In this document: positions 1-64,000 of the stretch, piece by piece
Numbering within the stretch: position 1 is the first letter of the stretch
How the letters are laid out: each line of letters opens with the position of its first letter
Virus record (IMG/VR): IMGVR_UViG_2914436621_000001
Location: 53,490 to 117,489 of that record
Length of the DNA stretch: 64,000 nucleotides
Source of the DNA: a virus
Taxonomy: Duplodnaviria; Caudoviricetes
Reading direction: 5' to 3' (one strand)
The notes under the pieces: model-generated
Seen by the model: only the letters and a program-made list of their open reading frames with translations
The model's database searches: none
What the model was told of the DNA's origin: nothing
Translations under genes and position numbers: made by a program

Positions 1-81
1 CGACACGAATTCAATTACCCCTTCGCGAAGAATTAGGAGGCTTATGAAAGCACACAATCAACTTGTCGGGAGGGCTTCGTA

Positions 82-2094
82 ATGGTCGCTTCCGCTGAAA
101 AGGATATTCGTAAAAAGTTTTCCGTTGGCGCGACGTTGCTCGACAGGAACGGGAGAGTGGGGAAGGTGACAAAACACATCAGTAGCGCCCTGCTCGAAAT
201 TAGCTGGCAGGGTGAGGCTCCCACCAAGCATCATCGGGATTCGATCACATCTCTAGATGTCCGTGAAATCGAACAACTCAGCGCGGATGAACAGGGTGAG
301 GCTCCCGAAGTGGCTCCTATTCAAAAATTCCGAAGAGACGATCGCGTCTTCCCGTCCAAACCCGTCGAGGTCAGCGCCGTTGCCGTTTACCAGGGCGAAG
401 CTTACTACAGCGAAGGCAAGCAAGGCGCATGGCGCACCGCTACTCCAGACGACATCAAAAACCTAAAAAAGGGCGATCGCGTCTCAATAGCCAACCAAAA
501 CTGGGTCTACACCTATGTGCGATGGGATTCAGTTGAGGCTGAAGCTGTAGTGAAATTTGTGGGCTACAACTTTCGCACCCGGATTCCGGTGGCAAAACTT
601 CAGGTGGAGGGGTTGAAAACGCCTGAACCAGAGACTTTTCATGACAACGATGTCGCTGAGGGCGAGGTGATCGCCCTTGCTGAACCTAGCAAAGTTCCGG
701 AAGAGGAGCCGCCTGGGGATATTAACGCTGCTTTGCTGGCAGCACTAAAAAGCGATAAGTGGAAGGAATTTCAGGATCAAGGAGCTAGCGATGAGCAATT
801 GAAGTGGGCGATCGCTGACCATTTTGGGATTGAAGTAGGCAGCTCTAGCCCACACTGGTGGCGCGCCAAAGGCGGTAAAAATCCCAGGTTTTGGAACCGA
901 TCATCGTCCCAGGGTAAGCCTGATTTGCAAGGCAAAGCGCTGGTGGCGCGAGTGAGGGAGTTGCTAGGGATTCCTAAATTAAGCGATCGCCCTGCCACAG
1001 TTGAAGACCCTGTATCCTCTCTAGAGCCAATTCATCAACAGATTGCGCGACTAGCAACTGTTCCCTCTAACTGTCACGGCGACGAACTTGCGCTACGTCA
1101 AGGCTGGAAGCTTGATTTGCAAGGTAAAGCGCCAGTGGGAGCGATCGCTACCGATAATAAGCCCCTAACTATTATTGAAAGCCCTACTGAATCGATAACA
1201 AGGCTTGATGCCCTCGCCACCGAAATCAACGCCCTCTACGGACAGTTAGAGGAAGCGGAGGAAGTCGCCAGCAGCGCCGCCCGTAGCGCTCTCACCTTTG
1301 CCCGTGAGATGGGGCAAAAGCTGCTAGAGGCTAAGAAACAATGTGGGCACGGCAACTGGGAGGAATGGCGCAAACAACTCGTTTCATCCCGCTCTGGCAA
1401 GCCGCTCCCCAGCTCCACGGCCAGCCTCTACCAGCGCATCGCCAAACGTTGGGAGGAGGTTGAGCAGGCCGAAACCCTTAGAGATGCGGCTGCACTGCTG
1501 AAGAGCGATCGCCAACTCTCATCATCTGTAAATAAATCCACTTCCAAATCCGCAACGGAAGTGTCGATGGTTGCGGATTTGAAGAAAGAGGTGGTGCCAG
1601 CCGAGCAAATCGTCAGCGTCACTCACTCCGGCTGGATACAAACCAAAGAAGGGCGATCGCTAAACCCTGAACACTACGAACCGGAACAACCGCTGGTCTG
1701 CAAACCCTCTATCACACCGGAGGAGTTTAACCGAGAGATGACAGCAGACAACTGTTTTAGCGGTTGCCATAGCTGTAGGCACCGGATGCTGGCAGGCAGC
1801 GGCGATCGCTACCGCTGCGAGATGGATGAGTTTGGTGAGGGAATCAAAACTCTCTCGCTCAAAGAAAACTGGTTTGAGCTAAACGAAGGGTGCAAAAACT
1901 ACAGCGGAGGTGGCACTCAGCCCACTATGGCGATCGCCACCACTAATAGTTGCGCTGGGATGCCAGCCATTCAAAAAGCGGTTTGGGAATGGCTAAACCT
2001 CAACGGAATTGAGGCCGATGAGGTTGCTGCCAGCAACGCGGCTGATGCGATTTATGAATACCTACACGGCCAATTTCTGGAGGTTGAAGACTGA
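82..2094 (+). CDS. Multidomain early protein with DUF3102-like helical domain
   Basis: 670 aa ORF; segment AREMGQKLLEAKKQCGHGNWEEW...ASLYQRIA resembles DUF3102; C-terminal Cys cluster CHSCRH...C...C. Confidence 0.6.
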   Translation: MVASAEKDIRKKFSVGATLLDRNGRVGKVTKHISSALLEISWQGEAPTKHHRDSITSLDVREIEQLSADEQGEAPEVAPIQKFRRDDRVFPSKPVEVSAVAVYQGEAYYSEGKQGAWRTATPDDIKNLKKGDRVSIANQNWVYTYVRWDSVEAEAVVKFVGYNFRTRIPVAKLQVEGLKTPEPETFHDNDVAEGEVIALAEPSKVPEEEPPGDINAALLAALKSDKWKEFQDQGASDEQLKWAIADHFGIEVGSSSPHWWRAKGGKNPRFWNRSSSQGKPDLQGKALVARVRELLGIPKLSDRPATVEDPVSSLEPIHQQIARLATVPSNCHGDELALRQGWKLDLQGKAPVGAIATDNKPLTIIESPTESITRLDALATEINALYGQLEEAEEVASSAARSALTFAREMGQKLLEAKKQCGHGNWEEWRKQLVSSRSGKPLPSSTASLYQRIAKRWEEVEQAETLRDAAALLKSDRQLSSSVNKSTSKSATEVSMVADLKKEVVPAEQIVSVTHSGWIQTKEGRSLNPEHYEPEQPLVCKPSITPEEFNREMTADNCFSGCHSCRHRMLAGSGDRYRCEMDEFGEGIKTLSLKENWFELNEGCKNYSGGGTQPTMAIATTNSCAGMPAIQKAVWEWLNLNGIEADEVAASNAADAIYEYLHGQFLEVED

Positions 2095-2095
2095 T

Positions 2096-2320
2096 ATGCA
2101 TAAACTCAGAATTTTTCTATGGGCCGCACTTCATCATGAGCAGTTCCGATACTGCTATCTGATTCTGCCGATCACCATTCGGTTCTATCAGGCACAGCCA
2201 CACACATGGAGGTTAGAACTCAGGCTGCAAACTTTCTCAACCTACGTTCCTTGGACTGTCCAGAGCGCCTATCTCGGAGCCAAAGGATACAAGCCTGACC
2301 TTGAAGACATCCCGTTCTAG
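2096..2320 (+). CDS. Hypothetical protein
   Basis: ATG 1 nt after upstream stop, ends EDIPF; operon-like packing. Confidence 0.5.
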   Translation: MHKLRIFLWAALHHEQFRYCYLILPITIRFYQAQPHTWRLELRLQTFSTYVPWTVQSAYLGAKGYKPDLEDIPF

Positions 2321-2328
2321 CCGCAGCC

Positions 2329-2673
2329 ATGCCGAACTCCAGATATGACCCCTCAGACTCCCGATACTGGGAGGAACCTGAAAGCAACGAAGACCTAGAT
2401 CCAGGCTACTACTACGCTGAAGACCACTACGACGAGGACGACGATTCAATGAACACGTTAATTGAAAAACAAGCAGAAATTATCCAAACCCTTCAAGCAA
2501 AAGCGCTTGAAGATCCTTCGCCACAGACAATCGCATCATTGACCGCTGCAACATTGGCATTGAAAAACTTGCTAGAGATTAAGCAGGTAGTGGATCGCGA
2601 TGGTTTGCCTACCGTTGAGGAATTGGTGGGGATTTTGGCCGATAGAAATAAGAAGGGCGATCGCAATGACTAA
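2329..2673 (+). CDS. Hypothetical protein (acidic N-terminus)
   Basis: ORF tightly packed in + strand early operon. Confidence 0.55.
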   Translation: MPNSRYDPSDSRYWEEPESNEDLDPGYYYAEDHYDEDDDSMNTLIEKQAEIIQTLQAKALEDPSPQTIASLTAATLALKNLLEIKQVVDRDGLPTVEELVGILADRNKKGDRND

Positions 2674-2884
2674 GCAAGGAGCAGCTTATGAATTCGGAGA
2701 AATTGTAAAAACGCCACACAACGAACTAGGGGAGGTTATTGGCATTTGGAAGGACGGTGCGCGGTGGCGTTACAGACTTAAATACCTTCACCATTGGACG
2801 GATTCGTGGTGGAAGGAAGACCAGCTTACCCGCGCCACTATTAATCAGGAACAACAGAGGATAGAGGAGGGCGATCGCCAGTGA
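2666..2884 (+). CDS. Small SH3-like hypothetical protein
   Basis: ATG at 2666 overlapping previous gene with AAGGG upstream; pattern FGEIVK...GEVIGI...WRYRL. Confidence 0.55.
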   Translation: MTKQGAAYEFGEIVKTPHNELGEVIGIWKDGARWRYRLKYLHHWTDSWWKEDQLTRATINQEQQRIEEGDRQ

Positions 2885-3222
2885 CCAAACCCAACATCGG
2901 AGAATTAAATCAACGGCTAGCCCTGCTGGAAGCTCAACAAGAATGGATCACTGCCATTCTTCAGGCGTATGGCATACAGGGAGTATGGCTCTCACCAGGT
3001 AAGGCAGCCAGCATCCTCGGAGTCACCCGCGATCGCATCATGGGCGAGATCCGCCGCGCCGAGCGGTTGAGAGCCGTCCGCAAAAGAGGGGATTGTCTAT
3101 ATGATGTCCATTACCGTGACGATCGAGATCCAGAAGAAGGCGTGGAGCCTGTCTGGAAAGCAAACATCATCGAATTTCGCAAACTCCTGGCAATCCCACC
3201 CGATGAACGAAAACTGCCCTAA
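2881..3222 (+). CDS. Putative excisionase / recombination directionality factor (HTH)
   Basis: WLSPGKAASILGVTRDRI HTH motif; convergent with and overlapping the integrase end. Confidence 0.6.
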   Translation: MTKPNIGELNQRLALLEAQQEWITAILQAYGIQGVWLSPGKAASILGVTRDRIMGEIRRAERLRAVRKRGDCLYDVHYRDDRDPEEGVEPVWKANIIEFRKLLAIPPDERKLP

Positions 3223-4313
3223 GAACGCCGCCTCATTACCTCCTGATACACCTTCAGATAGGGTTGTTCTCCCCACCACGCCCGATATTTAGTCAGATGA
3301 GTGTCAAGGCTGTGCCCCATTGACTTAGCGAGAAAGTCTGGCGGGAAACCAAACTCAAACCCGCGCCGAGCATAACAATGGCGCAAATCATAGGGAGTGA
3401 ATCCAACCTCAAGTTGGCGAAATCTTTGAGAAAGAGACATCCCTAATTGATTGTTATTTCGCCCCTCGATCTTTATGGATGGAATCTGATAATTTTGAAC
3501 ATCAAATTCCCAAAAGTCGGCGGGAATTGGGAAGGCGGTATGTTGTCCAGTTTTGGTTTCTTCTGGAACTTCCAACACCGCTGGCTCCTGGCCTAGTCGG
3601 TCGGTATGCACCACAAACGCTTCATGAGGGCGCAAACCATAAACGCACAAAGCATCGTAAAGCCACACCCAGCCGTAAGATTGAAATTTTTTTCTAGCCG
3701 CAGCGATGAGGCGATCGCTAGGCAGATCTCGTGGATTAACCGATCTAGACGCAGAATATCCCTTACCCATCTCCTTCAGGTCATCCGCCCCTACCAGCTC
3801 AGCAAACTCTGCCAGCAGTCGAAACGCCATTGCATATCCCTGCCTGCTTCGAGTTCCTGGATCGCTGCGCTCCAAAATAATTCGCTTCAACAGCTCCAGG
3901 CTCAACGGCTCATCTAGCGGTAGGTGACGAAACTTCAGTTCATAATCCTTGTGCCACGAATTGAGCGTGGAAGGAGTTTGTTTGGTATTGTTCCAATGAT
4001 GATCTGTAAACTTCTCAACCCACTCCCCTACTGTCTCGGAGGGTTTTTGCTTGCCCTTGAGATAGGGCGTCCAGTCAAATTTCTCCTTAATTAGTTGACT
4101 TTCCATCTCCTGAGCAATGGCGAACGCCATCCGCAACCCAGCAAACGTAGCTGGCTTACCCGCACTAATCTCGTAAGATTTAGCATGACTACCGTCCCCT
4201 GGCTTTGGCGGAAATGTGCCACGAATCGATAGCCGTTTACCTCTAATGCGAATGCTGACCAACGACAAGAGTTGGTTGGTTTCGGCCAGACGCTCATCAA
4301 ATCCAGTTCCCAT
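3219..4313 (-). CDS. int: Tyrosine integrase
   Basis: Catalytic motifs YGLRPHE, KTG, YDLRHCYA, MGHS...Y; adjacent to tRNA-derived att core. Confidence 0.93.
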   Translation of the reverse strand: MGTGFDERLAETNQLLSLVSIRIRGKRLSIRGTFPPKPGDGSHAKSYEISAGKPATFAGLRMAFAIAQEMESQLIKEKFDWTPYLKGKQKPSETVGEWVEKFTDHHWNNTKQTPSTLNSWHKDYELKFRHLPLDEPLSLELLKRIILERSDPGTRSRQGYAMAFRLLAEFAELVGADDLKEMGKGYSASRSVNPRDLPSDRLIAAARKKFQSYGWVWLYDALCVYGLRPHEAFVVHTDRLGQEPAVLEVPEETKTGQHTAFPIPADFWEFDVQNYQIPSIKIEGRNNNQLGMSLSQRFRQLEVGFTPYDLRHCYARRGFEFGFPPDFLAKSMGHSLDTHLTKYRAWWGEQPYLKVYQEVMRRRS

Positions 4314-4550
4314 TTGCCCAAAATTTGCCCAAAAAATAACCTCAGACAGACCTAGTTTTTGATTAAAAACCTATTCTGTCTGAGGCAAGCTTAAGGCTAA
4401 AACCTAGAAACGGAGAGGGAGGGATTCGAACCCTCGGATACCCCTAAAGGCATCAACAGATTAGCAATCTACTCAACAATTCTTCTAAGGCTTGATGCAG
4501 AAGCCTTGTGAAAATTGCCAAAAAACAAATTCCCCCATTTCTCCCCCAAA
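4312..4550. promoter_or_regulatory. attP region with putative integrase arm-type repeats
   Basis: Tandem ATTTGCCCAAA x2 at about 4312-4333 and related ATTGCCAAAA / TCCCCCA(AA) motifs at about 4514-4550 flanking the tRNA core. Confidence 0.55.
4411..4470 (-). other. attP core: 3' half of tRNA-Ser(GCT) (anticodon arm, long variable arm, T arm, acceptor 3' strand)
   Basis: Minus strand reads AGATTGCTAATCTGTTGATGCCTTTAGGGGTATCCGAGGGTTCGAATCCCTCCCTCTCCG; the 5' half (acceptor 5' strand, D arm) is absent. Confidence 0.88.
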
Positions 4551-4650
4551 TAGGGTGTTTTAAGCCCTTCACATCTGTCGCTATTCGGGGGTGTGGGGCG
4601 CTAGTCGAGCTAATTGAGCGGATCGCTCCGCCGCTCTAGGCCGGGTAAGC

Positions 4651-5331
4651 TTACAACAAAATTTGATGGTTGCTCTGCACATATTTGTCAGCGATCGCAT
4701 TAATCAGTTCCTCCCACCTAATTTCATCGTCGTGAAAGAGGAGAAGCTGTTGAGCGAGATCGGCGGCAATGAATCGAGCGTAATGATTGGGATGCTTAAG
4801 GGTCTGAATCCCAACAAGATCGCAGAGATAAGCAAACCGAACGCGAACTCGAATGGTCTTTGTGAGGGGATCGGGAATCCTTGCCACCTCAACCAATGCA
4901 AGAATATGCGTCGGTGTCGGATGGCGACGAGCGGAAAGTGCGACATCCCAAGATGCTCTAACACTTCCCGGCTCAAGGGATCGGCGCTCTCCAGCTCCGT
5001 TAGGTGATGCCGTCCATCTAACCTGATCGCAGGTAAGGAGTAGGTCATATTGCCCTTGATAGGCTGGGATGAATCGGTAAGTGGCCGCAGCTCCCGCCAC
5101 CGATCGCTTGAGTCGATGGAGAACTCCGAGATTGGATTGCCAGCTTCGTTCGACGGAGACAGTTTCTCGTTGCGATCGTCTGGCGAGTCGCTTAATCCAT
5201 CGGAGTAGTCGCGTGAGCCAGTCATTGTTGTGTTGTGCCACTATCGTCGGGCATGGTTGGGCTTGAGATGGCACGATCGACCGGGGCGATCGTCTGTGCA
5301 ATTTTTTCATCCAATGAGCGGGTTGGAGCAA
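4651..5331 (-). CDS. Hypothetical protein at end of late operon (start and frame uncertain)
   Basis: Two overlapping long minus-strand ORFs (4651-5331 and 4704-5225); this frame looks more globular. Confidence 0.4.
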   Translation of the reverse strand: MLQPAHWMKKLHRRSPRSIVPSQAQPCPTIVAQHNNDWLTRLLRWIKRLARRSQRETVSVERSWQSNLGVLHRLKRSVAGAAATYRFIPAYQGQYDLLLTCDQVRWTASPNGAGERRSLEPGSVRASWDVALSARRHPTPTHILALVEVARIPDPLTKTIRVRVRFAYLCDLVGIQTLKHPNHYARFIAADLAQQLLLFHDDEIRWEELINAIADKYVQSNHQILL

Positions 5332-5479
5332 GCCACGCGCCCGTCATAACCGTCAGGCCAAGCGAGATTTGAGCCGACGGGTCGTAGTCGGAAACCAGAT
5401 TGGATTTGTGCAGGGCTTGCGCGATGATCAGCAATCCTGCTACAACCCCAAAAGACTCCACTGAGAGAAATTTACGCAT
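5222..5479 (-). CDS. Putative holin / small two-TM membrane protein
   Basis: MRKFLSVESFGVVAGLLIIAQAL...ISLGLTVMTGAWLA: two hydrophobic segments, 85 aa, after tail fibre genes. Confidence 0.45.
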   Translation of the reverse strand: MRKFLSVESFGVVAGLLIIAQALHKSNLVSDYDPSAQISLGLTVMTGAWLAPTRSLDEKIAQTIAPVDRAISSPTMPDDSGTTQQ

Positions 5480-5483
5480 TGTT

Positions 5484-6002
5484 CTAGGGGATAGGTTGGA
5501 GATCAAAATCGTCTGGATTGAAGCCGTGGATTTCGAGGCGCGATCGCAGCCATTCCAGCTCTTCGGCTGTGAAGTCTCCAATGCCCGCAATGCCTCGCAA
5601 TCCATCACGAACATCAGCAATAGCAGTCGCGAAATCGCTCAGATGATGGGTGGTCGTCAGGGTGCCATAGAGCAAAGTGAACGCTTTATTCGCCTTTAAA
5701 GTTCGCCCCGCTCCTTCGTAGACCTTTGCCCAAGGCATCGATCGTCGCAGATCCTCAACTAGGCCATCCCAATTCTGTAAAGGCATAGGAACCGGAAGTG
5801 GAGGCAATTCCCAACTGCTCTCATTCCAGTAGTGTAGTGAGCTGGGTTGAGGCGGTTTTGCAACAACTGCCGTGCCGTCAAAATAAGCTTCTGCGGGTTC
5901 TAGCTCTTCACCTTCTGCTAAAGCAAATCCCACAGGCAGCACCTCAGGCTTGGTGTCCATCGGCGGACTTACCACCTGATTATCAGCAATGAAATACCAC
6001 AT
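5484..6002 (-). CDS. Tail fibre assembly/chaperone-like protein
   Basis: Follows fibre genes; AYFDGTAVVAKPPQPSSLHYWN..W pattern typical of fibre-associated proteins. Confidence 0.55.
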   Translation of the reverse strand: MWYFIADNQVVSPPMDTKPEVLPVGFALAEGEELEPAEAYFDGTAVVAKPPQPSSLHYWNESSWELPPLPVPMPLQNWDGLVEDLRRSMPWAKVYEGAGRTLKANKAFTLLYGTLTTTHHLSDFATAIADVRDGLRGIAGIGDFTAEELEWLRSRLEIHGFNPDDFDLQPIP

Positions 6003-6003
6003 A

Positions 6004-7338
6004 TCAGCCCACCGGTAAGAGAGTTCGATTTGTTAGCAGGCCAGCGACTCCAGCTCCTTGGTGGCTGCCACCTGCCCCACCAAAGCCACCACCACCACCG
6101 CCTGCATAGCCTGTTCCCGTGCTTGTGCCAGCAGTCCCACCTGTCAGCAGAATTGTTCCTGATGGAGAATTGTTGGGCGACAGAAAAGCGCCATGCCCAC
6201 CACCGCCACCGCCACCACCAAAACTGCCAGAACTGCCAGTTCCGCCAACAGCGTTGCTGCCATTGCCACCGCGCACGTCAACGGTTGAGCCTGCTTGCAG
6301 CGTGATCGAGATGAGCGATTTTACAAGCACCAACCCACCAGAACCACCTCCTGATCCGCCAAGGGTTCCAGATGACGTGCCTAGCGTTCCAACAACGGCA
6401 TTGCCGCCTCTAGCGAGAATCGAGCCGGTTGATCCCAGGATGAATGCTCCAGCGCAATCAAAAATCAATGTTCCGCCCGCATCTCCCCCCTTCGAACCAG
6501 AACCGCCTGTTCCGACGGCAGTTAAGAAGATCGTGCCGTTTGCGCCGCTTGATCCAATTGGATTGAGGAAGTAGTTGTAGGCGCTACCACCAAACACCTC
6601 GCCACCCAAACCGCTGCCTAAGCCAGGGTTGGCAACAATAATTGTGTTGGCGTAGGCGAGTGTTCTTGCCCCGGCTCCTGCTAGGGATGTCGTAACATTT
6701 ATCGTGCCATTGATAGTGCAGGTGCCACTGATATGGATCTTTGCGCCAGCAGAGATGGTCAGGGTGGCAGCAGATTCAATCGTGAAGTTGCGAAAGTAAT
6801 ACTCGCCCTGGTTAAACGTGGCGGTTGTGGTGAGCAAATAATCGCCTTGATCCCCACTCCCCCCAAAAACTCGGATTGCTTCTGCTCGGGGTAGTACCGG
6901 CTGTGCATCTCTCGGAAAAGCAGGGACGATCGCAGTAACAACGCCTGCCACCGTCGTCACTTGCGCTAGTGGTACAGACGCGACAGGACGTAGGATGGCT
7001 GTACTGACAACGCCAGTTGTGGAAATGAAGACAAAAGAGGTGCTGTTGTCAGGCAGTGCTAAAGCCCCTGGAGCAATGGTGGTGATCGCCCCGTTAGGCA
7101 GCGTGATCGCACCTCCGGTATGGTTGATGCTTAAACCGATACCAGCCGTGACCTTGAGCACGTCCCTGAACGTGCGCCATTCCTGCTTGATCTGCCCTGC
7201 CGCATTGCTCAGTTCATCGTCGGTAAGTCGAGGGTAATGCCCATCGATATCTTGGTCGTCGAAGACAAGGTTTTGGATGGCATTAAACCAAGCTGCATAA
7301 GCCCTAGAGCCATTGGCGTAGACTGTTTTCGCCATCAA
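6004..7338 (-). CDS. Glycine-rich tail fibre / receptor-binding protein
   Basis: Gly-rich C-terminal repeats (GGSGGGSGG, GGGGGGGGH); position after baseplate genes. Confidence 0.75.
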   Translation of the reverse strand: MMAKTVYANGSRAYAAWFNAIQNLVFDDQDIDGHYPRLTDDELSNAAGQIKQEWRTFRDVLKVTAGIGLSINHTGGAITLPNGAITTIAPGALALPDNSTSFVFISTTGVVSTAILRPVASVPLAQVTTVAGVVTAIVPAFPRDAQPVLPRAEAIRVFGGSGDQGDYLLTTTATFNQGEYYFRNFTIESAATLTISAGAKIHISGTCTINGTINVTTSLAGAGARTLAYANTIIVANPGLGSGLGGEVFGGSAYNYFLNPIGSSGANGTIFLTAVGTGGSGSKGGDAGGTLIFDCAGAFILGSTGSILARGGNAVVGTLGTSSGTLGGSGGGSGGLVLVKSLISITLQAGSTVDVRGGNGSNAVGGTGSSGSFGGGGGGGGHGAFLSPNNSPSGTILLTGGTAGTSTGTGYAGGGGGGFGGAGGSHQGAGVAGLLTNRTLLPVG

Positions 7339-8711
7339 TCAATTCTCCATAACTCAACTTCGGTAAAGATTTCGGAAATAGTTGCTTCCCCGCACGCTCC
7401 TCCCAAACCGCTGCCTGCGAAGGCATTAAGGCAGTAATGGCGGATCTCAAAGTCGGTATTTGCAGCGATCGTAAAAGTGCCTTGCAGCAAGGAAAGGGAG
7501 GCTACTACATCAGTCGAGTTAGAGTAGCTTGGCTTGCCATCGATCGTTCGCGTCGAACTAGTTGCATTCCACAGAAAAATTCGATGAGCGTTAACCGCAA
7601 TTCCGGGAGCAGACGCAAAAATGCGGTACGTGCCAGCTCTTAAGGTGAAGCGGTTTGAACTCAGGTTGGTGACATCGCCTGAGTTGGTAACAATCGAGTT
7701 CAGGGTTCGAGTCTGAATTCCTGCAAATGCTGACCCACCGTTTGTTCCTGATGCCTTACTATCCACAATTCGGGAATAGCGATGAACGCTATCTTTCACA
7801 AACTTGCAGTTCGCAACCCTCCCTCCATTCGTGGCGATCGCCACGTTCTGATCCTGATTGGGAGTAGTCGGGTTGCCCGTCAAAGCAGCATTGTTCAGCC
7901 GACTGACGATTTCTGCAACTGTAAATGCTGTTGTTGCCAGTCGGGTTGTGTTATTCCCAACGGTTTGTGTTGGAGCAGTCGGATTCCCTGTTAATGCCGC
8001 ATTGGCTAGGGGTGCTAGCGTCACCAGAAAATCTCGCACCGCATTCGCACTGGGTGCCCACAGCGCTCCATCCCACCCGGCTGAATTGAAGGCCGTATCC
8101 TGCCCCCCGGTGCCCCCTGAATCACCTTTCGCGCCAGATTGCATCCAGTTTGAGTTAGCGATCGCGGGTGTTTGGCCTGCGGCTGGAGTGGCGCTAATCC
8201 AAATCCAGCTCGATCCCGCATAAGAAACGCAGTCGTCAAGCTGATAGTGAGTTGCAGCGTTATATTCCCCCAGGTACCTCGGCCCACCTCGTAATGCTGC
8301 GGCGTATTGCTGATTTGTGGTCAACAGCCGCGCCAACCGAGCGATCGCCGTATCCAGGGAATCGGTGCTAACGCCAGTGGGAATCAGCTCTGAGAAGTCA
8401 ACCGATGCCAAATTCGGGACAAAAGCGTGAAAGTCAATCAGCGGATCGTTGTCTAATCCGGTTTCAGTTGCAGCATTTGTTGCCCAAAACTGGAAATGAT
8501 AGGTGACTCGCGCCGTCTCACTTTCGTGCAGGTTGATGTTGAGGTTGCTAGCAGTGGCAGCGATTGCAAACTTGTACAGGCGCGGCAAGACAGTGGTGTG
8601 AGGCGTTGTGGACGAATTCACAACTGCGCTATCAGCCTGCACCCAAAGTTGACCCGCTAGAAGCTGCCCTCCAGAATCCTGAAGAGTGCCTTTAATATTG
8701 CAAAGGGACAT
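7335..8711 (-). CDS. Tail fibre protein
   Basis: Repeated ALTGNPTAPT/ALTGNPTTP and RLATTAF fibre motifs; CBM-like YNAATHY..DDCVSYAGSSW segment. Confidence 0.8.
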   Translation of the reverse strand: MSLCNIKGTLQDSGGQLLAGQLWVQADSAVVNSSTTPHTTVLPRLYKFAIAATASNLNINLHESETARVTYHFQFWATNAATETGLDNDPLIDFHAFVPNLASVDFSELIPTGVSTDSLDTAIARLARLLTTNQQYAAALRGGPRYLGEYNAATHYQLDDCVSYAGSSWIWISATPAAGQTPAIANSNWMQSGAKGDSGGTGGQDTAFNSAGWDGALWAPSANAVRDFLVTLAPLANAALTGNPTAPTQTVGNNTTRLATTAFTVAEIVSRLNNAALTGNPTTPNQDQNVAIATNGGRVANCKFVKDSVHRYSRIVDSKASGTNGGSAFAGIQTRTLNSIVTNSGDVTNLSSNRFTLRAGTYRIFASAPGIAVNAHRIFLWNATSSTRTIDGKPSYSNSTDVVASLSLLQGTFTIAANTDFEIRHYCLNAFAGSGLGGACGEATISEIFTEVELWRID

Positions 8712-8714
8712 TTG

Positions 8715-9332
8715 TTAAGCCTCAAAAACCGGATCACCGCAGGCGCTGAAACCCACGTAAAAAGCGTCGTAACAGACCAGCGAATCGCAAAACGCAGGGG
8801 AATAAAGCCGATTCAGCTTCTCTGCCAGCTTGAACTCGGAACTCTCCCGCAGATATTTCAGTGGCAGCAGGAGATAATAAACCCATTCCGGGCTGCCCAA
8901 CGTGCCTGGTAGTTCAGAAATGCCAACCAGGAATGAAGCTCCCAGCCAAACTTCATGATCGATATCAAATAGCTCAAGCAGGTAGGCTAAGACAACCTCG
9001 CTGCCTTTGTTTGCCCAGATATCAACGCCGTCGAAGGCGTTGGCAATGAGCGATCGCTTCACCTCGTCTGACCACGCCTTATCCCAGTACTCGCCAGTGA
9101 ACCCGCAGAGCAGTCTCAGGAAATCCAGCCATGCCGGATCGCAAGTCGCGGGATTGAGCTGTCGGGGCAGATCGCCAACGGTAGTTTTGGTTGCAATTAG
9201 GAGTTCATCAAAGTAGACCGTTAACCAGTCTGCGATCGGTTCTCCTTCTTCTTTGCGGTAACCCTCATTGACTCCCGGCAGGCGGCTATAGATGGGGCGA
9301 CCGGATTGCCACGCTTCATAGGTGCTAGACAT
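8715..9332 (-). CDS. Baseplate wedge / phage tail protein I-like
   Basis: LNPATCDPAWLDFL...KGS motif; directly downstream of baseplate J. Confidence 0.8.
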   Translation of the reverse strand: MSSTYEAWQSGRPIYSRLPGVNEGYRKEEGEPIADWLTVYFDELLIATKTTVGDLPRQLNPATCDPAWLDFLRLLCGFTGEYWDKAWSDEVKRSLIANAFDGVDIWANKGSEVVLAYLLELFDIDHEVWLGASFLVGISELPGTLGSPEWVYYLLLPLKYLRESSEFKLAEKLNRLYSPAFCDSLVCYDAFYVGFSACGDPVFEA

Positions 9333-10491
9333 AGTCCTCACCCGCTCCCTTCAAGATGGCGTATTGATTGCCAATGTCATCAATCAGCGTGCAGTAAAGG
9401 CTGTGAGCCTTGGGCAGCGAGTAGGGGTAGGGCATTGGCAAGTTGGTCGTTTGCTCGTTTAGAGTCAATGCCTGTATATAGCCGATGCCCCCGGCCAGCC
9501 GCAGTGCGTACTCCACCTCTTTGTGAATCACACTGCTGCCTGTAGAGAACTTAGTTGGCGCAAGATAATCTTGGTACGCTTCCCAGAGGCGTTGCGCCAC
9601 ATCGGTTGGATCTTCTCCAACTCCAAGCTTTGCGACCAAATCTGCATCAACGTTGACTAGGTCGATCGAGCTGACATAGAGCGACGTGCCGATCTGCGTT
9701 CTAGGGGCGATCGCTTCATAAACCTGGCTCAACTGAGCAGAATTTGCCGCCTCTCCACTCTGGTTGAGCATAAACAAATGAACTGCCCCAAGCTGGTAGC
9801 TGATCTTGTCTCCCGATAGGAGTCCGATCGCTTTTACAACTGAGCCTTCCCCTAGAACAGCTTTGGCTTCCTGCTCATAGTCATCCGCTGTGACAATGTT
9901 GCGACGGCGAATGGCATTCAACCCACGGGCGATCGCACTCTCTTGAGACTCCTCATCCGTTCCTCCAGCGGCGGCTTCCAGATTGATGACCGAGGCCAGA
10001 TAGGTCAACGGCTGGGTGAAGCGGGTGATGGTGTAGGCAGGCAGGTTGCTTGTTGTGCCGATCGCCTCTGCTGTAGCTGGTACCGTGCCGCTAATTCCAC
10101 CAGGTGGGATGGTGAGCAGGGCATTGGTTGTAAAAGTAACGCGGTTGCTGCTATCAGCGACCTGAAACCCCTGAGGAATCGTATAGGGTGTCGATAGAGG
10201 CTGAGCCAGGGTGAAGGTGACATTGACAGTTGCTTTGGTTCCTAGACGACGTTCAACGCCTGCATTCCTCAAAAACGCAATGAGCAGGGCTGCGGGCAGT
10301 TTGTTGACATGCCACAACATCTCGGCGGCACAAAATCCCATCCCCTCAACAAAGACCCTCACCACGCTGCTGGTAGAGAAGTCGTTGAGCTTTCTCTCGC
10401 TGGCGTTATAGGTTCTGACTAGCGATTGTTCTACAAGCTGGCGCTCATTCCTCGGATCTAGAACCGGGTATTCAAGTGGCTGGCTATCCAT
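9325..10491 (-). CDS. Baseplate J/gp47-like protein
   Basis: AAAGGTDEES...RRRNIVTADDYE motif. Confidence 0.9.
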   Translation of the reverse strand: MDSQPLEYPVLDPRNERQLVEQSLVRTYNASERKLNDFSTSSVVRVFVEGMGFCAAEMLWHVNKLPAALLIAFLRNAGVERRLGTKATVNVTFTLAQPLSTPYTIPQGFQVADSSNRVTFTTNALLTIPPGGISGTVPATAEAIGTTSNLPAYTITRFTQPLTYLASVINLEAAAGGTDEESQESAIARGLNAIRRRNIVTADDYEQEAKAVLGEGSVVKAIGLLSGDKISYQLGAVHLFMLNQSGEAANSAQLSQVYEAIAPRTQIGTSLYVSSIDLVNVDADLVAKLGVGEDPTDVAQRLWEAYQDYLAPTKFSTGSSVIHKEVEYALRLAGGIGYIQALTLNEQTTNLPMPYPYSLPKAHSLYCTLIDDIGNQYAILKGAGEDYV

Positions 10492-10504
10492 GTTCTAGGG
10501 GAAG

Positions 10505-10873
10505 CTAATTGGCTAGTTGAAAGTTGAGTGGTGGCTGGGGTAAACCGTTCACAGTCCAGTAGATAGAGACGATCGCCGCCCCGTTTTCACCAATTCGACC
10601 AGTCACGTTGAACTCGATGTTAGAAACTTCTCGCTCTAGTGCCTGTCTAACGGTTTGTGCCGTCAGGTGAACATCAGGAACTGCATTAAACAGCAGGTCG
10701 GGGGTGCCGTACTGCGGCTGCATGATCCGTTCTAGGGGTTCTGTCTCCAAAACGGAGAGGATGTGGCAGCGAGTCAGCTCCACATCTTCTGCTAGTTTCA
10801 GCGTTCCATTTTCGATTTGAAGCGGGTATGCAATGCCCCGTTGAGTTGCCACAAATGAATCCAAGCCCTTCAC
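10505..10873 (-). CDS. Baseplate gpW/gp25-like protein
   Basis: ILSVLETEPLERIMQPQYG motif of gp25 family. Confidence 0.85.
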   Translation of the reverse strand: MKGLDSFVATQRGIAYPLQIENGTLKLAEDVELTRCHILSVLETEPLERIMQPQYGTPDLLFNAVPDVHLTAQTVRQALEREVSNIEFNVTGRIGENGAAIVSIYWTVNGLPQPPLNFQLAN

Positions 10874-10890
10874 CTATAGGCTTTGTCCAG

Positions 10891-11568
10891 TCAATCTTTC
10901 AAAAAGAGTTCTCGTTCTGCGTTCCGCCGACGAACCAGGCCAGGCAGAATACGTCCGCCAGCTTTGTTCCAGGCACGGAACTGGTCAGCGGCTGACTGAT
11001 ATTGCTTTTGGTTTAGCAGTCGTAAAAGGGTCGATCGCTCCAGTGCCCCAACCCCCACGTTGAAGGCAAAGCTGACCAGCGCTGCGAACTGATTGCCTGT
11101 CAGCTTGACATTAACCAGTCGCTCGACGGCACGTTCAAACCGCTCCAAATCTGCACGGAGTAATGCCTCAGCTTCGGTTTGGGTGATGGTCATGCCCATT
11201 TTGACCCCTTTTGTTGAGCCATACCCGATTGTGGGCACTCCCGCAGGGCATTTGTATGCCGCCAGCCTGCACCCTTCAAATTCTTTGATCAGGCTCAAAC
11301 CAGCCTGATTGATTTGGCGTGATTTGGGGGCGATCGCTTCAACGGGCTTGCCATCAACCTCAACATGCCTACCAAACACGATCCACTCATGTCGCCCCAG
11401 AAGCGGAGTGAGCAGTACCACGCGTAAGTGCCCGTTATCGGTTGGTTCAAAGGAGTGAATTTGAAACACATCGCCTCTGGCGACAAAGACTTTCTGATCT
11501 GGGGCAAGTTGAGAGGCTTGATCCGTGGAAAATTTAAACGCTGTAGGTTCTGTGGTCTTGAGTTGCAT
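10891..11568 (-). CDS. GH24 (T4-type) lysozyme / endolysin with N-terminal accessory domain
   Basis: IKEFEGCRLAAYKCPAGVPTIGYGST, NQFAALVSFAFNVG, GLVRRRNAERELF. Confidence 0.92.
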   Translation of the reverse strand: MQLKTTEPTAFKFSTDQASQLAPDQKVFVARGDVFQIHSFEPTDNGHLRVVLLTPLLGRHEWIVFGRHVEVDGKPVEAIAPKSRQINQAGLSLIKEFEGCRLAAYKCPAGVPTIGYGSTKGVKMGMTITQTEAEALLRADLERFERAVERLVNVKLTGNQFAALVSFAFNVGVGALERSTLLRLLNQKQYQSAADQFRAWNKAGGRILPGLVRRRNAERELFLKD

Positions 11569-11607
11569 TGTTGAGCATGAAATGAGGTCTCAACAATGGG
11601 GTTTGTC

Positions 11608-11922
11608 CTATAAGATTTTGTTCATCTTGCGTTTATCCAAATCTTGAATTGCAGCCCAAAGTGTTGCGATCGCCCCCTCAATTTGGGTCAGCCGAGTGGA
11701 TAATGTGCTGATTTGAGTGCTTAGTGTGGCGATCTGAGCTGTTGTTGGTGAATCCGATGGTGAAGCGCTCATCAATCTCACTATCAGGTGAGAGAATGCC
11801 TGTTCACTTGGTGTTTTGCTGATTCCATCCTCCCACTGCTGCGATTTCAGCGCGGCAACATCAGCGGTCGATAGCGCTCCTTTCTGGACAAATTTATCTG
11901 TGTATTTCGTGCGAATCATCAA
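11608..11922 (-). CDS. Hypothetical coiled-coil protein
   Basis: Overlaps spike gene stop; heptad-like C-terminus. Confidence 0.55.
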   Translation of the reverse strand: MMIRTKYTDKFVQKGALSTADVAALKSQQWEDGISKTPSEQAFSHLIVRLMSASPSDSPTTAQIATLSTQISTLSTRLTQIEGAIATLWAAIQDLDKRKMNKIL

Positions 11923-12512
11923 TATCCTCTCGTTTCCAAAACGTCCCCATCGGAATCAACTGCGCCAATCGTGGCAACATCCTTGCCGTTGATGGTGACA
12001 CCGCTACTGGTCAGCTCTAGGGTGTACCCTCCAACTTGAAGCTTGATGCGCTCTCCTGCTTTGATAGTCAGGCTTTTCCCTACCTCAATGGTTTGAGTTT
12101 CACCCACCGTGAGAATGTCATCTTTGCCGATTTTGAGGACGCGATCGCCTTCAATCGTCCGAGCATCATCATTGATTGGATCGTCACTCTCGCGTTCAGG
12201 GTTGGGTAGGTTGGTGATCACCCCCCCGTAAATCCCTTGATGTGGGTCTCCATTGATGAAGCGGACTTCAACTGTCATTCCTGGTTTAGGTATCTGCGGA
12301 TCGTCGCTATGGCTATTGGTCGATCGCCATAGCCAGTCCGTTTCAACCTTGCCCCCGGTATGCTGAAGGGTGCATTTGATGCGCCGTTTCCCCAATGGAT
12401 CATCATTGCGGGTGACAATACCTAAATAGGTGAATGGGAGCCGCCCTTTCAGGTCGTTGGCAATCTGGCTGGCTTGTTTGCCTGATCGCAGCAGTTTAAA
12501 GATTTCACTCAT
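11919..12512 (-). CDS. Baseplate spike (gpV/gp5 OB-fold)
   Basis: GIVTRNDDPLGKRRIK...P.PGMTVEVRFINGDP..GIY OB-fold motif, beta-helix-like repeats. Confidence 0.85.
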   Translation of the reverse strand: MSEIFKLLRSGKQASQIANDLKGRLPFTYLGIVTRNDDPLGKRRIKCTLQHTGGKVETDWLWRSTNSHSDDPQIPKPGMTVEVRFINGDPHQGIYGGVITNLPNPERESDDPINDDARTIEGDRVLKIGKDDILTVGETQTIEVGKSLTIKAGERIKLQVGGYTLELTSSGVTINGKDVATIGAVDSDGDVLETRGY

Positions 12513-12541
12513 GTTCTGGGGGAGGATTGATGGCTGAGTGG

Positions 12542-14746
12542 CTAGCACTTGAGGCGATAAAAGCGGCCTTGAACCCTGTAATAACGGTTCATTTCAGAGT
12601 TTGGCGCGACCCAAGCAAAGCGGGCGCGGCTGGATGAGTTGGAGATAACCTGCGTCGCACCTGATGCCAGCACAATGCCGATGTGAGAGCCACCGTTGCC
12701 CTTCCAGACGACGATGTCTCCAGGCAGAGAAGCAGCTTCTGCTACTTGCGTTCCGCCGCCATTTTGCAAGCCTGCTTCCGCCGCCGCCACAGCATCAGAG
12801 CCGCCCCAGGGATTGCTGATTCCAGCACGCTCTAAAACGCGGTTCACGGCATAGACGCACGCTATGTTGCCATTGCCTGGGCCATTGGCCGTGCTGAATC
12901 CTTGCATTGATATTGCTGCCTGATAAAGGCGTTGAGCGCAGGGGCTGGCTGGATCAACCGTTCCACCTGCTCCAGCTTCACCGATCGCCTCTCCGATTTT
13001 GGGTGCCATTGGCGCGTAGAAGCGAATGCTGGATTTGAGACCTCCCTGCTGGTAGTCATGGCTGACGGTTTCGATCGCCCATGCTCGGTTCAAGAAATCA
13101 GCATGATGTCCCGCTGTGATAAACGGTGTGTCGGGTGTGAGTAGCAAAGCAGCAGGGGTGGTGGTAAACGTCGCTGAACCGGGAAACCCTTTGACTCGCA
13201 GCGCCGCATCTCGATTTGCACCATCGGCAACGTCGGTTTCTCCAGTTGTTCTAGGGGATAGGGGAGGCGTTGCGGCTCCGGTAGTAGCAACCGTTCCTGC
13301 TGTGGCAGTGCCCGTTGCTCCCTGATTTTCGGGTTGCTCTTCGTTGATCTGCCCCGTAAGCGGGTCAATCGTTGTTTTCAGCTCTCCGCTTGTGCTGGCG
13401 GTCGTTGGTTGTGAAGCGATCGCCCCTCCGCCCTGATCGGTTTGCGCCTGGTCGTTCACCTCGAACGAGTCCATGTTGACTCCGTATTCCAGCACAAACC
13501 CCAATGGACGGTTTTTGCGGGGTTCAATGCAAAGCTTCGGCCCCTCATCGTAAATGCGGTATCCAATACGATCGCACTCCCGCCGCAGCAGTGCGTAGTC
13601 TGAAATACCGGTTTGATCCAAATGCTCGTAAGTGGGGCCGTCCGCTTCCATCTGGAGTGTTAGACCATAAGCGTTAGCTACCCGCTGCGCGAGCTGCTTT
13701 AAAGTGAGGTTTTGATAGGTTGAGTTCTTCAGTCGCCGCGTCATTGTCCAGCGAACGCTCTGCCCCTCAAAGGTTGTGGTACTGAGATCCATCCCTTTGA
13801 ATCGGGTGCCCGTGTGAATGAACGAAAACTCAGCTAGTTGGTCGGGTTCATAGCCCATCCAAATCGTGATTTGTGCCCCCTTGTCGGCAATTTCTATCAG
13901 GGTCGGTGCTTCTGTTGTTGGGGGTTGAGCGGGTGGCGATGTAGGCTGGCCTTGCATCAGCCCATCAATTTGCCCCAACCATTGCTGAGCATAGCCAGCA
14001 ATCAAATCCGCGCGATCGGTGCCGTTCACCACCCGCCGAGCATTACGAAAGTCGCGTCGATTCCCGCCCACATAACGATCGAGCCTTGCGCCAGTAAAGA
14101 CGCCGTTGCTCATTCCATGAACAAGGGTGTACAGAGCGATATCGGGGTCTGCTGCTCTTGTCGGATTGGAAACCAGGTCAACTCCGGTCAGTTCGCTATA
14201 GCGGGTATAGTTGCGCCGTCCGGTGATCTGCACATAGCCTCGCCCTTTAAAGCGTTGCCCATCTCCAGGCTGGGTGTTACCCAGATCGTTAACCCTTCCC
14301 TCATACGCAGCACCGCTGGCAATCTCCGTCATGAGTTGCCCCATGTTGGATTCGTGTTGAGCCGTTGCCAGAATGTAGGCAATCTGAGCGCGATCGGTTA
14401 CCCCTTGGCGCAAGCATTCGCCGACGATGGCCTTTGCTGTAGCATCGCTGTTACCTCCGCCAAAGCCCGACAAACCCGCTACTGCACCCTGGTTCACGGG
14501 TGAGGGAAGCCCGGTCAACCCACCCTGATTAAAGGAAGCAGTCATATACTGATCTGCCCATTTCTGGAGCGGATCGTAAATCTCGAAATTGCAACGGCTC
14601 GATCGCTCTCCCTCTCCCAAGCTCACGCTGGCTGCCATCAAATAGCCATCGCCACTGGAGAACAGATCATTGCCAATTTTGCATTTAACGAATGGGCAAA
14701 TTAGCCGCAGCCCTGCGGCATTGTTGAGGCTCTGAAGTTGTGGCAT
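12542..14746 (-). CDS. Baseplate hub (gpD/late control D-like) with inserted GH19-like lysozyme and C-terminal NlpC/P60-CHAP-like domain
   Basis: AYILATAQHES, LGNTQPGDGQRFKGRGYVQITGRRNY (GH19-like); QTGISDYALLRREC and WAIETVSHDY (gpD); CVYAVNRVL...PGDIVVW...HIGIV (Cys-His amidase). Confidence 0.8.
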   Translation of the reverse strand: MPQLQSLNNAAGLRLICPFVKCKIGNDLFSSGDGYLMAASVSLGEGERSSRCNFEIYDPLQKWADQYMTASFNQGGLTGLPSPVNQGAVAGLSGFGGGNSDATAKAIVGECLRQGVTDRAQIAYILATAQHESNMGQLMTEIASGAAYEGRVNDLGNTQPGDGQRFKGRGYVQITGRRNYTRYSELTGVDLVSNPTRAADPDIALYTLVHGMSNGVFTGARLDRYVGGNRRDFRNARRVVNGTDRADLIAGYAQQWLGQIDGLMQGQPTSPPAQPPTTEAPTLIEIADKGAQITIWMGYEPDQLAEFSFIHTGTRFKGMDLSTTTFEGQSVRWTMTRRLKNSTYQNLTLKQLAQRVANAYGLTLQMEADGPTYEHLDQTGISDYALLRRECDRIGYRIYDEGPKLCIEPRKNRPLGFVLEYGVNMDSFEVNDQAQTDQGGGAIASQPTTASTSGELKTTIDPLTGQINEEQPENQGATGTATAGTVATTGAATPPLSPRTTGETDVADGANRDAALRVKGFPGSATFTTTPAALLLTPDTPFITAGHHADFLNRAWAIETVSHDYQQGGLKSSIRFYAPMAPKIGEAIGEAGAGGTVDPASPCAQRLYQAAISMQGFSTANGPGNGNIACVYAVNRVLERAGISNPWGGSDAVAAAEAGLQNGGGTQVAEAASLPGDIVVWKGNGGSHIGIVLASGATQVISNSSSRARFAWVAPNSEMNRYYRVQGRFYRLKC

Positions 14747-14765
14747 GGCTTAGGTTTGGAGCGCC

Positions 14766-15056
14766 CTAATACAAAAAGCTAATTAACTTGATGGCCTGGT
14801 TGAGGCTTTGCCCATTCACGCCACGGGCGAGGCTGCTCAAATCTGCTTCCCCTAGAACAGATCCAATGCGATCGCGTGCCAATCGTTCAATATCTTGCAC
14901 TGACGGGATTTGCAGCTCGGTGCCGATGGGGATGTTAGAGAAGATGTCTATGCTGTTCAGATCTGCCAAATCACGCCAACGATCGACGATACCCAGTTCC
15001 CGATGGGCGATCGTTGCCAAGCTTTCTCCCAGTTCAAATCTCGCAGAACGCGCCAT
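14766..15056 (-). CDS. LysM / tail-X-like baseplate protein
   Basis: GESLATIAHRELG...WRDLADLN...GTELQIP. Confidence 0.85.
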   Translation of the reverse strand: MARSARFELGESLATIAHRELGIVDRWRDLADLNSIDIFSNIPIGTELQIPSVQDIERLARDRIGSVLGEADLSSLARGVNGQSLNQAIKLISFLY

Positions 15057-15342
15057 ATACCCACTTCGTTATTAAGCCAACTCCGCCTTTAAACTCAATC
15101 ATTTGGGGATTGACCCCATGCTTTCTAGCTATGGCGATCGCCGCATCCGGGTCAACAGCCAGAAACTCTATTCCATAAATCAGTCCGTACTCAGTTCCTA
15201 CGATTTCAAGGGTGTGACGAAATGGCAGCGGGCGTGGAATTCGCTCGCACCATAGACGCACCTTAGTCAAGCGATTGCTCGCTAACATCGAACGTGCGCC
15301 CGTCCCATGTGCCAACTGTGCCAATTGCCTCTCCCTGCTCAT
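15034..15342 (-). CDS. Small hypothetical protein (true start probably near 15261)
   Basis: Fills the gap between LysM and tube-initiator genes in the operon orientation. Confidence 0.4.
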   Translation of the reverse strand: MSRERQLAQLAHGTGARSMLASNRLTKVRLWCERIPRPLPFRHTLEIVGTEYGLIYGIEFLAVDPDAAIAIARKHGVNPQMIEFKGGVGLITKWVYGAFCEI

Positions 15343-16060
15343 CTGTGATTCTCACAGCCCCCGTCTCCCGGTCGCTCGAAAATCGATAACGGCTTGCCCT
15401 GATCCGATCTTGTAGCGCAGCCGGTAGTTTACTGAGGTTGGCCTGTAGCCAGTTTCGCGCCTCGGCTCCGGCCTCTTCGAGTTGGCGATCGGTCAAAGGG
15501 CTTGCTAACTTCTCGCCGTCACCCTCTGGTTCTGGCCGTGAGGGAGGACGCTCTTTAGGAATTTCGACCAGGGTTAGTGAAAGCCGAATGCTGGCAGGCT
15601 GTCCGTCACTAAGCCATGCTGACTCTCGCCGTTTGATGCTGGTCAGAACACATGGTCCAAACTGCCTTGAACCCCACACAAAGTAGAGTACCGGTGGGTT
15701 GAGGTTTTGAGACTGGTAGTCACGCGAAAGGAGCGATCGCAACTTGTTGATGATGGGTTGCAGGCTGCGGCGGGCAAACCAGGTCTCCAGCAGCAGGTCA
15801 TTGAGTTGCAAGGTTTCCCCGTCGGTGTAATACCACTGCTGATCCTGCACGTTCGTCGCGGCGGCGGTTGCCTTGGAGTACACCGCCTGCTGGTCAAAGT
15901 TCAGCTCCTCAGGATTGGCAAGGAAGGTGAACGACGTTTGCTCACCCTGACCCGTGCCAGTAAGTTGTGATTCCAGAATCAGCGATGCCCAGATGCGATC
16001 GCCACTTTTAGGAACCTCAGGCAACTCCCCTAGAACAGCCGGATTGTTAAATGAGGTCAT
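15263..16060 (-). CDS. Tail tube initiator (CIS-tube/gpU-like)
   Basis: FLANPEEL...PPVLYFVWG..QFGPCVLTSI...GQP..IRLSLTLVE, typical of contractile-tail tube initiators; follows TMP. Confidence 0.75.
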   Translation of the reverse strand: MTSFNNPAVLGELPEVPKSGDRIWASLILESQLTGTGQGEQTSFTFLANPEELNFDQQAVYSKATAAATNVQDQQWYYTDGETLQLNDLLLETWFARRSLQPIINKLRSLLSRDYQSQNLNPPVLYFVWGSRQFGPCVLTSIKRRESAWLSDGQPASIRLSLTLVEIPKERPPSRPEPEGDGEKLASPLTDRQLEEAGAEARNWLQANLSKLPAALQDRIRASRYRFSSDRETGAVRITDEQGEAIGTVGTWDGRTFDVSEQSLD

Positions 16061-18369
16061 GTTAGGAACCCGGCCTCATACGCTTGATATTGCTCGTCCA
16101 TCCGCGCCATCAGCCGATCGAGTAAAGAGTCCATATTCTCTCCAGGCTGCTGGTAGAGATTGATTTGCGGAGCGAACGTGCCACCTCCACGACCGCCCAT
16201 TGATGCGGCAACTGCCCGTTGCTGACCCTGGTTCAAAATCGCTTCCGAGCTGTTGGCAACGACTAAGCGAGAGCCGCTAGGCATCCGGCGCGTTTCGGCG
16301 ATCGCTGCACCCAGCAAGCTACCTAAAGAGCCGCCTGCTGCATTTCCGGCTACGCCTGCAATGGGAACCCCTCCGCCAAAGAGACCTCCCGCCACTGGAA
16401 TGCGAGACATAAACCCGCCAATCGCGGCCGAAGCGCCCCCTACTCCAGACTGAATGCCCTTGGTGAGATTTCCAATTAGATCTGCCCCAGCCTGGAACAT
16501 ACGAGAGCCAACGTTTTGAATGGTGGCAAGGATGCTGTCTCCCATCGCTGTGACCGTCGAGATAACCCCTTCGATCGCTGAGACGACAGCCGCTTTTGTC
16601 TCCAGCCAGGTCATGCGAATGTCTAGTCCCAGGTTGACAAACAGCATCTTGATGCTCGTTACCCAACTGCCAGCGATCGCCCCAATCGAGGTGAAAATCA
16701 TGCGAATATTTAGCCCTACATCGACAAACATCATTTTGATGTTCGTTATCCAACTGCCAGCGATCGCCCCAATCGAGGTGAAAATCTGAGTCAAATGGCC
16801 GGGAAGGTGAACGACTGAGCCGATAACAGAAGCAGCCATCAACCCGAATGCCTCCCCAATATTTCTGGCACCGGCTGCCGCTTCACCCTGCCCAAACCAA
16901 CTGCTGATCATTTGCAGAGTCTGCTGAATCTGCTCACCAGACCAGACGATCAGCGGCATCATTTCCGTGATGATTGGCTCAACTCCAGTCTTGAAGCCTT
17001 CAGCAAAGCCAGTAAAGAATTCTTTTATGGTGGCCCAGTTTTTGTAGATGACGACTCCGATCGCGGCAATTGCGCCTAGCCCCAACAGGATGGGGGCAAA
17101 CGAAATGCCTGCAACGAATCCAACCACGGTTGTGAGGGCTGGCAACAGTGGCGTAATGGCGGCAACTGCCAGCGTTGCACTGCCCACGAATGTTAGAACT
17201 CCCCCAGCAACAGCGGCGATCGCCGCTGCCATGCGAGTGACGCCAGGATGTTCAGCGGCAAAACTGGCAATTCCCTGCACCAACGGCACAAATGTGCCCA
17301 CTAGAGAGTTCATGCTGGGGAGCAGTGCTCTGCCGACGTGGATTTGAATTTCCTGAAATGCATTCCTTAGCTGGGCGATGCCGTTGGCGGATGTTCCCAC
17401 CCGTGCTTCAAATTCGGCCTGCATCGAGCCTGCGTACTGCGACTCATCTGCAACCATTTCCAGCGCTTTGGTTAAGCCGGTAGCATCGTTGGCTAATGTT
17501 GCCATCACCCGCGCATCACCCCCATCGCCAAACAAGCGATTGATGGCAGATGCTCTCATGGTTGGTTCCAACCGATTGAGCTGCTGAGTCAGTAGAACGA
17601 TCGCTCCGGCTGCATCCTGCTGTACTGCCTGTTCCATACCTGCCGCAGAGATGCCGATATCATCCAGCGCTGCCTGGAATTTGGGCATCTGGCTGGTGGC
17701 GGTTTGCAATTTGGGCAACATGCTGGAGATCGCTGTTGCAGCAACTTCTGGGGCGTTCCCCAACGCAATAATTGAGCTGGAGAGCGCCGCAGATTCGGTG
17801 CTGCTCAGGCCAAACGATCGCGCCACACCCCCGATCCGGGTCATCGTGTTGACGATGTCCGCTGCCGTGGAGGCGCTGTTGTTGCTCAGGTGGTTGATTG
17901 CGTCTGCAACGGTTCCCGCTCCGTCAACCGAGAGTGAGAACACGTTCATCAGTTTGGCGGTAGACTCACCCGCCTGCCCTGCTGCCATATCAAAGGCAAT
18001 GCCCATTTTGGCAGTCTGCTCGGTGAAGGCAGTGATGTCACCCGCTGCGATGCCGAGTTGTCCGCCTGATGCCGCGATGTTAGCCAGATCAACCGCTGTA
18101 TTGGGAATCGTGCGGCTGAGTTTGAGTAAGGCGTCATCGACTTTATACGCCTGAACTTCCTCAACCCCTAGAACCTTGTTAACATCTGCCATTGCAGACT
18201 CAAAGGTCATAGCAGCATTGGCTGACATCCCCAGCGCCGCACTAATTGTTGCGCCAATTCCTGTGGTAACGGCCCCCAGCCCAACGAACTTGCCAGTGGC
18301 TTCTTTAAGAGCAGGAGTCAGCTCGTCGATCGCATCCAGGATGACGGTGACACGGTTGGTTCTAGCCAT
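16057..18369 (-). CDS. Tape measure protein (TP901-type)
   Basis: 770 aa Ala/Gly-rich; FESAMADVNKV, IAASGGQLG, DAINHLSNN motifs; TM-like segments. Confidence 0.93.
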   Translation of the reverse strand: MARTNRVTVILDAIDELTPALKEATGKFVGLGAVTTGIGATISAALGMSANAAMTFESAMADVNKVLGVEEVQAYKVDDALLKLSRTIPNTAVDLANIAASGGQLGIAAGDITAFTEQTAKMGIAFDMAAGQAGESTAKLMNVFSLSVDGAGTVADAINHLSNNSASTAADIVNTMTRIGGVARSFGLSSTESAALSSSIIALGNAPEVAATAISSMLPKLQTATSQMPKFQAALDDIGISAAGMEQAVQQDAAGAIVLLTQQLNRLEPTMRASAINRLFGDGGDARVMATLANDATGLTKALEMVADESQYAGSMQAEFEARVGTSANGIAQLRNAFQEIQIHVGRALLPSMNSLVGTFVPLVQGIASFAAEHPGVTRMAAAIAAVAGGVLTFVGSATLAVAAITPLLPALTTVVGFVAGISFAPILLGLGAIAAIGVVIYKNWATIKEFFTGFAEGFKTGVEPIITEMMPLIVWSGEQIQQTLQMISSWFGQGEAAAGARNIGEAFGLMAASVIGSVVHLPGHLTQIFTSIGAIAGSWITNIKMMFVDVGLNIRMIFTSIGAIAGSWVTSIKMLFVNLGLDIRMTWLETKAAVVSAIEGVISTVTAMGDSILATIQNVGSRMFQAGADLIGNLTKGIQSGVGGASAAIGGFMSRIPVAGGLFGGGVPIAGVAGNAAGGSLGSLLGAAIAETRRMPSGSRLVVANSSEAILNQGQQRAVAASMGGRGGGTFAPQINLYQQPGENMDSLLDRLMARMDEQYQAYEAGFLT
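16610..16790 (-). repeat. 87-bp (29 aa) tandem duplication within TMP
   Basis: IFTSIGAIAGSWITNIKMMFVDVGLNIRM / IFTSIGAIAGSWVTSIKMLFVNLGLDIRM; shared CAACTGCCAGCGATCGCCCCAATCGAGGTGAAAATC. Confidence 0.85.
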
Positions 18370-18603
18370 TAGCTATCCTTCTTTTCCTGGTGGAACTCCA
18401 GCCAGGTCTCAAATAGGTACAAAACTTCAGCAAGGGGCTTACGCTGAGCCTCAGAAAAGAAGCTGTTGTAATGCCCTCCACACATGGCTAGAACTGCTTT
18501 TGTCAGCTCACCGACCCGAAATACGCGTCCTTGCAGAGCAAAGACCGGATCAGACTCCGTAAAGCTGTCCGAGCTGGGTAACCGAATCGAAAAACCGAAA
18601 AAA
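18369..18603 (-). CDS. Frameshift extension of tail assembly chaperone (gpGT-like, +1/-2 frame)
   Basis: Frame open from TTTTTTC (18603-18597) to TAA at 18371-18369, overlapping the TMP ATG; product ends ...RKPLAEVLYLFETWLEFHQEKKDS. Confidence 0.65.
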
Positions 18604-18960
18604 GTCCAGGGCTGCCTTGTAGCGTCGCTGGTTTGGAACCAGTTTTGACAGCGGCATTGAAGTTAAATCTTTGTAGGTGATGCCAGGGCGATCGCCATGC
18701 TGCACGCACAAGATTTCGACCGCCTTGTAGATCAAGGCATTCATCCCGGTACTTTCTTCTCGTTGCTGCCGCTGAAGTACGAACGATTCGATTCGGGTGA
18801 CGTCTTCTCCCGTCGGCTCACGAAATACACATTCTTGCCCGTCTTCCAGGAAGAAGGCGATCGAGCCGTCATCGTTCACAGAAATTTCCATCGTTGCTGA
18901 TTGCTGAGGAGTAGCGATCGCATCAGCAGTGCCGTTGGTTTCAACTGGTTTAACTTTCAT
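18550..18960 (-). CDS. Tail assembly chaperone
   Basis: Between tube and TMP; FREPTGED motif; slippery T-run near 3' end. Confidence 0.8.
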   Translation of the reverse strand: MKVKPVETNGTADAIATPQQSATMEISVNDDGSIAFFLEDGQECVFREPTGEDVTRIESFVLQRQQREESTGMNALIYKAVEILCVQHGDRPGITYKDLTSMPLSKLVPNQRRYKAALDFFRFFDSVTQLGQLYGV

Positions 18961-19045
18961 AGATTTCTGAGGGCAGAGGTGGCAGGTAAGAGCGATCGGT
19001 CTGCCACATCACGCGATCGCCCTCAACTATGGGAAACGTCCAATA

Positions 19046-19080
19046 AAAAAATCCCCGCAGTTCTGGCTGCGGGGATTTTT
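19046..19080. terminator. Bidirectional intrinsic terminator-like hairpin
   Basis: AAAAAATCCCCGCAG-TTCTGG-CTGCGGGGATTTTT. Confidence 0.75.
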
Positions 19081-19132
19081 AGGGTTCTGAAGTTCCCTGC
19101 TACAATGCCTTTGCGAGTTTGCGGGGATTTAT

Positions 19133-19408
19133 ATGAACAAAGGTGAACTGATCGACAAGGTGGCAGAAACAGCCAGCGTTACAAAGAAGCAGGCTGATGC
19201 GGTCGTAACGGCTGCGATCGACTCCATAATGGAAGCGGTTTCGACGGGCGAAAAAGTGACGCTTGTTGGCTTCGGTTCGTTTGAATCCCGCGAGCGCAAG
19301 GAGCGTGAGGGACGGAACCCCAAAACCGGAGAAGTCATGCAAATTCCTGCAACAAAGATTCCAGCCTTTTCAGCCGGAAAGCTGTTTAAAGAGAAAGTGG
19401 CAAGTTGA
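19133..19408 (+). CDS. hup: HU family DNA-binding protein (moron, antisense in tail operon)
   Basis: MNKGELIDKVA...VTLVGFGSFE...GRNPKTGE...PAFSAGKLFKEKV; extended -10 TGcTACAAT at 19098-19106. Confidence 0.96.
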   Translation: MNKGELIDKVAETASVTKKQADAVVTAAIDSIMEAVSTGEKVTLVGFGSFESRERKEREGRNPKTGEVMQIPATKIPAFSAGKLFKEKVAS

Positions 19409-19449
19409 TTTCGCAACCGTTGCAGATTTGGGCAGGCTCCTACCCGATA

Positions 19450-19890
19450 TCAGGCACGTTCGAGGTGATCGACGGACAATTCAACTTCCAGCATTGCCGC
19501 ATCACTCGAATCCAAGTCGGCTTCCGGGTCTTTGAATTTGATAACCTGGCAGCCGTAATAGGTGCGTGGCTTACCAAACTGCGTTCTTTGTTTGTCCTGC
19601 TTGATCGACTGAACTGTGACTGACACATCCCCTGGCTCACCGTTATCCCGGTAGTTTTGCCACCAATCAACGATGGGGGCATCCTCTTCGGGATGGTAAG
19701 GTTTTGCGAGCTTCAGGTTGCCAACCTTGCTCACGCCTCGAACGGTCTTTTTCTTGCGATCGTTCGGGTCAACGTAATCACCCGTCTCAAACTCCTCTTC
19801 ACCGCCAGCACACTTGCTCCAAGTGCCCTTAATGCCGGCGATCGTAATTAAATACGCACTCTTAGTAATTGGTCGAAGTACCTTTGCCAT
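19450..19890 (-). CDS. Tail tube protein (T4 gp19-like)
   Basis: 146 aa, follows sheath; IVDWWQ...YYGCQVIKFKDPEADLDSSDAAMLEVEL. Confidence 0.8.
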   Translation of the reverse strand: MAKVLRPITKSAYLITIAGIKGTWSKCAGGEEEFETGDYVDPNDRKKKTVRGVSKVGNLKLAKPYHPEEDAPIVDWWQNYRDNGEPGDVSVTVQSIKQDKQRTQFGKPRTYYGCQVIKFKDPEADLDSSDAAMLEVELSVDHLERA

Positions 19891-19897
19891 TGCTTGT

Positions 19898-21082
19898 TTA
19901 ACCCTCTACAGAGCCTGCTGCTACCTGAACTTGCCCGATCGTTGTCCTGTAAAGCTGTATGAAGATGCGTTCGCTCACTGGGGAAGGAGCTGCCCACATT
20001 GCCGCAATAACGGCTCCGGCTTCTAGTGTGATGCCCTGATTCAGTTCGTGGTCGCATTTGACCTCATAGGCATCCTTGGGCGTTTGACCGTACAACGCCT
20101 TACCACGCCACATCAAGAAGCCAATCTGGTTCAGTGTTTCTTTGATGCGGGTGTAGTATTCGCCTTGTCCATCGACAGAGCTGAACACTTCGCTGTCAAA
20201 TGCCCCGCGAGCTGTACCGGACAGCACGTTGAAAATCACGCGAGTGGTGACAAAGCGGTAATACTCACTACTGCTGCGAGTGCGAGACCCCCAGCACACC
20301 ACGCCTTTGTTGGGCAGCTTGCGAATGGCGTTGATACCAAGTGGATTGCCGATTTCCTGATGAGCTTTTGTCACCTTCACGGCCACATCCTTCACTCCCT
20401 TGAGCGGGAATTTTGCCCCGGCTGGTGGTTCCTGGAAGCCTTGCTTTTTGTAGCGACGAATCGCCAAACCTGCGATCGCTGCCGATGGGGGCACTACGTT
20501 GTCTAACAGGTCAATCACATACGGGAAAAAGTAAGCTAGATGCCCCCGTTCTGAGGTGTAAAGCTGCCCTTCTGTCACGGCTTCAGCATGAGTATCGATT
20601 GTTCCGCTGGGGCCAGAATCGACGAGTGCCATCCAGTCAAACCCTTCTTTGGAGGCTAAATTCTCCATTGCGGTTGCGACAGAGGTGCGATCGCCCTGCA
20701 CTGTGAGCTGGCTGAATGCCTGTGGCGCAATCAGGAAGCCCTGAGGCATTTCCTCGTCAAAGCTGTTTTGGATTGCGGCAACAAACTCCGCTGCGGTTGG
20801 GGCTGCGTCATCCACGGCTGTAATCCGGACAAAGAACAGCACCCCATTGGGGTTGTTAGCAAAGTAAAGCTTGACCGGGTTAAGACTGGCAGAGGTGCCG
20901 AAAACGTTGGTGAAGTCTTCAACGCTGACCACTTGCACTGGTTCGTTTTCCGCTCCCGTAGCAGAGCTGCCAACCATGTAGGTTGTGTTGAATGAGGACA
21001 GTTCCGTGGGGATGTATCCTGCTGTGTCTTCAGTAACGTAAACGCCTGGAGCAAGGTTGGCGTTGATATTGAGTAGTACCAT
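19898..21082 (-). CDS. Tail sheath protein
   Basis: APGVYVTE, VPPSAAIAG, NPLGINAIR, GVVCWGSRT, YRFVTTR motifs. Confidence 0.95.
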   Translation of the reverse strand: MVLLNINANLAPGVYVTEDTAGYIPTELSSFNTTYMVGSSATGAENEPVQVVSVEDFTNVFGTSASLNPVKLYFANNPNGVLFFVRITAVDDAAPTAAEFVAAIQNSFDEEMPQGFLIAPQAFSQLTVQGDRTSVATAMENLASKEGFDWMALVDSGPSGTIDTHAEAVTEGQLYTSERGHLAYFFPYVIDLLDNVVPPSAAIAGLAIRRYKKQGFQEPPAGAKFPLKGVKDVAVKVTKAHQEIGNPLGINAIRKLPNKGVVCWGSRTRSSSEYYRFVTTRVIFNVLSGTARGAFDSEVFSSVDGQGEYYTRIKETLNQIGFLMWRGKALYGQTPKDAYEVKCDHELNQGITLEAGAVIAAMWAAPSPVSERIFIQLYRTTIGQVQVAAGSVEG

Positions 21083-21089
21083 TGGCAAT

Positions 21090-21112
21090 AAAAAACCCGC
21101 TCAGGGCGGGTT
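21090..21112 (-). terminator. Intrinsic terminator just upstream of sheath gene
   Basis: Minus strand AACCCGC-CCTGA-GCGGGTTTTTT. Confidence 0.7.
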
Positions 21113-21137
21113 GATAGGAGAAGAATTGGGTGGCCGC

Positions 21138-21680
21138 TTATTGGCTAGAATTTCGGCGATCGCGCTGCATTCGTCGATCGCCCGCTGTTCGATAGCCTTT
21201 TGGTCTAGGGACTGTGTACTGCCGGATCGCAGCGCGATCGCCACTCGCCAGGCGGCTAACAATTTCGGCGTATTCCCGTTGGGTAGTTCCCCTGGGAACT
21301 CGCACTAACTTTCGAGGATTTGCCGTTTCGAATATTTGTTTGTTGATGGCGGCAATCTTCGCCTCCGTCCGTCCAACCCGTCTTGGATTCAGCGATTGCT
21401 CCAGGCTTTCACGAAACAGTTGGCGTTGCCTCTCTCGGCTTTGCCTGGTTGAGCCAAGCGTTGATTCGATGACATTTTTGGCGTTTTGGCGATCGATCGC
21501 CTTTGTTGCCTGCGCCCCCAATCCCTGCAACTCGTCCATGCGAGACTGAAGTTGCCCCAGCAGACGCTTACGTTCTCGAACCGTGAACGGGACGATGTTG
21601 TTATCCCCGGTCAGGCGCTCAACGGTTTTCCCGGTGGGTTTGAATTTGCCGCCCTTCCAGCTCCCTCCTTTTGATGCCAT
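21138..21680 (-). CDS. Basic protein with N-terminal MASKGGSWKGGKF tag (tagged protein 4)
   Basis: Arg-rich 180 aa ORF between neck genes and sheath; shares N-terminal peptide with three other ORFs. Confidence 0.8.
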   Translation of the reverse strand: MASKGGSWKGGKFKPTGKTVERLTGDNNIVPFTVRERKRLLGQLQSRMDELQGLGAQATKAIDRQNAKNVIESTLGSTRQSRERQRQLFRESLEQSLNPRRVGRTEAKIAAINKQIFETANPRKLVRVPRGTTQREYAEIVSRLASGDRAAIRQYTVPRPKGYRTAGDRRMQRDRRNSSQ

Positions 21681-21691
21681 TCTGGTTACCT

Positions 21692-22309
21692 TTATTGTTC
21701 TAAAGAAATATTCAGGAGGCGATCGAGCGTGTAACTGCCCGGATCAATCGGGTTTACTGGGTAGTAGGAACGGTTCAGCCCAACTTGGATTGACGTAGGT
21801 GTAAAGGGTTCTTCGGAGTCGGTTCCAGGCTGAAGCGATCCAAAATCAGCCTCAGCGTTGCTGACAAACTCAATATTGAGTTCAATTCGACCAATCAATA
21901 GCCAGTCTTTGTCTTCCCCCTCAATCCGGGCGATCGAGACGGGATTGGCGATCGAATCGATATCAAGGGTAACGATGTCGTCAAACAGGGTTTGGGGATA
22001 GGCAACCGCCTGCTCAGCCAAATAATGAATCAGGTTTTCAACCAGTTTGACAGGCAACTGTTCCTTGGCAGCTCGGGCAGTATATCGATAGAGGATGCCA
22101 TACATAAAGCGGCCTGAGGCTTCAAGATATCCGTTTGCTTTGCGAACACCAAAGTCTTTGATAGGCAATTCAACCGCGCAATTGGATGGATAGCGCTGCT
22201 CATTGATGATGGTGGGCACGTTGGCAGGGACATCTAGATCCCAAGCGTCAACCCTGACCGTGCTTTCAATCCACGATCGAATTCCTGTTCTCAGTTGGCG
22301 GATGCTCAT
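21692..22309 (-). CDS. Putative tail terminator / completion protein
   Basis: Position between neck genes and sheath; size 205 aa. Confidence 0.5.
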   Translation of the reverse strand: MSIRQLRTGIRSWIESTVRVDAWDLDVPANVPTIINEQRYPSNCAVELPIKDFGVRKANGYLEASGRFMYGILYRYTARAAKEQLPVKLVENLIHYLAEQAVAYPQTLFDDIVTLDIDSIANPVSIARIEGEDKDWLLIGRIELNIEFVSNAEADFGSLQPGTDSEEPFTPTSIQVGLNRSYYPVNPIDPGSYTLDRLLNISLEQ

Positions 22310-22319
22310 GTTCTAGGGG

Positions 22320-22823
22320 CTAATAATTCACCGTCACAGTTTGGTCAACGTAGTGGTCGCGAACCTTCCGCAGAATCAGCGTCCAGGTCAGCAACTCCTT
22401 ATCCATCACGGTCAGCAGCTTACAAAAGTCGCCGCTAGCCGGATTCCCTTTGCTGTCATAGGCGATCGCTCCCAGAGCATCCATTGGCGGGTCAATCACA
22501 TACACATCAACATTTTCTTGAAGGAACTGGAGGCTGTAACTCCGGGGGATACCCGTGACCTGGTAATCTTCCTGGCTAATGGTGATGCCACTCGATGATT
22601 GAAATGCACCGCTGCTGCCAATTTCTAAGCCGACAAGCTTGGCTGGAACCTGCGTGATATAGGGTTTGGGTTCAATCAGAGCATCCGTATGGGATGTTGC
22701 CAGAAGATCGTCATCTAGCTCAACATGTCGGATCAAAAGCGTTTTGTGCTGAGGAACCCCAAGTCTGACGGGAATGGATGTAAGACGGGCGTTGAGCGCT
22801 GTCATGCGGTCGATTAGTGCCAT
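22320..22823 (-). CDS. Putative head-closure / stopper protein
   Basis: Neck module position. Confidence 0.45.
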   Translation of the reverse strand: MALIDRMTALNARLTSIPVRLGVPQHKTLLIRHVELDDDLLATSHTDALIEPKPYITQVPAKLVGLEIGSSGAFQSSSGITISQEDYQVTGIPRSYSLQFLQENVDVYVIDPPMDALGAIAYDSKGNPASGDFCKLLTVMDKELLTWTLILRKVRDHYVDQTVTVNY

Positions 22824-23152
22824 CAGCCCAAACTCCTCAGGTGCCGAGAGAGTGACTCTTCGTAGAGTTCACCAATTTCAGGAACGGACTTCTCTGCGTA
22901 GAAGCGCCCCTCCATTTTGGAGGTGCCCTCCTCTACCCAAGCCGAATAGGGAGTGGCGTTGAAGATGGTGTTTCGATCATTGTCTTCCCAGTTGGACTGG
23001 AGGTAGGCCGTGCGAACTGGTGTATAACGTTGAGCAATTTCCTTTCCAGGCTCCAAGGTCTCTTTTGTGGCCTGCACGATCGCCTGCTCCACAGCTCCTG
23101 CTTCAAACAGTAGCCCTTCAAGCCGAACTCGTCCTTTAAAATCCATTACCAA
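22823..23152 (-). CDS. HK97 gp10-like neck protein
   Basis: TPVRTAYLQSNW...YSAWVEEGTSKMEGRFY motif. Confidence 0.85.
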   Translation of the reverse strand: MVMDFKGRVRLEGLLFEAGAVEQAIVQATKETLEPGKEIAQRYTPVRTAYLQSNWEDNDRNTIFNATPYSAWVEEGTSKMEGRFYAEKSVPEIGELYEESLSRHLRSLG

Positions 23153-23496
23153 TAGTTCGCGACAGAGATCGATCGCCCGCCGTATTTGTTGTAGGCGATG
23201 CTGATACCTAACAGATGGCTCAATTCCTTCATCAGGCGTGAACCTTCTGATTTAAGGTGGCTGACGTGTTGAGAGTAGGACAGGCTCAACTGCCCAACTT
23301 GCTTAGCCATGCTGTCTTGACGAGCCGCCGATAGCTGCCCATCAATTTCACCCAGCTCATCCAGAAGCGCGATCGCCCGGTCAATGATGGCTGGCGATCG
23401 CGCTTCTGAGAGTTCAGTAGTGAGCAAATTGGGCATTGACGCATACCCCAGAACAATCTTGAGGGTGTCAATCTGATCTGGGGTAAACGTTGCCAT
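23146..23496 (-). CDS. Putative head-tail adaptor
   Basis: 116 aa helical ORF after capsid; KQVGQLSLSY adaptor-like motif. Confidence 0.55.
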   Translation of the reverse strand: MATFTPDQIDTLKIVLGYASMPNLLTTELSEARSPAIIDRAIALLDELGEIDGQLSAARQDSMAKQVGQLSLSYSQHVSHLKSEGSRLMKELSHLLGISIAYNKYGGRSISVANYW

Positions 23497-23693
23497 TAGT
23501 CGGGGTAGTAATAGGTGATGCCTTGTGCAGCATAGGCTTTGGCTTGCTCTGCCGCCTCTGAAGCTGGAACTCCTCTAGCGGCGAGCTGTGCCAAAACCTC
23601 AACAAAAATCCGTTGCTCTAGCTGCTGGCGATCGCTGTTAGGTTGAGCAACTTCAGTTTGAGGTTGGGCGGATTCTGTGCGTGGTGTAGCCAT
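23496..23693 (-). CDS. Small hypothetical protein
   Basis: Coupled to downstream gene (overlapping stop/start). Confidence 0.55.
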   Translation of the reverse strand: MATPRTESAQPQTEVAQPNSDRQQLEQRIFVEVLAQLAARGVPASEAAEQAKAYAAQGITYYYPD

Positions 23694-23731
23694 GTCTATG
23701 CTCTGAAATCGTTATCCAGAGCATAGCGCGG

Positions 23732-24727
23732 CTACTGGTTGATATCCTTCAGGGCTGCTACGCACTTGGGCTGGCGAATCTGGAATTGAGCCTGGAGCGA
23801 AATCTCCATCTCAAGTAGATGAGGGTTACGATTTTTCAGTTCAGCAACCAGGAAGTTCATGCCCATCGTCTTTTGAGCATTGGTCATTGCGCCGACTACC
23901 CGCCCATTTTCGTCCTTCACTTCGCCCAACGCATAGGTCTTGAGCTTGAGCTTGCGGAAGTCGAGGAAGAACACCGTCCCATCAGGGCAGGCAGTATCTT
24001 CGATGATGGGCACACGCCGATAAGCGTGACCGCTAAAACCCACGTCAGCAATACCGTTGAGCTGGTTCACCGTGAGCGATCGCTCGGCATTGAACGTATC
24101 TTCGTACTTTTTGATGATTTCAGGGGTGGTGTAGATGTGGGTGTAGGTCATGCCGCGACGCTTCACCGCTGTATCAACCCCATCCATCAGTGCCTTAGAC
24201 AGGTTGCGACCCGTGCCGCCATTTGCCATTACGGTTGCCGCCCAATCAGGGTAGGTTGCCGTCGCAATACCTGCATAGGCAGGGTTGGTCAAGACGTTGT
24301 TTAGGCCATAGATTCCGTGCGATGCTGCCGTACCGTCTCCGGTGTAGATAGCTTTATTCAGTTCAAACGGGATAATCTCAAATGCCCGTTCGATGTGCAT
24401 ACCAAACAGAGCCTTCAAAGCGCCTGGACCAGTACGCTTTGCCTCTGCAATTTTGTTGCGAAGCACCTGAAATCCATGCCCTAGAACGCGATCGCCGATG
24501 GGTAGGTTTGCTTGCTTGGTTGCATCTGCATTATCGGTGGAAGCATCAGCAGTCGTTGCTCGTCCGTGAGCTTGCCCGCCTCCTAGCGTTACGTCCCACT
24601 TCACCTGGGACTGGTATTCGTCTTCTTTGAGCAAGTTGCTGAGTAGCGTAAAAGGACGAAACTCAACTTTCTCGATTTCTTCTTCGATCAGGAGGCTAAG
24701 TGCCTCAACGGGAGCAAGAGTTGACAT
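23732..24727 (-). CDS. Major capsid protein (HK97 fold, putative)
   Basis: 331 aa after scaffold; ELNKAIYTGDG...IYGL, PIIEDTACPDGTVFFLD motifs. Confidence 0.85.
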   Translation of the reverse strand: MSTLAPVEALSLLIEEEIEKVEFRPFTLLSNLLKEDEYQSQVKWDVTLGGGQAHGRATTADASTDNADATKQANLPIGDRVLGHGFQVLRNKIAEAKRTGPGALKALFGMHIERAFEIIPFELNKAIYTGDGTAASHGIYGLNNVLTNPAYAGIATATYPDWAATVMANGGTGRNLSKALMDGVDTAVKRRGMTYTHIYTTPEIIKKYEDTFNAERSLTVNQLNGIADVGFSGHAYRRVPIIEDTACPDGTVFFLDFRKLKLKTYALGEVKDENGRVVGAMTNAQKTMGMNFLVAELKNRNPHLLEMEISLQAQFQIRQPKCVAALKDINQ

Positions 24728-24756
24728 GTTTGTTGATGAAATAAAAAGTGGGCACG

Positions 24757-24780
24757 AAAAAACCGGGACTCCTGCCCCGG
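24757..24780 (-). terminator. Terminator-like hairpin between scaffold and capsid genes
   Basis: Minus strand CCGGGGC-AGGA-GTCCCGG-TTTTTT. Confidence 0.6.
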
Positions 24781-24806
24781 ATTAGATTCGTTGAAATTGC
24801 CGATCG

Positions 24807-25445
24807 CTAGAATGCGGCAGCTAATGCCTCTCCAGCCTTCGTAGTTGGCTCTGGAGTGGGAGTGGTGGTTTTGGATTCAGTAGACCCCGCGCCCTGGGTT
24901 GTGCTGGCAGGGACAAATACCTTGCCCTCGTCAGTCCCCAAATAACCCTTCATCGCATCATCCAAGGTGGCAACCTGTTCGCCATTTTTGACATACCAAA
25001 TGCCGTTCTCCTCAGTGAGCTGCCCGCCGTTGCGAGCTAGAAATGCTGTGTGCAACAGCCCTTGATTGATAGTTCCAGCTTTGGCGATCGCCTCCGACAC
25101 AGAGCTGCGTTTCCGAGCTTCGAATGCCTGAACTTCCTTCTCTTTGAGCTGACTTTGCAGTGTTTCAAACTGCTTTGCCTGCTCCTGTAACTGGGTTTCG
25201 AGCGCTTTGAGGCTGAGCCTACCTTTGTCGGTTTCAGAAGTTGGGTTGGTAGGGTCAGGTTGGGGTGGCTGCGGTTGCGGTTGAGGTGCAGGTGGGGTTT
25301 CACCTAGCTTTTTAATTTGCCGTTCCAAACTGGCGGCAAGGCCACTGTTCGCAGTATTGACCTGATTCATCAAGGTTGTGCTTAGGGTCGTGTTGTTGGC
25401 TTCCAGCATTTGCTGCACCAACGCGCGGATCTGTGCTTCATCCAT
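24807..25445 (-). CDS. Capsid scaffolding protein (putative)
   Basis: Coiled-coil, Pro-rich linker, GAGS near C-terminus; directly upstream of MCP. Confidence 0.7.
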   Translation of the reverse strand: MDEAQIRALVQQMLEANNTTLSTTLMNQVNTANSGLAASLERQIKKLGETPPAPQPQPQPPQPDPTNPTSETDKGRLSLKALETQLQEQAKQFETLQSQLKEKEVQAFEARKRSSVSEAIAKAGTINQGLLHTAFLARNGGQLTEENGIWYVKNGEQVATLDDAMKGYLGTDEGKVFVPASTTQGAGSTESKTTTPTPEPTTKAGEALAAAF

Positions 25446-25683
25446 AAATTGTTTAAATTCCTTGCTGGATATCCCCTAGAACATCCCTGGGGTTCGGGCT
25501 TCTCCGGTTTACGCCTTCCCGGTTGGCATTGAAAAAGCGATCGCCCATACAGAAGTAGGAAGGGGCGATCGCCAAAGGGAAATTTGAAGAATCTATCTAT
25601 TGGCTTTGTCCAAATTAATTTGAGCGCTTCTTGCAAAAGAGTGCTCAACTGGTAGACTGAGATAAAAACTAGTGAGTAGAAAC

Positions 25684-25902
25684 ATGGGACGCAAAAAGCT
25701 AGACCGAAGGGAATTCAAAGCCAATGTTGCTCCTGAAACGCCTGATCGCCTTCATGCGATCGCTCGCTCAGTCGGCTTAAAATATGGTGAAGGTGGCAAT
25801 ATTGGAGGGTTGCTGGATCTCATAGCGAAGAGAGGGCAGGTGTCTGACTTGGCGGGAAAAAGTTTTTTGATTGTCCCTCTTGACATAGAAACTAGTGAGT
25901 AG
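25684..25902 (+). CDS. Small putative DNA-binding (RHH-like) regulator of moron cassette
   Basis: MGRKKLDRREFKANVAPETPDRLHAIA...NIGGLLDLIA; own promoter TTGCAA-N16-TAGACT (25631-25658). Confidence 0.6.
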   Translation: MGRKKLDRREFKANVAPETPDRLHAIARSVGLKYGEGGNIGGLLDLIAKRGQVSDLAGKSFLIVPLDIETSE

Positions 25903-25909
25903 TTATAAC
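25880..25909 (+). promoter_or_regulatory. Sigma70-type promoter with embedded operator repeat
   Basis: TTGACA-N18-TATAAC; spacer contains AAACTAGTGAGTAG (25889-25902), also present at 25666-25679. Confidence 0.7.
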
Positions 25910-26119
25910 TGATTCAGTTGGGGAGCGGCACCCCATTAAAAAAGCCTTCCGGTAGCCCCAGCCAGGAGATGGGGACAGGTTCAACCCCTTGGTTGAGGCT
26001 CTAATCTCACCACCGCGCAACGGTACGGTGCCAGTCCCAAGTCTGGATAAAGAGAGAGGGGAGTCCACGCGGCCTCGCTACAACGCCGCATCTGCAAACC
26101 ACTACGGAGAATTCAATCC

Positions 26120-26836
26120 ATGCAATCCACCATCGCTTCATTTCAAATCACCGCTCAGTCTGCCTGGTCAACGCTACTCATCTGCGATCGCCAAGCCCGC
26201 AAAGATGCAGCTAAGGTTGGCCGCTTCACCCGCTCAACCTACCGCATTTTGAAAAGCCCAAGCGCTATCAAAACCTACCGCTGCATTGGGTTAGCGCTTC
26301 AAATCGCTGGACTGACGGCGATCGCTCTTGGCTCGTCTATCCGTGAAGCTGTCCGGGTCTTCCGGCAATGGGCTGATGCCTACGTTGAATCGTGCCTGGA
26401 GCAGCCTGCGATCGAGGTAGTAGAGCCTCAACAGGTAAGCGAACCCCATGAGCGTTGCGAGTTCGTAATGCTGCTGAACGGGTACACCATTGCGGCTTCG
26501 CCCGAAAGAGCGGCGCAAGTTAGAGCAGAGCAGAACGCCTTGGCTCAAGCCATGATGGGCCGTGGGTTTACCGTCTCTGATCCCTGGAGTCTTCCCCTAG
26601 AACAGGCTGTGATCGAAGAGGCGATCGTTCAGCCTCAACCCTCTCCTCAACCCTCTCCTCAACCCTCTCCTCAACCCTCTCCTCAACCCTCTCCTCAACC
26701 TCTGTTGCTCTTGCCAGCCGCAGCGGAACTCGTTCAACCCAAGAGCAAGCGCAGCAGATCCCGCAAAGCGGAGGCGGCTCCAGCTCAACCCAAGGGCAAG
26801 CGCGGCAGACCTCGTAAGGCTGAGGTGGTAGCGTAG
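26120..26836 (+). CDS. Moron protein with hydrophobic segment, PQPS repeats and C-terminal AT-hook-like KRGRPRK
   Basis: GGAG RBS upstream; stop abuts the portal stop. Confidence 0.7.
   Translation: MQSTIASFQITAQSAWSTLLICDRQARKDAAKVGRFTRSTYRILKSPSAIKTYRCIGLALQIAGLTAIALGSSIREAVRVFRQWADAYVESCLEQPAIEVVEPQQVSEPHERCEFVMLLNGYTIAASPERAAQVRAEQNALAQAMMGRGFTVSDPWSLPLEQAVIEEAIVQPQPSPQPSPQPSPQPSPQPSPQPLLLLPAAAELVQPKSKRSRSRKAEAAPAQPKGKRGRPRKAEVVA
26633..26700 (+). repeat. 12-bp tandem repeat (CCTCAACCCTCT) x5 plus partial
   Basis: Direct reading; encodes PQPS repeats. Confidence 0.95.
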
Positions 26837-26837
26837 T

Positions 26838-28400
26838 CTATGCCGCAGCAGGCAGGGGATCGTCTCCTGCCTGCTGAATTTGCTTCATCTTCACTGCTTC
26901 CACCGCGTCTTTCAGCAGGGCAGAGCGATCGAACAGTTGCTCAATTTCTTCTGCAATCTGTGCCTGCTGCTCGGCTGAGGCATTTTTCACCAGCAAGTTA
27001 GAGAGCTGCTGGTAGAACAGTTTTAGCACCGTGATCGGGAGGTGATCTTCAATCTGGGTGATTTCAATCGCGATCGCCAGCATGGTCTCTAGTGAATCAA
27101 CATCGAATGAGTCAAGCCCTGTAACCGAAATGGTTTCAGCTTCCTCTTTGCGATGACCCGCAACGATCGCCACCAGTTGTAGGAGGTCTTGATAAGCATC
27201 ACAAACCAGTGAGCCGTAGCTTTTGAGAATCAGCTCCTGCACCACGTAGTCGAGCTTCTTGCTGATACCCGATTGCTCAACTGCTCCCTTGGTCGCTGAT
27301 GCGCGTGCCATGCCAATCATGTCCTGAATGACATCGCGAATTTCCTGAAGTACGCCTCCAACTGAGGCAAGGGAGGTTCCCTGAGCTTCGCTGAACGAAA
27401 AATCTCCCTTGATGACGTACTGATTCCCGGTCTTTAGCTCCTCTTCTGTATCGACAAAGGTGTGGTCAAGGTCGGTGTCTGCCACGACATGTGGCTTCCA
27501 GGTGCGCTGAACATAGCCCACCATCTCTGCGGTATCTGACCTGGAATTTTCCAGCCTCAGATGTTCTAACGCTTTGAGATACGCCTGGTTGGTCACCCAC
27601 AGGTCGTCTGGTACCTCCATCATCACCACAGGCAGCTTCCCCGCCCGATGGGGCACTGCCCGCAAGAGGGAAACTTTGGCATCTTCACCTGTCTCCAGCG
27701 TGTCGCCTTTCTGGTTAACGAGTTCGGCGATCGCCCCACCCTTCCCCAGCTTGACAAACGCTTCGTATTTGGCAGTATGGGTGCCAGTTATGAATGTCCA
27801 GGTTGCTTTGAGGGCAGGTTTCGCAAACGGACTGGTAACCGTGGTTACCTGCCGGATTTTGATCCAATCCAGCGCGGTTGTATCCCCTTCTCCCCAATTC
27901 GTGACGTGCAGTGGCGTGTAGAGGCAGATGTATGGACTTGCCCCTAATGCCTCCTCTTCCTGCTTTGTTCTAGGGGAGACTTCTAAATAGGGTTTTTCAA
28001 CGTGTAGATATACCCGTTTGAATTTGAGCGCGTCCCTGAACGTTTCTGTGAGCAGTTGCTTTTCACTGCGTCCCTTACGATTATTATTCTCTCGAAATTT
28101 TTGCCAGAACTTATCGTGGGATTCCAGTCCGGTGACAGAAAGGCTACTGCTGCTCAGTTTTGAGGCTTGTTGGGCGATCGCGCCCCCTAGAACATTGGTG
28201 TAGGTGAATTTCTGCAACCGCAGTTCATACAGTTCCTGCTCCTCACCTGTTCTCGGCTTGAGATATTGCCGCTTTTTTGCTTCAAGTTGATGGCCCCCGG
28301 CTGCGAGGTCATCAATGCGAGTCAGGGTAGGAGCGATCGCCATATAGTCTGGATGCTGTGTTTCCAGGGTTTTAAGCGGGAGAAAATCAGGAAAATCCAC
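26838..28400 (-). CDS. Portal protein
   Basis: 520 aa, HPDY N-terminus, YLKPRTGEE..Y..RL, QSGISKKLD motif; between terminase and scaffold. Confidence 0.85.
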   Translation of the reverse strand: MDFPDFLPLKTLETQHPDYMAIAPTLTRIDDLAAGGHQLEAKKRQYLKPRTGEEQELYELRLQKFTYTNVLGGAIAQQASKLSSSSLSVTGLESHDKFWQKFRENNNRKGRSEKQLLTETFRDALKFKRVYLHVEKPYLEVSPRTKQEEEALGASPYICLYTPLHVTNWGEGDTTALDWIKIRQVTTVTSPFAKPALKATWTFITGTHTAKYEAFVKLGKGGAIAELVNQKGDTLETGEDAKVSLLRAVPHRAGKLPVVMMEVPDDLWVTNQAYLKALEHLRLENSRSDTAEMVGYVQRTWKPHVVADTDLDHTFVDTEEELKTGNQYVIKGDFSFSEAQGTSLASVGGVLQEIRDVIQDMIGMARASATKGAVEQSGISKKLDYVVQELILKSYGSLVCDAYQDLLQLVAIVAGHRKEEAETISVTGLDSFDVDSLETMLAIAIEITQIEDHLPITVLKLFYQQLSNLLVKNASAEQQAQIAEEIEQLFDRSALLKDAVEAVKMKQIQQAGDDPLPAAA

Positions 28401-28451
28401 GGTCAGCCTCGGTGTCTGGGTAGCCTAATAGTTGGAAATGTCCAGTTGAGG

Positions 28452-28817
28452 ATGGCATCAATGACAGAGCAGGAATTCACGGGCAGCCTAATCATTCCGT
28501 GTGAGACTGGAAAAGTGTCAGATGGCTACCATACTTTTGATGAGTTGTATGAGCATCGATGCTTGCTGTTTCTGGCACTGATGCGATCGCACCCCCACCA
28601 GTCCTGGAAATCCAGGAAACATCATGATGGCAGCGTATTTGAAGGTTGGTTTATTGCAGGGCTAATACTCCCAAGCGGAGCCGTGACCTACCATCTGCCA
28701 GACAGGATGTGGAACTTGTGCCGATGCCACGAGGTTGAGCTTGCTCCTGAATGGGATGGGCACACATCGAAGGATGTAATTGATAGGTTGACCCAGTGGC
28801 TAGGGGACGATCGCTAA
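28452..28817 (+). CDS. Conserved phage protein (YHTFDELYEHR...WDGHT type)
   Basis: Motifs SDGYHTFDELYEHR, WKSRKHHDG, TYHLP, APEWDGHT. Confidence 0.75.
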   Translation: MASMTEQEFTGSLIIPCETGKVSDGYHTFDELYEHRCLLFLALMRSHPHQSWKSRKHHDGSVFEGWFIAGLILPSGAVTYHLPDRMWNLCRCHEVELAPEWDGHTSKDVIDRLTQWLGDDR

Positions 28818-29360
28818 ATGCTTACATCCAGCTCACTCCAGCGTGAAACTGCTCAAACGACGGTAAAACTCCGTCGTCTCACGTCGGAACTAAGAACCGA
28901 TCGCCTTCCCCTAGAACAATGGCAATCCCGCTTCACCGACACGCTCAGAGCAGCCCATCTGAGTGCCGCTGAAATTGCCGCTGATGGAACGCTGACACCG
29001 CCGTATGAGGCGATCGTGGATGAGGTGTTAGCGGAAGAGTTGGATTATTTGAGCAAGTTCGCCGATGACCTTGCCAGTGGGCAGTATGACGAAGAAGTTA
29101 GCCCGGTTCGCTACACTGCGCTAGAAAGAGCAGGGCTATACGCTGCCGCCTTGGCGTTGACCTACTCAAGGGCAACCATTCTCACTCGCCAATCACAAGG
29201 CCACACTCAAGCCTGGAGACGGCTGAATGCACTTGCTCGCAGTTGCAAGCAATGCGTTGAGTATCAGACGTTTGGCTGGGTGGGAATTGATGAAGTGGTG
29301 GCGATCGGGCATCGTTGCGCGTGTCGTGGACGCTGCAAATGCCATATCTCATTCAGGTAG
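28818..29360 (+). CDS. MuF/gp7-like head morphogenesis protein (short form)
   Basis: ERAGLYA, WRRL...CKQC...C.CRGRCKC C-terminal Cys motif as in MuF-like proteins; adjacent to portal but inverted. Confidence 0.55.
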   Translation: MLTSSSLQRETAQTTVKLRRLTSELRTDRLPLEQWQSRFTDTLRAAHLSAAEIAADGTLTPPYEAIVDEVLAEELDYLSKFADDLASGQYDEEVSPVRYTALERAGLYAAALALTYSRATILTRQSQGHTQAWRRLNALARSCKQCVEYQTFGWVGIDEVVAIGHRCACRGRCKCHISFR

Positions 29361-29445
29361 CGATCGGATATGCACTGGGATTACGCCATTTGGCGGAAAT
29401 GCCCACCAGTGACCTTCCTGAAAAAATGGGTCGGTGTAGCCGTTT

Positions 29446-30285
29446 TCATTGCAACTGTTGAGACTTAAATGCCTTCACCAGATTCCTAAGCTCAACTTTG
29501 TTGAATGAGAGATCGTAGCGATCGCCGTTAGCATCAATGCCATAAGGAACGAAATAGTTGGATTTTTGTTGGTTTTGCTGAGCCTCAATAATTTGCAAAT
29601 TGCTGTGAACGTGCATTCCACAAATCAATGGACTGACGAGAGGATCGATGTGATCGACATGAACTTCAAATCCCATGCTTCGTTGTTGCGCTGCCGCAAT
29701 GTAAACCGCTTGGATAGCTTCAAAGTCAGCCCAACCAGGAATTGACTGCCGAAAAGTGTTGTAGCGAGTCTTGCTCAGCCTGTGTATGCGACTGCGGCTA
29801 TCTTGAACATACTGCTTCATCCACGCCGCAATTCGATCCCGGTTTTTGAGGCGATACTTACGATTTGAGGCTCTTACGGCTTCCGCATTTTCAACACGAT
29901 ATAGCGATCGCTTGAACAAAAAGGTTGCTCTATTGCGCTGATAATAGTTTCTCGCTTGAGTTTTTCGCTTCTCACGATTTCGCTGATTGTAATCACGGAC
30001 TGCGGCTAGCCGCTTCTCACGATCTCGCTGGTAGCGCATCTTCTCGTACTGCAATCGGGCTTCGCAATTCTCCCGGTAGTAGTGGATTGACTTCTCAAGC
30101 TTCTCCTCTCGGTGCCGCAAATAATTGCGCTTTTTCTGGGCTTTTACTTTGTCCGGGTTGCTTTGCCGCCAATCGGCATGGCAAGTGCGGCAAATGGTTC
30201 GCAATCCATCTTTTTTCGAGCGATCGTTCGTGAAGCAGTTTAAAGCAAGAAACTGCTTACATTTATTGCATTGTTTGAGATCCAT
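29446..30285 (-). CDS. HNH homing endonuclease
   Basis: N-terminal CNKC...CRTC, basic repeats, HVDHIDPL...CGMHVHSNLQII...N..KSN. Confidence 0.88.
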   Translation of the reverse strand: MDLKQCNKCKQFLALNCFTNDRSKKDGLRTICRTCHADWRQSNPDKVKAQKKRNYLRHREEKLEKSIHYYRENCEARLQYEKMRYQRDREKRLAAVRDYNQRNREKRKTQARNYYQRNRATFLFKRSLYRVENAEAVRASNRKYRLKNRDRIAAWMKQYVQDSRSRIHRLSKTRYNTFRQSIPGWADFEAIQAVYIAAAQQRSMGFEVHVDHIDPLVSPLICGMHVHSNLQIIEAQQNQQKSNYFVPYGIDANGDRYDLSFNKVELRNLVKAFKSQQLQ

Positions 30286-30409
30286 AATTCCTGCTGATGA
30301 CAAGTCAGCGACCTTTCTTGAACGGGCAGAGTGGTAGTCAACCACCTTTTCGGGAGCGACCCTAGCCCATCATCATTTTAACTTGTATAAGGGCTGGAAT
30401 GTATCATCA

Positions 30410-31780
30410 TCAAGGGTTGTGGCCATCTCCTGTTAAATGGTTGAATTGCAGGCTGGCCAAACAGTAACGCAGACTATCACTTCTATGGTCAACCTGCCCT
30501 GGCGCTACTTCATCTTTCACATTTCCATCTTTATCAACTGCTCTGTGATAGCTACGCAACTCGTCCACAAAACTCACTTCTTCGGCTTCATTGCTGAGTT
30601 CAGAACTGATATACAACTTGTCTTGATAGAAAAAGCTGTTTACAACCTGAATTCCTTCCTTGATTCGGTTAAATGCTTTGACCGAACGCTGTAATCCTTC
30701 AATGCTGTGCTTTTTGCCTGCTTTACGAAATTCCAGAATTGAAGCGGGTCTAGACGGGTCGCAAAAAACACGCCTGACATTCCACTTGCGTGCCAATTCA
30801 ACCGCTTTGCTGACGTGATCATCAATTGGCACGGTCAAGCCAGTTGTGCTGTGCCAAGCGTCTAGCACGTAGTAAATTCCATCTGCACTCTGACCAACCA
30901 CGACCAAAGCGGGGTGTGTATCACCCCAGTCACAAGCCATCCAGGTTGTTCTGAATGCCTTAGGCAGCTCATCTGCAATGTGATGGTCTTGTAAATGCTC
31001 AAAGATTTGCCCGCTGAAGCTCTCCCAGCTTGCCTCAAACTCCTGCTGAAAGAGTTTTTTCGGCATTCTACGACGGGCGCTTTCAATGTTTTCCTTTGGG
31101 AAATGTGGGTTGTCTGCGGTAGTTTGATGCAGGTAGAAGAAGTCTGGATCTTCTTGAGCCTCGGTGCAGAATTTGTGGAAATAAGATCCCTTGCCCTTGG
31201 GTGTGCCGATTACTGTAGCTGAATAGTTCCTGTTTCGCCCCAGCGCAGGCAAAAGCACGGTATCCCAAAATCCATGCCCAAAGTCTTGGAACTCGTCACA
31301 GCCTGCCCAAACTGGGTTAATGCCTCGCAGTGCCTCACCGTTGTGAACGCCTCGCAGCATAAGCGATGGGCGATCGCCAATAAAGTCAATTCGATAGCGC
31401 GACTTATCGAGCTTTTTAACCCAGTGTCGCAGCGAACCGCCAACATCAAAAGCATTAAGCAGCGCTTGCCAATGGATATCAATTGCTTGCTTCATCCACG
31501 GCATCAAGATGACTGCAACTTGTGGCGATCGTGGGTTGATCTTGCCTTTGTACCCCAGGCAAAACTGAATCGCAGTGGTCTGAAGCAGTACTGATTTACC
31601 CCAGCCACGACCAGCCAATACAAGTTTAACCTTGGCCGAATAGTCAAAGACTAGTTGCTGATTCTCATGAAAGTCTGTGGGAGGGAGTTTAAGCTGCTTC
31701 GCTGTAAGCGGACGCTTGATCTTCGCCTTCAGCTTCGGCGATAGGCTCTTCGTCCTCAATGGTAGGGTCGATAACGTCAT
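30410..31780 (-). CDS. terL: Terminase large subunit
   Basis: Walker A GRGWGKS, Walker B CDEFQD, GTPKG, nuclease DWG, DPS, DHRSDSLRY. Confidence 0.95.
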   Translation of the reverse strand: MTLSTLPLRTKSLSPKLKAKIKRPLTAKQLKLPPTDFHENQQLVFDYSAKVKLVLAGRGWGKSVLLQTTAIQFCLGYKGKINPRSPQVAVILMPWMKQAIDIHWQALLNAFDVGGSLRHWVKKLDKSRYRIDFIGDRPSLMLRGVHNGEALRGINPVWAGCDEFQDFGHGFWDTVLLPALGRNRNYSATVIGTPKGKGSYFHKFCTEAQEDPDFFYLHQTTADNPHFPKENIESARRRMPKKLFQQEFEASWESFSGQIFEHLQDHHIADELPKAFRTTWMACDWGDTHPALVVVGQSADGIYYVLDAWHSTTGLTVPIDDHVSKAVELARKWNVRRVFCDPSRPASILEFRKAGKKHSIEGLQRSVKAFNRIKEGIQVVNSFFYQDKLYISSELSNEAEEVSFVDELRSYHRAVDKDGNVKDEVAPGQVDHRSDSLRYCLASLQFNHLTGDGHNP

Positions 31781-32135
31781 AGCCCGCCGTCATTACTGCC
31801 TTCAGATGGTCTTCCAGGTCGAAATAAAGCCCAAGTAGCTTTGCCTCGTCCTGTGCAATTTGGAAAGCAGCGCCCCATTTCTCGTTTTTGTAAGCTTTGT
31901 TGTAGAGATCTCGCCGGATGGCGACATGCTCTGCGCGGGCAATCTCACGATCGACCGCAATATCCTGGGTCATCCGCTCTCTGGCACGGGAGATATATTC
32001 ATCCGTTTGCCGAGTGGAGAGTCCCCACTCACTAGCGGCATACCGCAGGATGTGTTGTCTGGGTTCGCGCCTGAGCAGCAGAAGATAGACAGCGTGAACT
32101 CGCTGCTCCAGTTCCGCGTCGCTCGATTTATTCAT
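31689..32135 (-). CDS. Terminase small subunit (HTH)
   Basis: WGLSTRQTDEYISRA HTH, EAKLLGL motif; directly upstream of terL. Confidence 0.7.
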   Translation of the reverse strand: MNKSSDAELEQRVHAVYLLLLRREPRQHILRYAASEWGLSTRQTDEYISRARERMTQDIAVDREIARAEHVAIRRDLYNKAYKNEKWGAAFQIAQDEAKLLGLYFDLEDHLKAVMTAGYDVIDPTIEDEEPIAEAEGEDQASAYSEAA

Positions 32136-32149
32136 GTTCTAGGGGATTG

Positions 32150-32347
32150 TTATGAGGCCGTTTCAGGCGGCGCAAATCCGGTCATTGCGCCCGTAAAAGC
32201 GTCGATGACTCGTCGAGGAAACTGCTGCTCCATTTGATCCAATAACTCGTCTTCTGACAGGTCGGGCTGGTTGTCTACAAACTCAACCAGCCGCTGAAGC
32301 TGTTCAGATTCTTGAGGCGATAACTCTTCGTTCATGGTGCGATTCAA
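32150..32347 (-). CDS. Small acidic protein
   Basis: 65 aa, Glu/Asp-rich, between tagged protein 3 and terS. Confidence 0.6.
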   Translation of the reverse strand: MNRTMNEELSPQESEQLQRLVEFVDNQPDLSEDELLDQMEQQFPRRVIDAFTGAMTGFAPPETAS

Positions 32348-32395
32348 ACACTAATCCAGTATTAACAATCCTGCTGGCCTTTGATAAGCGGGAAT

Positions 32396-32986
32396 TTATC
32401 GATTGATAGCACGTTCGCGATCGCGCTGTCGTCGAAGCTGCCGATAATTTCCTTCAGCAACCTGCCCGGCAGGGGTGTTTGTTTCATATTGCCTCAACGT
32501 TGCATTGTCGGGCGTTAGCTTGCCGTTGCGGACGATCGCGTACTGGGTACCTCCTGCCCGCCCTGCAACAGGTCGAGAAAAGCCAGCAGACTCATAAGCC
32601 ACGGCACGGGTTGCACCTCGACTGTCTCCAATGACGGCATTGCATTCATATTTAAATCCATCAGGGCGAGTGGAGGCATCGTGAGTTATGATTCGACGGA
32701 TTTTGAGAGCGGCTAAATCCGCCTCTCGTCCCTTTAACGCTCCGGCAGTCGAACTGCCATTGACGCTAAATGAAACCGAATGTGAATCTGGATCGAAGAA
32801 GTCAGGCAAGATGTTTAAGCTAACTTTGTTGTCGCCAGACTTAAACTCATAGGTTTGAAAGCCACCTATTTTTTCGGCAGTTACCCCATCTGGTAATTTG
32901 GGCTGGCGACCGCCCTTAACCTCGCTAGAACTTTTGACGGCAAGCGCAAACTTCCCGCTTTTCCAAGAGCCGCCTTTGCTTGCCAT
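32396..32986 (-). CDS. MASKGGSWKSGKF-tagged protein 3 (possible GNAT-like fold)
   Basis: Shared N-terminal tag; R...YESAGF resembles the GNAT C-terminal motif (weak). Confidence 0.8.
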   Translation of the reverse strand: MASKGGSWKSGKFALAVKSSSEVKGGRQPKLPDGVTAEKIGGFQTYEFKSGDNKVSLNILPDFFDPDSHSVSFSVNGSSTAGALKGREADLAALKIRRIITHDASTRPDGFKYECNAVIGDSRGATRAVAYESAGFSRPVAGRAGGTQYAIVRNGKLTPDNATLRQYETNTPAGQVAEGNYRQLRRQRDRERAINR

Positions 32987-32995
32987 CAGATTTGC

Positions 32996-33649
32996 CTAAA
33001 TTTCCATTAATTGAACAATGGTCGATCGCCCCTCAGTTCTCTTCCCGGTCACCGTAAACCGAGACCCTGGAGGATAAAGGACTTCTCGCTCCCCTCTGTA
33101 GGAGCTAAGACGGCTGAGGTCTCTAGCATTCTTGCCAGTTGCATTGATCTCAAACTGCAAGTTACCCGATCGCCGCCGATCAGCCCTGGCAGATGTGCTC
33201 ATGAATCCCTTGTCGGTGTAGGTTTCGCCAACCCTAATCGACGAAATCACACTTTGAGAAACCCCTATCCCTCGATAAACAGTTCCTGTATGAGGTGGCA
33301 GCTTTTGTAAAGCCGATGCAGCAAAACGACCATCTAGCTCAAAGTTGCGACGGGCGCGATCGCTGAGATAGCTCAAGTCGCCCCCTCTAAGCAGAGTGTT
33401 GATGTTGCTGTAGCCATAGGTCGTGTAGTAGCGGAGGGCGGCGTACTCTTCCAGGTTGAGGTTGCCTAAATCCTTCGATCGCCCCTCTCTCATGTACCGC
33501 TTCAGCATCCTCTCCCTGGCACCGCCTCCCTCCATGCTCTTGAGATAGGTTTGGCGTAATTCCTCGGTGGAAGCAGTCTGGGTGGGGGCAGCTTGCATTT
33601 TCACGGGAGCAAACGTCCCGCTTTTCCAACTGCCGCCTTTGCTTGCCAT
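32996..33649 (-). CDS. MASKGGSWKSGTF-tagged ADP-ribosyltransferase (VIP2/C3-like, R-STS-ExE)
   Basis: YT..GYSNINTLLR, VYRG, FMSTS, EREVL catalytic motifs. Confidence 0.92.
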   Translation of the reverse strand: MASKGGSWKSGTFAPVKMQAAPTQTASTEELRQTYLKSMEGGGARERMLKRYMREGRSKDLGNLNLEEYAALRYYTTYGYSNINTLLRGGDLSYLSDRARRNFELDGRFAASALQKLPPHTGTVYRGIGVSQSVISSIRVGETYTDKGFMSTSARADRRRSGNLQFEINATGKNARDLSRLSSYRGEREVLYPPGSRFTVTGKRTEGRSTIVQLMEI

Positions 33650-34867
33650 TTAAACCTCGGCGTAATAGTCACTAAACCCGTCCGGGTTGAACGCCAGATA
33701 GGGCAGATTGTGGTCGTCAACCAGTTGAATCCAGCCCCCGCTGCTGTCACGTTTGGCAGCATATGCAAAGCAGGCAGCTCGTGCCGGAGAAGCTTTGATT
33801 CGGGCATCACTCCAAACCATTTGCAGCAGATCTCGATAGGTCATCCAGTTCGACCAGTTCTCTGCTTCTCGGCACACCTGGTGAGCTGTCGCCCCAACGT
33901 AATGCCCGATGCACAATTTGCCTTTGGGGAATTTGGGGCAGAGAAAGTCTGCAAATTCGTTGAAGCTGATCAGGTCTGTGGTCTGAAGTTGGCGATCATG
34001 GCACCAATTCACAAAGTCCTGAAGTACTCCAAATGTTTTGGGATAGAGCTGGTGATACGGCTCGAAGTAGTTGGAGCGGTTGGGTTGTCCTGCGCTGAAC
34101 ACTTCTAACCCCACGTCGGTGACCATCTGCCGCAGCTCCAGCCACTGCTGAAACTCATCCGGGTCAGGGTTACGTTTCTGCGCCCGTTTGATGATGCTCT
34201 CCCCGATCGCCTCCCTCCCCCGTTGCGGCATATTGCGGAGTTGTTTGTAGTTGAAGTGGATGGTTTCCGTCCAGACGCCATGCACACCACAATCTTTCAA
34301 CCGCTTCAGCAATTTAGGCGCTTGTTCTAGGGGAAGCCATTCTGGAGTCCACGGGTTCAGCCCGACGTTAACGGTGTGGCCTCTGCTGGTGAGCGTTTCG
34401 AGTAGGGAGAGGCGATCGCCAATCGACGGTGCACCTGGCTCAAGTCTGGCTCGAAGGTCATCGTCGAGCATGGCAATTGACACATACCAGCAGCTCGGCG
34501 GCAGGAATTCTAGCGCTTCCTCAATCCCTCGTCCCCCTTTGGTCTGGAGAGCGATCGGGATGCCTAGCTCAGTCATAGTCCGCATGACTGGGATGGACTG
34601 CTGGAAGTTGGAGGTAGCGAACGGATCAACACGGTTGGAGATGAGCACACCGTAGCCTTGTTGCAGTAGTTTTGCTTCTAAGGTCTGGCGGTTGTGATAG
34701 TCAGAGAGCAGCCGCATTGTCGCTTTAATGTCAGCGCGGCGATCGGGCTGGTTAAGGTTGGCGAAGCAATAGTGACAATTGTGACTACACCAATTGAATG
34801 AGGCTTCGAGGGGGAGCGGTGAGATCAAAAGCTCCCCATAGTAAACGCTGATGCTATCTCCAGCCAT
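33650..34867 (-). CDS. Radical SAM enzyme (spore photoproduct lyase-like)
   Basis: CSHNCHYC (CxxxCxxC), DPF, QTKG, LEPGAPS..RL motifs typical of the SPL/SplB-like clade. Confidence 0.88.
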   Translation of the reverse strand: MAGDSISVYYGELLISPLPLEASFNWCSHNCHYCFANLNQPDRRADIKATMRLLSDYHNRQTLEAKLLQQGYGVLISNRVDPFATSNFQQSIPVMRTMTELGIPIALQTKGGRGIEEALEFLPPSCWYVSIAMLDDDLRARLEPGAPSIGDRLSLLETLTSRGHTVNVGLNPWTPEWLPLEQAPKLLKRLKDCGVHGVWTETIHFNYKQLRNMPQRGREAIGESIIKRAQKRNPDPDEFQQWLELRQMVTDVGLEVFSAGQPNRSNYFEPYHQLYPKTFGVLQDFVNWCHDRQLQTTDLISFNEFADFLCPKFPKGKLCIGHYVGATAHQVCREAENWSNWMTYRDLLQMVWSDARIKASPARAACFAYAAKRDSSGGWIQLVDDHNLPYLAFNPDGFSDYYAEV

Positions 34868-34916
34868 TGTTTTCCTTTGCTAAAACTTTTATACAGGCTT
34901 GGCTTCGCGCCTCCCG

Positions 34917-35516
34917 TTAGCCCTGTTCCGCTGCCCGACGAGCAGCTTTGGCAGCTCTGCGTTCAGCTTCCTGTCGCTGCTGCAAGGCATCGTTTCTTTG
35001 CCGTGCATCTCGCTCCATCCTTGTGAAGGATGGGTTCCTGCCCGATCGCCCAACCAGTTCAGATCGGAACGTCTGAACAACTCTTTCGTTGTTTCTTTCA
35101 GCGGTAGACATTCGGTTGTACAGGGATTCTGCGATCGCCTGCGCCCCAGCGCTGACACGAACCCCCAAACCCGCATCTGAGGAGGCGATCGCCTGAATAC
35201 TTTGATTACTGATGACTGCGATGACGACATCCGCCTTGCCTTCAGCAGACAGTCGGTCAAAAGTGTCTGGATTTTTTAGATATTGCAATCCTTGCTCCAG
35301 TCGAGTGGTTGGGCCGCCCAATTCCTGCACTTCTCCCGATCGCTGATCGAATGGAGTGCTTTGTAGCGCCTTCACCTCTGCAATAGTCTGCTCAGCAAAT
35401 GAGGAAACTTGGCTGTCAGTTGGAGGGCGATCGCCATTTAAGGCTTCAGCCCCACCACTTTTTGAGGTGGCCGCAGCAAATTTCCCGCTCTTCCAAGAGC
35501 CGCCCTTACTCGCCAT
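34917..35516 (-). CDS. MASKGGSWKSGKF-tagged protein 1
   Basis: Shared N-terminal tag; start overlaps ParB-like gene end; Arg-rich C-terminus. Confidence 0.8.
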   Translation of the reverse strand: MASKGGSWKSGKFAAATSKSGGAEALNGDRPPTDSQVSSFAEQTIAEVKALQSTPFDQRSGEVQELGGPTTRLEQGLQYLKNPDTFDRLSAEGKADVVIAVISNQSIQAIASSDAGLGVRVSAGAQAIAESLYNRMSTAERNNERVVQTFRSELVGRSGRNPSFTRMERDARQRNDALQQRQEAERRAAKAARRAAEQG

Positions 35517-36192
35517 TCAGCCGTACCCCTAGTTCCATTATTTTGAGGAGCGTTTTTGTGTCGTCCTTTGTCTCCAACACGACCTTGAAACCTTCCCACA
35601 TCTTCTTTTGAGCGGAGGACAGCACGATCGCCAACGGATATTTCTCCTGCGGCGATTTGGAGACAGCGGTATCATCCTCCCCTTCCTGTTCTCCTTCCCC
35701 TAGAACAGAGCGATCGCTATCACTGTCATCTCCATCGCCAATCACCTGGGATGACTGGAATTCAACCCCCTCGTCTTCAAGGAACTTGTCAATTTCTGCG
35801 GGATCGAAGCCTGTCAGCCCTAAATCAAAATCCAGGCTATCTAGATCTTCGAGTTCGATAGAGAGAGCTTCATAGTCATAGCCTGACTCGGCAGACCGAT
35901 TGTCTGCTAACCGTGCCGCCTTCTTCTGAGCTTCTGATAGGTCAGCTCGGACGATGACGGGTACGCGGTCTAGACCCAGTCTAAGAGAGGCTTCTCGTCG
36001 TCCATGCCCCTTCAGGATGATGCCCTGCTCATCCACTACGATGGGTTGGTCGAAACCGAATTCTGCGATCGCTCCTGCAATCTTGTCGATCTGGCTGGTG
36101 GGATGCTTTTTGACATTGTTAGCGTAGGGAGTGAGGCTGTCAGGGTGACGCCACTCGATTTCAGCAGAAAAGACGGTTTTAGATTTGGACAT
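35506..36192 (-). CDS. ParB/Srx N-terminal domain protein
   Basis: LTPYANNVKKH, IAEFGFDQPIVVD, ILKGHGRREA, RLADNR motifs. Confidence 0.9.
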   Translation of the reverse strand: MSKSKTVFSAEIEWRHPDSLTPYANNVKKHPTSQIDKIAGAIAEFGFDQPIVVDEQGIILKGHGRREASLRLGLDRVPVIVRADLSEAQKKAARLADNRSAESGYDYEALSIELEDLDSLDFDLGLTGFDPAEIDKFLEDEGVEFQSSQVIGDGDDSDSDRSVLGEGEQEGEDDTAVSKSPQEKYPLAIVLSSAQKKMWEGFKVVLETKDDTKTLLKIMELGVRLNGE

Positions 36193-36234
36193 AGGGGACA
36201 AAAACGCTCTCACCTATGGGATTTGTCCAGAACC

Positions 36235-37206
36235 TCAAACATCCATCAGATCTGCTAGCATCTCCGTCACCTTGCCCTGGGCATTGACGCGATTGTCGTC
36301 GTAACGCATGAGAACCTCAGGCTTGCGGTGACGGCTCAGCTTCATGGTTTCCCGAATATTGCCATTGCTGGCATCCAACGCCGCCGTAATCCCGCTGTGG
36401 CGGCAGCGGTGGGGTGAGAACCGCTTTTTGATACCCGCCTTCTCTGCCAACTGAAACCGAACTAAGTGATAGAGTCCGTCTCCAGTCAAGCGTTGACCAA
36501 AGTGGGCGCGATCGACTGCAATAAATAGCGGTGACTTGGGCGCGCGATCGCCCCTTGCTTCCAGCCACACCTGGAGGGCTTCAACTGCGGCACTGCTCAG
36601 GCTAACCGATTCTTTCTGGGTGCCCCTCCCCTTCCCCAGGATGGCTAGAGTTTTGGCTTCAGGATTAAAGTCTGCAACGTTGGCAGAACAAATCTCATTA
36701 CGCCGCAGCACATTATCCCAGAGCAGCCGTAGGAGGGCGTAGTCACGCTTACCCTTAAGCGTTGAGCGATCGACGACTTGAAACAGCAGCTTGAATTCCT
36801 CTGGAGTAATGCCCGTGGTATCCCGATAGGTCTCGGTTTTCTCCAGTTCAATTTCTTCTAAGCTCCAAACACATTTGCCTACTTTCTGTGCAAAGGCAAC
36901 GAGTGACTTAATTGCAGACAGCCGTACATTGACGGTGGATTCGCTCAGCTCTCGTTTAATCAGTTGAGCTTTATAGTGCAACACCAGTTTGATGGCAGTG
37001 GCACGCTCCAACTGAAGGAAATGCGCGACAAGTGCCGGGTCAGGCTCTTTGCCACTGATGACTTCAAAGAAATCCTTTAATCCCCTGGCATAAGTGCGAC
37101 GGGTGCTCTCGCTCCGCTTGTCTGCCAGTAATTCTTGGATGAGATCTCGCTCCTCTACCAAATCGAGAAAGAAGGGAGACGAGGAAGAAGGGGCGATCGC
37201 ACTCAT
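36235..37206 (-). CDS. Second tyrosine recombinase (XerC/D-like resolvase)
   Basis: SAM-like N domain (STRRTYARGL, STVNVRLSAIKS), RDYALL..LRRNE, GKG, SPHRCRHS, RH...Y. Confidence 0.92.
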   Translation of the reverse strand: MSAIAPSSSSPFFLDLVEERDLIQELLADKRSESTRRTYARGLKDFFEVISGKEPDPALVAHFLQLERATAIKLVLHYKAQLIKRELSESTVNVRLSAIKSLVAFAQKVGKCVWSLEEIELEKTETYRDTTGITPEEFKLLFQVVDRSTLKGKRDYALLRLLWDNVLRRNEICSANVADFNPEAKTLAILGKGRGTQKESVSLSSAAVEALQVWLEARGDRAPKSPLFIAVDRAHFGQRLTGDGLYHLVRFQLAEKAGIKKRFSPHRCRHSGITAALDASNGNIRETMKLSRHRKPEVLMRYDDNRVNAQGKVTEMLADLMDV

Positions 37207-37212
37207 GGGGAA

Positions 37213-37240
37213 GCTAATGATAATGGGCGTTTTCGTTAGT
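37213..37240. promoter_or_regulatory. dif/res-like 11-6-11 recombination site candidate
   Basis: GCTAATGATAA-TGGGCG-TTTTCGTTAGT imperfect inverted repeat immediately upstream of the resolvase ATG. Confidence 0.55.
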
Positions 37241-37289
37241 TAGAAATGCTTGATATATATGCGTTTCAGCGATCGCCGTGTAATGGCAA

Positions 37290-37316
37290 TAAAAAACCCC
37301 GCCAATGACGGGGTTT
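37290..37316 (-). terminator. Intrinsic terminator
   Basis: Minus strand AACCCCGTC-ATT-GGCGGGGTTTTTT after gene 37348-38190. Confidence 0.75.
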
Positions 37317-37347
37317 GTGTGAGTTGAGAAGGGGAGAAATTACGAAA

Positions 37348-38190
37348 TCATGCAGGTTGCAAGGATTTGTGCATTTTTTGAGCTTCAGTCAGCAATCCGT
37401 TGTAAACCTTGGCCTCCTCTTTCTTGTATTTGAGGGCGATCGCCTGTGCCACCTTAGTCAGCCAAGCTTGAGCCTGGTCGCTTTGAGCTGCAATTTCATC
37501 AAGGTACTCTGAACGATCTTTCTCCGGAATCAGGCGCTCCAGGCAAATGCGGTAACGATTGATCACCTGAAACTCAAAGTTCTTAGGCAGCTTCATTTTG
37601 CTGGACTTTCTCGCCTTTGGCTTTGATGCTTCCGTATCAGATTCAGGTTCGGAGACAGGTGGTTCTGCAACTGCCGTTGTCGCGCCGTTTTGAACTTGAG
37701 GCTGTGTGTTTATGAATGTCGTAATTCGAGCGCCAACCCGCTCACGAACCCGCTGCTCAAGCGAACCGTCTTTCATCCGCTGGGATAGGGCTTGATCAAT
37801 TGCTTCGTTCACCGCCTTATCTACTTCCTGGTCAATTACCTGATCTACGGTCTGGTCAATCGTTGCAGTTGCCATTGCTGGTGACTCCAGTTCATCTTCA
37901 TCAAACGATGACTCTGATTCTAGACCACCCTCAAGGGTAGAGCCTTGCCAATGAACCGCTTTCGCAAAGCAAATTAGCAATCGATCGCCTCCCAGCACCA
38001 AAAATGCCATGCGGCGAATGTGCTCCAGTCTTACCATTAACTCGTTCACCTGTTCTAGATCGAAGCAGTGAATTTGGATTTGGTTGTCCGCATCCCGGTA
38101 CAGACCGACTTTGCCCACTTGCAGAATGTCATCAGCAAACCGGCTGAAGCGCGATCGCTCCAACTTACTAAAATCTTCGTTGGTCAACAT
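37348..38190 (-). CDS. Hypothetical protein
   Basis: 280 aa ORF followed by a terminator. Confidence 0.7.
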   Translation of the reverse strand: MLTNEDFSKLERSRFSRFADDILQVGKVGLYRDADNQIQIHCFDLEQVNELMVRLEHIRRMAFLVLGGDRLLICFAKAVHWQGSTLEGGLESESSFDEDELESPAMATATIDQTVDQVIDQEVDKAVNEAIDQALSQRMKDGSLEQRVRERVGARITTFINTQPQVQNGATTAVAEPPVSEPESDTEASKPKARKSSKMKLPKNFEFQVINRYRICLERLIPEKDRSEYLDEIAAQSDQAQAWLTKVAQAIALKYKKEEAKVYNGLLTEAQKMHKSLQPA

Positions 38191-38226
38191 GGCGGCAGTA
38201 ATTCTCTATCTATGGGGCGCGTCCAA

Positions 38227-38667
38227 TTAGAGTAGGGTTCTGACAATTTCAGCCAACCGCAACAAGGCTTCGTAGTACGTCTCTTGCAAGTAACGCTCAA
38301 AGCTATCAGTCAGGGTTGAATGGGCAAAGTAATGTGCCATCAGTTGACCCAGCTCCGGGCAGTCTGGCTCGAAGTGTTGGGCGATCGCGCTGCTGTAGGG
38401 TTCTGGCAGCCGATAGAGTGCCTTCCGCATCGTGTCGCTGTCGAGTTGGCTCTCTAATGGGCGACCAGGAATGAGTTGTTCTAGGGGAAGGTACAGACGG
38501 GAGAGATCGTAGACCTCGTCGAGTGTTCCTGCCCAAAATTTAGCTAGGCAATCTTCCAGTTCAGCCAGGTCAGCGTAGCTTGTGACCGTATCAATCTCGT
38601 CGATCGCATCTGAAACCGAGACGAAGGCATCTTCCAGGGTGAGGGTTTCAAGCATGTCCGCCTCCAT
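38227..38667 (-). CDS. Acidic hypothetical protein
   Basis: ORF in minus-strand operon. Confidence 0.6.
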   Translation of the reverse strand: MEADMLETLTLEDAFVSVSDAIDEIDTVTSYADLAELEDCLAKFWAGTLDEVYDLSRLYLPLEQLIPGRPLESQLDSDTMRKALYRLPEPYSSAIAQHFEPDCPELGQLMAHYFAHSTLTDSFERYLQETYYEALLRLAEIVRTLL

Positions 38668-39040
38668 CAATACTGAAGAGGTTGGCGCGGAAATCGGAAC
38701 GGGAACCACATTCTTGGCGAGCCAGTTCTTTCTCTGCTTTGGCAGTCAGCAGACGGGTGTCGTGTGCTTCGTCAATTTCGATGATCCGCTGCATATTCGC
38801 CGCCATCCATCGCCGAACTTCAGCCTTCTGTCGAGACGACATCTGCCCATCTTTGAGATGCTCTTCGACAATTCGCAATGCTCCCTGGCGGGTAGAGCGG
38901 CTTTTACTTTTAGTGCCAAGCCGTTTTTTTAGGTTGTAGTGAATCGTGGAGCGGGGAGTTTGAAGATGCTTTTCCAGCGCTCTGACAGTCCAACCCCGAA
39001 GAAATAATAGGCAGGCGCGATCGGCTATGGCGGCATTCAT
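38648..39040 (-). CDS. HTH protein (possible late-gene regulator)
   Basis: GWTVRALEKHLQTPRSTIHYNL HTH; heads the cluster upstream of packaging genes. Confidence 0.55.
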   Translation of the reverse strand: MNAAIADRACLLFLRGWTVRALEKHLQTPRSTIHYNLKKRLGTKSKSRSTRQGALRIVEEHLKDGQMSSRQKAEVRRWMAANMQRIIEIDEAHDTRLLTAKAEKELARQECGSRSDFRANLFSIDGGGHA

Positions 39041-39243
39041 GATGAATCTGTGGCGAGTTGGGTGGGGGCCGTCATTTCTCGCTACAGACCGAAGAGAAGG
39101 CGATCGCCGTCTGAGCAGAACCAATGAAAGGCGTATTTACAATCTGCCCTGTCCTAAATTTAGTAGTACTAGTGATTCAACGGAAACTCTTCATATTGAG
39201 TTGCAAAAGATACTGTGTAGTTCCCGTAAAGTGGTGCTTCTGA

Positions 39244-40077
39244 TTAACTAGAAAACCGTGATTTTAACCGCATCCATTGGCTGCGTAGCCACCAGAACTT
39301 GCTAGATTCCATCGCATCAACTCTGGATTCGGCGCGCTTGAGGCGATTACGCACCTGCTTCAATTCACGATGCATCTGCTCTACTTCTGCTGTTACGGGA
39401 TTTGGAGCATCTAGAGATTGATAAAATTCAGCGATCGCTTGCCGGTTGCTCGTTTTTCCTTTCACCCAATAGGCTTGATCTGTCTCGATGCGTTCAAGCA
39501 GTGGCTTTTCACTATGCCTGACACAAAAATCGTAGAAAGCCTCTCTACATCCCTCCCAATAACCAAAATCGTCTAGAACGGTACAGCCGCCATTGGGAAC
39601 CAACGGGTAAAACTTTTCCAGTACTTCTGTTACGGAAGAGTACCAGTCCGCATCACAGTGCAGGAGTGCAACTTTGGTTGGACCATCTTCCTGAAATGTG
39701 TCACTAAACCATCCTGCTTTAATGATGTAGCGCTCAGATGATGTGCCGACGCGCTGCATTACTTCATGCACGTCATTGGGACTGGCAGCACACTCACCGA
39801 TGTACTGTTTAGCGTCCTCTCCATCTCTCTCTGTGGTCTGGGGCATCCCCTGGAACCCTTCATACAGCCAGAGGCGGCGATCGCCCATAAATTGCGACAA
39901 GACTGCCGCCGATCCTCCTTTAAACGCACCGCATTCGACAATGTCGCCTTCAATCCTCTGATTATTCAAGTATTGGCAAATCCGAATTAAATTTTTCAGC
40001 CGTCCCTCTGACAGCAGGGTGTGCGATCGAACTTGCTCAATTAGAGATGCGATTGCCTTGGGCGAATAATCTTGCAT
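39244..40077 (-). CDS. TylF/MycF/NovP-family O-methyltransferase
   Basis: EGDIVECGAFKGGS, FQGMP, GWFSDT, ALLHCDADWYSS, LDDFGYWEGCREA. Confidence 0.9.
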   Translation of the reverse strand: MQDYSPKAIASLIEQVRSHTLLSEGRLKNLIRICQYLNNQRIEGDIVECGAFKGGSAAVLSQFMGDRRLWLYEGFQGMPQTTERDGEDAKQYIGECAASPNDVHEVMQRVGTSSERYIIKAGWFSDTFQEDGPTKVALLHCDADWYSSVTEVLEKFYPLVPNGGCTVLDDFGYWEGCREAFYDFCVRHSEKPLLERIETDQAYWVKGKTSNRQAIAEFYQSLDAPNPVTAEVEQMHRELKQVRNRLKRAESRVDAMESSKFWWLRSQWMRLKSRFSS

Positions 40078-40087
40078 TTCCTTCCCC

Positions 40088-40645
40088 CTAGAACGTGATT
40101 TTGCCAATTCGCCACGCTAACTGCCTGCCAACCCGACCTGCCTTGGTAAAGGTGAACCCATAGCGATCGCCTGCTTTTGGGGCAATGCCCAGAATCTGGC
40201 GGAGCTGCGAACTGCTGACAGTCCAACCCTGTTCGCAAATTTCCTGGAGCTGACGTTGTGGAGCAAGGGGATCAGAAGCCGGAGGTTGGAGGCGGGCGGC
40301 GATCGCTTCTACAAATAGGAGCCAGGCTGGGGATGTGGACAAATCAGCCGACGTGTGAACAAGTTCATGGACGGGTGCGTTGCGTTCACGAACTTGTTCA
40401 CCTTGAGAACTGGATTGAGCATAACTTACTGCAAACTCTGCTGCCGCTGCTGGGTTCTCAGCCAAGAGCCGACAGTACTCATCTAGCGCTTTTAGCTGCT
40501 CAAAGGTGATAAATGCTGCTTTACCAACCCTGAACGGCTTGATGTTCAGGATGCCCATGTATTCGTACACCTTGGTTTTGCCAAGGGTGTAGCGATCGGG
40601 GTAGAGGCTGGCGACGGGGATTTTATCAATCACTTCTGCACTCAT
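40088..40645 (-). CDS. HTH-type plasmid-like DNA-binding protein
   Basis: RYTLGKTKVYEYMGILNIKP N-terminal HTH-like region. Confidence 0.55.
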   Translation of the reverse strand: MSAEVIDKIPVASLYPDRYTLGKTKVYEYMGILNIKPFRVGKAAFITFEQLKALDEYCRLLAENPAAAAEFAVSYAQSSSQGEQVRERNAPVHELVHTSADLSTSPAWLLFVEAIAARLQPPASDPLAPQRQLQEICEQGWTVSSSQLRQILGIAPKAGDRYGFTFTKAGRVGRQLAWRIGKITF

Positions 40646-40769
40646 GGACACGTTCGCGAGCACGTCCACACTAGTTTAGTGGAGCGGATGATTTTACCCA
40701 ACAAAATGCCGCCCTGAGAACTAGAGCGGCATTGCTACCTGTCTCAACTGCTACCTATCTCAAAGAGAT

Positions 40770-41054
40770 TCACTCTTTGTCGTCTGCCAGCTCACCTGAC
40801 TCCTCCCACTTCTTGAGGCGAGTCCTTACCTTCTTGTTGACTAGCACACTGTTGCTGCCGCTGGAATAAGCATGAAATCCAAGAACAATGCACAGCCTGA
40901 TGAATTCTGCATCCTTCCACCCGTCCGCATCCGCGATCTCCTGCATCTGCTCTAAAAACTGAGGAGGTAACGACGTTCTCACCTCGATCATTTTGGGTGT
41001 GTTGGTCTGTGGAGACATCGAATCTACGTTAGAAGGGTGTTCTATCGCACTCAT
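40770..41054 (-). CDS. RHH/CopG-like regulator divergent from transfer-like operon
   Basis: EVRTSLPPQFLEQMQEIADADGWKDAEFIR RHH pattern. Confidence 0.6.
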   Translation of the reverse strand: MSAIEHPSNVDSMSPQTNTPKMIEVRTSLPPQFLEQMQEIADADGWKDAEFIRLCIVLGFHAYSSGSNSVLVNKKVRTRLKKWEESGELADDKE

Positions 41055-41099
41055 ATTACCGGAATCCTTGACACGATAGAAAAATTTTACTCCTTTAAG

Positions 41100-41181
41100 T
41101 CTCCGTTCTATCACCGTTAGAACGGAGATATGCTATGTTTTGCCTATACAACAACACAACATGGGTACAACGTTGTACCCA
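41100..41181. promoter_or_regulatory. Divergent control region with two perfect inverted repeats
   Basis: TCTCCGTTCTA-N7-TAGAACGGAGA (41100-41128) and 20-bp palindrome TGGGTACAACGTTGTACCCA (41162-41181). Confidence 0.7.
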
Positions 41182-41216
41182 ACCTGTGTACACAACACCC
41201 CAAAACTGGAGGAAAA

Positions 41217-41783
41217 ATGCCCTATTCCAAGCAAGATTTGGCGAAGTTGTACGAGATTCACCCCAATACCGTTTACAACATTTGCAAAGCAATGGGGGTT
41301 AGCAATAAGTCGAGCTACCCTGACGAGTTTTTGCCCAAGTTTGAACACGCTCAGCAATTGGTCGCTGAGGGTGGTTATGACGAAGTTCGCAAGCACTATC
41401 AGCCGCAAGCGAAGCAGGTTCACCATCAAACCGCTGACACCCAAAGTGCAGATGCTTACACCAACTCCTCTGAAGAAGATGCTGCAACTGGGTTAGACAT
41501 GGAGATTTTTGAAACCGTCAACGATCTGATGAAAGGGAAGGCACAAGAAGCTGCCCAGATTGCTGCACCCCTATTCGCTATTCATTTCAATAAAGAGCTG
41601 AGTGGGGACAACTCCCACCTAAAAAAGGGATTTGCCACATTGCGGCGGAGATTGAAGGAGACGACTGCGGGCGACGGGAAGAACTTGCTGACTACGGGGC
41701 TTCAGATGAGATCTGCGCTGCCCTCGATGCAGCCACAACTGAGCTTATCGGCAGCATCAACCAACGAATTGACCAACGAGTAA
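41217..41783 (+). CDS. HTH protein, first gene of transfer-like operon
   Basis: GGAGG RBS; SKQDLAKLYEIHPNTVYN HTH. Confidence 0.7.
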   Translation: MPYSKQDLAKLYEIHPNTVYNICKAMGVSNKSSYPDEFLPKFEHAQQLVAEGGYDEVRKHYQPQAKQVHHQTADTQSADAYTNSSEEDAATGLDMEIFETVNDLMKGKAQEAAQIAAPLFAIHFNKELSGDNSHLKKGFATLRRRLKETTAGDGKNLLTTGLQMRSALPSMQPQLSLSAASTNELTNE

Positions 41784-41800
41784 AGCAGGGCAAATTACTG

Positions 41801-41983
41801 ATGTTCCACAGATTTCTTCAGGGCGGAATGATTGCTTCTAGTGTTGTCATCGCGGTTGGCACGATCGCCAATGTGCTATTCCCACCAGCGATCGTCCTCA
41901 CCGCTGCGATGCTCGGCGGGTTGGCTCAAGCGTCCGCACCTGAACCCAGAGTTGTTTATGTCACAACGAGGTACAGACCATGA
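41801..41983 (+). CDS. Small membrane protein
   Basis: Two hydrophobic segments; stop overlaps next start. Confidence 0.6.
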   Translation: MFHRFLQGGMIASSVVIAVGTIANVLFPPAIVLTAAMLGGLAQASAPEPRVVYVTTRYRP

Positions 41984-42387
41984 CCATGAGCCGAATCATC
42001 AAAGCTGCCATTGCGATCGCCGTCCCTCTGCTTTTAGCTGGGGGGTCTGTTCTATCAATCAGGCATCACGCCCTTGAAGAATCTCAGGACTTAATCGATC
42101 GCCAGGGGTTGAACGGGATGCTGTCACCCATCGGGGAGGATGCCCAGCAAACCATGTTGTCTACGGCCAGAGATGGGGTGTTTACTGGATTAGCTGTTGG
42201 GTTGGTTGGCGCAACTGCGATCGCCTATGGTGTATCGCTGTTGCGAACTCCTCAGCCTCCATCAACCGGTTCAACTGAATTGAAAGACTTGCTCTCTCAG
42301 CTCAATTTCAAGGTTGATGAGCTGCGATTTGAGGTTGGACTTTTCAACATTGCCAATGACCATCAACCCGATAAGGAGGGACAGTGA
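41980..42387 (+). CDS. Two-TM membrane protein
   Basis: Hydrophobic segments, coupled start/stop. Confidence 0.7.
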   Translation: MTMSRIIKAAIAIAVPLLLAGGSVLSIRHHALEESQDLIDRQGLNGMLSPIGEDAQQTMLSTARDGVFTGLAVGLVGATAIAYGVSLLRTPQPPSTGSTELKDLLSQLNFKVDELRFEVGLFNIANDHQPDKEGQ

Positions 42388-43244
42388 TGAGGCAGGCAGA
42401 ATCGGTGCCCGTCGATTACGAGATTCCGTTAGGTGAGAGCAAGCCTGTTCGCCGGGAAACTCAGCCGATCGCCAATCCCAAAGCGGTGGCCGCACTGAAT
42501 GTCTCACGCCACCTTCAACGCCACTGGCGCTCCTATGCCGTTGGTGCTGGGTTCTCTGTGTTGATGCTGGTGTACACATCGCAGTGGCAAAAACAGCAAT
42601 CGCCCCGACAGTTAGACAACCCGACTGATGCACGGGTGATTCCGGCTTACAACGAGTCTCAGCTCATCGTTGAGCAAATGGGTGCGCTGGAGCAGAGGGA
42701 GCGTAATCTTTCGGCATTCCTACATGAGGAACGGCAGCGCACCCTGATTGCGCTTGCCCAAGCCTACCGAGCGCTTGCCACGATGTACATCTCCAGCGGC
42801 GGCCATCCCTGCAATGGTCGGACGGTGCTGGAATGCCTGAGGACGTTTGAGCCAAACCGGATAGCGGAACTGCGATCGCTGTCCTCTCGAAATTGGTCAG
42901 CCGTAGATGCCAACCCCAACAACGTCCTCCTTCCGCTGTTAACCAAAGCGGCAGAGGCCGACAAAGTTGAAGGGCTGCGCCTGGCGGTAATCCTGGAAAT
43001 CCCCTCCACCTCGCGTCCTCAATGGATGCAGGATGAGTTGGATTTGCGTTATCCGCTACTGGCTTCCGGCATCCCACCGGAAGAAATGCAGCCTCGACCC
43101 GAAACCCTCGCCAATCTGCTAGGGGGTGTGCGTGACCAGCGGCAGCAAATTCTAAACGGTTCGCAGGAGAAATCCGCTCGAACCGAGCGGTGCTTGTCGA
43201 TGCCAGAAGAGGAACGAGTTTTAGATCCTGGGTGCCTGCAATGA
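42384..43244 (+). CDS. Single-TM membrane-anchored protein
   Basis: GGAGG RBS, TM segment then coiled coil. Confidence 0.7.
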   Translation: MMRQAESVPVDYEIPLGESKPVRRETQPIANPKAVAALNVSRHLQRHWRSYAVGAGFSVLMLVYTSQWQKQQSPRQLDNPTDARVIPAYNESQLIVEQMGALEQRERNLSAFLHEERQRTLIALAQAYRALATMYISSGGHPCNGRTVLECLRTFEPNRIAELRSLSSRNWSAVDANPNNVLLPLLTKAAEADKVEGLRLAVILEIPSTSRPQWMQDELDLRYPLLASGIPPEEMQPRPETLANLLGGVRDQRQQILNGSQEKSARTERCLSMPEEERVLDPGCLQ

Positions 43245-44512
43245 CACGTTTACCTTGGTTTGTTGCGGGTGGTTCGATCGCCGTTGCTGGGTTTTTCGGT
43301 GCGCGATCGCTTCATATGAATATCCCGGATGCGGTCGATAAATCGCATCCAGGCAAAATCGTGGTGGAGTTTGCCCAACCCAATCCAGCCCAGGGTAAGC
43401 TACTCAGCCTGGTCGCGGCTGGCAGCACCGCTGGTTGTTTATGGATGGGGATGCGGGGGGATTCTGCTCAAAGTAGCGAAACGGCATTGCCAGTCAAAAC
43501 GGCTCCTGCTATCAGGCAGTCGTTCGATGAAGAGGATTTAGCAGTTCCCCTAGAACGGGTTACCCCGGCGCGCTCGGCTCGATCGCAGTCCATTGCCAAA
43601 GAGCAGCCGACAGCCTCTGTTCCTGAAGAGTCGGTTCTGTTTGAGCGATTATTCAACCATCGCAAACGTCATCTGTTAGTGCCTGCCGAAACGGGCGCGG
43701 GGAAGACGACGTTTTTGTTAGGGGCGATCGAATACTTCTGGCACCGCACAGGCGGAGAGCTGGAGGTGTACGGCTCCACGGTCAAGCCTAGCCCCTGGTT
43801 GGGTTTGGAGGATCTAAAAGCTGGCGACGGCAAGCCACACGTTTTGAAACTGACGATTGATGCCCCACATCAAATCATCAAACTGTTGGAACGGCTGCGT
43901 TGGCTTGAGCGCAAGCTGGTTGCAGCTCAACAAGAGCGCGATCGAGCTGAGCAAGCAGGGCAAGTGTATGTTCCCAAAGTCCGCACGCTGATCGTGCTGG
44001 ATGAGTGGAACAAGACTTTAGCGCTGGCTCAAAAATTCGATCGCCTCAACTCCGGCAACAGCGACGACGAACCCAGGCTTCGAGCGGAAGATGAGCTGAT
44101 TGCGCTAGTTGAGACCTTTCTGCTCATGGGTCGGGAGGATGAATTTGCAGTCTGGCTGTTTGGGCAGGATCATCAAGTCCAAAACGCCAAAATCAATACG
44201 GGCTACCAAAAATCCTTTGGGATTGTAGTTCCCGGTCGGCTTGGGTCGATGCAAGGGATGGAGCAAGCACTCACGGGGAGGACGGCTATCGTTGGTCAAC
44301 CGCGTGGCAGGGAGATTTTGCAAGAGGCGGAGCGGGTTGCAGAAGCTAGCCCAGAAACGACGATTATCTACAGCAACTTGCACGGGCATGAGGTTCTAGA
44401 AGTTCCGCATTTGCCCGGTATCAAGCAACAACGTCTGTTTGCTCGTCAAGCCCCATCCAATGTGGTTCAAGGACGATTTAATCCAGAGCCGCTGAGTGAT
44501 GTGTGGGCATAA
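43241..44512 (+). CDS. Membrane-anchored FtsK/HerA-superfamily ATPase
   Basis: Two N-terminal TMs, Walker A AETGAGKT, Walker B LIVLDEW, GRE...WLFGQ motif. Confidence 0.8.
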   Translation: MTRLPWFVAGGSIAVAGFFGARSLHMNIPDAVDKSHPGKIVVEFAQPNPAQGKLLSLVAAGSTAGCLWMGMRGDSAQSSETALPVKTAPAIRQSFDEEDLAVPLERVTPARSARSQSIAKEQPTASVPEESVLFERLFNHRKRHLLVPAETGAGKTTFLLGAIEYFWHRTGGELEVYGSTVKPSPWLGLEDLKAGDGKPHVLKLTIDAPHQIIKLLERLRWLERKLVAAQQERDRAEQAGQVYVPKVRTLIVLDEWNKTLALAQKFDRLNSGNSDDEPRLRAEDELIALVETFLLMGREDEFAVWLFGQDHQVQNAKINTGYQKSFGIVVPGRLGSMQGMEQALTGRTAIVGQPRGREILQEAERVAEASPETTIIYSNLHGHEVLEVPHLPGIKQQRLFARQAPSNVVQGRFNPEPLSDVWA

Positions 44513-44539
44513 ATTTCAACCAATCTACAGGAGAATCTC

Positions 44540-44869
44540 ATGAGTCAGCAGAACGATCGCACCAAATTTGACGTATTCAGTATCAACCTTCTCAATCCAA
44601 TTGAAGCGTCTTGGAAAATTGCTGGATGGTTGATGGTTGGCATCCCGTTTATGGTTGCCGTTGTCTGGGGCATCTACAACCCAGACAACTTATTCAGCGT
44701 CCTCGGCATCTCTGGCCGTAGAGCTGGAGGTGCATTTATCAACGAAACTCGTCCAGTCGGAGAATCGCTGCTAAACGGTGCATCCGGCACCGGATTCCGG
44801 CCTGGGATAACTGGCGGAACGCAAGATGAGCAGCGTGATTCCCTGCGCCCTGGTGTAGTTGAGCAATGA
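44540..44869 (+). CDS. Membrane protein
   Basis: AGGAG RBS, TM segment. Confidence 0.65.
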   Translation: MSQQNDRTKFDVFSINLLNPIEASWKIAGWLMVGIPFMVAVVWGIYNPDNLFSVLGISGRRAGGAFINETRPVGESLLNGASGTGFRPGITGGTQDEQRDSLRPGVVEQ

Positions 44870-45327
44870 TTCAAGGGTTGCGGTGGCGACATATCGGCTG
44901 GATGTGTCTGTTCCTACTGCTGTTATTTATGACCGCAACGGCAGAGGGGGCCTACCGGCTCAACTGGCAGATTGCCTCTAAGAGTTGGCAGCAGTTAACG
45001 GCGGGAGGTCAAGGTCTGTGGCAGAAGCAGACAGAGGTGGCGCAGCAACTTGATCGGGCATCGCAGCAGCGATACGGTTATGACCCGATCGAGCCTCGTT
45101 CATCAGAATGTGTCACCGCTCCACAATCCAGCCAGGTCTTGCAAACGGGGGAACTGTCCTCTCTGCTATCCAATCCGCCAGTAAGCCGAGAGGATGCGAT
45201 CGCCCGATTAGAGCAACCCTACTGCCAAGTTGTAACCGGAGCGGATATTTGGCTGGTTGGCGCTAGTCAGTTTTTGGAAGTTTATTACAGTCCAGTTTCA
45301 TTTCAGTTAAGGGAAGTTGAACAGTGA
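44866..45327 (+). CDS. Exported/membrane-anchored protein
   Basis: Signal-peptide-like N-terminus, coupled to previous gene. Confidence 0.65.
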   Translation: MIQGLRWRHIGWMCLFLLLLFMTATAEGAYRLNWQIASKSWQQLTAGGQGLWQKQTEVAQQLDRASQQRYGYDPIEPRSSECVTAPQSSQVLQTGELSSLLSNPPVSREDAIARLEQPYCQVVTGADIWLVGASQFLEVYYSPVSFQLREVEQ

Positions 45328-45500
45328 ATCTGTTGAGAAATTTATTCGGACGACAGAAAGTGATGCGTCTGGAGACCTGGCATCCTGTGTGGTCTGACGA
45401 TGTGTATCATGAGCCGCCTCCAGATGAACCAGTCTGGTCTGACGATGTTGACGACGATGACGATGACAGCCTTCTTGATGAAGAAGACGAGGGACGGTAA
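45324..45500 (+). CDS. Small acidic peptide (not in ORF track)
   Basis: GTG overlapping previous stop; 58 aa with PVWSDDV twice and poly-Asp. Confidence 0.45.
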   Translation: MNLLRNLFGRQKVMRLETWHPVWSDDVYHEPPPDEPVWSDDVDDDDDDSLLDEEDEGR

Positions 45501-45576
45501 CTGTTGAACTCTGGCTGTCGGCATTTCTAGAGCTTTACTACAACCCAGTTTCGTTTCAACTCAGGGAGATTGAGCC

Positions 45577-45738
45577 ATGACTAAGAACTACAAAACCTTA
45601 TTCGTTTCGCAGGACGGAGACGCTGATTTGCACACCGAGGCAACAGGACATCAGCGTATTGATGGAGTGAATGGATATAACGCAGTGCCCATCAATAATG
45701 TGTATCAAAACGGCAAATCTGCAAAACAGTCAAAATAA
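45577..45738 (+). CDS. Small hypothetical protein (not in ORF track)
   Basis: GGGAG RBS, 53 aa MTKNYKTLF... Confidence 0.45.
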   Translation: MTKNYKTLFVSQDGDADLHTEATGHQRIDGVNGYNAVPINNVYQNGKSAKQSK

Positions 45739-45747
45739 GAAGCTCTC

Positions 45748-47352
45748 ATGACTACCGCTGCTCCCCCTAGAACGCTCGACCTGATTGAACGGATTGCCGC
45801 TCACGATGGGCACATCATTGGCGCTTCCATGACTGGGAGCGGCAAAACCACAACCATGCTGGCGGCGATCGCGGCCATTGATCACCTCACCAATGGTCAA
45901 GCAGTTTGGCTGTGTGGCTCTGGCAAAGCCTCATTCTGGATGGGATTAGAGGATCAGATCGGTGAGGACGGCCTCAGTCGCGTCCTCACCGCTTCAACCT
46001 CCAAGCCTGAATCGATTGAGCCGCTACTAGCGCGGTTACGGTTCGCCATTGCTCTGCAAGAGAAACGAGAGCAACAACGGCTGGACAAAAGCAGACGGGG
46101 GAAAACGGTCAACCCCAAGCCAATTTATGTTGTTTTGGATGAATGGCTGATTCTGCTCAAAGTAGCCAAACGCCATAGCAAAGAAGCTTATCAAGAGCTG
46201 ATTGACTTGGTTGAGACGATCGCTCTCAAAGGACGGCAAGACCGTGTATTTATCTGGCTCTGGGCACAGGGCCATCATTGTAAGACGCTGCATCTAGATG
46301 GCGACTTGCGAAACAATTTTGGTGTGATTGCGCTGGGTGGTGCTGGTAACAATTCCAGTGTTGAGAGTGCGATCGCCGATGCTGATCTGATTCCCAACCG
46401 GTTTCAGCGAGAACAGCTAGAGGTAACCTACAAAGAACTGTTTGCTGAAGATCCAACCGGGAGAGTTTTTTACACCTCGCTTGGCGGACACGTTCTCGGC
46501 AGAACGATGCAATTGCCCGACATGGAGGCGCAACGCATCTTTGAAGCAAGTCGCTCTAGATTCGGATTTAAAGCGAAGCCTCCATCCAAGACGAAACAAG
46601 CCAACGAATTAGCCTCTGATTCCTACGATTCGGGAGAAGCAGAAGAGACCCCAGAATGGGTGCGATTGCGTCAAGCGGAGCTGCGGCTCAAGACCAGAGA
46701 ATATTTAGATAAATCCCTGACGGCTGAGCAACGTTGGAATTTAATCACTCTCACCGTTGGGGTAGTGGTCTCGACTGTCTATCTGGTTCCGCCCTTCAGC
46801 GGAGCGCTCCAGGCGGCATGGGATGTAGGAGCGCAAGCGGCTGGAATTGCAGGTCAAGCGGTTGACACCGCTGGCAGCGTCATTAATTATTTTGCGCCAG
46901 ATCTCAAAGCGACTCCCAAGGTGGGAGAAATCATTGCCGGGTATCGCGTCACCAGTCCGTTTGGGAAGCGCGATCGCCCCTGCCCTACCTGCTCTGAGGA
47001 GCATAAAGGCGTTGACCTGGGTACCCCAACAGGTACCCAACTTTATGCCGTTGGCGAACCTGGAAAAACGGTTGAAGTGAAATGTTGGTGGGATGGAAAT
47101 GGAGGTGGCAATGTCGCCACGTATGACTCAATGGGGTCAACGTGGCAATACCTTCACCTGAGCCGATGTGCCGCAGGAACACAGCGAGTGGGCAGCATCA
47201 TTGCTCAGTCGGGCAGTTCCGGCATAGGGACAGGGGCACATTTCCACATTGAGCAAATCCAAAATGGCGAGAAATTGCCCCCACCCAAGTGGGCAATTTG
47301 GGCATCGCTCACCGGCAAACTGCCAGAGCCAGCGATCGCCCGTAGCAATTAG
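45748..47352 (+). CDS. FtsK/HerA-like ATPase fused via a TM helix to an M23 peptidase
   Basis: SMTGSGKT, YVVLDEW, GRQ...WLWAQ; TM; VTSPFGKR, HKGVD, YLHL, TGAHFH (M23 HxxxD/HxH). Confidence 0.85.
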   Translation: MTTAAPPRTLDLIERIAAHDGHIIGASMTGSGKTTTMLAAIAAIDHLTNGQAVWLCGSGKASFWMGLEDQIGEDGLSRVLTASTSKPESIEPLLARLRFAIALQEKREQQRLDKSRRGKTVNPKPIYVVLDEWLILLKVAKRHSKEAYQELIDLVETIALKGRQDRVFIWLWAQGHHCKTLHLDGDLRNNFGVIALGGAGNNSSVESAIADADLIPNRFQREQLEVTYKELFAEDPTGRVFYTSLGGHVLGRTMQLPDMEAQRIFEASRSRFGFKAKPPSKTKQANELASDSYDSGEAEETPEWVRLRQAELRLKTREYLDKSLTAEQRWNLITLTVGVVVSTVYLVPPFSGALQAAWDVGAQAAGIAGQAVDTAGSVINYFAPDLKATPKVGEIIAGYRVTSPFGKRDRPCPTCSEEHKGVDLGTPTGTQLYAVGEPGKTVEVKCWWDGNGGGNVATYDSMGSTWQYLHLSRCAAGTQRVGSIIAQSGSSGIGTGAHFHIEQIQNGEKLPPPKWAIWASLTGKLPEPAIARSN

Positions 47353-47359
47353 GAGGAGT

Positions 47360-47896
47360 ATGGAACGTCGCCACTACGTCAGTTTAGATAGCCTTTTATT
47401 CCTGCTAGCCGGGACTGTCATTGTGACCAGCTTCGCGCCATCTGCCGAAACTGTTCGCCAAATTCGAAATGTTGCGATCGACGGGGAAGTTTCAGGATTG
47501 AGTGCAGAACAGCGGCAAAATGCGGCTGCCATCATCTCAACGGGGACTGCAATGGGCATGAGCGATCGCGATATCCAGATCGCACTCATGGCGGCGCTGC
47601 AAGAGTCGTCGTTGAAGAATCTGGATCACGGTGATGATTGGTGGTTTCAGAAGATGGGCTGGGGTAAGTCCGACTCGGTTGGTTTGTTCCAGCAGCGCGA
47701 TTCATGGGGGTCTAAAGAATGCCGCATGGAACCCTCATGCAGCTCCAAACTGTTTTTTAATGCGCTCCAGCAGGATGGCGATCGCGCAGCCAAATCACTT
47801 GGAGCCGCAGCTCAGAAAGTGCAGAATTCCGCGTTTCCAAGGGAGTACGACAAATGGGAAGACGACGCAGCCGCACTGCTCAACGCAGCAAGGTAA
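47360..47896 (+). CDS. Exported lysozyme-like / lytic transglycosylase-type protein
   Basis: AGGAGG RBS, signal/TM, ALMAALQES, DSVGLFQQR..WG, AAQKVQNSAFP..Y motifs. Confidence 0.75.
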   Translation: MERRHYVSLDSLLFLLAGTVIVTSFAPSAETVRQIRNVAIDGEVSGLSAEQRQNAAAIISTGTAMGMSDRDIQIALMAALQESSLKNLDHGDDWWFQKMGWGKSDSVGLFQQRDSWGSKECRMEPSCSSKLFFNALQQDGDRAAKSLGAAAQKVQNSAFPREYDKWEDDAAALLNAAR

Positions 47897-48237
47897 AGCA
47901 GTTCTCGCCGGCATATCGGGAGCATGTTGAAGGGCGATCGCCATCATGGATGTTCCGCCGATGGCTTTGTTTTGTTCTGCTGTTTGGGCGTGACTGTGTT
48001 TGCCCATTGTTGCCAGCTCACCACGCTGAGCACCTGACTTATCGAAATCTGGGGCATGAACTGCCGATGCGCGATATTGTGCCTCTCAACCGAGTGACTC
48101 ACGCTATTTTGACCTGGCTTAAAGATGTATTCCCGGCATTCCGCCCGGTTAACGCCTGGATGCTGCGATCGTGCTACGGATTCTGGTTGTCTCTTGAAGC
48201 GTTGCTACTGTTTAAACTGGTTAGCGCACTACATTGA
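47854..48237 (+). CDS. Degenerate HNH-like protein
   Basis: CVC...HLTYRNLGHE...DIVPLNRVTH resembles HNH core. Confidence 0.45.
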   Translation: MGRRRSRTAQRSKVKQFSPAYREHVEGRSPSWMFRRWLCFVLLFGRDCVCPLLPAHHAEHLTYRNLGHELPMRDIVPLNRVTHAILTWLKDVFPAFRPVNAWMLRSCYGFWLSLEALLLFKLVSALH

Positions 48238-48255
48238 AGACAGCATCCAGCTAGA

Positions 48256-48774
48256 TTAGTTGAATCGAGGTGGCTCCCAAGAAAAAGGGTGAGTATTAAC
48301 TGTTTGAATAGACAGTAGTGTAGATTTCCTCTCCTGCACGTCGTTGTCTTCAGCTACATCTACTTCCCAAACCCTTGCTCCTTTGCACATATCACGACAG
48401 AACTCGCCTACTTCTAATTCCAGAACATTGTCGAGATGATTACAATGCCGACGATTACCCTGAGAATCAGGGACGGTAAAGCGGAATTTATCCAACGCTA
48501 CCCTGGCACGTTGGGCTGTAATATCATCTCCACCTTCGTGCAAAAATGAGCATCGAAGTGCATAGCAATCGCCAGAACCTAAAAATACATGAGATCCAAT
48601 GGTATAGGTGGGGCAAACATACTTATCAAACCATGCTTTATATCTTGGGCCTGTCGCCTGCGCTGGAAATTGGAGCTTTCCACATATATCTGGAAGAAGC
48701 AGTGCAAGGGATAATGCTGCATACCAGTTTTTGCTTTCCAAAGCACTTTCAATAGCTTCAATAAAACGCTCCAT
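48256..48774 (-). CDS. HEPN-like protein
   Basis: ALSLALLLPDICG, YKAWFDKY, Rx4H motif RCSFLH; no HIP1 seen. Confidence 0.5.
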   Translation of the reverse strand: MERFIEAIESALESKNWYAALSLALLLPDICGKLQFPAQATGPRYKAWFDKYVCPTYTIGSHVFLGSGDCYALRCSFLHEGGDDITAQRARVALDKFRFTVPDSQGNRRHCNHLDNVLELEVGEFCRDMCKGARVWEVDVAEDNDVQERKSTLLSIQTVNTHPFSWEPPRFN

Positions 48775-48932
48775 TTAGCACCTTTTCACTAAAGTCTCAA
48801 CCCATTCTAGCGATCGCCCATCGCCCATCTTGAACAGAGCGCAATCGGTGCCAATGAGGGTTCGATCGCCCTCCAATCAGCCTGGTAATATATTCCTTAG
48901 AACGCCGCTGTTAGAAGACTTTGTTTCACCCC

Positions 48933-49250
48933 ATGTCGGACAGCCTCATTCATCCCATTTATTACCTCATCGTCCGGCGGGAAGGAAGGACTTGGCATTT
49001 TAGTATGGGCACGCCGTTCTACAACCCTCTGAACCTACCTGTAGCGGCCACTATGGAAGATCGGCTGTATTGCTACCACCTCACTCCAGCTAAAGTCATC
49101 ATTGAGTTGTTCCGCATCAATGGCGGCAAGCCTGGTTACTATCTCGCGAACTTACGAAAGAAAAGCTACTACTTCTGTGGTGAAAACCATAGCGACATCA
49201 GGCAAACTCTTCAGCAATTAGGCATTGGTCGGCCTGACCCGATGGGGTAG
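48933..49250 (+). CDS. Hypothetical protein
   Basis: Globular-looking 105 aa ORF. Confidence 0.6.
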   Translation: MSDSLIHPIYYLIVRREGRTWHFSMGTPFYNPLNLPVAATMEDRLYCYHLTPAKVIIELFRINGGKPGYYLANLRKKSYYFCGENHSDIRQTLQQLGIGRPDPMG

Positions 49251-49483
49251 GAACGCGGCGTTTGGCGATCGAATTGTGCATGGATGATGCTGCCACCCAT
49301 CTAAGCTGAACATGTCGCAGTGCTGATTACGTTGTTAGAAAATCGGCTCTAGCCCTTATTGATGCTTCTCTTCATCAGTTGGAACAACGCGGAGACGCAT
49401 GTTGACCTACAGGTTAACCCGTGGGACATAATTACTGTATGACAGCTTGCCAGCTTTACAGCAGTAACGGAGGAGCGATCGCT

Positions 49484-50032
49484 ATGGCGCTGATTGCTGC
49501 AAAATGGACAGTTAAAGACTATCACCGCATGATTGCTGCTGGTATCTTGGAAGGTCGCCAGGTCGAGCTGCTGAATGGGGAAATTATTGAAATGCCGCCA
49601 GAGGGACCACCTCATGCTTATTTCAGCGATGAAACTGCCGACTACCTAGAGCGACTACTAGGCGATCGGGCAAAGGTGCGTGAAGGGAAGCCAATCACCC
49701 TGCCTAACGACTCAGAGCCAGAGCCAGACATTTCTATCGTTCAGCCGTTAGGAGAGGTGTATGCAGAGCGTCATCCCCATGCGGAGGATGTGTTCTGGTT
49801 GATTGAATTTTCAAACACCAGCTTGACTAAGGATCTAGAAGATAAAACCAAGATTTACGCTAGTGCCCAAATTCAAGAATATTGGGTTGCTGATCTGCGA
49901 AACAAACAACTGATTGTCTTTCGATCGCCTGCAAATGGGGATTACACATCAGAGAACACGCTAACCCAAGGTGATGTTGCTCCGTTAGCATTCCCTGATG
50001 CTTTTATTTCAGTTAGGCGGCTGGTGGGGTAG
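49484..50032 (+). CDS. Uma2 (DUF820) family endonuclease-fold protein
   Basis: WTVKDYHRMIAAGIL, VELLNGEIIEM, SEPEPDI, K.KIYASAQIQEYWVADL. Confidence 0.92.
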   Translation: MALIAAKWTVKDYHRMIAAGILEGRQVELLNGEIIEMPPEGPPHAYFSDETADYLERLLGDRAKVREGKPITLPNDSEPEPDISIVQPLGEVYAERHPHAEDVFWLIEFSNTSLTKDLEDKTKIYASAQIQEYWVADLRNKQLIVFRSPANGDYTSENTLTQGDVAPLAFPDAFISVRRLVG

Positions 50033-50294
50033 AAGGCGATCGCCCCTTACTAATGCGCTTTTGAAGCAAAACTGAATGTAAAACCACAGCGACAAGAATG
50101 GGTGACTTTGATGTGATGCTGGAACCCTATCGCTTAGACATGATTGAAGAAAAAGCTTTGTTGTTGCTGTAGGATGGGCAATTGCTTCTGGCTTGATTTT
50201 CTAAGCTAAGATCTTTGCAGATCTCGTAAAAAGAATTTGTGTTAATTTAAAGACCAGAAGCGACTACCCTCGGACAAAGGAAATAGCCGCTTCA

Positions 50295-51416
50295 ATGCTA
50301 ACTAATTTGAACTCCCAATTGGGAGAACATCTCAGTATGTCTAATTATACAGCAATTTTGAATGGTAAGCACCGTTCAGGGACAGCTTCACCGCCCAGCA
50401 GGGAGCCATTAATTCTGCTAGGTAAGGAGATTGATGTGGTTTCTCAACCTCCTGACAACAACTCTTCTGACGTGGACTATCAAGCTTTAGTCCAAGAATT
50501 AGATGAGAAGGGTATTCAAGCTTTGTTAGGAATGATGCAGTTGTCTCAAGATCAAGGTGAATTCACCTTAAAAGATCTAAGACAAAAAACAGGCTTATCT
50601 TACACAGAAGCAAAGAATCGAGTGAAGCCTTTTGAAAAAAAAGGCACAGTAGTCGTTAATTCAAGACTAAATTCACGCTACCCCAATATGCAAGCTACAC
50701 ACTTTTATAGCTTTGCTGATTGGGTTGACGTGGAACAATTTCGATTGATATTGGCAGGGAATGGCCCTGGAAACAAGCAGGATGACGAAAGGGTTGACCA
50801 GAAAGGGCAATTCAGCACTACTCATACAGTTCTGCAATCAAATAAAGTTCCCAACACGCTAGAAGAGCTGAGAAGCGTTCTTCTAGCTATTAACCCACCC
50901 TACAGAGCCGCTCACATTCAGATATTGAAGTGGATAGCTGAGTCTGGCGATACTACAGCTAAAGAGGTTTCCAAGAGAACTGGAAAGAGGCCTTCTACAA
51001 GTAATGCTCAGCTAGAACGGGTTCGGGGTCTCGGATTGAGTTGTCGAGAAAAACGATCTGGAGAGTATCACTACTTTCTTTGTCCAGGCTTGGATAAAGG
51101 CTTAGTTGAAAAGCTTTTCTATGAAGATGCTCATCAAGATTCGCCTGTAATCAGCACTCAACTTAAAGACACCGAGCCGAAAACAATTCAACTGGTAGCA
51201 GATATGCCTCTCTCTGAAAACTCCTCTAACGCTCAGCATTTGACAGAGCAAGCCAAGTCCCTGACTCCAGCTGAACAGCTCATGGAAATCATGGAAAAAC
51301 TTCCCACATTCAATCAAAACTGGCCAGAACAATTTCAAGAGAAATGGCTTAACTCTTTCGATCGAGTAACGCGATTTCTCGTTGGTGAAACTGACACAGA
51401 CAACATAGAGCGGTGA
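50295..51416 (+). CDS. Protein with two winged-helix-like domains
   Basis: FTLKDLRQKTGLSYTEAKNRVKPF and TAKEVSKRTGKRPSTSNAQLERVRGLGL. Confidence 0.6.
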   Translation: MLTNLNSQLGEHLSMSNYTAILNGKHRSGTASPPSREPLILLGKEIDVVSQPPDNNSSDVDYQALVQELDEKGIQALLGMMQLSQDQGEFTLKDLRQKTGLSYTEAKNRVKPFEKKGTVVVNSRLNSRYPNMQATHFYSFADWVDVEQFRLILAGNGPGNKQDDERVDQKGQFSTTHTVLQSNKVPNTLEELRSVLLAINPPYRAAHIQILKWIAESGDTTAKEVSKRTGKRPSTSNAQLERVRGLGLSCREKRSGEYHYFLCPGLDKGLVEKLFYEDAHQDSPVISTQLKDTEPKTIQLVADMPLSENSSNAQHLTEQAKSLTPAEQLMEIMEKLPTFNQNWPEQFQEKWLNSFDRVTRFLVGETDTDNIER

Positions 51417-51715
51417 CTTTCTTCCACTGATTTGTTTCTTGGGGATGCGTGGTTCTAGGCCTACATACCAAGCTCCAAATTGGAGGGGGCATCTTTTCCT
51501 GCCAACTGTCTCTAAATTTTTGCTCTACATAGCAAGAAGTCAAACAGCACCAAAAAATACGTCAAAAAAGCAATACAGAGTTTTTGACTGCCCTAACTAT
51601 CCCGTAAAACTTTCATGTGGGATAGCGCTATGCAATTGCCACTGCGTTATCTTTTGTACACAGGCAAGAATTTGCTTGTGTGCAGAATCTAGCAAAAACA
51701 CTAGCAGTGGTGGTT

Positions 51716-52045
51716 ATGGCAATTCTAACTAAAGGCATCAAGCTATCGCAGCTTGCAGCAACTTCACCAGAACAAAAGGCATCTGAGATAGACAGCTTAA
51801 TCAATGCAGCCCTAAACCCAGACAAACAACATCTCGAGCAACAGTGTAATGAAGTGGATGCTCGGATTAAAGAGTTTGAGTGTCGCTACGAAATGTCGTC
51901 CGATGCAATGAAACAGCAACTTTCTCAAGGGTTGATTAAGGAAACAGCTGAAATTTGTTCCTGGTTGTTGCTTTTGAAAGTGAAAAACAACCTTAAGATG
52001 CGACCTGATGAGACACCAACCCAATCGCTTTCAAAATTACTTTAA
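51716..52045 (+). CDS. Putative antitoxin (TumA-like)
   Basis: RIKEFECRYEMSS...EICSW pattern; overlaps downstream toxin-like gene. Confidence 0.55.
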   Translation: MAILTKGIKLSQLAATSPEQKASEIDSLINAALNPDKQHLEQQCNEVDARIKEFECRYEMSSDAMKQQLSQGLIKETAEICSWLLLLKVKNNLKMRPDETPTQSLSKLL

Positions 52046-52517
52046 GACCCACGAGACGGTTCTTGAGCAGTTCAAGTCCCGGCGATTTGTTGGTAACGAC
52101 ACCCTGGAATTTCGACCCTCTAATTGCTGTTTCTTGCTTGATGGAGAAATAGGTTGCTTAGGGGGTCTTGTTATAAGAGTAGAGAAGTTGATACGAATTG
52201 TTAGCCAAGATCCTCAGGAGCCTTTAGTACAAACTGAATGGTATGCCTATAATGCTTCACTTCGCAACAATCACAATATCTTTAGATATGACAACCAGGA
52301 TGAAGACTTTAACTTTCGTCTTGGACATGCTGATCCGCACCACAAGCATACTTTCGATTGGTGTACGGGAAATGAATTATCTGAAAGTCCACTGTGGGTA
52401 GGGGCTGAGAAATGGCCCACTTTAGGTGATGTGTTACACGAATTAGAAGATTGGTATTGGAAACACAAAGAACTTCTGTCCAATCCTGAAGACTACCCTG
52501 AGCTGGACCTTCGATAA
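52008..52517 (+). CDS. Putative toxin (DUF6516/TumE-like)
   Basis: YAYN...FRYDN...PHHKH motifs. Confidence 0.6.
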   Translation: MRHQPNRFQNYFKTHETVLEQFKSRRFVGNDTLEFRPSNCCFLLDGEIGCLGGLVIRVEKLIRIVSQDPQEPLVQTEWYAYNASLRNNHNIFRYDNQDEDFNFRLGHADPHHKHTFDWCTGNELSESPLWVGAEKWPTLGDVLHELEDWYWKHKELLSNPEDYPELDLR

Positions 52518-52743
52518 TGTTCTACAGACGATATAAGCTGCGAAGGTATTTTTGATCTGCTTTCGGACGTAATGCTCAGATTAAAGAGCAGTGCAACAAC
52601 AATCGCAACATCTGCACGGCGAGTGAAGTGATGCATAGGTCTTCTAATTGACTGAGCCTAAGTTCCCAGCAACTGAAGTAATGACTATCAACCCATTCGA
52701 TACCCATTCGTTCGATCGCCCCCTCATCAGCTAGCTATGTCCC

Positions 52744-53298
52744 CTAGAACGCCTCCCCTGTTGCCGCCTCTACATTGGCGATCGCCCGTCGAGCAACCAT
52801 CTTCCAGTTCGTCTGGTCATCGTAGGGTGCTTTCACCGGATTGCCCATCGCATACATCCGGCAGAACAGAACTGATTCGTCAGTGCCAGGTTGTGGGGAC
52901 AAGGTGATGGGTTGCTGGAGCTGCTGTGGTTCCAAGGCGGCAACCGCCGATAAGAGGCCTTTGCTGAAATGCGAGTCATAGCCAGACTCCACACAGTAGG
53001 GGCGATCGCCCTTTAAATAAGCCTGGAGTTTGACCACCGGCTTACCGCGTCGATCCACCGTCTCAAAGCGTAACTCTTGCAGGTATCCCGTCAAAGCTGT
53101 GGCAGTGACAGGAACAACTTCGCCATTATGAACGATGTACCACAAGCAGTTGTTCGATCGGTTTGCATAAATCCGCATGAGTGCAGGCGCTTCAGTCAGT
53201 CCTAACTGCGGCTGTTTGAGGTGGTTAACGATTGCGCTCAGCAATTCAGTTTGTCGAGTTAGAGCAGCAATTATTTGAGCAGTATCTGAGATGGTCAT
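52744..53298 (-). CDS. Hypothetical protein of leftward early operon
   Basis: 184 aa beta-rich ORF. Confidence 0.65.
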   Translation of the reverse strand: MTISDTAQIIAALTRQTELLSAIVNHLKQPQLGLTEAPALMRIYANRSNNCLWYIVHNGEVVPVTATALTGYLQELRFETVDRRGKPVVKLQAYLKGDRPYCVESGYDSHFSKGLLSAVAALEPQQLQQPITLSPQPGTDESVLFCRMYAMGNPVKAPYDDQTNWKMVARRAIANVEAATGEAF

Positions 53299-53556
53299 AA
53301 GGTTTCCCCTAGAACGGAATGTCGGAGACGCGGCTCCAATCTGGATGGAGTGCAAACGTTAGCGCGGCTGTGAGCGTAGGAAATAGGGTGTAGGGTTGAA
53401 GCGGCTCAATTTCTGGATGTGGATCGGTGTAGATGCAGAGATTCCAACCGCCATCAACCTCAAAGATTGAGAATAGCAAGAACTTTACCTGAAACGGAGA
53501 CGGAAGAGTGGTGGAGCGATCGCCCTTTTGCTGGTGACAAGAGGGCGATCGCGTTA

Positions 53557-53856
53557 TCAGCAATATTTGGCTTCGTATTCGTTCTGAACGTTCATAATTG
53601 CCGTCCATTCTTGACGGGCTTGCAATTCTTCAAGAGAGCACTGAGACTCAAATTTTTCCCATGCACACCAAGCAACAAGCCTATCCAATTTGCTAATTCG
53701 CTGTTCAGCGGCTTCTATCTCTTGCTCCGATGCACCAACCTTGTGATGCAGGTGATTGAGGTCTTCTAGGGTTGAAGCGTCGCGCACCATCTGCTTGATT
53801 TCTTCTAACTCTTGTTGCATTGTTTCAAATTCAACAGCAATCTCACAGCTAATCAT
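53557..53856 (-). CDS. Coiled-coil hypothetical protein
   Basis: ORF in leftward operon. Confidence 0.55.
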   Translation of the reverse strand: MISCEIAVEFETMQQELEEIKQMVRDASTLEDLNHLHHKVGASEQEIEAAEQRISKLDRLVAWCAWEKFESQCSLEELQARQEWTAIMNVQNEYEAKYC

Positions 53857-53920
53857 TGTTCATTTCCCATTTGATTTACAGTTGCCCCTCAGATTGAGCG
53901 AGAGGGGCGATCGCTAAGCG

Positions 53921-54232
53921 TTACCGAGTGCCAGATCCTTGGCTGCGTTCCGGTCCATCTTCGACAGGTGGAACGTATGGTTCTGAAGCAGCGAAGGTTA
54001 CTTCAACCACTTCCCAGTCGCGATCGTCGTGAACACCACAACCCGGCCTGTTGTCGGTTGTTGTACATGAGTCAGGCTGGGGCTGGATGGGTTTTATTGC
54101 CTGCTGATCAAGATCTCGCCTACCACTACCGCGATGACTAGTCTCATCCTGTGTTTGAACCTGGGAATAAACGGGTACTGGAAGTGATGGGGGTGTTACC
54201 CCTAGAACGATCGAAGTTAATTCAACTAGCAT
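53921..54232 (-). CDS. PatS/PatX-like RGSGR-motif protein
   Basis: Hydrophobic N-terminus, Pro-rich linker, HRGSGRR at 54136-54116, C-terminal GSGTR. Confidence 0.6.
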   Translation of the reverse strand: MLVELTSIVLGVTPPSLPVPVYSQVQTQDETSHRGSGRRDLDQQAIKPIQPQPDSCTTTDNRPGCGVHDDRDWEVVEVTFAASEPYVPPVEDGPERSQGSGTR

Positions 54233-54334
54233 GAATGAAGTCCGTTAGGATAACCTGCCAGCTTTGCCGTGGAAAGTTGAGCTGGCAGGATGAACAATTG
54301 GGGCAGACTTCTGGAGAGGGGCTTTAGGGTAGGT

Positions 54335-54682
54335 TTAGGCGGCTGCAACAGCTTCGAGTTCTGCGATCGCTCGTCGTTCGTTGAGCTTCAGCACGCTGAA
54401 CTGATTGCGGAGCAGATCCAACTGGATCTGCTGTTCAGTGCGCTTGTCTTGTGCCGATTGAACCTCAAGCAGCAGGGCTTGGTAGTCTTCGACTGCCATC
54501 AGCTCAGCCTTTTTTGCTTTGCGTTGACCTTCGTTGGTCAAGGTTTTATCAAAGGCAACCGCGCCTTCAATCTCAGCATTAAACTGGCTTAGAGCATCTT
54601 GGAGCTTACGCAGATGCTGCTCCTGGGAAAGAAGCTGAAACTGGGTGCGGGCGATCGCTTCTGGGAAATCTGAAATTTGCAT
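54335..54682 (-). CDS. Coiled-coil hypothetical protein
   Basis: AFDKTLTNEGQRKAK helical ORF. Confidence 0.7.
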   Translation of the reverse strand: MQISDFPEAIARTQFQLLSQEQHLRKLQDALSQFNAEIEGAVAFDKTLTNEGQRKAKKAELMAVEDYQALLLEVQSAQDKRTEQQIQLDLLRNQFSVLKLNERRAIAELEAVAAA

Positions 54683-54750
54683 CGTGGTTCACCAATAAGT
54701 TGCGGGTGTTTCAAGTCGAGAGAGTGGGGCGTGATGCGCCCCACATGCCA

Positions 54751-55083
54751 TCAGCTAGCAATGGGAACCAGATGGATTTTCAATCCCTGCCGCTTTAAGA
54801 GCCGGTCTTGATCTGCAAATATCTCTTTGGTCAAATCAAGCCCGATCGCCACGCTTTTGACCCGCTTGCAGCAGTCCTGAAACCGCGATTCTGCATCTTC
54901 AGCACCCTGGTCACGAGCAGCAAGCATCTCGTCGATCGCCTGTGATAGGAAGGCTAAGTCATCCAGCAGCAGCTCTTTCTGGAGTGCTGCGTCATCATCG
55001 TCGGGAGCGATCGCGGTGGCTTGAGCCTCAATGCAGGTGTCGAGTTCTTGTTGCGCGACGGTTCTAACGTTTAGAGCTACCAT
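54751..55083 (-). CDS. Hypothetical protein, first gene of leftward operon
   Basis: GGAGG RBS upstream on minus strand. Confidence 0.7.
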   Translation of the reverse strand: MVALNVRTVAQQELDTCIEAQATAIAPDDDDAALQKELLLDDLAFLSQAIDEMLAARDQGAEDAESRFQDCCKRVKSVAIGLDLTKEIFADQDRLLKRQGLKIHLVPIAS

Positions 55084-55226
55084 TAATTCAAATCCTCCGA
55101 GGTTTTCTTGGGGTTCTCAACTCTTCGTGTTGTCCAAGCATTTGAGTTGAGAGAGATTGCGAAAGGCGATTGCTGTCAGTTTCCGAGGCTGAAGGGGCGA
55201 TCGCCTTTCGATTAATCTAAATGTAC

Positions 55227-55292
55227 ACTAATAGTTTATAGTGTGTCAACTAATAGTTTACAGTGTGCTATATACTGTTAGCTAACGGTTTA
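55227..55292. promoter_or_regulatory. Operator repeats in divergent promoter
   Basis: ACTAATAGTTTAYAGTGTG at 55227 and 55249 (22-bp period), degenerate CTAACGGTTTA at about 55282. Confidence 0.7.
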
Positions 55293-55312
55293 CTCTACTG
55301 GAGGGGTTTATT

Positions 55313-55561
55313 GTGTTAGCCACTAAGATGCGAATACGGCAGATAAGGGAGATCGAGGTGGAGGGCTTGGGCGAGCGGATCAAGCAAGCTCGCTTAAATT
55401 GCAGCAAATCTCTTGAGGAAATCTGTGACGAGGTTGGGGTCTCCCGAACCTACTGGTACGACATTGAGAAGGAGACTTTGAAAGGGGCTTTATCAATTGA
55501 GAATTTAAGAAAAATTGAACAAGCTCTTGGGGTGACTCTGGGGGTGCAATTTAATGATTGA
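55313..55561 (+). CDS. XRE-family HTH regulator
   Basis: LGERIKQAR...SLEEICDEVGVSRTYWYDIE...LRKIEQALG. Confidence 0.9.
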   Translation: MLATKMRIRQIREIEVEGLGERIKQARLNCSKSLEEICDEVGVSRTYWYDIEKETLKGALSIENLRKIEQALGVTLGVQFND

Positions 55562-55618
55562 GTATGGCTCAATCAACCTTTCTTCTCTGCCATCTGTACC
55601 CCTAGAACAGCGATCGCA

Positions 55619-55816
55619 ATGTCTAACTTAGACCTGAGAATTGGCGATCGCGTTGGCTATGTCACGCCGCCGTATCTCCCCACGTTTCCCTATTGGCAGC
55701 TCCAACGATTTGCGATCGCAGTTGTGCGCGAAATCGAGGATTGGGGTGTGTATTGCGATGACCCCAATGGTTGGGGTATTTCAGTGTTCTGGGATGATGT
55801 ACTACCACCGTTTTAA
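55619..55816 (+). CDS. Small hypothetical protein
   Basis: LRIGDRV SH3-like start. Confidence 0.5.
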   Translation: MSNLDLRIGDRVGYVTPPYLPTFPYWQLQRFAIAVVREIEDWGVYCDDPNGWGISVFWDDVLPPF

Positions 55817-55825
55817 GAGGAGACT

Positions 55826-56482
55826 ATGACTGAGCCTGATTTGCGATATCCCCTTCACTATCCCGCAGGCTGGAAGCGCACCACATTTCGCCAGCCGTCA
55901 CAGTTCGATCGCAACAGAACTAGAACGTTTGCCCAGGCACGTGATGAGCTGTTGAAGGAACTGGAGTTACTGAATGCAAAAAGCGTGGTTCTGTCTACCA
56001 ACATTCCGTTGCGAGGAGACGGATTGCCTTACGCACGATTCAAGCAGCCTGAAGATCCAGGTGTTGCAGTCTATTTCCGGTTTGACCAAAAGCCGATGGT
56101 GCTGGCTTGCGATAGTTGGGATCGGGTCATCGATAACGTGTGGGCGATCGCCAAACACATCAACGCTCTGCGCGGACAGCAGCGGTGGGGGGTGGGGACG
56201 CTGGAGCAGGCATTTATGGGCTATGAGGCACTGCCTGAATCGACGAATGGGCAAGCGGCTGAAAAGCAGTGGTGGGAAGTGTTGGGCGTTAGCCAACACG
56301 CAAGCTGGGATGAGGTTCGAGGGGCGTATCGCAACGAAGCCCTCTCACGTCATCCTGATCGCAACGGAGGCGATCGGACTAAATGGGATGAGTTAGAGCG
56401 GGCTTATAGGCGTGCCGAAACATCGTTTAAAATACGCTCAGAAAGTAAGTTAAACGGGGAGATAAGCCATGGCTCGTGTTGA
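55826..56482 (+). CDS. Phage protein with C-terminal J (DnaJ) domain
   Basis: YPLHYPAGWKRT, DPGVAVYF, ACDSW...N; WWEVLGV...AYR...HPDRNGG. Confidence 0.88.
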   Translation: MTEPDLRYPLHYPAGWKRTTFRQPSQFDRNRTRTFAQARDELLKELELLNAKSVVLSTNIPLRGDGLPYARFKQPEDPGVAVYFRFDQKPMVLACDSWDRVIDNVWAIAKHINALRGQQRWGVGTLEQAFMGYEALPESTNGQAAEKQWWEVLGVSQHASWDEVRGAYRNEALSRHPDRNGGDRTKWDELERAYRRAETSFKIRSESKLNGEISHGSC

Positions 56483-56672
56483 ATGTGAAGTAGTCTATGG
56501 TACCCAAGAGAACGATTCTGGCACCGATTCACCTTGCGTTTGGACGACTTGCAGTCAGTGTGGCCATGAAACGATAAGTTGGGGAAACTCCGAAGCCAGT
56601 GTTCGTCGTTGTTTGGCATTAATGAACGAGGAGTGCCCTGAAGGAGCGGATAACTTCTACGTAGTTTCTTAA
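56469..56672 (+). CDS. Small Cys-rich (Zn-binding) protein
   Basis: CSQCGH...C...C. Confidence 0.65.
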   Translation: MARVECEVVYGTQENDSGTDSPCVWTTCSQCGHETISWGNSEASVRRCLALMNEECPEGADNFYVVS

Positions 56673-56751
56673 CTAGGTTTTGAGAACAACTATTGTCAGA
56701 GTGATTGCCAGCAAAAGCAAATACGACTCAGGCGTATAGGGGTTTATCGCC

Positions 56752-56919
56752 CTTGGTGGTGCAGAAAACTTTTTTGAGTCTCACAATCGAGAGCTTGGAA
56801 GATCAAAACGGTGGCTGAAACCCAGTGCCCTCGTTCGATTTTTTGGAAAATCCCAAGATTACCCTCTTATTGAGAATCCTGTTTCCATAAGGGTTTCAGG
56901 AGTTTTCTGCACCACTAAG
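56752..56919. mobile_element. MITE, 168 bp, 19-bp TIR, 10-bp target-site duplication
   Basis: TIRs CTTGGTGGTGCAGAAAACT / AGTTTTCTGCACCACTAAG (1 mismatch); TSD GTTTATCGCC at 56742-56751 and 56920-56929. Confidence 0.9.
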
Positions 56920-57130
56920 GTTTATCGCCTTTCTCTTTATCAATGATAGCGTTCAACGCTATGCACCAGGCATTCTAGGTAAAGGGGAGAATAACTAACC
57001 AGGAGGCGATACGGAGAGTTCTTTTTAGACTTCTGATCGCTACCTGATCATCTGAAGGGGTCGTCCACGAAGCATTAGCCGCACTGCAAGCAAGTTGTAA
57101 TGCGGCTATCAAGCATTGTCAGATCAAGGG

Positions 57131-57907
57131 TTAAAGAGGTAGAGCGATTTGAGCTTCCTGAACAGGTTCTTTCTGAGATAACTGAACGGTTTTTGACCCT
57201 GCTGATGGAAAACCATCCCAAGTTCTACCATCCAAGGTTCGTCCATTTCGCTTCTTCTGAACGCCGCCCCATTGTTTGAAGAAGAAGGGAACATCCGCTG
57301 CTAGACACTGCTCACGTATTTCTCTTACCCAATCCGATTTCATTGGTCTTGCACCAATGCCGGATTCACCACCTACAATGACCCAATCGATTCCAGTTAA
57401 ATTAAGCTGTAACGGACCCAATAGTGGTTCGCAGGATAAGAATCGAATCTGAGCTGGAACCTGTCTTAGCAAATCAATTCGAGTTGTCCAAGCTTGCGAC
57501 TCAACGCTTACTCCTGCCCAAACATTGGAGGGTAATTTCCCAACTTGCTTCGCAATTTCTAGCATTCGTTCAGGCCGTTTTGTAAGTAACTGAAACTGAT
57601 GCCAGTGTGCCCTCTCCATGACCGAGATGACCTTGTGAATAAAGTCGTCTGGAACTTCTGGATGAAACAAGTCGCTCATTGAGTTTACAAAGATCAGGCG
57701 TGTTTTCTTCCAGGTTAATGGCAATTCCAATCGCTCATGCCAGATTCTAATGTCAAATCCCTGCTCGTATGGATGACCCTCTATTCCGCGCCATCGCTCA
57801 GCAAATCGCTTTGCATAGCAGTTCTTACACCCTGGACTAATTTCATCACATCCAGTTGTGGGATTCCAGGTAGATTCAGTCCACTCTATTGCTGAGTTCA
57901 TTGACAT
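57131..57907 (-). CDS. DUF5131 (phage Gp37/Gp68) family protein
   Basis: [63 protein letters not shown]. Confidence 0.93.
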
Positions 57908-57946
57908 AATATCTCTCCCAAATCCGGCTTCTGTTTTTAATTATTA

Positions 57947-59242
57947 TCACACGATTTTCACTTTGCTTTCTAGTGTTGGGAATCGTTTTTTACCTAAGGA
58001 TTCAGTTTGAATAATACCTTCAGTGAATAATTCAATCATTATGGTTCGATAATCGGATCGTTTCAGGTAACCCAGGTCATAGCCTTGACTACCTAAAGTA
58101 AGAATAAGGTCAGTAATCACATCATCCATCTTCTTCCATTGTTGATTTCTTTGCTTTAAAAGTTGAATGATTTTAGGTTTGATCTCACTCTTCCTTTGCT
58201 GAGTCTGTCGCTCCCATGCTTGCTGTAAAAAATTCCTATTCTTCTTACTCTTATCGACTTCGTAAAATAGAAGCTTATTTTCGTCTGCAAAGAAGTCGTT
58301 TAAGAACTCCCCGCAGGCTTTCCGCGGATGATTACTACCAACCACAATGCTATACATTGGACGCAAATCGGTGTACCGTTCTTTTATGTCAAAACTAGCA
58401 ACTCCATTAAACTGACCTTCATTAGCAATTCTTTGGGTAAAGTAATCAAGTGCCCAACGTTCAAATTGTTGCGGCTCATCTTTTAACTCCAGCCATTTTG
58501 GTTTCCAATCTTCATCAGAATTAGGCCCGAGCATCTTTGTTAAATTTTGCATATAAGTCCCAGCTATTTTTTTCATCCTTTCGTTGTCTGATTTTTGTGT
58601 CAAGTAACCTGCATGACGCGCAACAGAAGAGTTATGAAATAGCAAAAAAAGTTCTCCCTTAAATCTGCTAACATATCGACCAATCATGCCAATTTGTTCG
58701 AAGTTTATACCTTTGACTCCAAAAGAATCTAGGAAGAAGATTGTAGGGTACTCATTCAAATCTTCTATTATTTGAGGAAAAGTTTTATCAAACCGTTGTG
58801 GCTTGTAAATTTTGCACTCTACTCCATTTCCAATTCCTAAGCAATTTGCCTGAAGTTCCTTGTTTGTTTTCTTATGTGCTTCTGCAAAAAAACATCGTAG
58901 ATTAACTCGCTTTTCAGCCCGAAACACTTGGGCACATTTGAGGGCAATCAAAGGAGAACCGTCGGTATCTAGAAGATCAATGTTATATCGCTTCCAAAAA
59001 TTAGATTTTTCGACAAAGTCCTCAATGCCAAAACCATCATCGTACTTTCCCGCACCCGCAAATCCATCCACATAATTAATGTGTCTAGATTGAAAGGGTT
59101 TATCTCCACCCAAGTTGTAACAATGCGATTGAATATAACGCAGCATAATTCGGTGTTTTGCAGCAGACCAAGAACGCTTGCATGTGAAAAACTCTTGTGG
59201 TCCGTCAGAATTTTGGTTGAGCAGTGGAAGTTGATGGAACAT
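57947..59242 (-). CDS. tcmP: Three-Cys-motif partner protein (TcmP-like, SAM-binding fold)
   Basis: WSAAKH, YVDGFAGAG, DGSPLIAL, FFLDSFG motifs; adjacent to DUF5131. Confidence 0.85.
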   Translation of the reverse strand: MFHQLPLLNQNSDGPQEFFTCKRSWSAAKHRIMLRYIQSHCYNLGGDKPFQSRHINYVDGFAGAGKYDDGFGIEDFVEKSNFWKRYNIDLLDTDGSPLIALKCAQVFRAEKRVNLRCFFAEAHKKTNKELQANCLGIGNGVECKIYKPQRFDKTFPQIIEDLNEYPTIFFLDSFGVKGINFEQIGMIGRYVSRFKGELFLLFHNSSVARHAGYLTQKSDNERMKKIAGTYMQNLTKMLGPNSDEDWKPKWLELKDEPQQFERWALDYFTQRIANEGQFNGVASFDIKERYTDLRPMYSIVVGSNHPRKACGEFLNDFFADENKLLFYEVDKSKKNRNFLQQAWERQTQQRKSEIKPKIIQLLKQRNQQWKKMDDVITDLILTLGSQGYDLGYLKRSDYRTIMIELFTEGIIQTESLGKKRFPTLESKVKIV

Positions 59243-59404
59243 CTTTAAGGTTGGTTGTTGAGTTGTGAGAAATGATAGCGAACTCTAACAAATTGGATTC
59301 ATCGTCATCGGCATACAATCCCTAGCCCAAACGATTGTCCAAACGTCAACCCAACGTAGCACAACCAATCCGATCGCCTCCTCATCCCCTAGAACAAACT
59401 GCCG

Positions 59405-60466
59405 ATGCCAGGGCACCCTAAGTCCGTAGCCTTGGACAGCACAATGGAAAAGATCAAGACCTTCCTCGGATGGGGATTTGGCGTATTTTTTGGGCTGGGT
59501 ACGATCACCATGTTTATGCCACCCAGCCTTTTGAGCCTTACTTATGGCGTGATATTGCTGGTTTGGTGCCTCATCTGCCTGCCACCCGTCAACCGCTTTT
59601 TGAGGCGTTTGGGCAGACTGCCTAGCATGCGAACTAAAATCGCTGTATTTGTCGTTGGACTGTCGCTCATTGGTAAGTTGCCGCCATTGCCAGTCGAGAC
59701 AGCGGCTCAAGAACCAACTCAACACATCGCACCCAGCCCGATCGCATCCCCTAGAACAACTCCTATCGTTGCACCATCGATCGCCCCTTCCCCAACGCCG
59801 ATCGCATCTGTAGCTCTTGCCTCAACGGCGATCGATCGCACCCCTGCTGAAGTGGTTTCAGTAGGAGATGGCGATACGTTTCAGGCGATTTACACCAGCG
59901 ATCGCAGTTCCGTAACGGTTCGTATGGCGTGCATTGATTCACCCGAATCTGCTGCCCCCCAAGGGTAAGAATCAACCGACCGATTACGGCAGCTCCTGCC
60001 TAGAGGAACAGAGGTAGAGCTGCGCGTTGTAGACACCGATCGCTACGGTCGTGAAGTTGCTGAAGTGTACCGCGATGGTCAATCGGTCAACCTGCAATTG
60101 GTGCAGGAAGGACATGCGGTGGTTTATCGCCAATATTTGAGCGGCTGCGATGCTACACGCGATCGCTACCTGGAAGCTGAAGATCAAGCTAAACAGCAGC
60201 GGCTTGCTTTCTGGAGCCAGGATAATCCCATCATGCCGTGGGATTGGCGACGAGGTGACCGGTCATCTGCTAGCCCTGAACCGATGGCTGTTCCTGCTCC
60301 TTTGCAATCGACTGCCAACTCGATTGCTCAACCTGCTGGTGGCGACTATAACTGCTCTGACTTCAGCACCCGTGCAGAAGCACAGCGAATTTTAGATGCT
60401 GACCCGAGTGATCCTTATAAGCTCGATCGTGACCATGACGGAGAAGCATGTGAGTCACTACCGTGA
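59405..60466 (+). pseudogene. Membrane-anchored thermonuclease (SNase) with Excalibur domain, split by one in-frame TAA
   Basis: TMs, DGDT, RMACIDSPE, TAA at 59966-59968, then same frame DRYGR, NLQLVQEGHA, DYNCSDF...LDRDHDGEACE. Confidence 0.85.
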
Positions 60467-60650
60467 TGAACTGCCACCCTCAGCTTCAACCATCCGCAAT
60501 TAACCTTTCACGCTTCAGCAAGAAAAACCCTTAGGTGCTGCTTTAAAATTAAGGTGCAGCGAGGGGATCGACCCCCTTCCACTAGTTTTAAAGCAAAGCT
60601 ACAGTGCCAAAAAAGCTTGCGGGTACCCCAAGCCACCTAGAGAGGTTGGC

Positions 60651-61325
60651 ATGGAAATAAAGGAGTTATTGATTGAGCGGCTCAAGCAAATTCTTGCGCG
60701 ATCGCCTGAAGTTTTTCAGCACATTAATGAGGTCAATATCAGTTCTGATTTAAGAGAATTGATATTAGAAATTAAGCCCTCTACAGCAGCAACTAATGCT
60801 GTTGCCAAACACGTCGAAGACATCACTCAGCAGTGCATCTCACTGGCACCGTTTGAGCAAATTGTCTTGAAATTTTACGCGCCTGTAAGGACGGATGTGG
60901 CTCTCGAAGTTGCTGACATAACTGAACTTCACCCATCCACTATGGAACCAATACTAGGGCCAATTGACGACCAACATCAGCAAGAGCAAGTCCTATTTTG
61001 CTCCTGCTGCCGATCGCTAATAAACTACCTCGTAAAAGAGGCATCGGTTTTCATTATTAGCACCACTGGAATTTATCTGGAAGTGAATATCCATCAGGGA
61101 ACCATCTCAATGATTCCTGATGAATACATGCTCGGAAAGCGGCTTGACGAGGTGCTTCCCATTGCCACGGCTCAGTTAATCATGGAGGCGATCGATCGCG
61201 TCTACGATAGCGGCCAGCCAGAACAAATTGAATATCCGATCAAATCTTTTCGCTATTGCACCGAACTGATTCCCGTGCCGAACGAGAATAGGGTGCTGGC
61301 GATCGTTAAGCGCATCAAGCGTTAA
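60651..61325 (+). CDS. Protein with C-terminal PAS-like domain
   Basis: FIISTTGIYLEVN...MLGKRLDEVLP...IDRVYDSGQPEQIEY PAS-like pattern. Confidence 0.6.
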   Translation: MEIKELLIERLKQILARSPEVFQHINEVNISSDLRELILEIKPSTAATNAVAKHVEDITQQCISLAPFEQIVLKFYAPVRTDVALEVADITELHPSTMEPILGPIDDQHQQEQVLFCSCCRSLINYLVKEASVFIISTTGIYLEVNIHQGTISMIPDEYMLGKRLDEVLPIATAQLIMEAIDRVYDSGQPEQIEYPIKSFRYCTELIPVPNENRVLAIVKRIKR

Positions 61326-61332
61326 GGCTGCA

Positions 61333-61707
61333 TCAAGCCTTAACGCTGCTAAATCCGTTGGTGTGGCGATCGCCTGTCCACGGGTCAATTATCTCCCGCA
61401 TCACGTCTACCATGTCGCCCACTCGATAGGAGGAACCATCTGGAAACTTTAGAAAACTAGCCATTTCCAAGGCAATCAGAACGTCGATTCGAGGGGAGCC
61501 GTCACCGCGCTCTAGCCGCCCAACGGCGCTCTCTGAAACCTTTATACCTGTCTGCTCAGTGAGCCACGTTGCTAAGGCTTGCTGAGTTTTTTCGTGCTGG
61601 AAAGCGCTCATCCACTCTGGAGCGCGATCGCTCCCTTGACGATCGCGCATTGCTGCGACGAATTGCCCAAAAATGTATTGTCCGTTGGCAGTAACGCCCC
61701 TCTTCAT
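61333..61707 (-). CDS. XRE-like repressor (CI candidate)
   Basis: TQQALA...VSESAVGRLERGDGSPRIDVL HTH; AAGGAG RBS; divergent from RHH gene. Confidence 0.75.
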   Translation of the reverse strand: MKRGVTANGQYIFGQFVAAMRDRQGSDRAPEWMSAFQHEKTQQALATWLTEQTGIKVSESAVGRLERGDGSPRIDVLIALEMASFLKFPDGSSYRVGDMVDVMREIIDPWTGDRHTNGFSSVKA

Positions 61708-61724
61708 TATCTCTCCTTTCCAAT

Positions 61725-61845
61725 GTGGTACCCATGTGGGTACCACTCCAAATTAACCCAGAGCTTACCCAATTCAATATTGATTCTACGAAGAAAGGCT
61801 AAGTCGATCTTGACGGATTCAATATTGAATCTTTTAATATTGAAT
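61725..61845. promoter_or_regulatory. Genetic switch: palindromic operators and rightward promoter
   Basis: TCAATATTGA-type palindromes at about 61772, 61816-61831 (perfect GATTCAATATTGAATC), 61833; TTGACG-N17-TTTAAT (61810-61838); GTGGTACCCA-TG-TGGGTACCAC (61725-61746). Confidence 0.75.
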
Positions 61846-61872
61846 GTAGGCAGTTGGGCAATCCTAAAAAAA

Positions 61873-62052
61873 ATGGAACTGGAAAAAATAACCATCCGAA
61901 TTCCCGTGAGTTTAAAGCGACGACTGAAGATTCTCTGCGTGGAAACGGATCAAACGATTCAGGAGATAGCCAGCGCAGCGCTTAAGGAAAAGATTGAATC
62001 GCTTGAAAAGCAGCAAGAGTCGCAAGAGTCGCGCTTAGTGCAGGCTGCATGA
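61873..62052 (+). CDS. Ribbon-helix-helix regulator (Cro/Arc-like role)
   Basis: KITIRIPVSLKRRLKILCVETDQTIQEI RHH pattern. Confidence 0.75.
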   Translation: MELEKITIRIPVSLKRRLKILCVETDQTIQEIASAALKEKIESLEKQQESQESRLVQAA

Positions 62053-62150
62053 ACCCTTCCAGGGCAAGCAATCCTTCGTAATCACAACCTTTAAAAACAG
62101 AAACAGCCGTCCCACCTCGCAAGTGACCGGCTGCTCTGTGTCCCCCTTAC

Positions 62151-63137
62151 ATGGAGACAGCTTCTATTATGTCTACTAGTTTATCAGCTACACGATCGCC
62201 TGTATCAGTTCCGGATGAATTTTGCCGGAAGCCGTATAAAAATCTGCGGCTGCATGACGAATTTAACAGTTACTTCGATCGCCGCTATCAACGCTGCCAG
62301 GTTGCAGCCACGCCTAAAGTTGAAGGCGATCGAGTCACGGTCTTGCTCCGCCCAATCAGCCGCAAGCCTGGAAAGAACCTCGTCAAGGCCACCTTTGCAG
62401 CAGAGGCGATCGCTGAAGTCTACCGCGATCGCACCCCTCCTCCCAAAGAAGCGGATCGGCGGTATGAAGAAATCGTTTTAAGCATCCTTCAGCCTGGGAT
62501 GGGACTGCGATCGACCCGTGATATCCAGGATTTAGCGCGGCGGCAGCATGGGAACCTTATTAAGTCGCGACTGCAAGCGGTTTGCAACACCCTGGTGAGG
62601 CGAGGCGTATTGATCAAGAAGAACCGTGGTTGCTGCATGTATCGCCTGCCTCTTCCTCAGGTCAAAGGATTGCCCGTGGTTGAGAACCAGGGAACGCGAT
62701 CGGAGCGTTTGGGCTGGGTTGTCGAGTTTAAGTTGGTTCGCTCCATAGGGCAAACGCACCCAGTAGTGCAGTGGGTTGATGGAGGTCACTCCTTTTCTAG
62801 TGACGTGTTGCTAGAGCCGGCTGAAGATCGGGCGGCACTCCAGCGAATCGAGGCAGCGAAGCGAGGTGAGCAGCTAATTCCTGCGTCGATCGCCCATCTT
62901 AAACCCATCATCATCCCCGTAGACCTGTTGCAGGCGCTATATCAACCCGACTCTCTCAAGAGCCGGGTCAACAACCAGGTCTTGCTAGAGGTTGCTGAAC
63001 TAATCGGCATTCCTGGAGCTGTTCGAGGCTGTCTCACAAGCCCCGAGCGCCATCAGGTGCTTGATTATCTCGACTTCTACTATCCCAAGTGGCGAGACGG
63101 GGTCGCGAATTATTCACTGTCGTTAGCGATCGCGTAG
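62151..63137 (+). CDS. Hypothetical early protein with winged-helix-like segment
   Basis: 328 aa; STRDIQDLAR...LQAVCNTLVRRGVL. Confidence 0.65.
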   Translation: METASIMSTSLSATRSPVSVPDEFCRKPYKNLRLHDEFNSYFDRRYQRCQVAATPKVEGDRVTVLLRPISRKPGKNLVKATFAAEAIAEVYRDRTPPPKEADRRYEEIVLSILQPGMGLRSTRDIQDLARRQHGNLIKSRLQAVCNTLVRRGVLIKKNRGCCMYRLPLPQVKGLPVVENQGTRSERLGWVVEFKLVRSIGQTHPVVQWVDGGHSFSSDVLLEPAEDRAALQRIEAAKRGEQLIPASIAHLKPIIIPVDLLQALYQPDSLKSRVNNQVLLEVAELIGIPGAVRGCLTSPERHQVLDYLDFYYPKWRDGVANYSLSLAIA

Positions 63138-63149
63138 GGGGATACAGAG

Positions 63150-63416
63150 ATGACTATTCAAACTGTTTTTATCCCCTCCACAGATGAGCATGAAGGCGTT
63201 TACTTTGCTCGCTACCGCGTGAAGTGGGTTTGCCCTGCCTGTGGTGGTCAGCGTGGTGAAATCTTTCCAATTCGCAGCTATGACGGTTCACGCAGCCAGG
63301 TCTGTGATGGATGGAGGAATCCTTGTGGACACATTGATAGATACTCTCAAGTCCGTCAAGAAGCTGCCACCAATGGACTCAATCTGAAAGCTGAAACTGG
63401 AGGTAGCTCATGTTGA
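63150..63416 (+). CDS. Small Zn-ribbon protein
   Basis: CPACGG...W.NPCGH. Confidence 0.7.
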   Translation: MTIQTVFIPSTDEHEGVYFARYRVKWVCPACGGQRGEIFPIRSYDGSRSQVCDGWRNPCGHIDRYSQVRQEAATNGLNLKAETGGSSC

Positions 63417-64000
63417 CTCTAGTCTTAGCACTCAACCTCTTGGCTCTAGAAGCTCCGTTTGAGCTAATTCAGCTCAAAGATGCCTATCGTCGTGAGATCA
63501 AAAAATGGCATCCCGACCTAAACCCACATCGACTTGAAAAAGCTACCGAACACTGTCAAGACCTTAATGCTGCTTATGACCTGCTAGAAGCAACCCTAGC
63601 TGCCAACAACAAGCAACAAAGTCCCCTTTGGGCAGAGTGGATGAACAAGAAACTGCCAGAGTGGGAGCGTGAATTCAAAGATTTGTGGCGTAATGCCTAT
63701 TGGAAAACGGCCTTAGGTGAAAACAAGCCCGATTCAGGGCTACATTATTCCACCTGCATCGCCAACTTTAAGCGAGCAGCGATCGAACCTCGCCCTGAAT
63801 GGTTTAAAGGATGCCTGTTTGCTGATACGCCAGAATCACGGACTCAGTACCGTGAGCATTTGCTGAAGATTGCGCCTAATCAGAAGCTGCGTGAGGAATG
63901 GGCACGCAAATATTTTGCATTAGAGTTTGGCGAAAGCTGCTGGGTGTTCTACCTACCAGCCTCTAGAGCGTTGCTGACTGGAGGGGCCAATGTGGCTTGA
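63410..64000 (+). CDS. Protein with N-terminal J (DnaJ) domain
   Basis: LKDAYRREIKKWHPDLN...LNAAYDLL. Confidence 0.85.
   Translation: MLTLVLALNLLALEAPFELIQLKDAYRREIKKWHPDLNPHRLEKATEHCQDLNAAYDLLEATLAANNKQQSPLWAEWMNKKLPEWEREFKDLWRNAYWKTALGENKPDSGLHYSTCIANFKRAAIEPRPEWFKGCLFADTPESRTQYREHLLKIAPNQKLREEWARKYFALEFGESCWVFYLPASRALLTGGANVA

Follow-up and report, generated by a model that had tools for sequence, protein, structure and literature searches.

The window analyzed here is a 64,000-nt stretch of prophage DNA (Caudoviricetes), with positions numbered from its first letter. It encodes a radical SAM (rSAM) protein, a ParB/Srx-like protein and four proteins that open with the same 13 residues, MASKGGSWK[S/G]G[K/T]F, which we refer to as the tag (Table 1). 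The first-pass annotation had placed the rSAM gene between two tagged genes, read K-G-G-S-W within the tag and noted ParB-like and terminase genes nearby. All of this holds: genes A and B both begin with MASKGGSWKSG, the motif spans residues 4 to 8, and the ParB-like gene and the genes for the two terminase subunits lie in the vicinity of the rSAM gene. Gene B starts one base past the rSAM stop codon, while gene D sits 12 kb from this cassette, in the tail/head module. The putative small terminase subunit has no match to a Pfam family; its position is matched in four related loci (L003, L009, L018, and L081).

Table 1. Features of the window that make up or surround the tagged-gene cassette
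Feature	Position	Strand	Basis or remark
Tyrosine recombinase gene, upstream edge of cassette	36235-37206	-	PF00589 at 6.2e-19
ParB/Srx-like protein gene	35506-36213	-	PHROG 620 at 1.2e-47; constant upstream partner of rSAM
Tagged gene A, 199 aa, orphan	34917-35516	-	ORF directly upstream of rSAM; shared tag
rSAM gene, 405 aa	33650-34867	-	ORF; CxxxCxxC at C27/C31/C34
Tagged gene B, 217 aa, ADP-ribosyltransferase of the Alt/exoenzyme type	32996-33649	-	PF03496 at 1.4e-14; PF01129 at 2e-10
Tagged gene C, 196 aa, no known family	32396-32986	-	Shared tag; Pfam, PHROG, and NCBIfam scans
Putative small terminase subunit (TerS) gene	31689-32135	-	Position; likeness to genes preceding TerL in related loci
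Large terminase subunit (TerL) gene	30410-31780	-	Pfam Terminase_6N, weak, 19.3 bits
Tagged gene D, 180 aa	21138-21680	-	Shared tag; just upstream of tail sheath gene
Tag, first 13 codons	35478-35516 (A), 33611-33649 (B), 32948-32986 (C), 21642-21680 (D)	-	

The tag is a genuine feature of these genes. Its back-translated pattern matches the window four times and none of 100 dinucleotide-preserving shuffles even once; across the 7.3-Mb genome, the only matches are the same four genes. The four copies differ in their synonymous codons, and past residue 13 the proteins share just 23 to 32% identity, which together argue that the repeat is maintained at the level of the protein. The core can be written as M-A-[SA]-x-G-G-[SH]-W-K-[SG]-G-x-F; some phages have less strict, basic forms rich in Gly. 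When 21 tags taken from 14 phage loci are aligned, no residue past the initial Met-Ala is invariant over all variants, and the best-conserved candidate sites are Gly5-Gly6, an aromatic residue at position 8 and a Lys located 1 to 4 residues downstream. None of the 160 loci searched contains the exact back-translated K-G-G-S-W-K, and the full window pattern is absent from all viral contigs searched. A loosened pattern gave 118 single matches in viral contigs, which we treated as chance occurrences because an rSAM motif was present at just one of those loci. A profile search among longer proteins with the tag alignment returned 11 matches, mostly the input sequences, with three new ones. In four phages, the tag also occurs as a stand-alone microprotein of 35 to 45 residues (35, 39, 39, and 45; loci L028, L043, L055, and L083 in no particular order), encoded between the rSAM and terminase genes; in the window, the position after the rSAM gene is filled by the 217-residue enzyme encoded by gene B and not by a short ORF.

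By its conserved CxxxCxxC motif and AF2-predicted fold (pLDDT of 94.6), the enzyme belongs to the radical SAM superfamily. The Pfam Radical_SAM model (PF04055) scores 27.6 bits, under its cutoff of 29.5, and the protein falls in PHROG 13321, labeled “unknown function.” One search recovered 102 homologs, and there are 269 relatives on viral contigs; the family is mostly viral, and certain sources name its members “DNA repair photolyase.” A fold search with the model yielded 133 PDB matches at an E value of ≤0.001, and the best ranked among the matches listed are radical SAM enzymes, headed by pyruvate formate-lyase (PFL)-activating enzyme (E = 1.4e-7; target-length TM of 0.66 to 0.70), which probably ranks first because it is a minimal core. 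A glycyl-radical reading suggested by this match was dropped, as neither a partner enzyme nor the motif is present. Spore photoproduct lyase (SPL) reaches a target-length TM of 0.46 to 0.52, its entry 4fhc (E = 1e-5; TM of 0.46) ranking after PFL-activating enzyme and NifB. Foldseek searches (PDB and BFVD) and a protein atlas likewise gave only generic rSAM core neighbors, sequence and profile searches of the PDB recovered no rSAM, and the C-terminal ~120 to 200 residues have no structural match in the fold search.

The enzyme had earlier been called SPL-like. This stands only loosely, through its best, albeit weak, family matches and the photolyase names given to its homologs. The NCBIfam models Rv2578c and PA0069, of the SPL/COG1533 group, share the CxxxCxxC core with it and score 40.4 bits and 33 bits, respectively, far under their cutoffs of 430 and 360, and SPL is present among the fold matches; however, the Pfam SPL model has no match, the C-terminal portion is structurally unmatched, and membership of the SPL family proper is unsupported. 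The accompanying caveat that no SPASM domain is visible proved correct: there is no Pfam match to this domain, and in 23 aligned homologs only the three cysteines of CxxxCxxC are invariant or nearly so (likewise in a set of 24 sequences), the cysteines of an auxiliary cluster not being conserved among the 23. Nor is there a Pfam match to an N-terminal leader-recognition domain, and the first core strand of the model begins at about residue 20, leaving no space for a leader-binding domain of the RRE/PqqD-like type.

These features bear directly on the possibility, raised by the first-pass annotation, that the tag undergoes a streptide-type maturation. The radical SAM enzyme StrB joins Lys to Trp in K-G-D-G-W, and the darobactin enzyme is a radical SAM maturase of ribosomally synthesized and posttranslationally modified peptides (RiPPs) that cross-links Trp and Lys. 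By analogy with StrB, the rSAM would link Lys4 of the tag to Trp8, and the four window tags do carry K-G-G-S-W with the same spacing. Further parallels with StrB, SuiB, and the darobactin enzyme are the succession of an rSAM gene and a short ORF (35 to 45 aa) in the four phages with microproteins but not in the window, the motif of aromatic, Lys, and Gly residues and the existence of one enzyme-substrate fusion cluster (see below); SuiB is also among the fold matches (E = 1.8e-5), although this match is limited to the core, with a target-length TM of 0.38. The variation of the tag speaks against such a linkage. In the tags of seven loci (L001, L010, L013, L016, L055, L083, and L028), position 4 is occupied by S, A, R, or G instead of Lys, while G5-G6-x-W8 is retained; the tags of L020 and L022 have G-W without an upstream Lys; and Trp itself is absent from the tags of L003, L002/L012, L043, and L081. 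The spacing of Lys(i) and Trp(i+4) in substrates of the StrB/SuiB/AgaB type is thus not conserved. Unlike the RiPP maturases, moreover, the enzyme possesses neither auxiliary-cluster cysteines nor a leader-binding domain, the conserved element is at the extreme N terminus and heads full-size enzymes, and the setting is a phage packaging module with a ParB-like partner. We accordingly regard a Lys4-Trp8 cross-link as highly improbable, and this part of the earlier proposal falls.

The broader idea of a link between the rSAM and the tag fared better. Our locus surveys combined pattern searches with reading of ORF lists, and the counts are partial. For rSAM homologs of 31 to 61% identity, the rSAM stop codon coincides with, or is closely followed by, the start of a gene whose tag is M-A-[SA]-x-G-G-[SH]-W or a basic version rich in Gly. 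A tagged ORF begins at this codon or within ~30 nt of it in the window and nine other loci (L003, L002, L022, L010, L043, L055, L001, L016, and L298) and within ~105 nt in L028 and L083. Over these coupled loci, the rSAM has 31 to 48% identity to that of the window, and start-stop abutment is still present at 31 to 34%. In one cluster of nine sequences, the two are naturally fused in frame (P0048; 467 aa); in the AF2 model of this fusion, the pLDDT of the tag drops from ~74 to 42, with no confident docking. The tagged gene is hence coupled to the rSAM gene, as attested by adjacency in distant phages, by the microproteins, by the fusion and by the co-occurrence of the strict tag with the rSAM. 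In IMG/VR, the strict pattern is found on three contigs, all three of which encode an rSAM. In metagenome contigs, it is found in 43 stretches, of which 8 (on 7 contigs) share the contig with an rSAM Cys motif. Five further matches that were examined (L310, L314, L316, L322, and L341) are chance occurrences inside other genes, and many of the other 30 stretches lie on contigs of just 1 to 3 kb. Where the context was readable, the strict tag is seen only on rSAM-bearing contigs.

The converse does not hold. In a sample of 14 rSAM loci chosen without knowledge of their tags, six have M-A-S/A tags (the window, L001, L002, L003, L020, and L022), four have Gly-rich basic variants beginning with M-A-G-G or M-A-V-G-G (L007, L009, L018, and L081) and one has a different shared N terminus (L082), but in three ParB-rSAM loci (L030, L039, and L054) no recognizable tag was found. 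The profiling of rSAM against tag across genomes that had been suggested earlier gave an asymmetric outcome, with the strict tag found solely alongside the rSAM where the context was readable and some ParB-rSAM loci tagless. DNA patterns place a tag near the rSAM in ~18 of 84 loci; these patterns are narrow, and many of the contigs end close to the rSAM gene. The three tagless loci indicate that the enzyme can exist without a tag substrate.

The cassette is conserved across phages that otherwise have little in common. BLASTP detects no similarity between the portal and TerL proteins of the window and their counterparts in L055 or L016 (E = 0.026, 0.21, and 1.9), yet the ParB-like protein, the rSAM and the tag are conserved among the three phages. 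Relatives of the window TerL, at 37 to 38% identity, are found in three cyanobacterial prophages, which lack the block from the tyrosine recombinase to gene C (the rSAM, ParB-like gene, and tag pattern being absent together); none were found in the viral contigs searched. As portal and terminase are unrelated between phages that share it, the ParB-rSAM-tag combination behaves as a mobile cassette, which in most loci stands directly ahead of TerS/TerL. The same observation makes it unlikely that the conserved partner of the tag is a head protein.

The third component, the ParB-like protein, matches PHROG families of ParB-like partition proteins, nucleases, and methyltransferases through its N-terminal domain (1e-45 to 1e-47), whereas Pfam ParB_N scores 23.3 bits, under its cutoff of 26.3. 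In the 13 loci aligned, the three tagless ones among them, an orthologous gene lies upstream of the rSAM gene, and these neighbors have both domains in common; the window protein and its L016 counterpart, for instance, match at 7e-12 in BLASTP. A G-[NH]-x-R box is present in 9 of the 13, its Gly being invariant in all 13. The C-terminal domain has a conserved motif of the form P-[LI]-A-I-V-L..W..K..D..AF..L, with a β-helix-helix-like pattern, which from its sequence might constitute a DNA-binding fold. Phages are known to encode ParB-like proteins as fusions to, or neighbors of, DNA methyltransferases, and the present arrangement resembles these in its PHROG matches and in the SAM-using enzyme encoded next door, ahead of the terminase; it differs in having a radical SAM partner in place of the methyltransferase and in the distinct C-terminal motif. 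Several observations count against a tag-modifying role for the rSAM, among them the absence of SPASM/twitch cysteines and of an RRE-like N-terminal domain, the small share of loci in which the narrow DNA patterns place a tag near the rSAM gene, and the lack of a residue past Met-Ala that is invariant over all tag variants. Two more are that the ParB-like gene is its more constant neighbor and that its nearest families, weak as the matches are, are of the “DNA repair photolyase” type (Rv2578c and PA0069).

Taken with the tagless loci, which favor DNA-centered explanations over modification of the tag, the last two raise the possibility of a different role. The ParB-like protein might load the rSAM onto replicated phage DNA prior to packaging, where it would perform radical chemistry on the DNA; the tag, through its Trp/Phe and Lys residues, would then either become covalently joined to DNA or bind the mark made by the rSAM, such that the tagged proteins enter and leave the capsid with the DNA. 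In tagless phages, the same pair would only modify DNA. The constancy of the ParB-like gene, the placement of the cassette ahead of the terminase genes and the COG1533-type affinities of the enzyme are consistent with this, as are the basic tails frequent on tagged proteins and the retention of the tag across unrelated portals and terminases, DNA being the sole partner common to all. An rSAM that occurs without the tag, combined with a strict tag never seen without the rSAM, also fits better with a primary role directed at DNA. On the other hand, we know of no radical SAM enzyme that makes protein-DNA links, and the injected DNA would carry a covalent adduct that has to be either tolerated or cleared. 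With 46 Asp plus Glu versus 40 Lys plus Arg by hand count, the enzyme has a slight acidic excess, which is atypical of a DNA enzyme; the Pfam SPL model does not recognize it, and by TM score its fold lies no closer to SPL than to other members of the superfamily such as PFL-activating enzyme. Weighing both sides, we place this explanation on the unlikely side. Its boldest form, in which effectors and microproteins are covalently joined to DNA through their Trp/Lys tag by a ParB-positioned rSAM, pumped by the terminase into any capsid and injected with the genome, we consider quite improbable. Such covalent delivery would explain why one tag is found in phages with unrelated heads and is not seen without the rSAM, and tethering fits the constant ParB-like partner and the tagless ParB-rSAM loci. 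Ordinary base modification by itself leaves the coupling of the tag unexplained.

The tagged proteins themselves offer further clues. Gene B shows matches to PHROG “Alt-like” and virion-protein families, and the R, S-T-S, and E-x-E motifs can be discerned in it by eye. The ADP-ribosyltransferase domain PF03496 recurs in a second phage, in a 607-residue tagged protein of L010, and other tagged proteins contain a DnaJ (J-domain) in L020 and a ParB_N domain in L022. In the window, the product of gene A has a basic C terminus, as tagged proteins often do, and no relative but itself was found among 5.8 billion proteins, nor any match in Pfam, PHROG, or NCBIfam; the same three collections gave no match for gene C. 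Gene D has 27 relatives, in which its core domain occurs behind varied N-terminal modules. A phage often has three to seven tagged paralogs: four in the window and L001, three in L010 and L003 and seven in the L016 contig.

A close parallel is the capsid targeting sequence (CTS) of phage T4, which is read by the scaffolding core and cut off by the prohead protease. As with the CTS of IPI-III and Alt, the tag is a short conserved peptide at the N terminus of fast-evolving proteins with no other relationship, the cargo includes an ADP-ribosyltransferase and the genes lie in or near the head module. By this analogy, and given the precedent of one N-terminal targeting peptide on various injected phage proteins (PMC3012670), the tagged proteins are probably virion cargo. 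The differences are that the tag co-occurs with an rSAM and a ParB-like protein and spans unrelated portals and terminases, and that no prohead protease is named by PHROG among the head-module ORFs scanned, in which portal, scaffold, and major head proteins are named.

The T4 case also provides the model for a reading in which the two parts of the cassette function independently: the ParB-like protein and the rSAM would modify or repair phage DNA, in antirestriction or damage repair, while the tag would direct proteins to the capsid or mark them for ejection, with a head component as its reader, and the two would travel together only because they occupy one mobile block ahead of the terminase. 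This is the conservative interpretation of a ParB-like protein with a COG1533-like rSAM. T4 sets a precedent for it, as its internal proteins, diverse as they are, share a targeting peptide and no modifying enzyme is involved (PMC3012670). Consistent with it, tagged genes are also found far from the rSAM among head and tail genes (gene D; L016 at 8766 and 11063), and the varied N-terminal modules borne by relatives of gene D are what one would expect of an exchangeable address label. However, the near identity of the tag across unrelated portals and terminases, rSAM and tagged genes that still abut at 31 to 34% enzyme identity, a natural fusion of the two and microproteins with no cargo to address all run counter to independence, as does the lack of a recognized prohead protease gene among the head-module ORFs scanned in the window. 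We therefore judge it unlikely.

Taking these findings together, the combination of an rSAM, a ParB-like protein, and proteins sharing a tag points to an undescribed protein-marking route for delivery with phage DNA, with a toxin-like enzyme among the marked proteins. We propose that these elements constitute a mobile three-part cassette comprising a ParB/Srx-like DNA-binding protein, the rSAM, and one to seven tagged proteins. The tag would be a handle by which the rSAM recognizes and then posttranslationally modifies the proteins that bear it. The principle would resemble that of RiPPs, with entire proteins and tag-only microproteins as the substrates. The cargo, including the ADP-ribosyltransferase, the J-domain protein, the ParB-like protein, and others, would be packed alongside the DNA and carried into the next host. 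We assign a probability of about 40% to a chemical action of the rSAM on the tag of cargo that the virion delivers.

A literature search found no published account of a ParB-rSAM-tag cassette; one related paper concerns Dnd systems only and not this cassette (PMC10853773). The loading of host-directed proteins into virions by phages is known for few models, such as that with the T4 targeting peptide. The system described here appears as a portable cassette, with a 13-residue label, an rSAM, and a ParB-like protein, in phages of cyanobacterial, Bacteroidota, and high-GC hosts. Should the label be matured by the rSAM, the reach of radical SAM peptide chemistry would grow to include whole proteins and the assembly of virions, and the label could serve as a transferable tag to pack chosen proteins into phage particles. 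If it instead works on DNA, the cassette would represent a new phage DNA modification or protein-DNA linkage. Either way, a viral rSAM family hitherto labeled “unknown function” or “DNA repair photolyase” gains a testable role.

The shared N-terminal tag seen in the first-pass annotation is real: the four tagged genes (A to D) of this myovirus-type prophage all open with MASKGGSWK[S/G]G[K/T]F, and beyond it their identity to the first of the four proteins is 23 to 32%. A back-translated pattern of the tag has four matches in the window versus none in 100 shuffles, and a pattern search recovered no further match elsewhere in the 7.3-Mb genome. Synonymous positions vary among the four copies, which argues for selection on the peptide rather than a DNA repeat. 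With a ParB-like protein and a viral radical SAM enzyme (rSAM), the tagged family forms a cassette that is real and apparently undescribed, no published account of it having been found in the literature searched.

Features of the prophage and its cassette in the window
Feature	Position	Strand	Remarks
Tyrosine recombinase	36235-37206	-	First in transcription order upstream of the terminase genes
ParB-like gene	35506-36213	-	Transcribed after the recombinase
Tagged gene A	34917-35516	-	Between the ParB-like gene and rSAM
Radical SAM gene	33650-34867	-	Between genes A and B
Tagged gene B	32996-33649	-	Transcribed after rSAM
Tagged gene C	32396-32986	-	Transcribed after gene B
Small acidic ORF		-	Transcribed after gene C, upstream of the terminase genes
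Putative small terminase	31689-32135	-	
Large terminase	30410-31780	-	
Portal	26838-28400	-	
Scaffold	24807-25445	-	
Major head protein	23732-24727	-	
Tagged gene D	21138-21680	-	Immediately ahead of the sheath gene
Tail sheath	19898-21088	-	
Tail tube	19450-19890	-	
Tape measure	16057-18369	-	

Within the tail module, a 91-aa HU/IHF-like DNA-binding protein is encoded on the opposite strand (19133-19408, plus strand); a similar 92-aa gene adjoins the ParB-rSAM pair in another locus (L002:9079-9357). Plus-strand ORFs at 25672-26836 (portal/scaffold gap) and 28266-29360 (between the portal and an HNH-like gene) also oppose the late operon and are moron-like, one with a Pro-rich repeat and basic tail. 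In the early region, a 287-aa ORF (39244-40107, minus strand) resembles by eye a class I SAM-dependent (TylF-type) methyltransferase.

Gene B encodes an ADP-ribosyltransferase (PF03496 at 1.4e-14; Alt-like among PHROG families), while the product of gene A has no relatives among 5.8 billion proteins. The core domain of gene D has 27 relatives with quite diverse N-terminal modules, suggesting that the tag acts as an exchangeable label. The domain, C-terminal in gene D and marked by a motif around H-P-R-K-L-V-R-V-P-K-G-T-T-Q, sits in 27 proteins that range from 117 to 6899 aa (among them P0105-P0130), one of which has it in duplicate; a Cys-rich G-K-P-C-G-x-G-W-I motif is among its N-terminal partners. 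Across loci, cargo domains comprise ART (twice), DnaJ, and ParB_N, and some tagged genes sit among head genes. The J-domain recurs as tagged cargo: a 438-aa tagged protein (L020:8554-9870) matches Pfam DnaJ at 3.3e-9, and a 185-aa one (L003:9385-9942) has an H-P-D motif by eye and no Pfam match. From these cargo types, the head-gene neighborhood, and the T4 precedent for tagged virion cargo (PMC3012670), we infer that the tagged proteins are probably carried in the virion.

The rSAM (405 aa) has its CxxxCxxC motif at C27/C31/C34 and no other cysteine conserved among 23 aligned homologs, which bears out the initial remark that it lacks a SPASM domain; no feature tested marks it as a SPASM-type peptide maturase, and the leader-holding and extra-cluster domains of peptide-modifying radical SAM enzymes are absent. 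In Pfam the radical SAM core alone is matched, slightly below threshold, the NCBIfam matches are weak (Rv2578c, 40 bits with a cutoff of 430; PA0069, 33 bits with a cutoff of 360), and no PDB relative was found by sequence or profile search. The AF2 model is confident (pLDDT 94.6) and resembles no more than the core that many radical SAM enzymes share, in alignments spanning at most ~290 of 405 columns: PFL-activating enzyme comes first (E = 1.4e-7), followed by NifB, SPL, SuiB, HydE, and viperin (each ~1e-5), with no additional information from the viral structure library. With scores far below the cutoffs and a generic fold, the SPL likeness initially suggested holds only loosely, and no feature tested supports membership of the SPL family. 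Most of the family is viral: the protein collection contains 102 relatives, many of them from contigs of 55 to 68 kb, and viral contigs give 269 matches. Among 401 genomes sampled from the host's phylum, only the source genome has it. One homolog (P0100, 708 aa) has a ~300-aa insertion precisely at CxxxCxxC with homing-endonuclease-like motifs by eye and looks to contain an intein; a large terminase (L016:6280-8763, 827 aa) seemingly also has an intein-like insertion.

In 21 loci read besides the window, the rSAM homolog has two recurrent neighbors, a ParB-like gene directly upstream and a tagged gene at or just after its stop codon. The former is found in the window, L002, L003, L009, L013, L016, L030, L039, L054, L055, L081, L082, and L298, and the 13 proteins co-align both in the ParB domain and in a C-terminal motif of their own (window versus L016, 7e-12). 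The closest tag form, M-A-[SA]-x-G-G-[SH]-W-K-[SG]-G-x-F, is present in the window, L001, L016, and L298, looser forms in L010, L013, L055, L083, L028, L020, L022, L002/L012, L003, and L043, and Gly-rich basic M-A-G-G or M-A-V-G-G forms in L007, L009, L018, and L081. Fourteen loci were opened without foreknowledge of tag status: six had an M-A-S/A tag, four the Gly-rich variant, and L082 a different N-terminus common to two genes; L030, L039, and L054 had ParB and rSAM and no recognizable tag. DNA patterns place the tag close to rSAM in ~18 of 84 close rSAM loci, a lower bound given how narrow the patterns are and how many contigs stop near rSAM.

Several lines of evidence link tag and enzyme. 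Tagged genes are grouped round rSAM, several per phage (four in the window and in L001, three each in L010 and L003), with seven on the L016 contig. In four phages the post-rSAM gene encodes scarcely more than the tag (35, 39, 39, and 45 aa), and a cluster of nine sequences (P0048) fuses rSAM in frame to a tagged protein; the predicted structure of this fusion placed the tag nowhere with confidence and is counted neither for nor against. The strict 13-residue pattern matched three IMG/VR contigs, all with rSAM, and 43 metagenome stretches, eight of them (seven contigs) on contigs with the rSAM Cys motif; of the other 35, the five that were read were chance matches within unrelated genes, and many of the remaining 30 are too short for context. 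Among the five treated as chance is an internal M-A-x-x-G-G-x-W-K-x-G-x-F near the C-terminus of a 1107-aa tail-fibre-like protein (L314:8450-11773).

Three cyanobacterial prophages (L290, L291, L292) with TerL 37 to 38% identical to the window's have neither rSAM, ParB, nor the tag pattern. They have TerL, TerS, and relatives of two upstream genes (38227-38709 and 38648-39124) in common with the window around 32150-37206. As the whole recombinase-ParB-A-rSAM-B-C block is missing between conserved flanking genes, the cassette looks like an insertion with its own tyrosine recombinase. Further, no similarity is detectable between the portal and terminase of the window and their counterparts in L055 or L016 (E = 0.026, 0.21, 1.9), and these phages still have in common ParB, rSAM (34 to 45% identity), and a near-identical tag. 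Since the tag is constant while head proteins are replaced, a head protein is unlikely to read it; the conserved candidate readers are rSAM, ParB, or DNA. We put the probability that the tag is functionally coupled to the cassette at roughly 0.8.

As to how, we tentatively propose, at somewhat less than even odds, that the rSAM would directly modify the tag. The absent leader-holding and extra-cluster domains and the tag-less ParB-rSAM pairs count against it, as does the fact that across all variants no residue is invariant past Met-Ala. The streptide-like Lys-Trp crosslink first suggested is very improbable, the K-x3-W spacing being a local feature of the window phage: G-G-x-W persists in seven other phages where S, A, R, or G replaces Lys4, two have G-W without an upstream Lys, and the tags of several lack Trp. 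More widely kept are Gly5-Gly6, an aromatic residue 8, and a Lys 1 to 4 residues beyond it; a link from the aromatic to the downstream Lys is conceivable.

The co-occurrence of rSAM and tag holds in one direction: where context could be read, the strict tag was never seen without rSAM, whereas ParB-rSAM pairs do occur without a tag. Because such pairs exist, rSAM has, or had, a job independent of the tag, for which DNA is the obvious candidate given the DNA-binding partner and the position before the terminase. The same features favor a coupling of tag and rSAM centered on DNA, which we regard as rather unlikely; that the two have independent functions is slightly less likely still. Covalent tethering of tagged proteins to DNA, for which no precedent is known, is possible; it would fit this asymmetry and is the sole model using all three conserved parts of the cassette.

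Follow-up and report, generated by a model that had tools for sequence, protein, structure and literature searches.

Streptomyces plasmids carry spd operons with overlapping codons, together with TraB and a Kil-Kor pair, as the available part of the source describes (PMC4447253). The Tcp locus of the C. perfringens plasmid pCW3 combines two ATPases, membrane proteins and hydrolases, and its TcpB is not required for transfer, according to the part of the source at hand (PMC6137059). FtsK/SpoIIIE genes of Bacillus and other prophages are phage-borne ATPase genes of compartment-forming hosts, and their products are proposed to transport or segregate the DNA of the phage (PMC11526630 and PMC8597652, in their accessible parts). 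The operon described here shares features with all three systems.

In the window, that is, the whole stretch of 64,000 nucleotides analyzed, 11 genes on the plus strand run from 41217 to 47896. Five of their junctions are 4-nt ATGA or GTGA overlaps and the remaining intergenic gaps measure 7-76 nt, bearing out the coupled plus-strand operon that the first-pass annotation had proposed. The first gene (41217..41783, +) encodes a soluble protein of 188 aa to which Pfam, PHROGs, NCBIfam and PADLOC assign no family, and the helix-turn-helix label that it had received is without profile support in the first three of these. Opposite the operon lies a small divergent gene (40770..41114, -), a candidate repressor gene from its position, whose 114-aa product has no family match in Pfam, PHROGs or NCBIfam and, in our reading, may have a ribbon-helix-helix look. 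In locus L024 a homolog that matches it at 45% over 65 aa (E 8e-15) is also divergent from a copy of the module. A perfect 20-bp palindrome, TGGGTACAACGTTGTACCCA (41162..41181), stands in front of the first gene at a distance of about 35 nt and is a candidate operator; its 16-nt core is unique within the window at up to 3 mismatches, with 0.07 occurrences expected. A small regulator gene in front of the operon is a trait of the Streptomyces systems as well, but their regulator is of the GntR type and the 114-aa protein has no GntR domain in Pfam or NCBIfam, so the suggested Kor-type repressor reduces to a likeness in position and palindrome.

The second gene (41801..41983, +) encodes a 60-aa protein with two TM or hydrophobic segments, and overlaps by ATGA the gene of a 135-aa protein with two TM segments (41980..42387, +), which is matched in size and topology by proteins encoded at the corresponding position in two related loci, L004 and L008. 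The 286-aa protein encoded next (42384..43244, +) has one weak TM segment and a helical extracytoplasmic part with a Cys pair; its positional counterparts in these loci have 175 and 242 aa. Between the two ATPase genes are found a 109-aa protein with one TM segment (44540..44869, +) and a 153-aa exported or anchored protein (44866..45327, +), both kept in L004 and L008 (tblastn E 1e-5 and 8e-7 for the former, 8e-9 and 5e-12 for the latter), the 153-aa protein having a predicted fold of low confidence (pLDDT 54). These are followed by a very acidic 58-aa protein with 19 D/E residues and a repeated VWSDDV motif (45324..45500, +) and by a featureless 53-aa ORF (45577..45738, +). Some of the small TM proteins may be holins, although Pfam and PHROGs give them no family match. 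The earlier count of at least five TM or exported proteins was confirmed with the 60-, 135-, 109- and 153-aa proteins, both ATPases, the lysozyme-like protein described below and, more weakly, the 286-aa protein.

ATPase 1 (423 aa; 43241..44512, +, the start at 43241 correcting 43190) is modeled with two TM helices at its N-terminus, followed by a disordered linker, a RecA-type motor domain at about residues 126-406 and an acidic tail of only about 20 disordered residues that ends in a conserved D-P-W. In ATPase 2 (534 aa; 45748..47352, +), residues 1-270 are paralogous to this domain and are followed by a linker, a TM helix (332-350) and an M23 domain; this order of N-terminal ATPase, TM and extracytoplasmic domain is that of the morphogenesis ATPase pI/Zot, encoded by the small genomes of filamentous phages (inoviruses). 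No Zot match was found in Pfam, and the module recurs in the tailed prophage of the window and in an IMG/VR provirus. The two had been described as related from their C-termini, and they are indeed paralogs, as BLASTP aligns 277 aa at 30% identity (E 5e-33), the C-terminal motifs included. Walker A reads GAGKTT152 in ATPase 1 and GSGKTT30 in ATPase 2, Walker B reads LIVLDE and VVLDEW, respectively, with DEW kept by both, and K155 and E255 are invariant in alignments of 25 and of 67 sequences.

Their proposed FtsK/HerA identity stands by fold and by distant relatives, and fails by sequence profiles applied to the window's own proteins. These proteins gave no FtsK/HerA match in Pfam, PHROGs, NCBIfam or PDB sequences, and neither matches PF01580 (FtsK_SpoIIIE; cutoff 24 bits) at E <= 0.01, unlike the FtsK/SpoIIIE genes of Bacillus and other prophages, which are found by standard profiles and for which the accessible parts of the sources mention no operon shared with genes for membrane proteins and wall hydrolases (PMC11526630; PMC8597652). 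Among 85 ATPase-region relatives, collected with a profile search, 28 match PF01580 at E <= 0.01, 8 of them above the cutoff. Structure comparison, which had been recommended, showed agreement of the fold with solved members of the FtsK/HerA superfamily, and the ATPases have an FtsK/TcpA-type fold with N-terminal membrane anchors. Neither has an FtsK alpha domain, nor a gamma or wHTH domain.

The best viral structural match (E 7e-11) was the unannotated gp129 of Nodularia phage vB_NpeS-2AV2, with homologs in vB_NspS-kac65/68. It belongs to the wider family, since the profile reaches the protein P0048 (E 1e-82) and P0048 matches gp129 (tblastn E 6e-107). As in ATPase 1, two TM segments precede the ATPase and the host is a filamentous cyanobacterium, but gp129 is a protein of 712 aa whose TM segments are separated by a long loop and whose C-terminus is extended by about 110 aa, and its gene stands alone amid replication and recombination genes in siphoviruses of 139-147 kb.

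Two cell-wall hydrolases close the operon. The M23 domain of ATPase 2 scores 35.2 bits (cutoff 28.7) and has both HKGVD419 and HFH498. The last gene (47360..47896, +, 47360 being the most likely start) encodes a 178-aa lysozyme or lytic-transglycosylase-like protein with an N-terminal anchor or signal; it scores 20.7 bits for SLT_3, under the cutoff of 27, and matches the lysozyme part of phrog_10030 at 8e-35, in agreement with the lysozyme-like exported protein noticed earlier. The hydrolase type is swapped among loci while its position is kept: the operon-end enzyme, SLT_3-like in the window, is a T4-type lysozyme (PF00959) in L004 and, by tblastn, alike in L008, with a signal or anchor as in SAR endolysins. 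Among 11 full-length relatives of ATPase 2, M23 occurs in seven and NlpC/P60 in three, and one is without a Pfam domain.

Such a pair of N-terminally anchored hydrolases at the operon end, with their interchangeable types, would also suit a wall-cutting or lysis module, in which a cytoplasmic ATPase or coiled coil controls the extracytoplasmic M23 domain across the membrane and, with the lysozyme and holin- or spanin-like proteins, lyses the cell or cuts septa, so that filaments break and lysogens or virions are released. FtsEX-EnvC provides the model for an ATPase governing a wall enzyme across the membrane, and annotation and Pfam revealed no separate holin-endolysin cassette among the phage genes of the window. 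However, the tail genes already hold lytic domains (a lysozyme at 10891-11568 and, in a hub protein, endolysin-like and CHAP parts), and in genome G401 a further endolysin-like gene lies away from the operon. The operon begins at its divergent regulatory region, outside the morphogenesis gene cluster and on the opposite strand, and most of the wider family lacks a hydrolase match nearby in a tblastn screen. A lysis cassette with an FtsK-like motor was not found in the literature searched, and we know of none. Lysis is considered an unlikely function.

Still less probable is an export or exclusion device, in which an EssC-like ATPase would export phage proteins such as the hydrolases or small acidic proteins, or would provide superinfection exclusion by blocking or expelling the DNA of rival phages and plasmids as it enters. 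The 58-aa acidic protein and the D-P-W tail of ATPase 1 could be recognition signals for such a device, and the module behaves as an accessory cassette. Against this, each protein has one ATPase domain, where EssC/EccC has several FtsK-like ones in tandem, and no FHA or WXG100 match was found with Pfam in the operon, so that the hallmarks of Type VII systems (EssC/EccC) are missing, and the hydrolases have anchors or signals of their own. PADLOC assigned no family to 10 of the 11 operon proteins, the exception being one weak mad8 match of ATPase 2 (E 0.0011).

Compared with the TraB/Spd/TraR systems of Streptomyces, the operon is alike in its membrane-anchored, FtsK-like central motor, in its peptidoglycan-directed components, in the absence of VirB4 and relaxase, and in having hosts that form chains of connected compartments. 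It differs in its two ATPase paralogs, in being carried by a tailed prophage of a diderm cyanobacterium, and in having true hydrolases (M23 and lysozyme-like), fused or anchored, where the Spd proteins are merely PG-binding. TraB has a C-terminal wHTH that reads clt repeats, whereas the operon ATPases are without it and clt-type 8-bp repeats were not found in the window. A k-mer cluster scan, which a diverged or differently built site would escape, returned HIP1-related words only, plus two repeats in coding sequence, a 12-bp tandem (26633-26700) and a triplet (45395-45458), and no clt-like cluster of short direct repeats in the operon. A family link to TraB at the sequence level was not found, the profile giving no match among PDB sequences. 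A further shared feature is a set of small membrane proteins that are little conserved and whose genes overlap at their stop and start codons, as far as the available part of the source describes them (PMC4447253).

The comparison with the Tcp locus, whose parts include the coupling protein TcpA, TcpB, TcpD/E and TcpG/TcpI, is similar. Its identity to the operon ATPases is only 10-15% for TcpA, and no equivalents of TcpF/VirB4, TcpH/VirB6, TcpC/VirB8 or the TcpM relaxase were recognized in the operon. TcpB is FtsK-like and, as a second ATPase, would match the ATPase pair of the operon. Small membrane proteins and peptidoglycan hydrolases occur there too in one locus, according to the part of the source at hand (PMC6137059).

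A remnant of a canonical type IV system with a relaxase beyond the window had been named as one way in which the transfer proposal could fail, and none is present on the contig (C148). Pfam scans of the window ORFs detected no relaxase or VirB4, as had been noted from the start, and relaxase families besides PF03432 were covered by the Pfam scans of ORFs from the window and L015. VirB4 (PF03135) has no match anywhere in the 7.31-Mb genome, the matches of PF03432 are confined to contigs C38 and C117, and those of TraG/VirD4 (PF02534) to C53 and C38.

The reading that we prefer, tentatively and at somewhat less than an even chance, is that the operon encodes a membrane-anchored FtsK-like motor with a wall-hydrolase channel for nucleic acid, similar to TraB/Spd or Tcp. 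ATPase 1 would be the core motor of an inner-membrane machine, with four small membrane or exported proteins as its partners. Two peptidoglycan hydrolases would be held on the membrane, a TM-tethered M23 peptidase and the anchored lysozyme-like enzyme, the former joined through its TM helix to a domain in the cytoplasm, which in this operon is a second ATPase copy. The channel would cross both inner membrane and wall and would work like TraB/Spd or TcpA/TcpB/TcpG. The original idea of a transfer-like operon keeps the fold, the anchors and an operon grammar like that of TraB/Spd and Tcp, and loses the C-terminal wHTH, the GntR-type Kor and an essential second ATPase, while the k-mer scan found no clt-like cluster.

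The placement of the operon within a tailed phage was borne out: gene annotation of the window identifies a myovirus-type prophage, and its host is a filament-forming cyanobacterium. The left att repeat (4409..4470, -) duplicates 62 bp from the 3' part of tRNA-Ser(GCT), with a 100% match to C148:125684-125745. The intact tRNA-Ser(GCT) lies beyond the window at C148:125685-125775 (ARAGORN: L015 8286-8376, - strand), followed by the host genes Lgt and TP_methylase, and the att repeats bound an element of about 67.8 kb that contains the phage genes and the operon.

This element also encodes an internal Xer-like tyrosine recombinase of 323 aa (36235..37206, -; PF00589, PF02899), adjoined by a ParB-like gene (35506-36213). 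In five of 12 further loci (L019, L021, L022, L026 and L030) the TM-FtsK-like gene has a recombinase homolog of 50-54% identity at a distance of 3-9 kb, and the family member of phage 2AV2 is solitary, without hydrolases, beside Holliday junction resolvase and helicase genes, a setting equally compatible with transfer and with the handling of DNA within the cell. These neighbors suggest a segregation or resolution device for the element's own DNA, in which an FtsK-like pump bound to the membrane or septum, the recombinase and the ParB-like protein would clear, partition or resolve phage or episome copies at closing septa of a polyploid filament, as in FtsK-XerCD or in the delivery of phage DNA into the spore that is reported for Bacillus phage FtsK/SpoIIIE genes. 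Phage FtsK/SpoIIIE genes have been tied to segregation in the accessible parts of PMC11526630 and PMC8597652. Such a device is judged rather improbable. It leaves unexplained the tethered M23 and lysozyme enzymes and the exported proteins of the same coupled operon. The FtsK gamma domain talks to XerD, and the window ATPases have no gamma domain. Moreover, tblastn found no recombinase within 10 kb in L004, L008, L003 and seven of the 12 further loci.

The carriers of the module vary in type and include, besides the myovirus-type prophage, an IMG/VR provirus whose TerL and MCP are different and whose tape measure has 3060 aa, Nodularia phages, and loci with a primase-helicase and an Xer-like recombinase. 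The module is an accessory cassette of several kinds of mobile element in cyanobacteria bearing hetR, a marker of filamentous forms. A comparison of filamentous and unicellular hosts had been suggested, and its outcome favors the proposal: all 14 carriers of the wider family, from eight of the 156 genera sampled, have hetR, vs. 101 of 401 genomes overall (52 of 156 genera), a link in which kin are not independent and which may reflect only the host range of one element lineage, or the larger genomes of filamentous forms, which are richer in prophages. Genome G402 also contains hetR.

If the operon does encode a channel, the machine, which has no outer-membrane part, would suffice to reach the next cell, as neighbors in a filament are divided only by membrane, wall and membrane. 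DNA may be its substrate, the septum may be its site and transfer may occur. That it is a virion-independent movement apparatus of cyanophages and other mobile elements of filamentous cyanobacteria, a septal pump that has wall-drilling enzymes of its own and passes dsDNA straight to the neighbor cell, is a more doubtful proposal; if true, it would be a bacterial counterpart of plant-virus movement via plasmodesmata and a cyanobacterial parallel to intramycelial plasmid spreading in Streptomyces.

L004 and L008 share the core gene order with the window. At two related loci a coiled coil takes the place of the second ATPase, which is therefore optional, and in the window the 3' end of the 153-aa gene has a diverged second copy (72%; 45524..45580, +), detected by repeat scan, which is probably a scar of the rearrangement that introduced ATPase 2.

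Eleven consecutive plus-strand ORFs, as called in the window, span 41217-47896. The first encodes a 188-aa product (41217-41783) and is followed by genes for two proteins with two membrane segments each, of 60 aa (41801-41983) and 135 aa (41980-42387), by a gene for a 286-aa product (42384-43244) and by ATPase 1 (43241-44512, 423 aa), which has two membrane segments and whose start is common to its homologs. Further along lie genes for a 109-aa product with one membrane segment (44540-44869), a 153-aa product with a signal or anchor (44866-45327), a very acidic 58-aa product containing 19 D/E residues (45324-45500), a 53-aa product (45577-45738), ATPase 2 (45748-47352, 534 aa), with one TM helix at residues 332-350, and a 178-aa lysozyme-like product with a signal or anchor (47360-47896), whose most likely start is the ATG behind the ATPase 2 stop. 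Membrane features of the operon proteins were taken from a hydrophobicity scan and from a structure model of ATPase 1. ATGA/GTGA overlaps of 4 nt occur at five of the junctions, and the remaining gaps measure 7-76 nt.

Just upstream, a gene for a 114-aa protein (40770-41114) points away from the operon, and a perfect 20-bp palindrome (41162-41181), unique in the window, lies between the two. The modules of the related loci L024, L004 and L008 showed no counterpart of this operator-like palindrome in front of them; L024 carries its own direct and inverted repeats at that place, and a homolog of the divergent 114-aa gene also stands before its module. The cyanobacterial repeat HIP1 (GCGATCGC) is as dense in the 6.7-kb operon (11 copies) as in the whole 64-kb window (114 copies), so that the operon DNA looks at home in a cyanobacterium.

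The first-pass annotation had described two paralogous ATPases with similar C-termini, and alignment bears this out: the proteins share 30% identity over 277 residues (E 5e-33), a stretch that includes the C-terminal segments quoted there. Both retain the lysine of Walker A and the DE of Walker B. A 31-nt stretch is 90% identical between the two genes (43460-43490 and 46149-46179), in differing reading frames. The ATPase domain was left unnamed by Pfam, PHROGs, NCBIfam and PADLOC, with traces alone from pilT_fam (E 0.051) and mad8 (E 0.0011), the latter being the sole match of any operon protein to the PADLOC defence models. PDB sequences gave no match to the window ATPases, either as single proteins or as profile A1 of the ATPase family, and metagenome contigs scanned with the same profile yielded no relative.

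In an AlphaFold model of ATPase 1 built from 14 homologs (pLDDT 73.6, about 90 in the core), a disordered linker (residues 75-129) connects two N-terminal helices to a RecA-type domain. The protein closes with an acidic tail that has a conserved D-P-W at its end; alpha and gamma domains are absent. In Foldseek the top match was TcpA, the coupling protein of pCW3 (E 5e-6), with the FtsK motor and EccC/EssC next. The tie to EssC would leave room for a role in secretion or exclusion, which we consider improbable. A profile of the two paralog families, run against 1.84 billion representatives, retrieved 495 proteins at E <= 1e-3, and many of these are plain M23 proteins because the profile contained the M23 domain. 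Among 85 relatives of the ATPase part, 28 match PF01580 (FtsK_SpoIIIE) at E <= 0.01 and 8 score above its cutoff. The fold matches and these distant kin therefore make the earlier label of FtsK/HerA ATPases correct.

Close homologs are scarce, 13 for ATPase 1 beyond the window's own and 10 for full-length ATPase 2, the named ones being all cyanobacterial. The outer domain of full-length ATPase 2-type proteins is M23 in 7 of 11, NlpC/P60 in three and unassigned in one. Gene order is common to the window, to L004 (an IMG/VR provirus, G401) and to L008 (in genome G294). First come a protein of about 135 aa with two TM segments and one of 175-286 aa with a single TM segment, then ATPase 1, another single-TM protein (109-146 aa), an exported protein (153-164 aa), an X-TM-M23 protein and, last, an anchored lysozyme. 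A coiled coil of about 290 aa, unlike the ATPase, takes the place of X in L004 and L008; there the lysozyme is of T4 type (PF00959), and an extra Zn-finger membrane protein is present. As the order is kept and X is swapped, what stays constant is a single anchored motor together with four small envelope proteins and a pair of tethered wall enzymes. The second ATPase is a local variant. A 57-nt direct repeat of 72% identity joins the end of the 153-aa gene (45271-45327) to a stretch just before the 53-aa ORF and ATPase 2 (45524-45580), and this diverged duplicate looks like a scar of the change that made the second-ATPase variant. Genome G294 holds two more copies of the ATPase module on two further contigs (L024 and L025), each preceded by a 4-TM protein and followed by a Zn-finger membrane protein. 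For the 153-aa exported protein a word-based search recovered itself alone, and an AlphaFold model from 3 sequences reached pLDDT 54; the protein atlas gave no match above the lead threshold for the 286-aa protein.

A wider family extends beyond these loci. The top viral structural match is an unannotated 712-aa Nodularia phage protein (E 7e-11), and the family profile reaches the protein P0048 at E 1e-82. In tblastn, P0048 matched 9 of 50,697 phage records, all of them from Nodularia phages, which make up six distinct phages; ATPase 1 itself matched none of the phage records. In phage vB_NpeS-2AV2 the family member gp129 (L018 8998-11136; 712 aa) stands alone, adjoining resolvase and helicase genes. 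Besides two TM segments it carries a C-terminal extension of about 110 aa, which to our own eye, without profile support, reads like an HTH. In twelve further genomic loci the core comprises two soluble proteins, one protein with 2-4 TM segments and an anchored ATPase. A Xer-like recombinase 50-54% identical to that of the window (36235-37206) is close by in five of the twelve, and a gene of about 930-1070 aa lies upstream in five, one of its products matching a solved primase-helicase (E 4e-9). The recurrence of the recombinase, a ParB-like neighbour gene and the setting of gp129 would fit a role in segregation and resolution, which we regard as unlikely. A Kovacikia megaplasmid match covers 144 aa at 27.5%, and none of the other operon genes was found in that region.

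Host distribution was surveyed with profile A4 of the ATPase family (67 sequences) against 401 sampled genomes of the phylum, the window's genome included. Matches occurred in 18 genomes at E <= 1e-8 and in 14 at E <= 1e-10. The gene hetR (PF03574), which marks filament-forming cyanobacteria, is present in all 14 of the latter against 101 of the 401 genomes overall; these carriers fall in 8 genera, and hetR occurs in 52 of 156 genera. Naive hypergeometric values for the overlap (2e-9 for genomes, 1e-4 for genera) overstate the link, since kin are treated as independent. Three of the four weaker matches also have hetR, the fourth, which lacks it, being a 1774-aa frame, and hetR is likewise present in G402, the genome of family locus L003. 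The hosts that carry a name (Myxacorys, Adonisia, Sphaerospermopsis, Trichocoleus, Pantanalinema, Kovacikia and Nodularia) are of filamentous habit.

ATPase 2 has an M23 peptidase as its C-terminal part (35.2 bits, cutoff 28.7), with HKGVD419 and HFH498 in place. The last protein (47360-47896) aligns with the lysozyme section of tape-measure phrog_10030 (8e-35), and its match to SLT_3 stays below the cutoff. In the hydrophobicity scan, TM segments hold both wall enzymes on the membrane. Such anchored hydrolases could also serve controlled wall cutting or lysis, a role that seems doubtful to us. The anatomy of the module would better suit motor-driven passage through the inner membrane and wall, with the neighbouring cell of a filament within reach and a host pattern that fits; this is held tentatively, at somewhat less than an even chance. 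The anchored motor and the wall enzymes would form a route across inner membrane and wall; the module has no outer-membrane part. Neighbouring cells of a cyanobacterial filament have a common periplasm, which would put the adjacent cell within reach of such a device.

Closest in logic to this combination of motor and envelope proteins are TraB/Spd of Streptomyces plasmids, as outlined in PMC4447253, and the TcpA/TcpB/TcpD/TcpE/TcpG part of the Tcp system, as outlined in PMC6137059. A clt-like repeat cluster was not found in the operon by repeat search. VirB4 was not found anywhere in the genome, whose PF03432 relaxases and PF02534 coupling proteins are on contigs other than that of the operon. 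A remnant of a membrane-containing virus, with a PRD1-/PM2-like packaging ATPase, was rejected: the operon has no capsid-like protein, and the module recurs in the tailed prophage of the window and in the IMG/VR provirus, a recurrence that also bears on the reading as a separate inovirus.

Literature searches turned up no account of an operon of this kind from cyanophages or cyanobacteria, a point on which supplementary gene lists, outside the search, could bear. Phage FtsK/SpoIIIE genes have been reported from Bacillus and from a Chloroflexus virus contig (PMC11526630, PMC8597652). Should the module prove to move DNA, no earlier conjugation-like transfer system with a single motor would be on record from outside Actinobacteria and Firmicutes, nor any from a tailed phage. 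The picture of how phages spread and lysogenise, and of gene flow, would then change for multicellular cyanobacteria, with bloom formers such as Nodularia among them. Whatever its function, the finding defines a family of membrane-anchored FtsK-like ATPases that is uncharacterised and invisible to profiles. In our sample this family is restricted to hetR-bearing cyanobacteria, and one of its forms fuses a cytoplasmic ATPase with an extracytoplasmic M23 peptidase. The cultured Nodularia phages with a family member offer a place to test it.

The operon shares its element with a full contractile-tail set on the minus strand at 4.6-32 kb (fibres, baseplate J/W/V, tape measure, sheath, tube, major head protein, portal and large terminase). 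Window 4409-4470 repeats, over 62 bp and at 100%, the 3' part of tRNA-Ser(GCT), and the intact gene, followed by the host genes for Lgt and a tetrapyrrole methylase, is 67.8 kb rightward on the same contig; thus the phage genes and the operon are within one att-bounded element. Two related integrase modules stand in direct order at tRNA-Ser(GCT), at window 3219-4470 and at C148:124442-125775 of the host contig (7043-8376 of its piece L015). The first integrase, left of the 62-bp fragment, goes with that fragment, and the second, 50% identical, with the intact tRNA, and two further genes are common to both modules, which suggests tandem integration of related elements. In G401 the operon is flanked by the portal and terminase genes of another type of phage (phrog_38 TerL, phrog_212 head protein, a 3060-aa tape measure). 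PHROGs gave DNA methyltransferases and unknowns alone for L008, which was therefore left out of the phage-context count.

Four minus-strand prophage proteins (21138-21680, 32396-32986, 32996-33649 and 34917-35516), one of them an ADP-ribosyltransferase (PF03496/PF01129), open with the same 13-residue leader, MASKGGSWK(S/G)G(K/T)F, which may be a targeting or propeptide signal, for example for virion-packed proteins. A 12-bp tandem repeat (CCTCAACCCTCT, about six times, 26633-26700) lies within ORF 26120-26836, which adjoins the portal gene. Genes in the right half of the element include one with a TumE-like toxin domain (52008-52517), a Uma2 nuclease-like gene (49421-50032) and a DUF5131 gene (57131-57907); two DnaJ-domain ORFs (55826-56482 and 63410-64000) also occur.

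Follow-up and report, generated by a model that had tools for sequence, protein, structure and literature searches.

A small gene in the stretch of DNA analysed here (64,000 nucleotides, hereafter the window) is, as far as its sequence tells, a real gene and a mosaic of two peptide modules of the cyanobacterial host. ORF103 (53921..54232, minus strand, coordinates including the stop codon) encodes 103 amino acids from an ATG start. In the reading that we favour, at a probability of roughly 45%, its product is a selected, disordered protein of a mobile element that mimics the PatX protein of the host, hence inhibits HetR, and that also mimics a second host peptide signal. Both modules would have been copied from the host lineage, one from mature PatX, including the host-specific decapeptide SHRGSGRRDL, the other being the invariant tail of a second exported protein.

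The protein starts with MLVELTSIVLGVTPPSLPVPVY and ends in ...ERSQGSGTR. Both the ORF listing and the codons (CAT CGC GGT AGT GGT AGG CGA) bear out the earlier description of a 103-residue ORF with HRGSGRR at 54136-54116. The open frame is 107 aa long with just four in-frame codons between the upstream stop and the ATG, so that a longer N-terminus is impossible. By codon usage it is the best of the six frames, and none of 3000 off-frame control segments reached its score. Compared with in-frame pieces of long host genes, its codon usage lies at the low edge (2.9th percentile). Homologues of the entire protein were not found. A word-indexed search of 5.8 billion proteins returned only ORF103 itself and a host protein that shares its tail, phmmer over 1.84 billion representatives gave nothing except ORF103, and the five matches obtained by tblastn against phage records, all in Mycobacterium phages with E of at least 6, were not meaningful. 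Relatives were found neither in viral contigs nor in 56 other genomes of the host family. No Pfam family was assigned to ORF103, the host PatX, the host protein with the shared tail, a second PatX or the database protein P0089, using a Pfam copy that may lack a PatX model. The protein is acidic (net charge −8) and probably disordered; its single-sequence AlphaFold2 model is without secondary structure (pLDDT 59, pTM 0.14).

Residues 6-45 (54098..54217, minus strand) are colinear with residues 46-85 of the 85-residue host PatX ORF, i.e. with the part that follows the signal peptide and extends to the C-terminus. The alignment with this hetR-linked PatX is gapless and contains 18 identities in 40 positions (BLASTP, E 4e-10). 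In support of this, comparison with a profile of 22 PatX sequences resulted in an hhalign probability of 92.5% (E 4.9e-7), and among 33 PatX-like sequences the host's own hetR-linked PatX was the closest to ORF103 (37.7 bits versus at most 25.8 for the others). These matches show that ORF103 is homologous to PatX, in agreement with the PatX-like peptide of the earlier note. The core SHRGSGRRDL (residues 32-41, 54110..54139, minus strand; HRGSGR at residues 33-38) is identical to that of the host PatX while 12 of 30 nucleotides and nine of ten codons differ. It retains the flanks of the host motif, S at −1 and RDL at +1 to +3. Outside the core, 8 of the 30 residues of the segment are identical. 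The extended motif [HY]RGSGRR[DE] recurs in the hetR-linked PatX of several lineages, and in 22 of 29 other hetR loci, hetR is preceded on its own strand by an ORF with RG[ST]GR.

On its own, the pentapeptide is weak evidence: the six-frame open frames (30 aa or longer) of the genome, 9,133,152 residues in total, contain RG[ST]GR 50 times, for the most part in junk frames. Further open frames with [H]RGSGR (on contigs C42, C114 and others) were non-coding in appearance when judged by eye. The earlier suspicion that the motif may be due to chance loses its force in the context of a 40-residue PatX alignment, an identical decamer and an identical 19-residue tail. The PatX model NF047413 scored 15.3 bits with ORF103, below its cut-off of 30, and matched the core only (profile positions 53-68 of 69). 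This model is strict for the host clade since the host's own hetR-linked PatX, at 23.5 bits, also falls short of the cut-off. The middle linker (residues 46-84, 53981..54097, minus strand) has two cysteines and no significant relatives; a weak likeness over 11 residues (6/11, E 0.017) links it to the start of the mature host PatX.

The presence of hetR in the host, on which a role in HetR control depends, was borne out: the gene is found on contig C91 (265.8 bits with a cut-off of 27; NF009718 582 bits), with patX about 250 bp upstream. Residue R223, reported to be needed for PatS binding (PMC7476756), is conserved without exception in 24 HetR sequences, that of the host among them. PatX proteins have been defined by RG(S/T)GR, as a rule with H or Y in front of it (definition of Elhai and Khudyakov 2018, cited after PMC11298460 and PMC12756182). 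In the portion of PMC12756182 drawn on here, RGSGR and HRGTGR peptides are described to bind HetR and to block its activity, and HetN is named as an RGSGR protein. HetR and PatX occur in nearly all filamentous cyanobacteria and their role outside heterocyst formers was called a mystery; transcriptomes of the non-heterocystous Leptolyngbya BL0902 pointed to an action of PatX that is for the larger part independent of HetR (excerpts of PMC11298460). The DIF1 promoter motif (TCCGGA) was not found near ORF103, its four sites in the window being located at 696, 20824, 37523 and 62210. It is not discriminating here since the host patX-hetR locus is without it, too.

Under the favoured reading, ORF103 may act in the cytoplasm, where its exposed HRGSGR would dock on HetR at the hood domain. 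If, on the other hand, its weak N-terminus permits export, the PatX-processing machinery of the host may cut the peptide out. By either route, an RGSGR-type inhibitor would restrain HetR-dependent programmes in filaments carrying the element, and the tail would engage the reader of the second host peptide. Expression of ORF103, its location in the cell, its binding to HetR and its benefit to the element are what we infer for this scheme. Fitting the scheme, the PatP peptidase cuts on both sides of the motif (PMC12756182) and ORF103 has kept the host's residues there. Counting against it are the orphan status of ORF103, its poor signal peptide in view of the inactivity of signal-less PatX in Nostoc, the distance of the motif from the C-terminus, the loss of the late PatX cysteine, the low NF047413 score, the Leptolyngbya BL0902 transcriptomes and the low-edge codon usage.

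The tail PYVPPVEDGPERSQGSGTR (residues 85-103, 53924..53980, minus strand) recurs unchanged at the C-terminus of a 98-residue exported host protein encoded next to nadB on contig C72. All 19 residues agree while 14 of 19 codons differ, exclusively at synonymous third positions. The host protein belongs to a family of small exported proteins with the C-terminal pattern Y.PP..G(G/A)P..[ST]QGSGTR, which ORF103 displays at its very end. When the family profile was run over 301 genomes, ORF103 was the top match (66.2 bits, E 2.4e-17). The family was detected in 47 of these 301 genomes, all from the class, and hetR is present in 46 of the 47. It comprises 103 database proteins, 94 of them ending in QGSGTR. 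It is unnamed and without a Pfam domain, and the source names shown are all "hypothetical" or uncharacterised. In 15 of 20 family loci the gene is adjoined by a convergent nadB (L-aspartate oxidase, NF005636 776.5 bits). ORF103 has neither a nadB neighbourhood nor a signal peptide of the family type. The VEDGPER variant in its tail is the form of the host lineage and was absent from the full sequences of 19 other family members; one database relative (P0018) is a single residue off the VEDGPER-type tail. Three Phormidesmis-type genomes gave no family match, and thus the GTGTR-ended protein of L025 is not a recognisable member.

A relationship between the tail family and PatX was considered and rejected: the hhalign probability was 2% with the first residues alone aligned, and a likeness in a protein atlas (PatX cluster at rank 3, score 0.79) lay below the atlas's own threshold. 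The second GSGTR pointed out in the earlier note is indeed present at the C-terminus, but it characterises a family of its own rather than forming a second HetR-type motif. A natural exported protein, P0089, carries RGSGR straight after its signal peptide together with an SQGSGTR tail; it is a singleton from one assembly. According to a further-reaching interpretation, ORF103 is a "two-headed" mimic whose SQGSGTR tail corresponds to another morphogen-like signal, one connected with the HetR circuit, and the element takes over developmental signalling of the host. Cited for it are the occurrence of the tail family in hetR-bearing genomes, bar one weak exception, and the fusion to RGSGR in the one natural protein. 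We regard this interpretation as rather unlikely.

The N-terminus (residues 1-22, 54167..54232, minus strand) consists of a short hydrophobic stretch, MLVELTSIVLGV, followed by the proline-rich TPPSLPVPVY. The hydrophobic run comprises 8-9 residues after E4 and is not preceded by a basic residue. Its 15-residue hydropathy maximum was lower than that of all 20 tail-family and all 22 PatX proteins compared, in line with the caveat of a weak signal peptide raised in the earlier note; with windows of 18-20 residues, ORF103 was within the low range of these 42 proteins. In the alignment, moreover, the N-terminus falls on the portion of PatX behind the signal peptide. It may at best be a signal peptide of a weak or atypical kind, and the weakness of the hydrophobic stretch makes export of ORF103 uncertain. 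Nostoc PatX deprived of its signal sequence failed to inhibit differentiation, according to the cited portion of PMC12756182.

Processing and transport are central to an antagonist or decoy model, in which ORF103 competes for a host peptidase of the PatP type, an exporter, an importer or an immunity factor, such that less active signal is produced and HetR is de-repressed. The motif flanks (S, RDL) and the full 19-residue tail are exact, beyond the needs of a HetR-binding pentapeptide, both copied modules derive from exported precursors, and PatP cleaves on either side of the motif (PMC12756182, in part), all of which is in line with such competition. However, PatP was described in the same source to act outside the cytosol whereas export of ORF103 is doubtful, no partner for it is evident, and an intact HRGSGR, whether released or exposed, should still inhibit HetR. 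We consider the decoy model improbable.

The divergence between the modules and their host copies permits conclusions on selection. When the observed nucleotide differences were placed at random, 12 in the core and 14 in the tail, not one of 200,000 trials per segment kept the peptide. The DNA identity of core and tail to the host copies is approximately that of randomised third positions, while both peptides are exact. At the level of these comparisons, purifying selection on both modules is demonstrated. Selection after capture is only what we infer since a large part of the synonymous changes may be older than the capture. Core and tail also share one open frame, the one preferred by codon usage.

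These data weigh on the possibility that ORF103 is a functionless mosaic, i.e. that illegitimate recombination joined fragments of patX and of the nadB-adjacent gene in a mobile element and left a frame that is open but unused. ORF103 and its neighbour p99 are orphans, ORF103 is without the clear signal peptide that both parents have, its codon usage is atypical and the synonymous divergence could have arisen in a donor lineage before capture, as would be expected of such a by-product. In contrast, a chance product would hardly consist of two residue-perfect modules in the host's variants with DNA at the level of randomised third positions, and no close donor exists among the 1.84 billion representatives. 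Furthermore, the two segments are read in one frame and separated by about 45 codons without a stop, the start is a proper ATG, the frame outscored every off-frame control, and P0089 pairs the same motifs in a normal exported protein. A functionless mosaic seems quite unlikely.

ORF103 is part of a minus-strand operon that begins with p110 (54751..55083) and p115 (54335..54682), the latter coding for a coiled-coil protein of a mobile-element family. Downstream follow p99 (53557..53856, minus strand), an orphan coiled-coil gene, and p203 (52744..53355, minus strand; likely true start near 53298), the last gene of the operon. A divergent gene (55313..55561, plus strand) encodes an XRE/Cro-CI-type helix-turn-helix regulator (PF01381, E 3.6e-9; regulator/repressor families in PHROGs). 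In the divergent spacer, a promoter-like site TTGACA-18-TACATT (55220..55249, minus strand; 10 of 12 matches) faces p110-p115-ORF103; it is no more than consistent with a promoter because such sites are not above chance in the region (2 found versus 2.8 expected). The 102-nt spacer upstream of ORF103 can form a 10-bp hairpin, CCUGCCAGCU...AGCUGGCAGG (54254..54289, minus strand), which is not followed by a T-run. The predicted RNA fold has −27.2 kcal/mol (z −2.39), and 5 of 200 shuffled sequences folded as well.

A paralogous p110-p115 pair is located at 38.5-39.5 kb of contig C148, which also carries ORF103, next to a DdrB-like single-strand-binding gene. Across 57 genomes from the family or order, p115 was found in 39, frequently in multiple copies. 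In 5 of 14 related loci a p203 homologue directly follows the p115 homologue, and none of the 14 contains an ORF103-like ORF. Among 301 genomes, p99 was found in that of the host only, where it has no paralogue. Apparently, ORF103 and p99 were inserted together between p115 and p203. Relatives of p203 with 62-64% identity are present in Phormidesmis and Leptolyngbyales records; synteny via p203 was rejected as these relatives have no further gene in common with the window. The same holds for synteny via a J-domain protein, where the searches matched the J domain alone.

The earlier note had regarded ORF103 as phage-encoded and as part of a leftward early operon of that phage. The relatives of the operon do not bear out either assignment. 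Those of p115 reside on four cyanobacterial plasmid records and are absent from 50,697 phage records, and the XRE regulator shares 85% protein identity with one on a conjugative Calothrix plasmid. Phage structural and packaging genes form a block at about 4.6-34 kb, and integrases are encoded at 3219-4313 and 36235-37206. ORF103 lies 17 kb past the nearer integrase, outside the contiguous block of phage genes, and 22 kb from a myovirus-like prophage. Phage-type families do occur near ORF103 (phrog_9210 and DUF5131/phrog_2045), so that it may yet be a prophage gene. On C148, a region extending at least from 33 kb to approximately 125 kb is populated by integrase genes and prophage structural genes as well as by a gene for a DUF3854 protein and by toxin-like genes; core genes (lgt, phosphoglucomutase) do not reappear before about 125.8 kb. 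Convincing long direct repeats (att) that would delimit an element were not found, the window has no tRNA genes, and neither GC content nor the density of HIP1 (GCGATCGC) marks a border. Taken together, the carrier is best described as a putative integrated plasmid or ICE-like module or, less likely, as the early region of the neighbouring prophage.

If the island were old and immobile, ORF103 might serve the cyanobacterium itself as an extra, differently regulated inhibitor of the PatX type. Unlinked PatX-like genes do exist in the family, for instance a gene for a 73-residue exported SYRGSGRR protein with no hetR within 1.5 kb (genome G010), and HIP1 is as dense in the region as in the rest of the contig, a sign of good adaptation of this DNA to its host. 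Such a paralogue is difficult to reconcile with an operon made up of multi-copy, plasmid-borne genes, with an XRE switch shared with conjugative plasmids and with the lack of ORF103 in 56 other genomes of the family, and we think it improbable. A signal of the element's own, released by lysis or export and read by neighbouring cells or element copies for an arbitrium-like timing of induction or transfer, is very improbable: the gene lies next to an XRE switch of the lysis-lysogeny type, and RGSGR peptides act between cells of a filament with a shared periplasm (PMC12756182, in part), but no receptor gene is evident beside ORF103, homologues are missing from phage and viral collections, and no element-specific information is carried since the peptides are the host's own.

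A mobile element that preserves the host's PatX core and a second conserved peptide tail to the residue would for the first time indicate that genetic parasites of multicellular bacteria target the HetR/PatX signalling circuit. We found no report in the literature of a mobile element directed at HetR/PatX; published lists of PatX homologues might include unlinked or mobile copies. As a natural and possibly cytoplasmic RGSGR-bearing protein, ORF103 can be tested against HetR. In addition, the widely conserved tail family with its invariant C-terminus is a candidate for a new peptide signal in hetR-bearing cyanobacteria.

Among known systems, PatX (Asl2332 of Nostoc/Anabaena PCC 7120; NF047413), an exported precursor encoded at hetR that yields the HetR-inhibiting peptide HRG(S/T)GR, is the one to which ORF103 shows homology. 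Shared features are the RGSGRR core and its flanks, small size, a low-complexity segment rich in Pro, Ser and Thr ahead of the motif, and a host with hetR. ORF103 differs from it by a weak or absent signal peptide, a score below the NF047413 cut-off and a location in mobile DNA on a contig other than that of hetR (C148 versus C91), i.e. not upstream of this gene. Unlike in most PatX proteins, the motif is 65 residues away from the C-terminus, the intervening sequence ends in the tail of another family, and the late cysteine of PatX in the host clade (..QCA) is replaced by Q. To the tail family it is linked by its last 19 residues, identical to the host member, whereas its remainder is unrelated. 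The RGSGR motif of HetN from Anabaena PCC 7120, in the form ERGSGR, is placed inside a larger protein, and ORF103 resembles HetN in this internal position. It lacks, however, the short-chain dehydrogenase domain (no Pfam match) and any predicted secondary structure, nor is it a peptide of 13-17 residues like PatS, and its homology is to PatX rather than to HetN or PatS. In other bacteria, phages and plasmids carry signalling genes of their hosts, such as agr-type and quorum-sensing genes on phages. ORF103 would follow the same idea, an element equipped with a component of the host's signalling, in a different signal system and a different host.

ORF103 (53921-54232, minus strand) comprises 103 codons from an ATG start and reads MLVELTSIVLGVTPPSLPVPVYSQVQTQDETSHRGSGRRDLDQQ...EPYVPPVEDGPERSQGSGTR; its HRGSGRR codons lie at 54136-54116 on the same strand. 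The frame and its motif are as the earlier note had described them. ORF103 is the third gene of a leftward operon in the order p110, p115, ORF103, p99, p203 (minus strand; neighbours named by protein length). The open frame extends to 107 aa, with just four in-frame codons ahead of the ATG. Codon usage favours this frame over the other five, and none of 3000 off-frame controls matched its score. Among in-frame host segments the score ranks at the 2.9th percentile, and it is low even within the element (0.069 versus 0.127-0.328 for the neighbours). Two very large database searches returned no protein but ORF103 itself, and relatives were absent from the phage records and viral contigs searched. 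Hence, there are no whole-ORF homologues for the alignment proposed in the earlier note as a test of HRGSGR conservation. An AlphaFold2 single-sequence model is devoid of secondary structure (pLDDT 59, pTM 0.14) and the Atlas's own model is poorer (pLDDT 0.23). Both fit a disordered protein, although single-sequence models are poor. The net charge is −8.

By itself, the RG[ST]GR pentapeptide would be weak evidence: the six-frame open frames of the same genome (9.13 million residues) contain it 50 times, nearly always in frames that appear non-coding. Searching this 7.3-Mb genome with ORF103 gave two partial matches besides itself. The first is the ORF that immediately precedes hetR on contig C91, the host's PatX, i.e. 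the precursor of a HetR-inhibiting peptide. It is small, has a signal-type N-terminus, ends in ...NQYSHRGSGRRDLSQCA and matches NF047413 across its full length, yet with 23.5 bits against a cut-off of 30. A gapless alignment pairs residues 6-45 of ORF103 with PatX residues 46-85, which run from behind the signal peptide through the C-terminus (18 of 40 identical, E 4e-10). The decapeptide SHRGSGRRDL is identical in both proteins despite differences in 12 of 30 nucleotides and 9 of 10 codons, whereas beyond this core just 8 of 30 residues agree. The motif together with one preceding and three following residues is exactly that of the host PatX. Of the 33 distinct PatX-like sequences compared, drawn from 55 loci, none is nearer to ORF103 than that of the host itself (37.7 bits versus at most 25.8 for the rest), and hhalign against a profile of 22 hetR-linked PatX proteins gave a probability of 92.5% (E 4.9e-7). 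The proposed resemblance to PatX is thus borne out.

The second partial match falls on the C-terminus of a protein of 98 aa encoded on contig C72. The last 19 residues of ORF103, PYVPPVEDGPERSQGSGTR, are those of this protein, while 14 of 19 codons differ, all at third positions. When equal numbers of nucleotide changes were placed randomly, the peptide was kept in none of 200,000 trials for either segment. It follows that purifying selection has held both modules across a divergence that randomised silent sites and that may partly predate capture. The modules are not a recent DNA copy. Given these trials and the gapless 40-residue match, a chance occurrence of a short motif, as allowed for in the earlier note, no longer describes ORF103.

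The C72 protein (L003:1501-1794, minus strand) belongs to a family of small exported proteins ending in QGSGTR, for which no name was found anywhere we looked. Members (other loci L027-L045) have 42-141 residues with variable middles, N-termini that, among those listed and judged by eye, are mostly signal-peptide-like, and the invariant end Y.PP..G(G/A)P..[ST]QGSGTR. In a collection of 5.8 billion proteins the family profile matched 103, 94 of them with the QGSGTR end and none of the 103 with a Pfam domain. Wherever shown, their source names are 'hypothetical' or uncharacterised, and they stem from Elainellaceae, Oculatellaceae, Leptolyngbya, Crinalium, Spirulina and the like. No kinship of this family with PatX was seen by hhalign (probability 2%). 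The second GSGTR, previously taken as part of a PatS/PatX-like picture, is instead the mark of a separate family. P0089, an exported singleton of 62 aa, carries a signal peptide followed by RGSGRVEPP... and then ...GGPDRSQGSGTR, and is a second, independent natural pairing of RGSGR with the SQGSGTR tail.

Among 301 genomes sampled across the class, 47 matched the tail profile and 160 carried hetR. All but one of the tail-positive genomes (46/47) have hetR; the exception, G108, has a weak match (E 1.4e-4) and is the single hit among 141 hetR-negative genomes. This is a co-distribution and not a test, since kin are non-independent. In 15 of 20 loci the tail-family gene is convergent to the same large gene, the L-aspartate oxidase gene nadB (776.5 bits, cut-off 723), a position that marks it as a chromosomal gene passed on vertically. 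In two genomes from different families (G008:C64 and G196:C15) it shares a strand with hetR at a distance of 14-16 kb, which may be residual linkage.

The neighbouring genes and the tail family have relatives with names such as Phormidesmis, Leptolyngbyales, Elainellaceae and Oculatellaceae. Genera of this type are described as filamentous and non-heterocystous. The host was to be checked for hetR, and the gene is present on C91 with patX (265.8 bits, cut-off 27; NF009718, 582 bits). The genome also has a nifH on another contig (L129, C110:28097-28909, plus strand; 468.6 bits, curated cut-off 394.35). Nitrogen fixation by the host is thus possible, despite the absence of heterocysts in its named relatives. 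HetR residue R223, needed for PatS binding according to PMC7476756, is invariant across 24 aligned HetR proteins including the host's. Some hetR-linked PatX precursors contain several motifs, namely four [HY]RG[ST]GR (L098:2756-3100, minus) or three RG[ST]GR (L094:934-1245, plus). A 73-aa exported PatX-like protein with SYRGSGRR (L125:1465-1683, minus; G010:C231) lacks a hetR within 1.5 kb, and its genome harbours a hetR-linked copy as well; therefore, unlinked PatX paralogues exist.

An XRE/Cro-CI-type regulator gene (PF01381; PHROGs regulator families) is divergent from the operon, and a promoter-like site faces the operon, the count of such sites being not above chance. p115 is a multi-copy family; of 57 genomes from the same family or order as the host, 39 contain it. 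ORF103 and p99 appear to be an insertion within a conserved p115-p203 gene pair, because a p203 homologue directly follows p115 in 5 of 14 related loci, none of the 14 has an RGSGR or tail ORF, and p99 was seen in no other of the 301 genomes. A second copy of p203 in a Phormidesmis MAG lies within an operon of small genes, including a 122-aa ORF with ERGSGR (L025:3293-3661) and a 101-aa signal-peptide protein ending in GTGGTGTR (L025:4269-4571; both plus strand), which the tail profile does not recognise.

The description of ORF103 as phage-encoded is not supported. The window does contain a myovirus-like prophage block (terminase, portal, head, sheath, tape measure, fibres) with integrases at 3219-4313 and 36235-37206, but it stops 17 kb short of ORF103. 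The XRE regulator is 85% identical at the protein level to one on a conjugative Calothrix plasmid, and p115 relatives occur on 4 cyanobacterial plasmid records and in none of 50,697 phage records. A second p110-p115 pair (L067:5006-6044, C148:38.5-39.5 kb, minus strand) lies 70 kb from the first on the same contig, next to a DdrB-like single-strand-binding gene and close to sigma factor, DUF3102 and DUF3854 genes, which suggests two related mobile modules in tandem. The core genes lgt and phosphoglucomutase return only from about C148:125.8 kb; searches for an element boundary turned up neither an att site nor a tRNA gene nor a border in composition. We conclude that ORF103 is carried on mobile DNA, with an ICE- or plasmid-like origin somewhat more likely than a phage origin.

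Four minus-strand genes of the prophage region share an identical 41-nt start and hence a common N-terminus (repeat family D2; 21640-21680, 32946-32986, 33609-33649, 35476-35516), one of them with an ADP-ribosyltransferase or virion-protein-like match. Just downstream of the portal gene, the 12-nt unit CCTCAACCCTCT is repeated perfectly in tandem (26633-26700). Between the prophage block and the operon lie, on the plus strand, a TumE-type toxin-like gene with an overlapping small gene upstream (51680-52517) and a Uma2-family nuclease gene (49421-50032). A DUF5131 gene (phage Gp37/Gp68 family) followed by a 431-aa gene without family match (57131-59242, minus strand) looks like a two-gene module.

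Binding of RGSGR or HRGTGR peptides to HetR keeps this regulator off DNA, and PatX needs export and is cut by the peptidase PatP on both sides of the motif (PMC12756182). The most economical reading is that ORF103 would act as a PatX mimic and give the element an additional supply of HetR inhibitor under its own control. Either the disordered protein would display the inhibitor in the cytoplasm or, if ORF103 is exported, the host's processing route would free it. Export matters because PatX without its signal sequence was inactive in Nostoc (same paper). Both parent families have clear signal peptides; the N-terminus of ORF103 has a hydrophobic run of 8-9 residues behind a glutamate and no basic residue. 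Measured over 15 residues, its peak hydropathy is lower than in every one of the 20 tail-family and 22 PatX proteins, but over 18-20 residues it falls within their low range. The weak signal peptide noted earlier may exist, and we put export at about one chance in three. The tail, being as strictly conserved as the PatX core, says that a second host interaction was presumably copied too. Mutant transcriptomes of Leptolyngbya BL0902, which suggested that PatX in that strain is largely independent of HetR (PMC11298460), count against a simple HetR story. Rival readings are a decoy that engages the machinery of processing or perception, a paralogue serving the host, a signal from element to element and a functionless mosaic.

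In the literature on RGSGR or PatX with cyanophage, prophage or phage, represented mostly by titles and abstract openings, we found no RGSGR protein on a mobile element. In comparison with known systems, ORF103 derives from PatX yet departs from the PatX family in several defining features, and it ends in the hallmark of the undescribed tail family, fused to its PatX-derived part.
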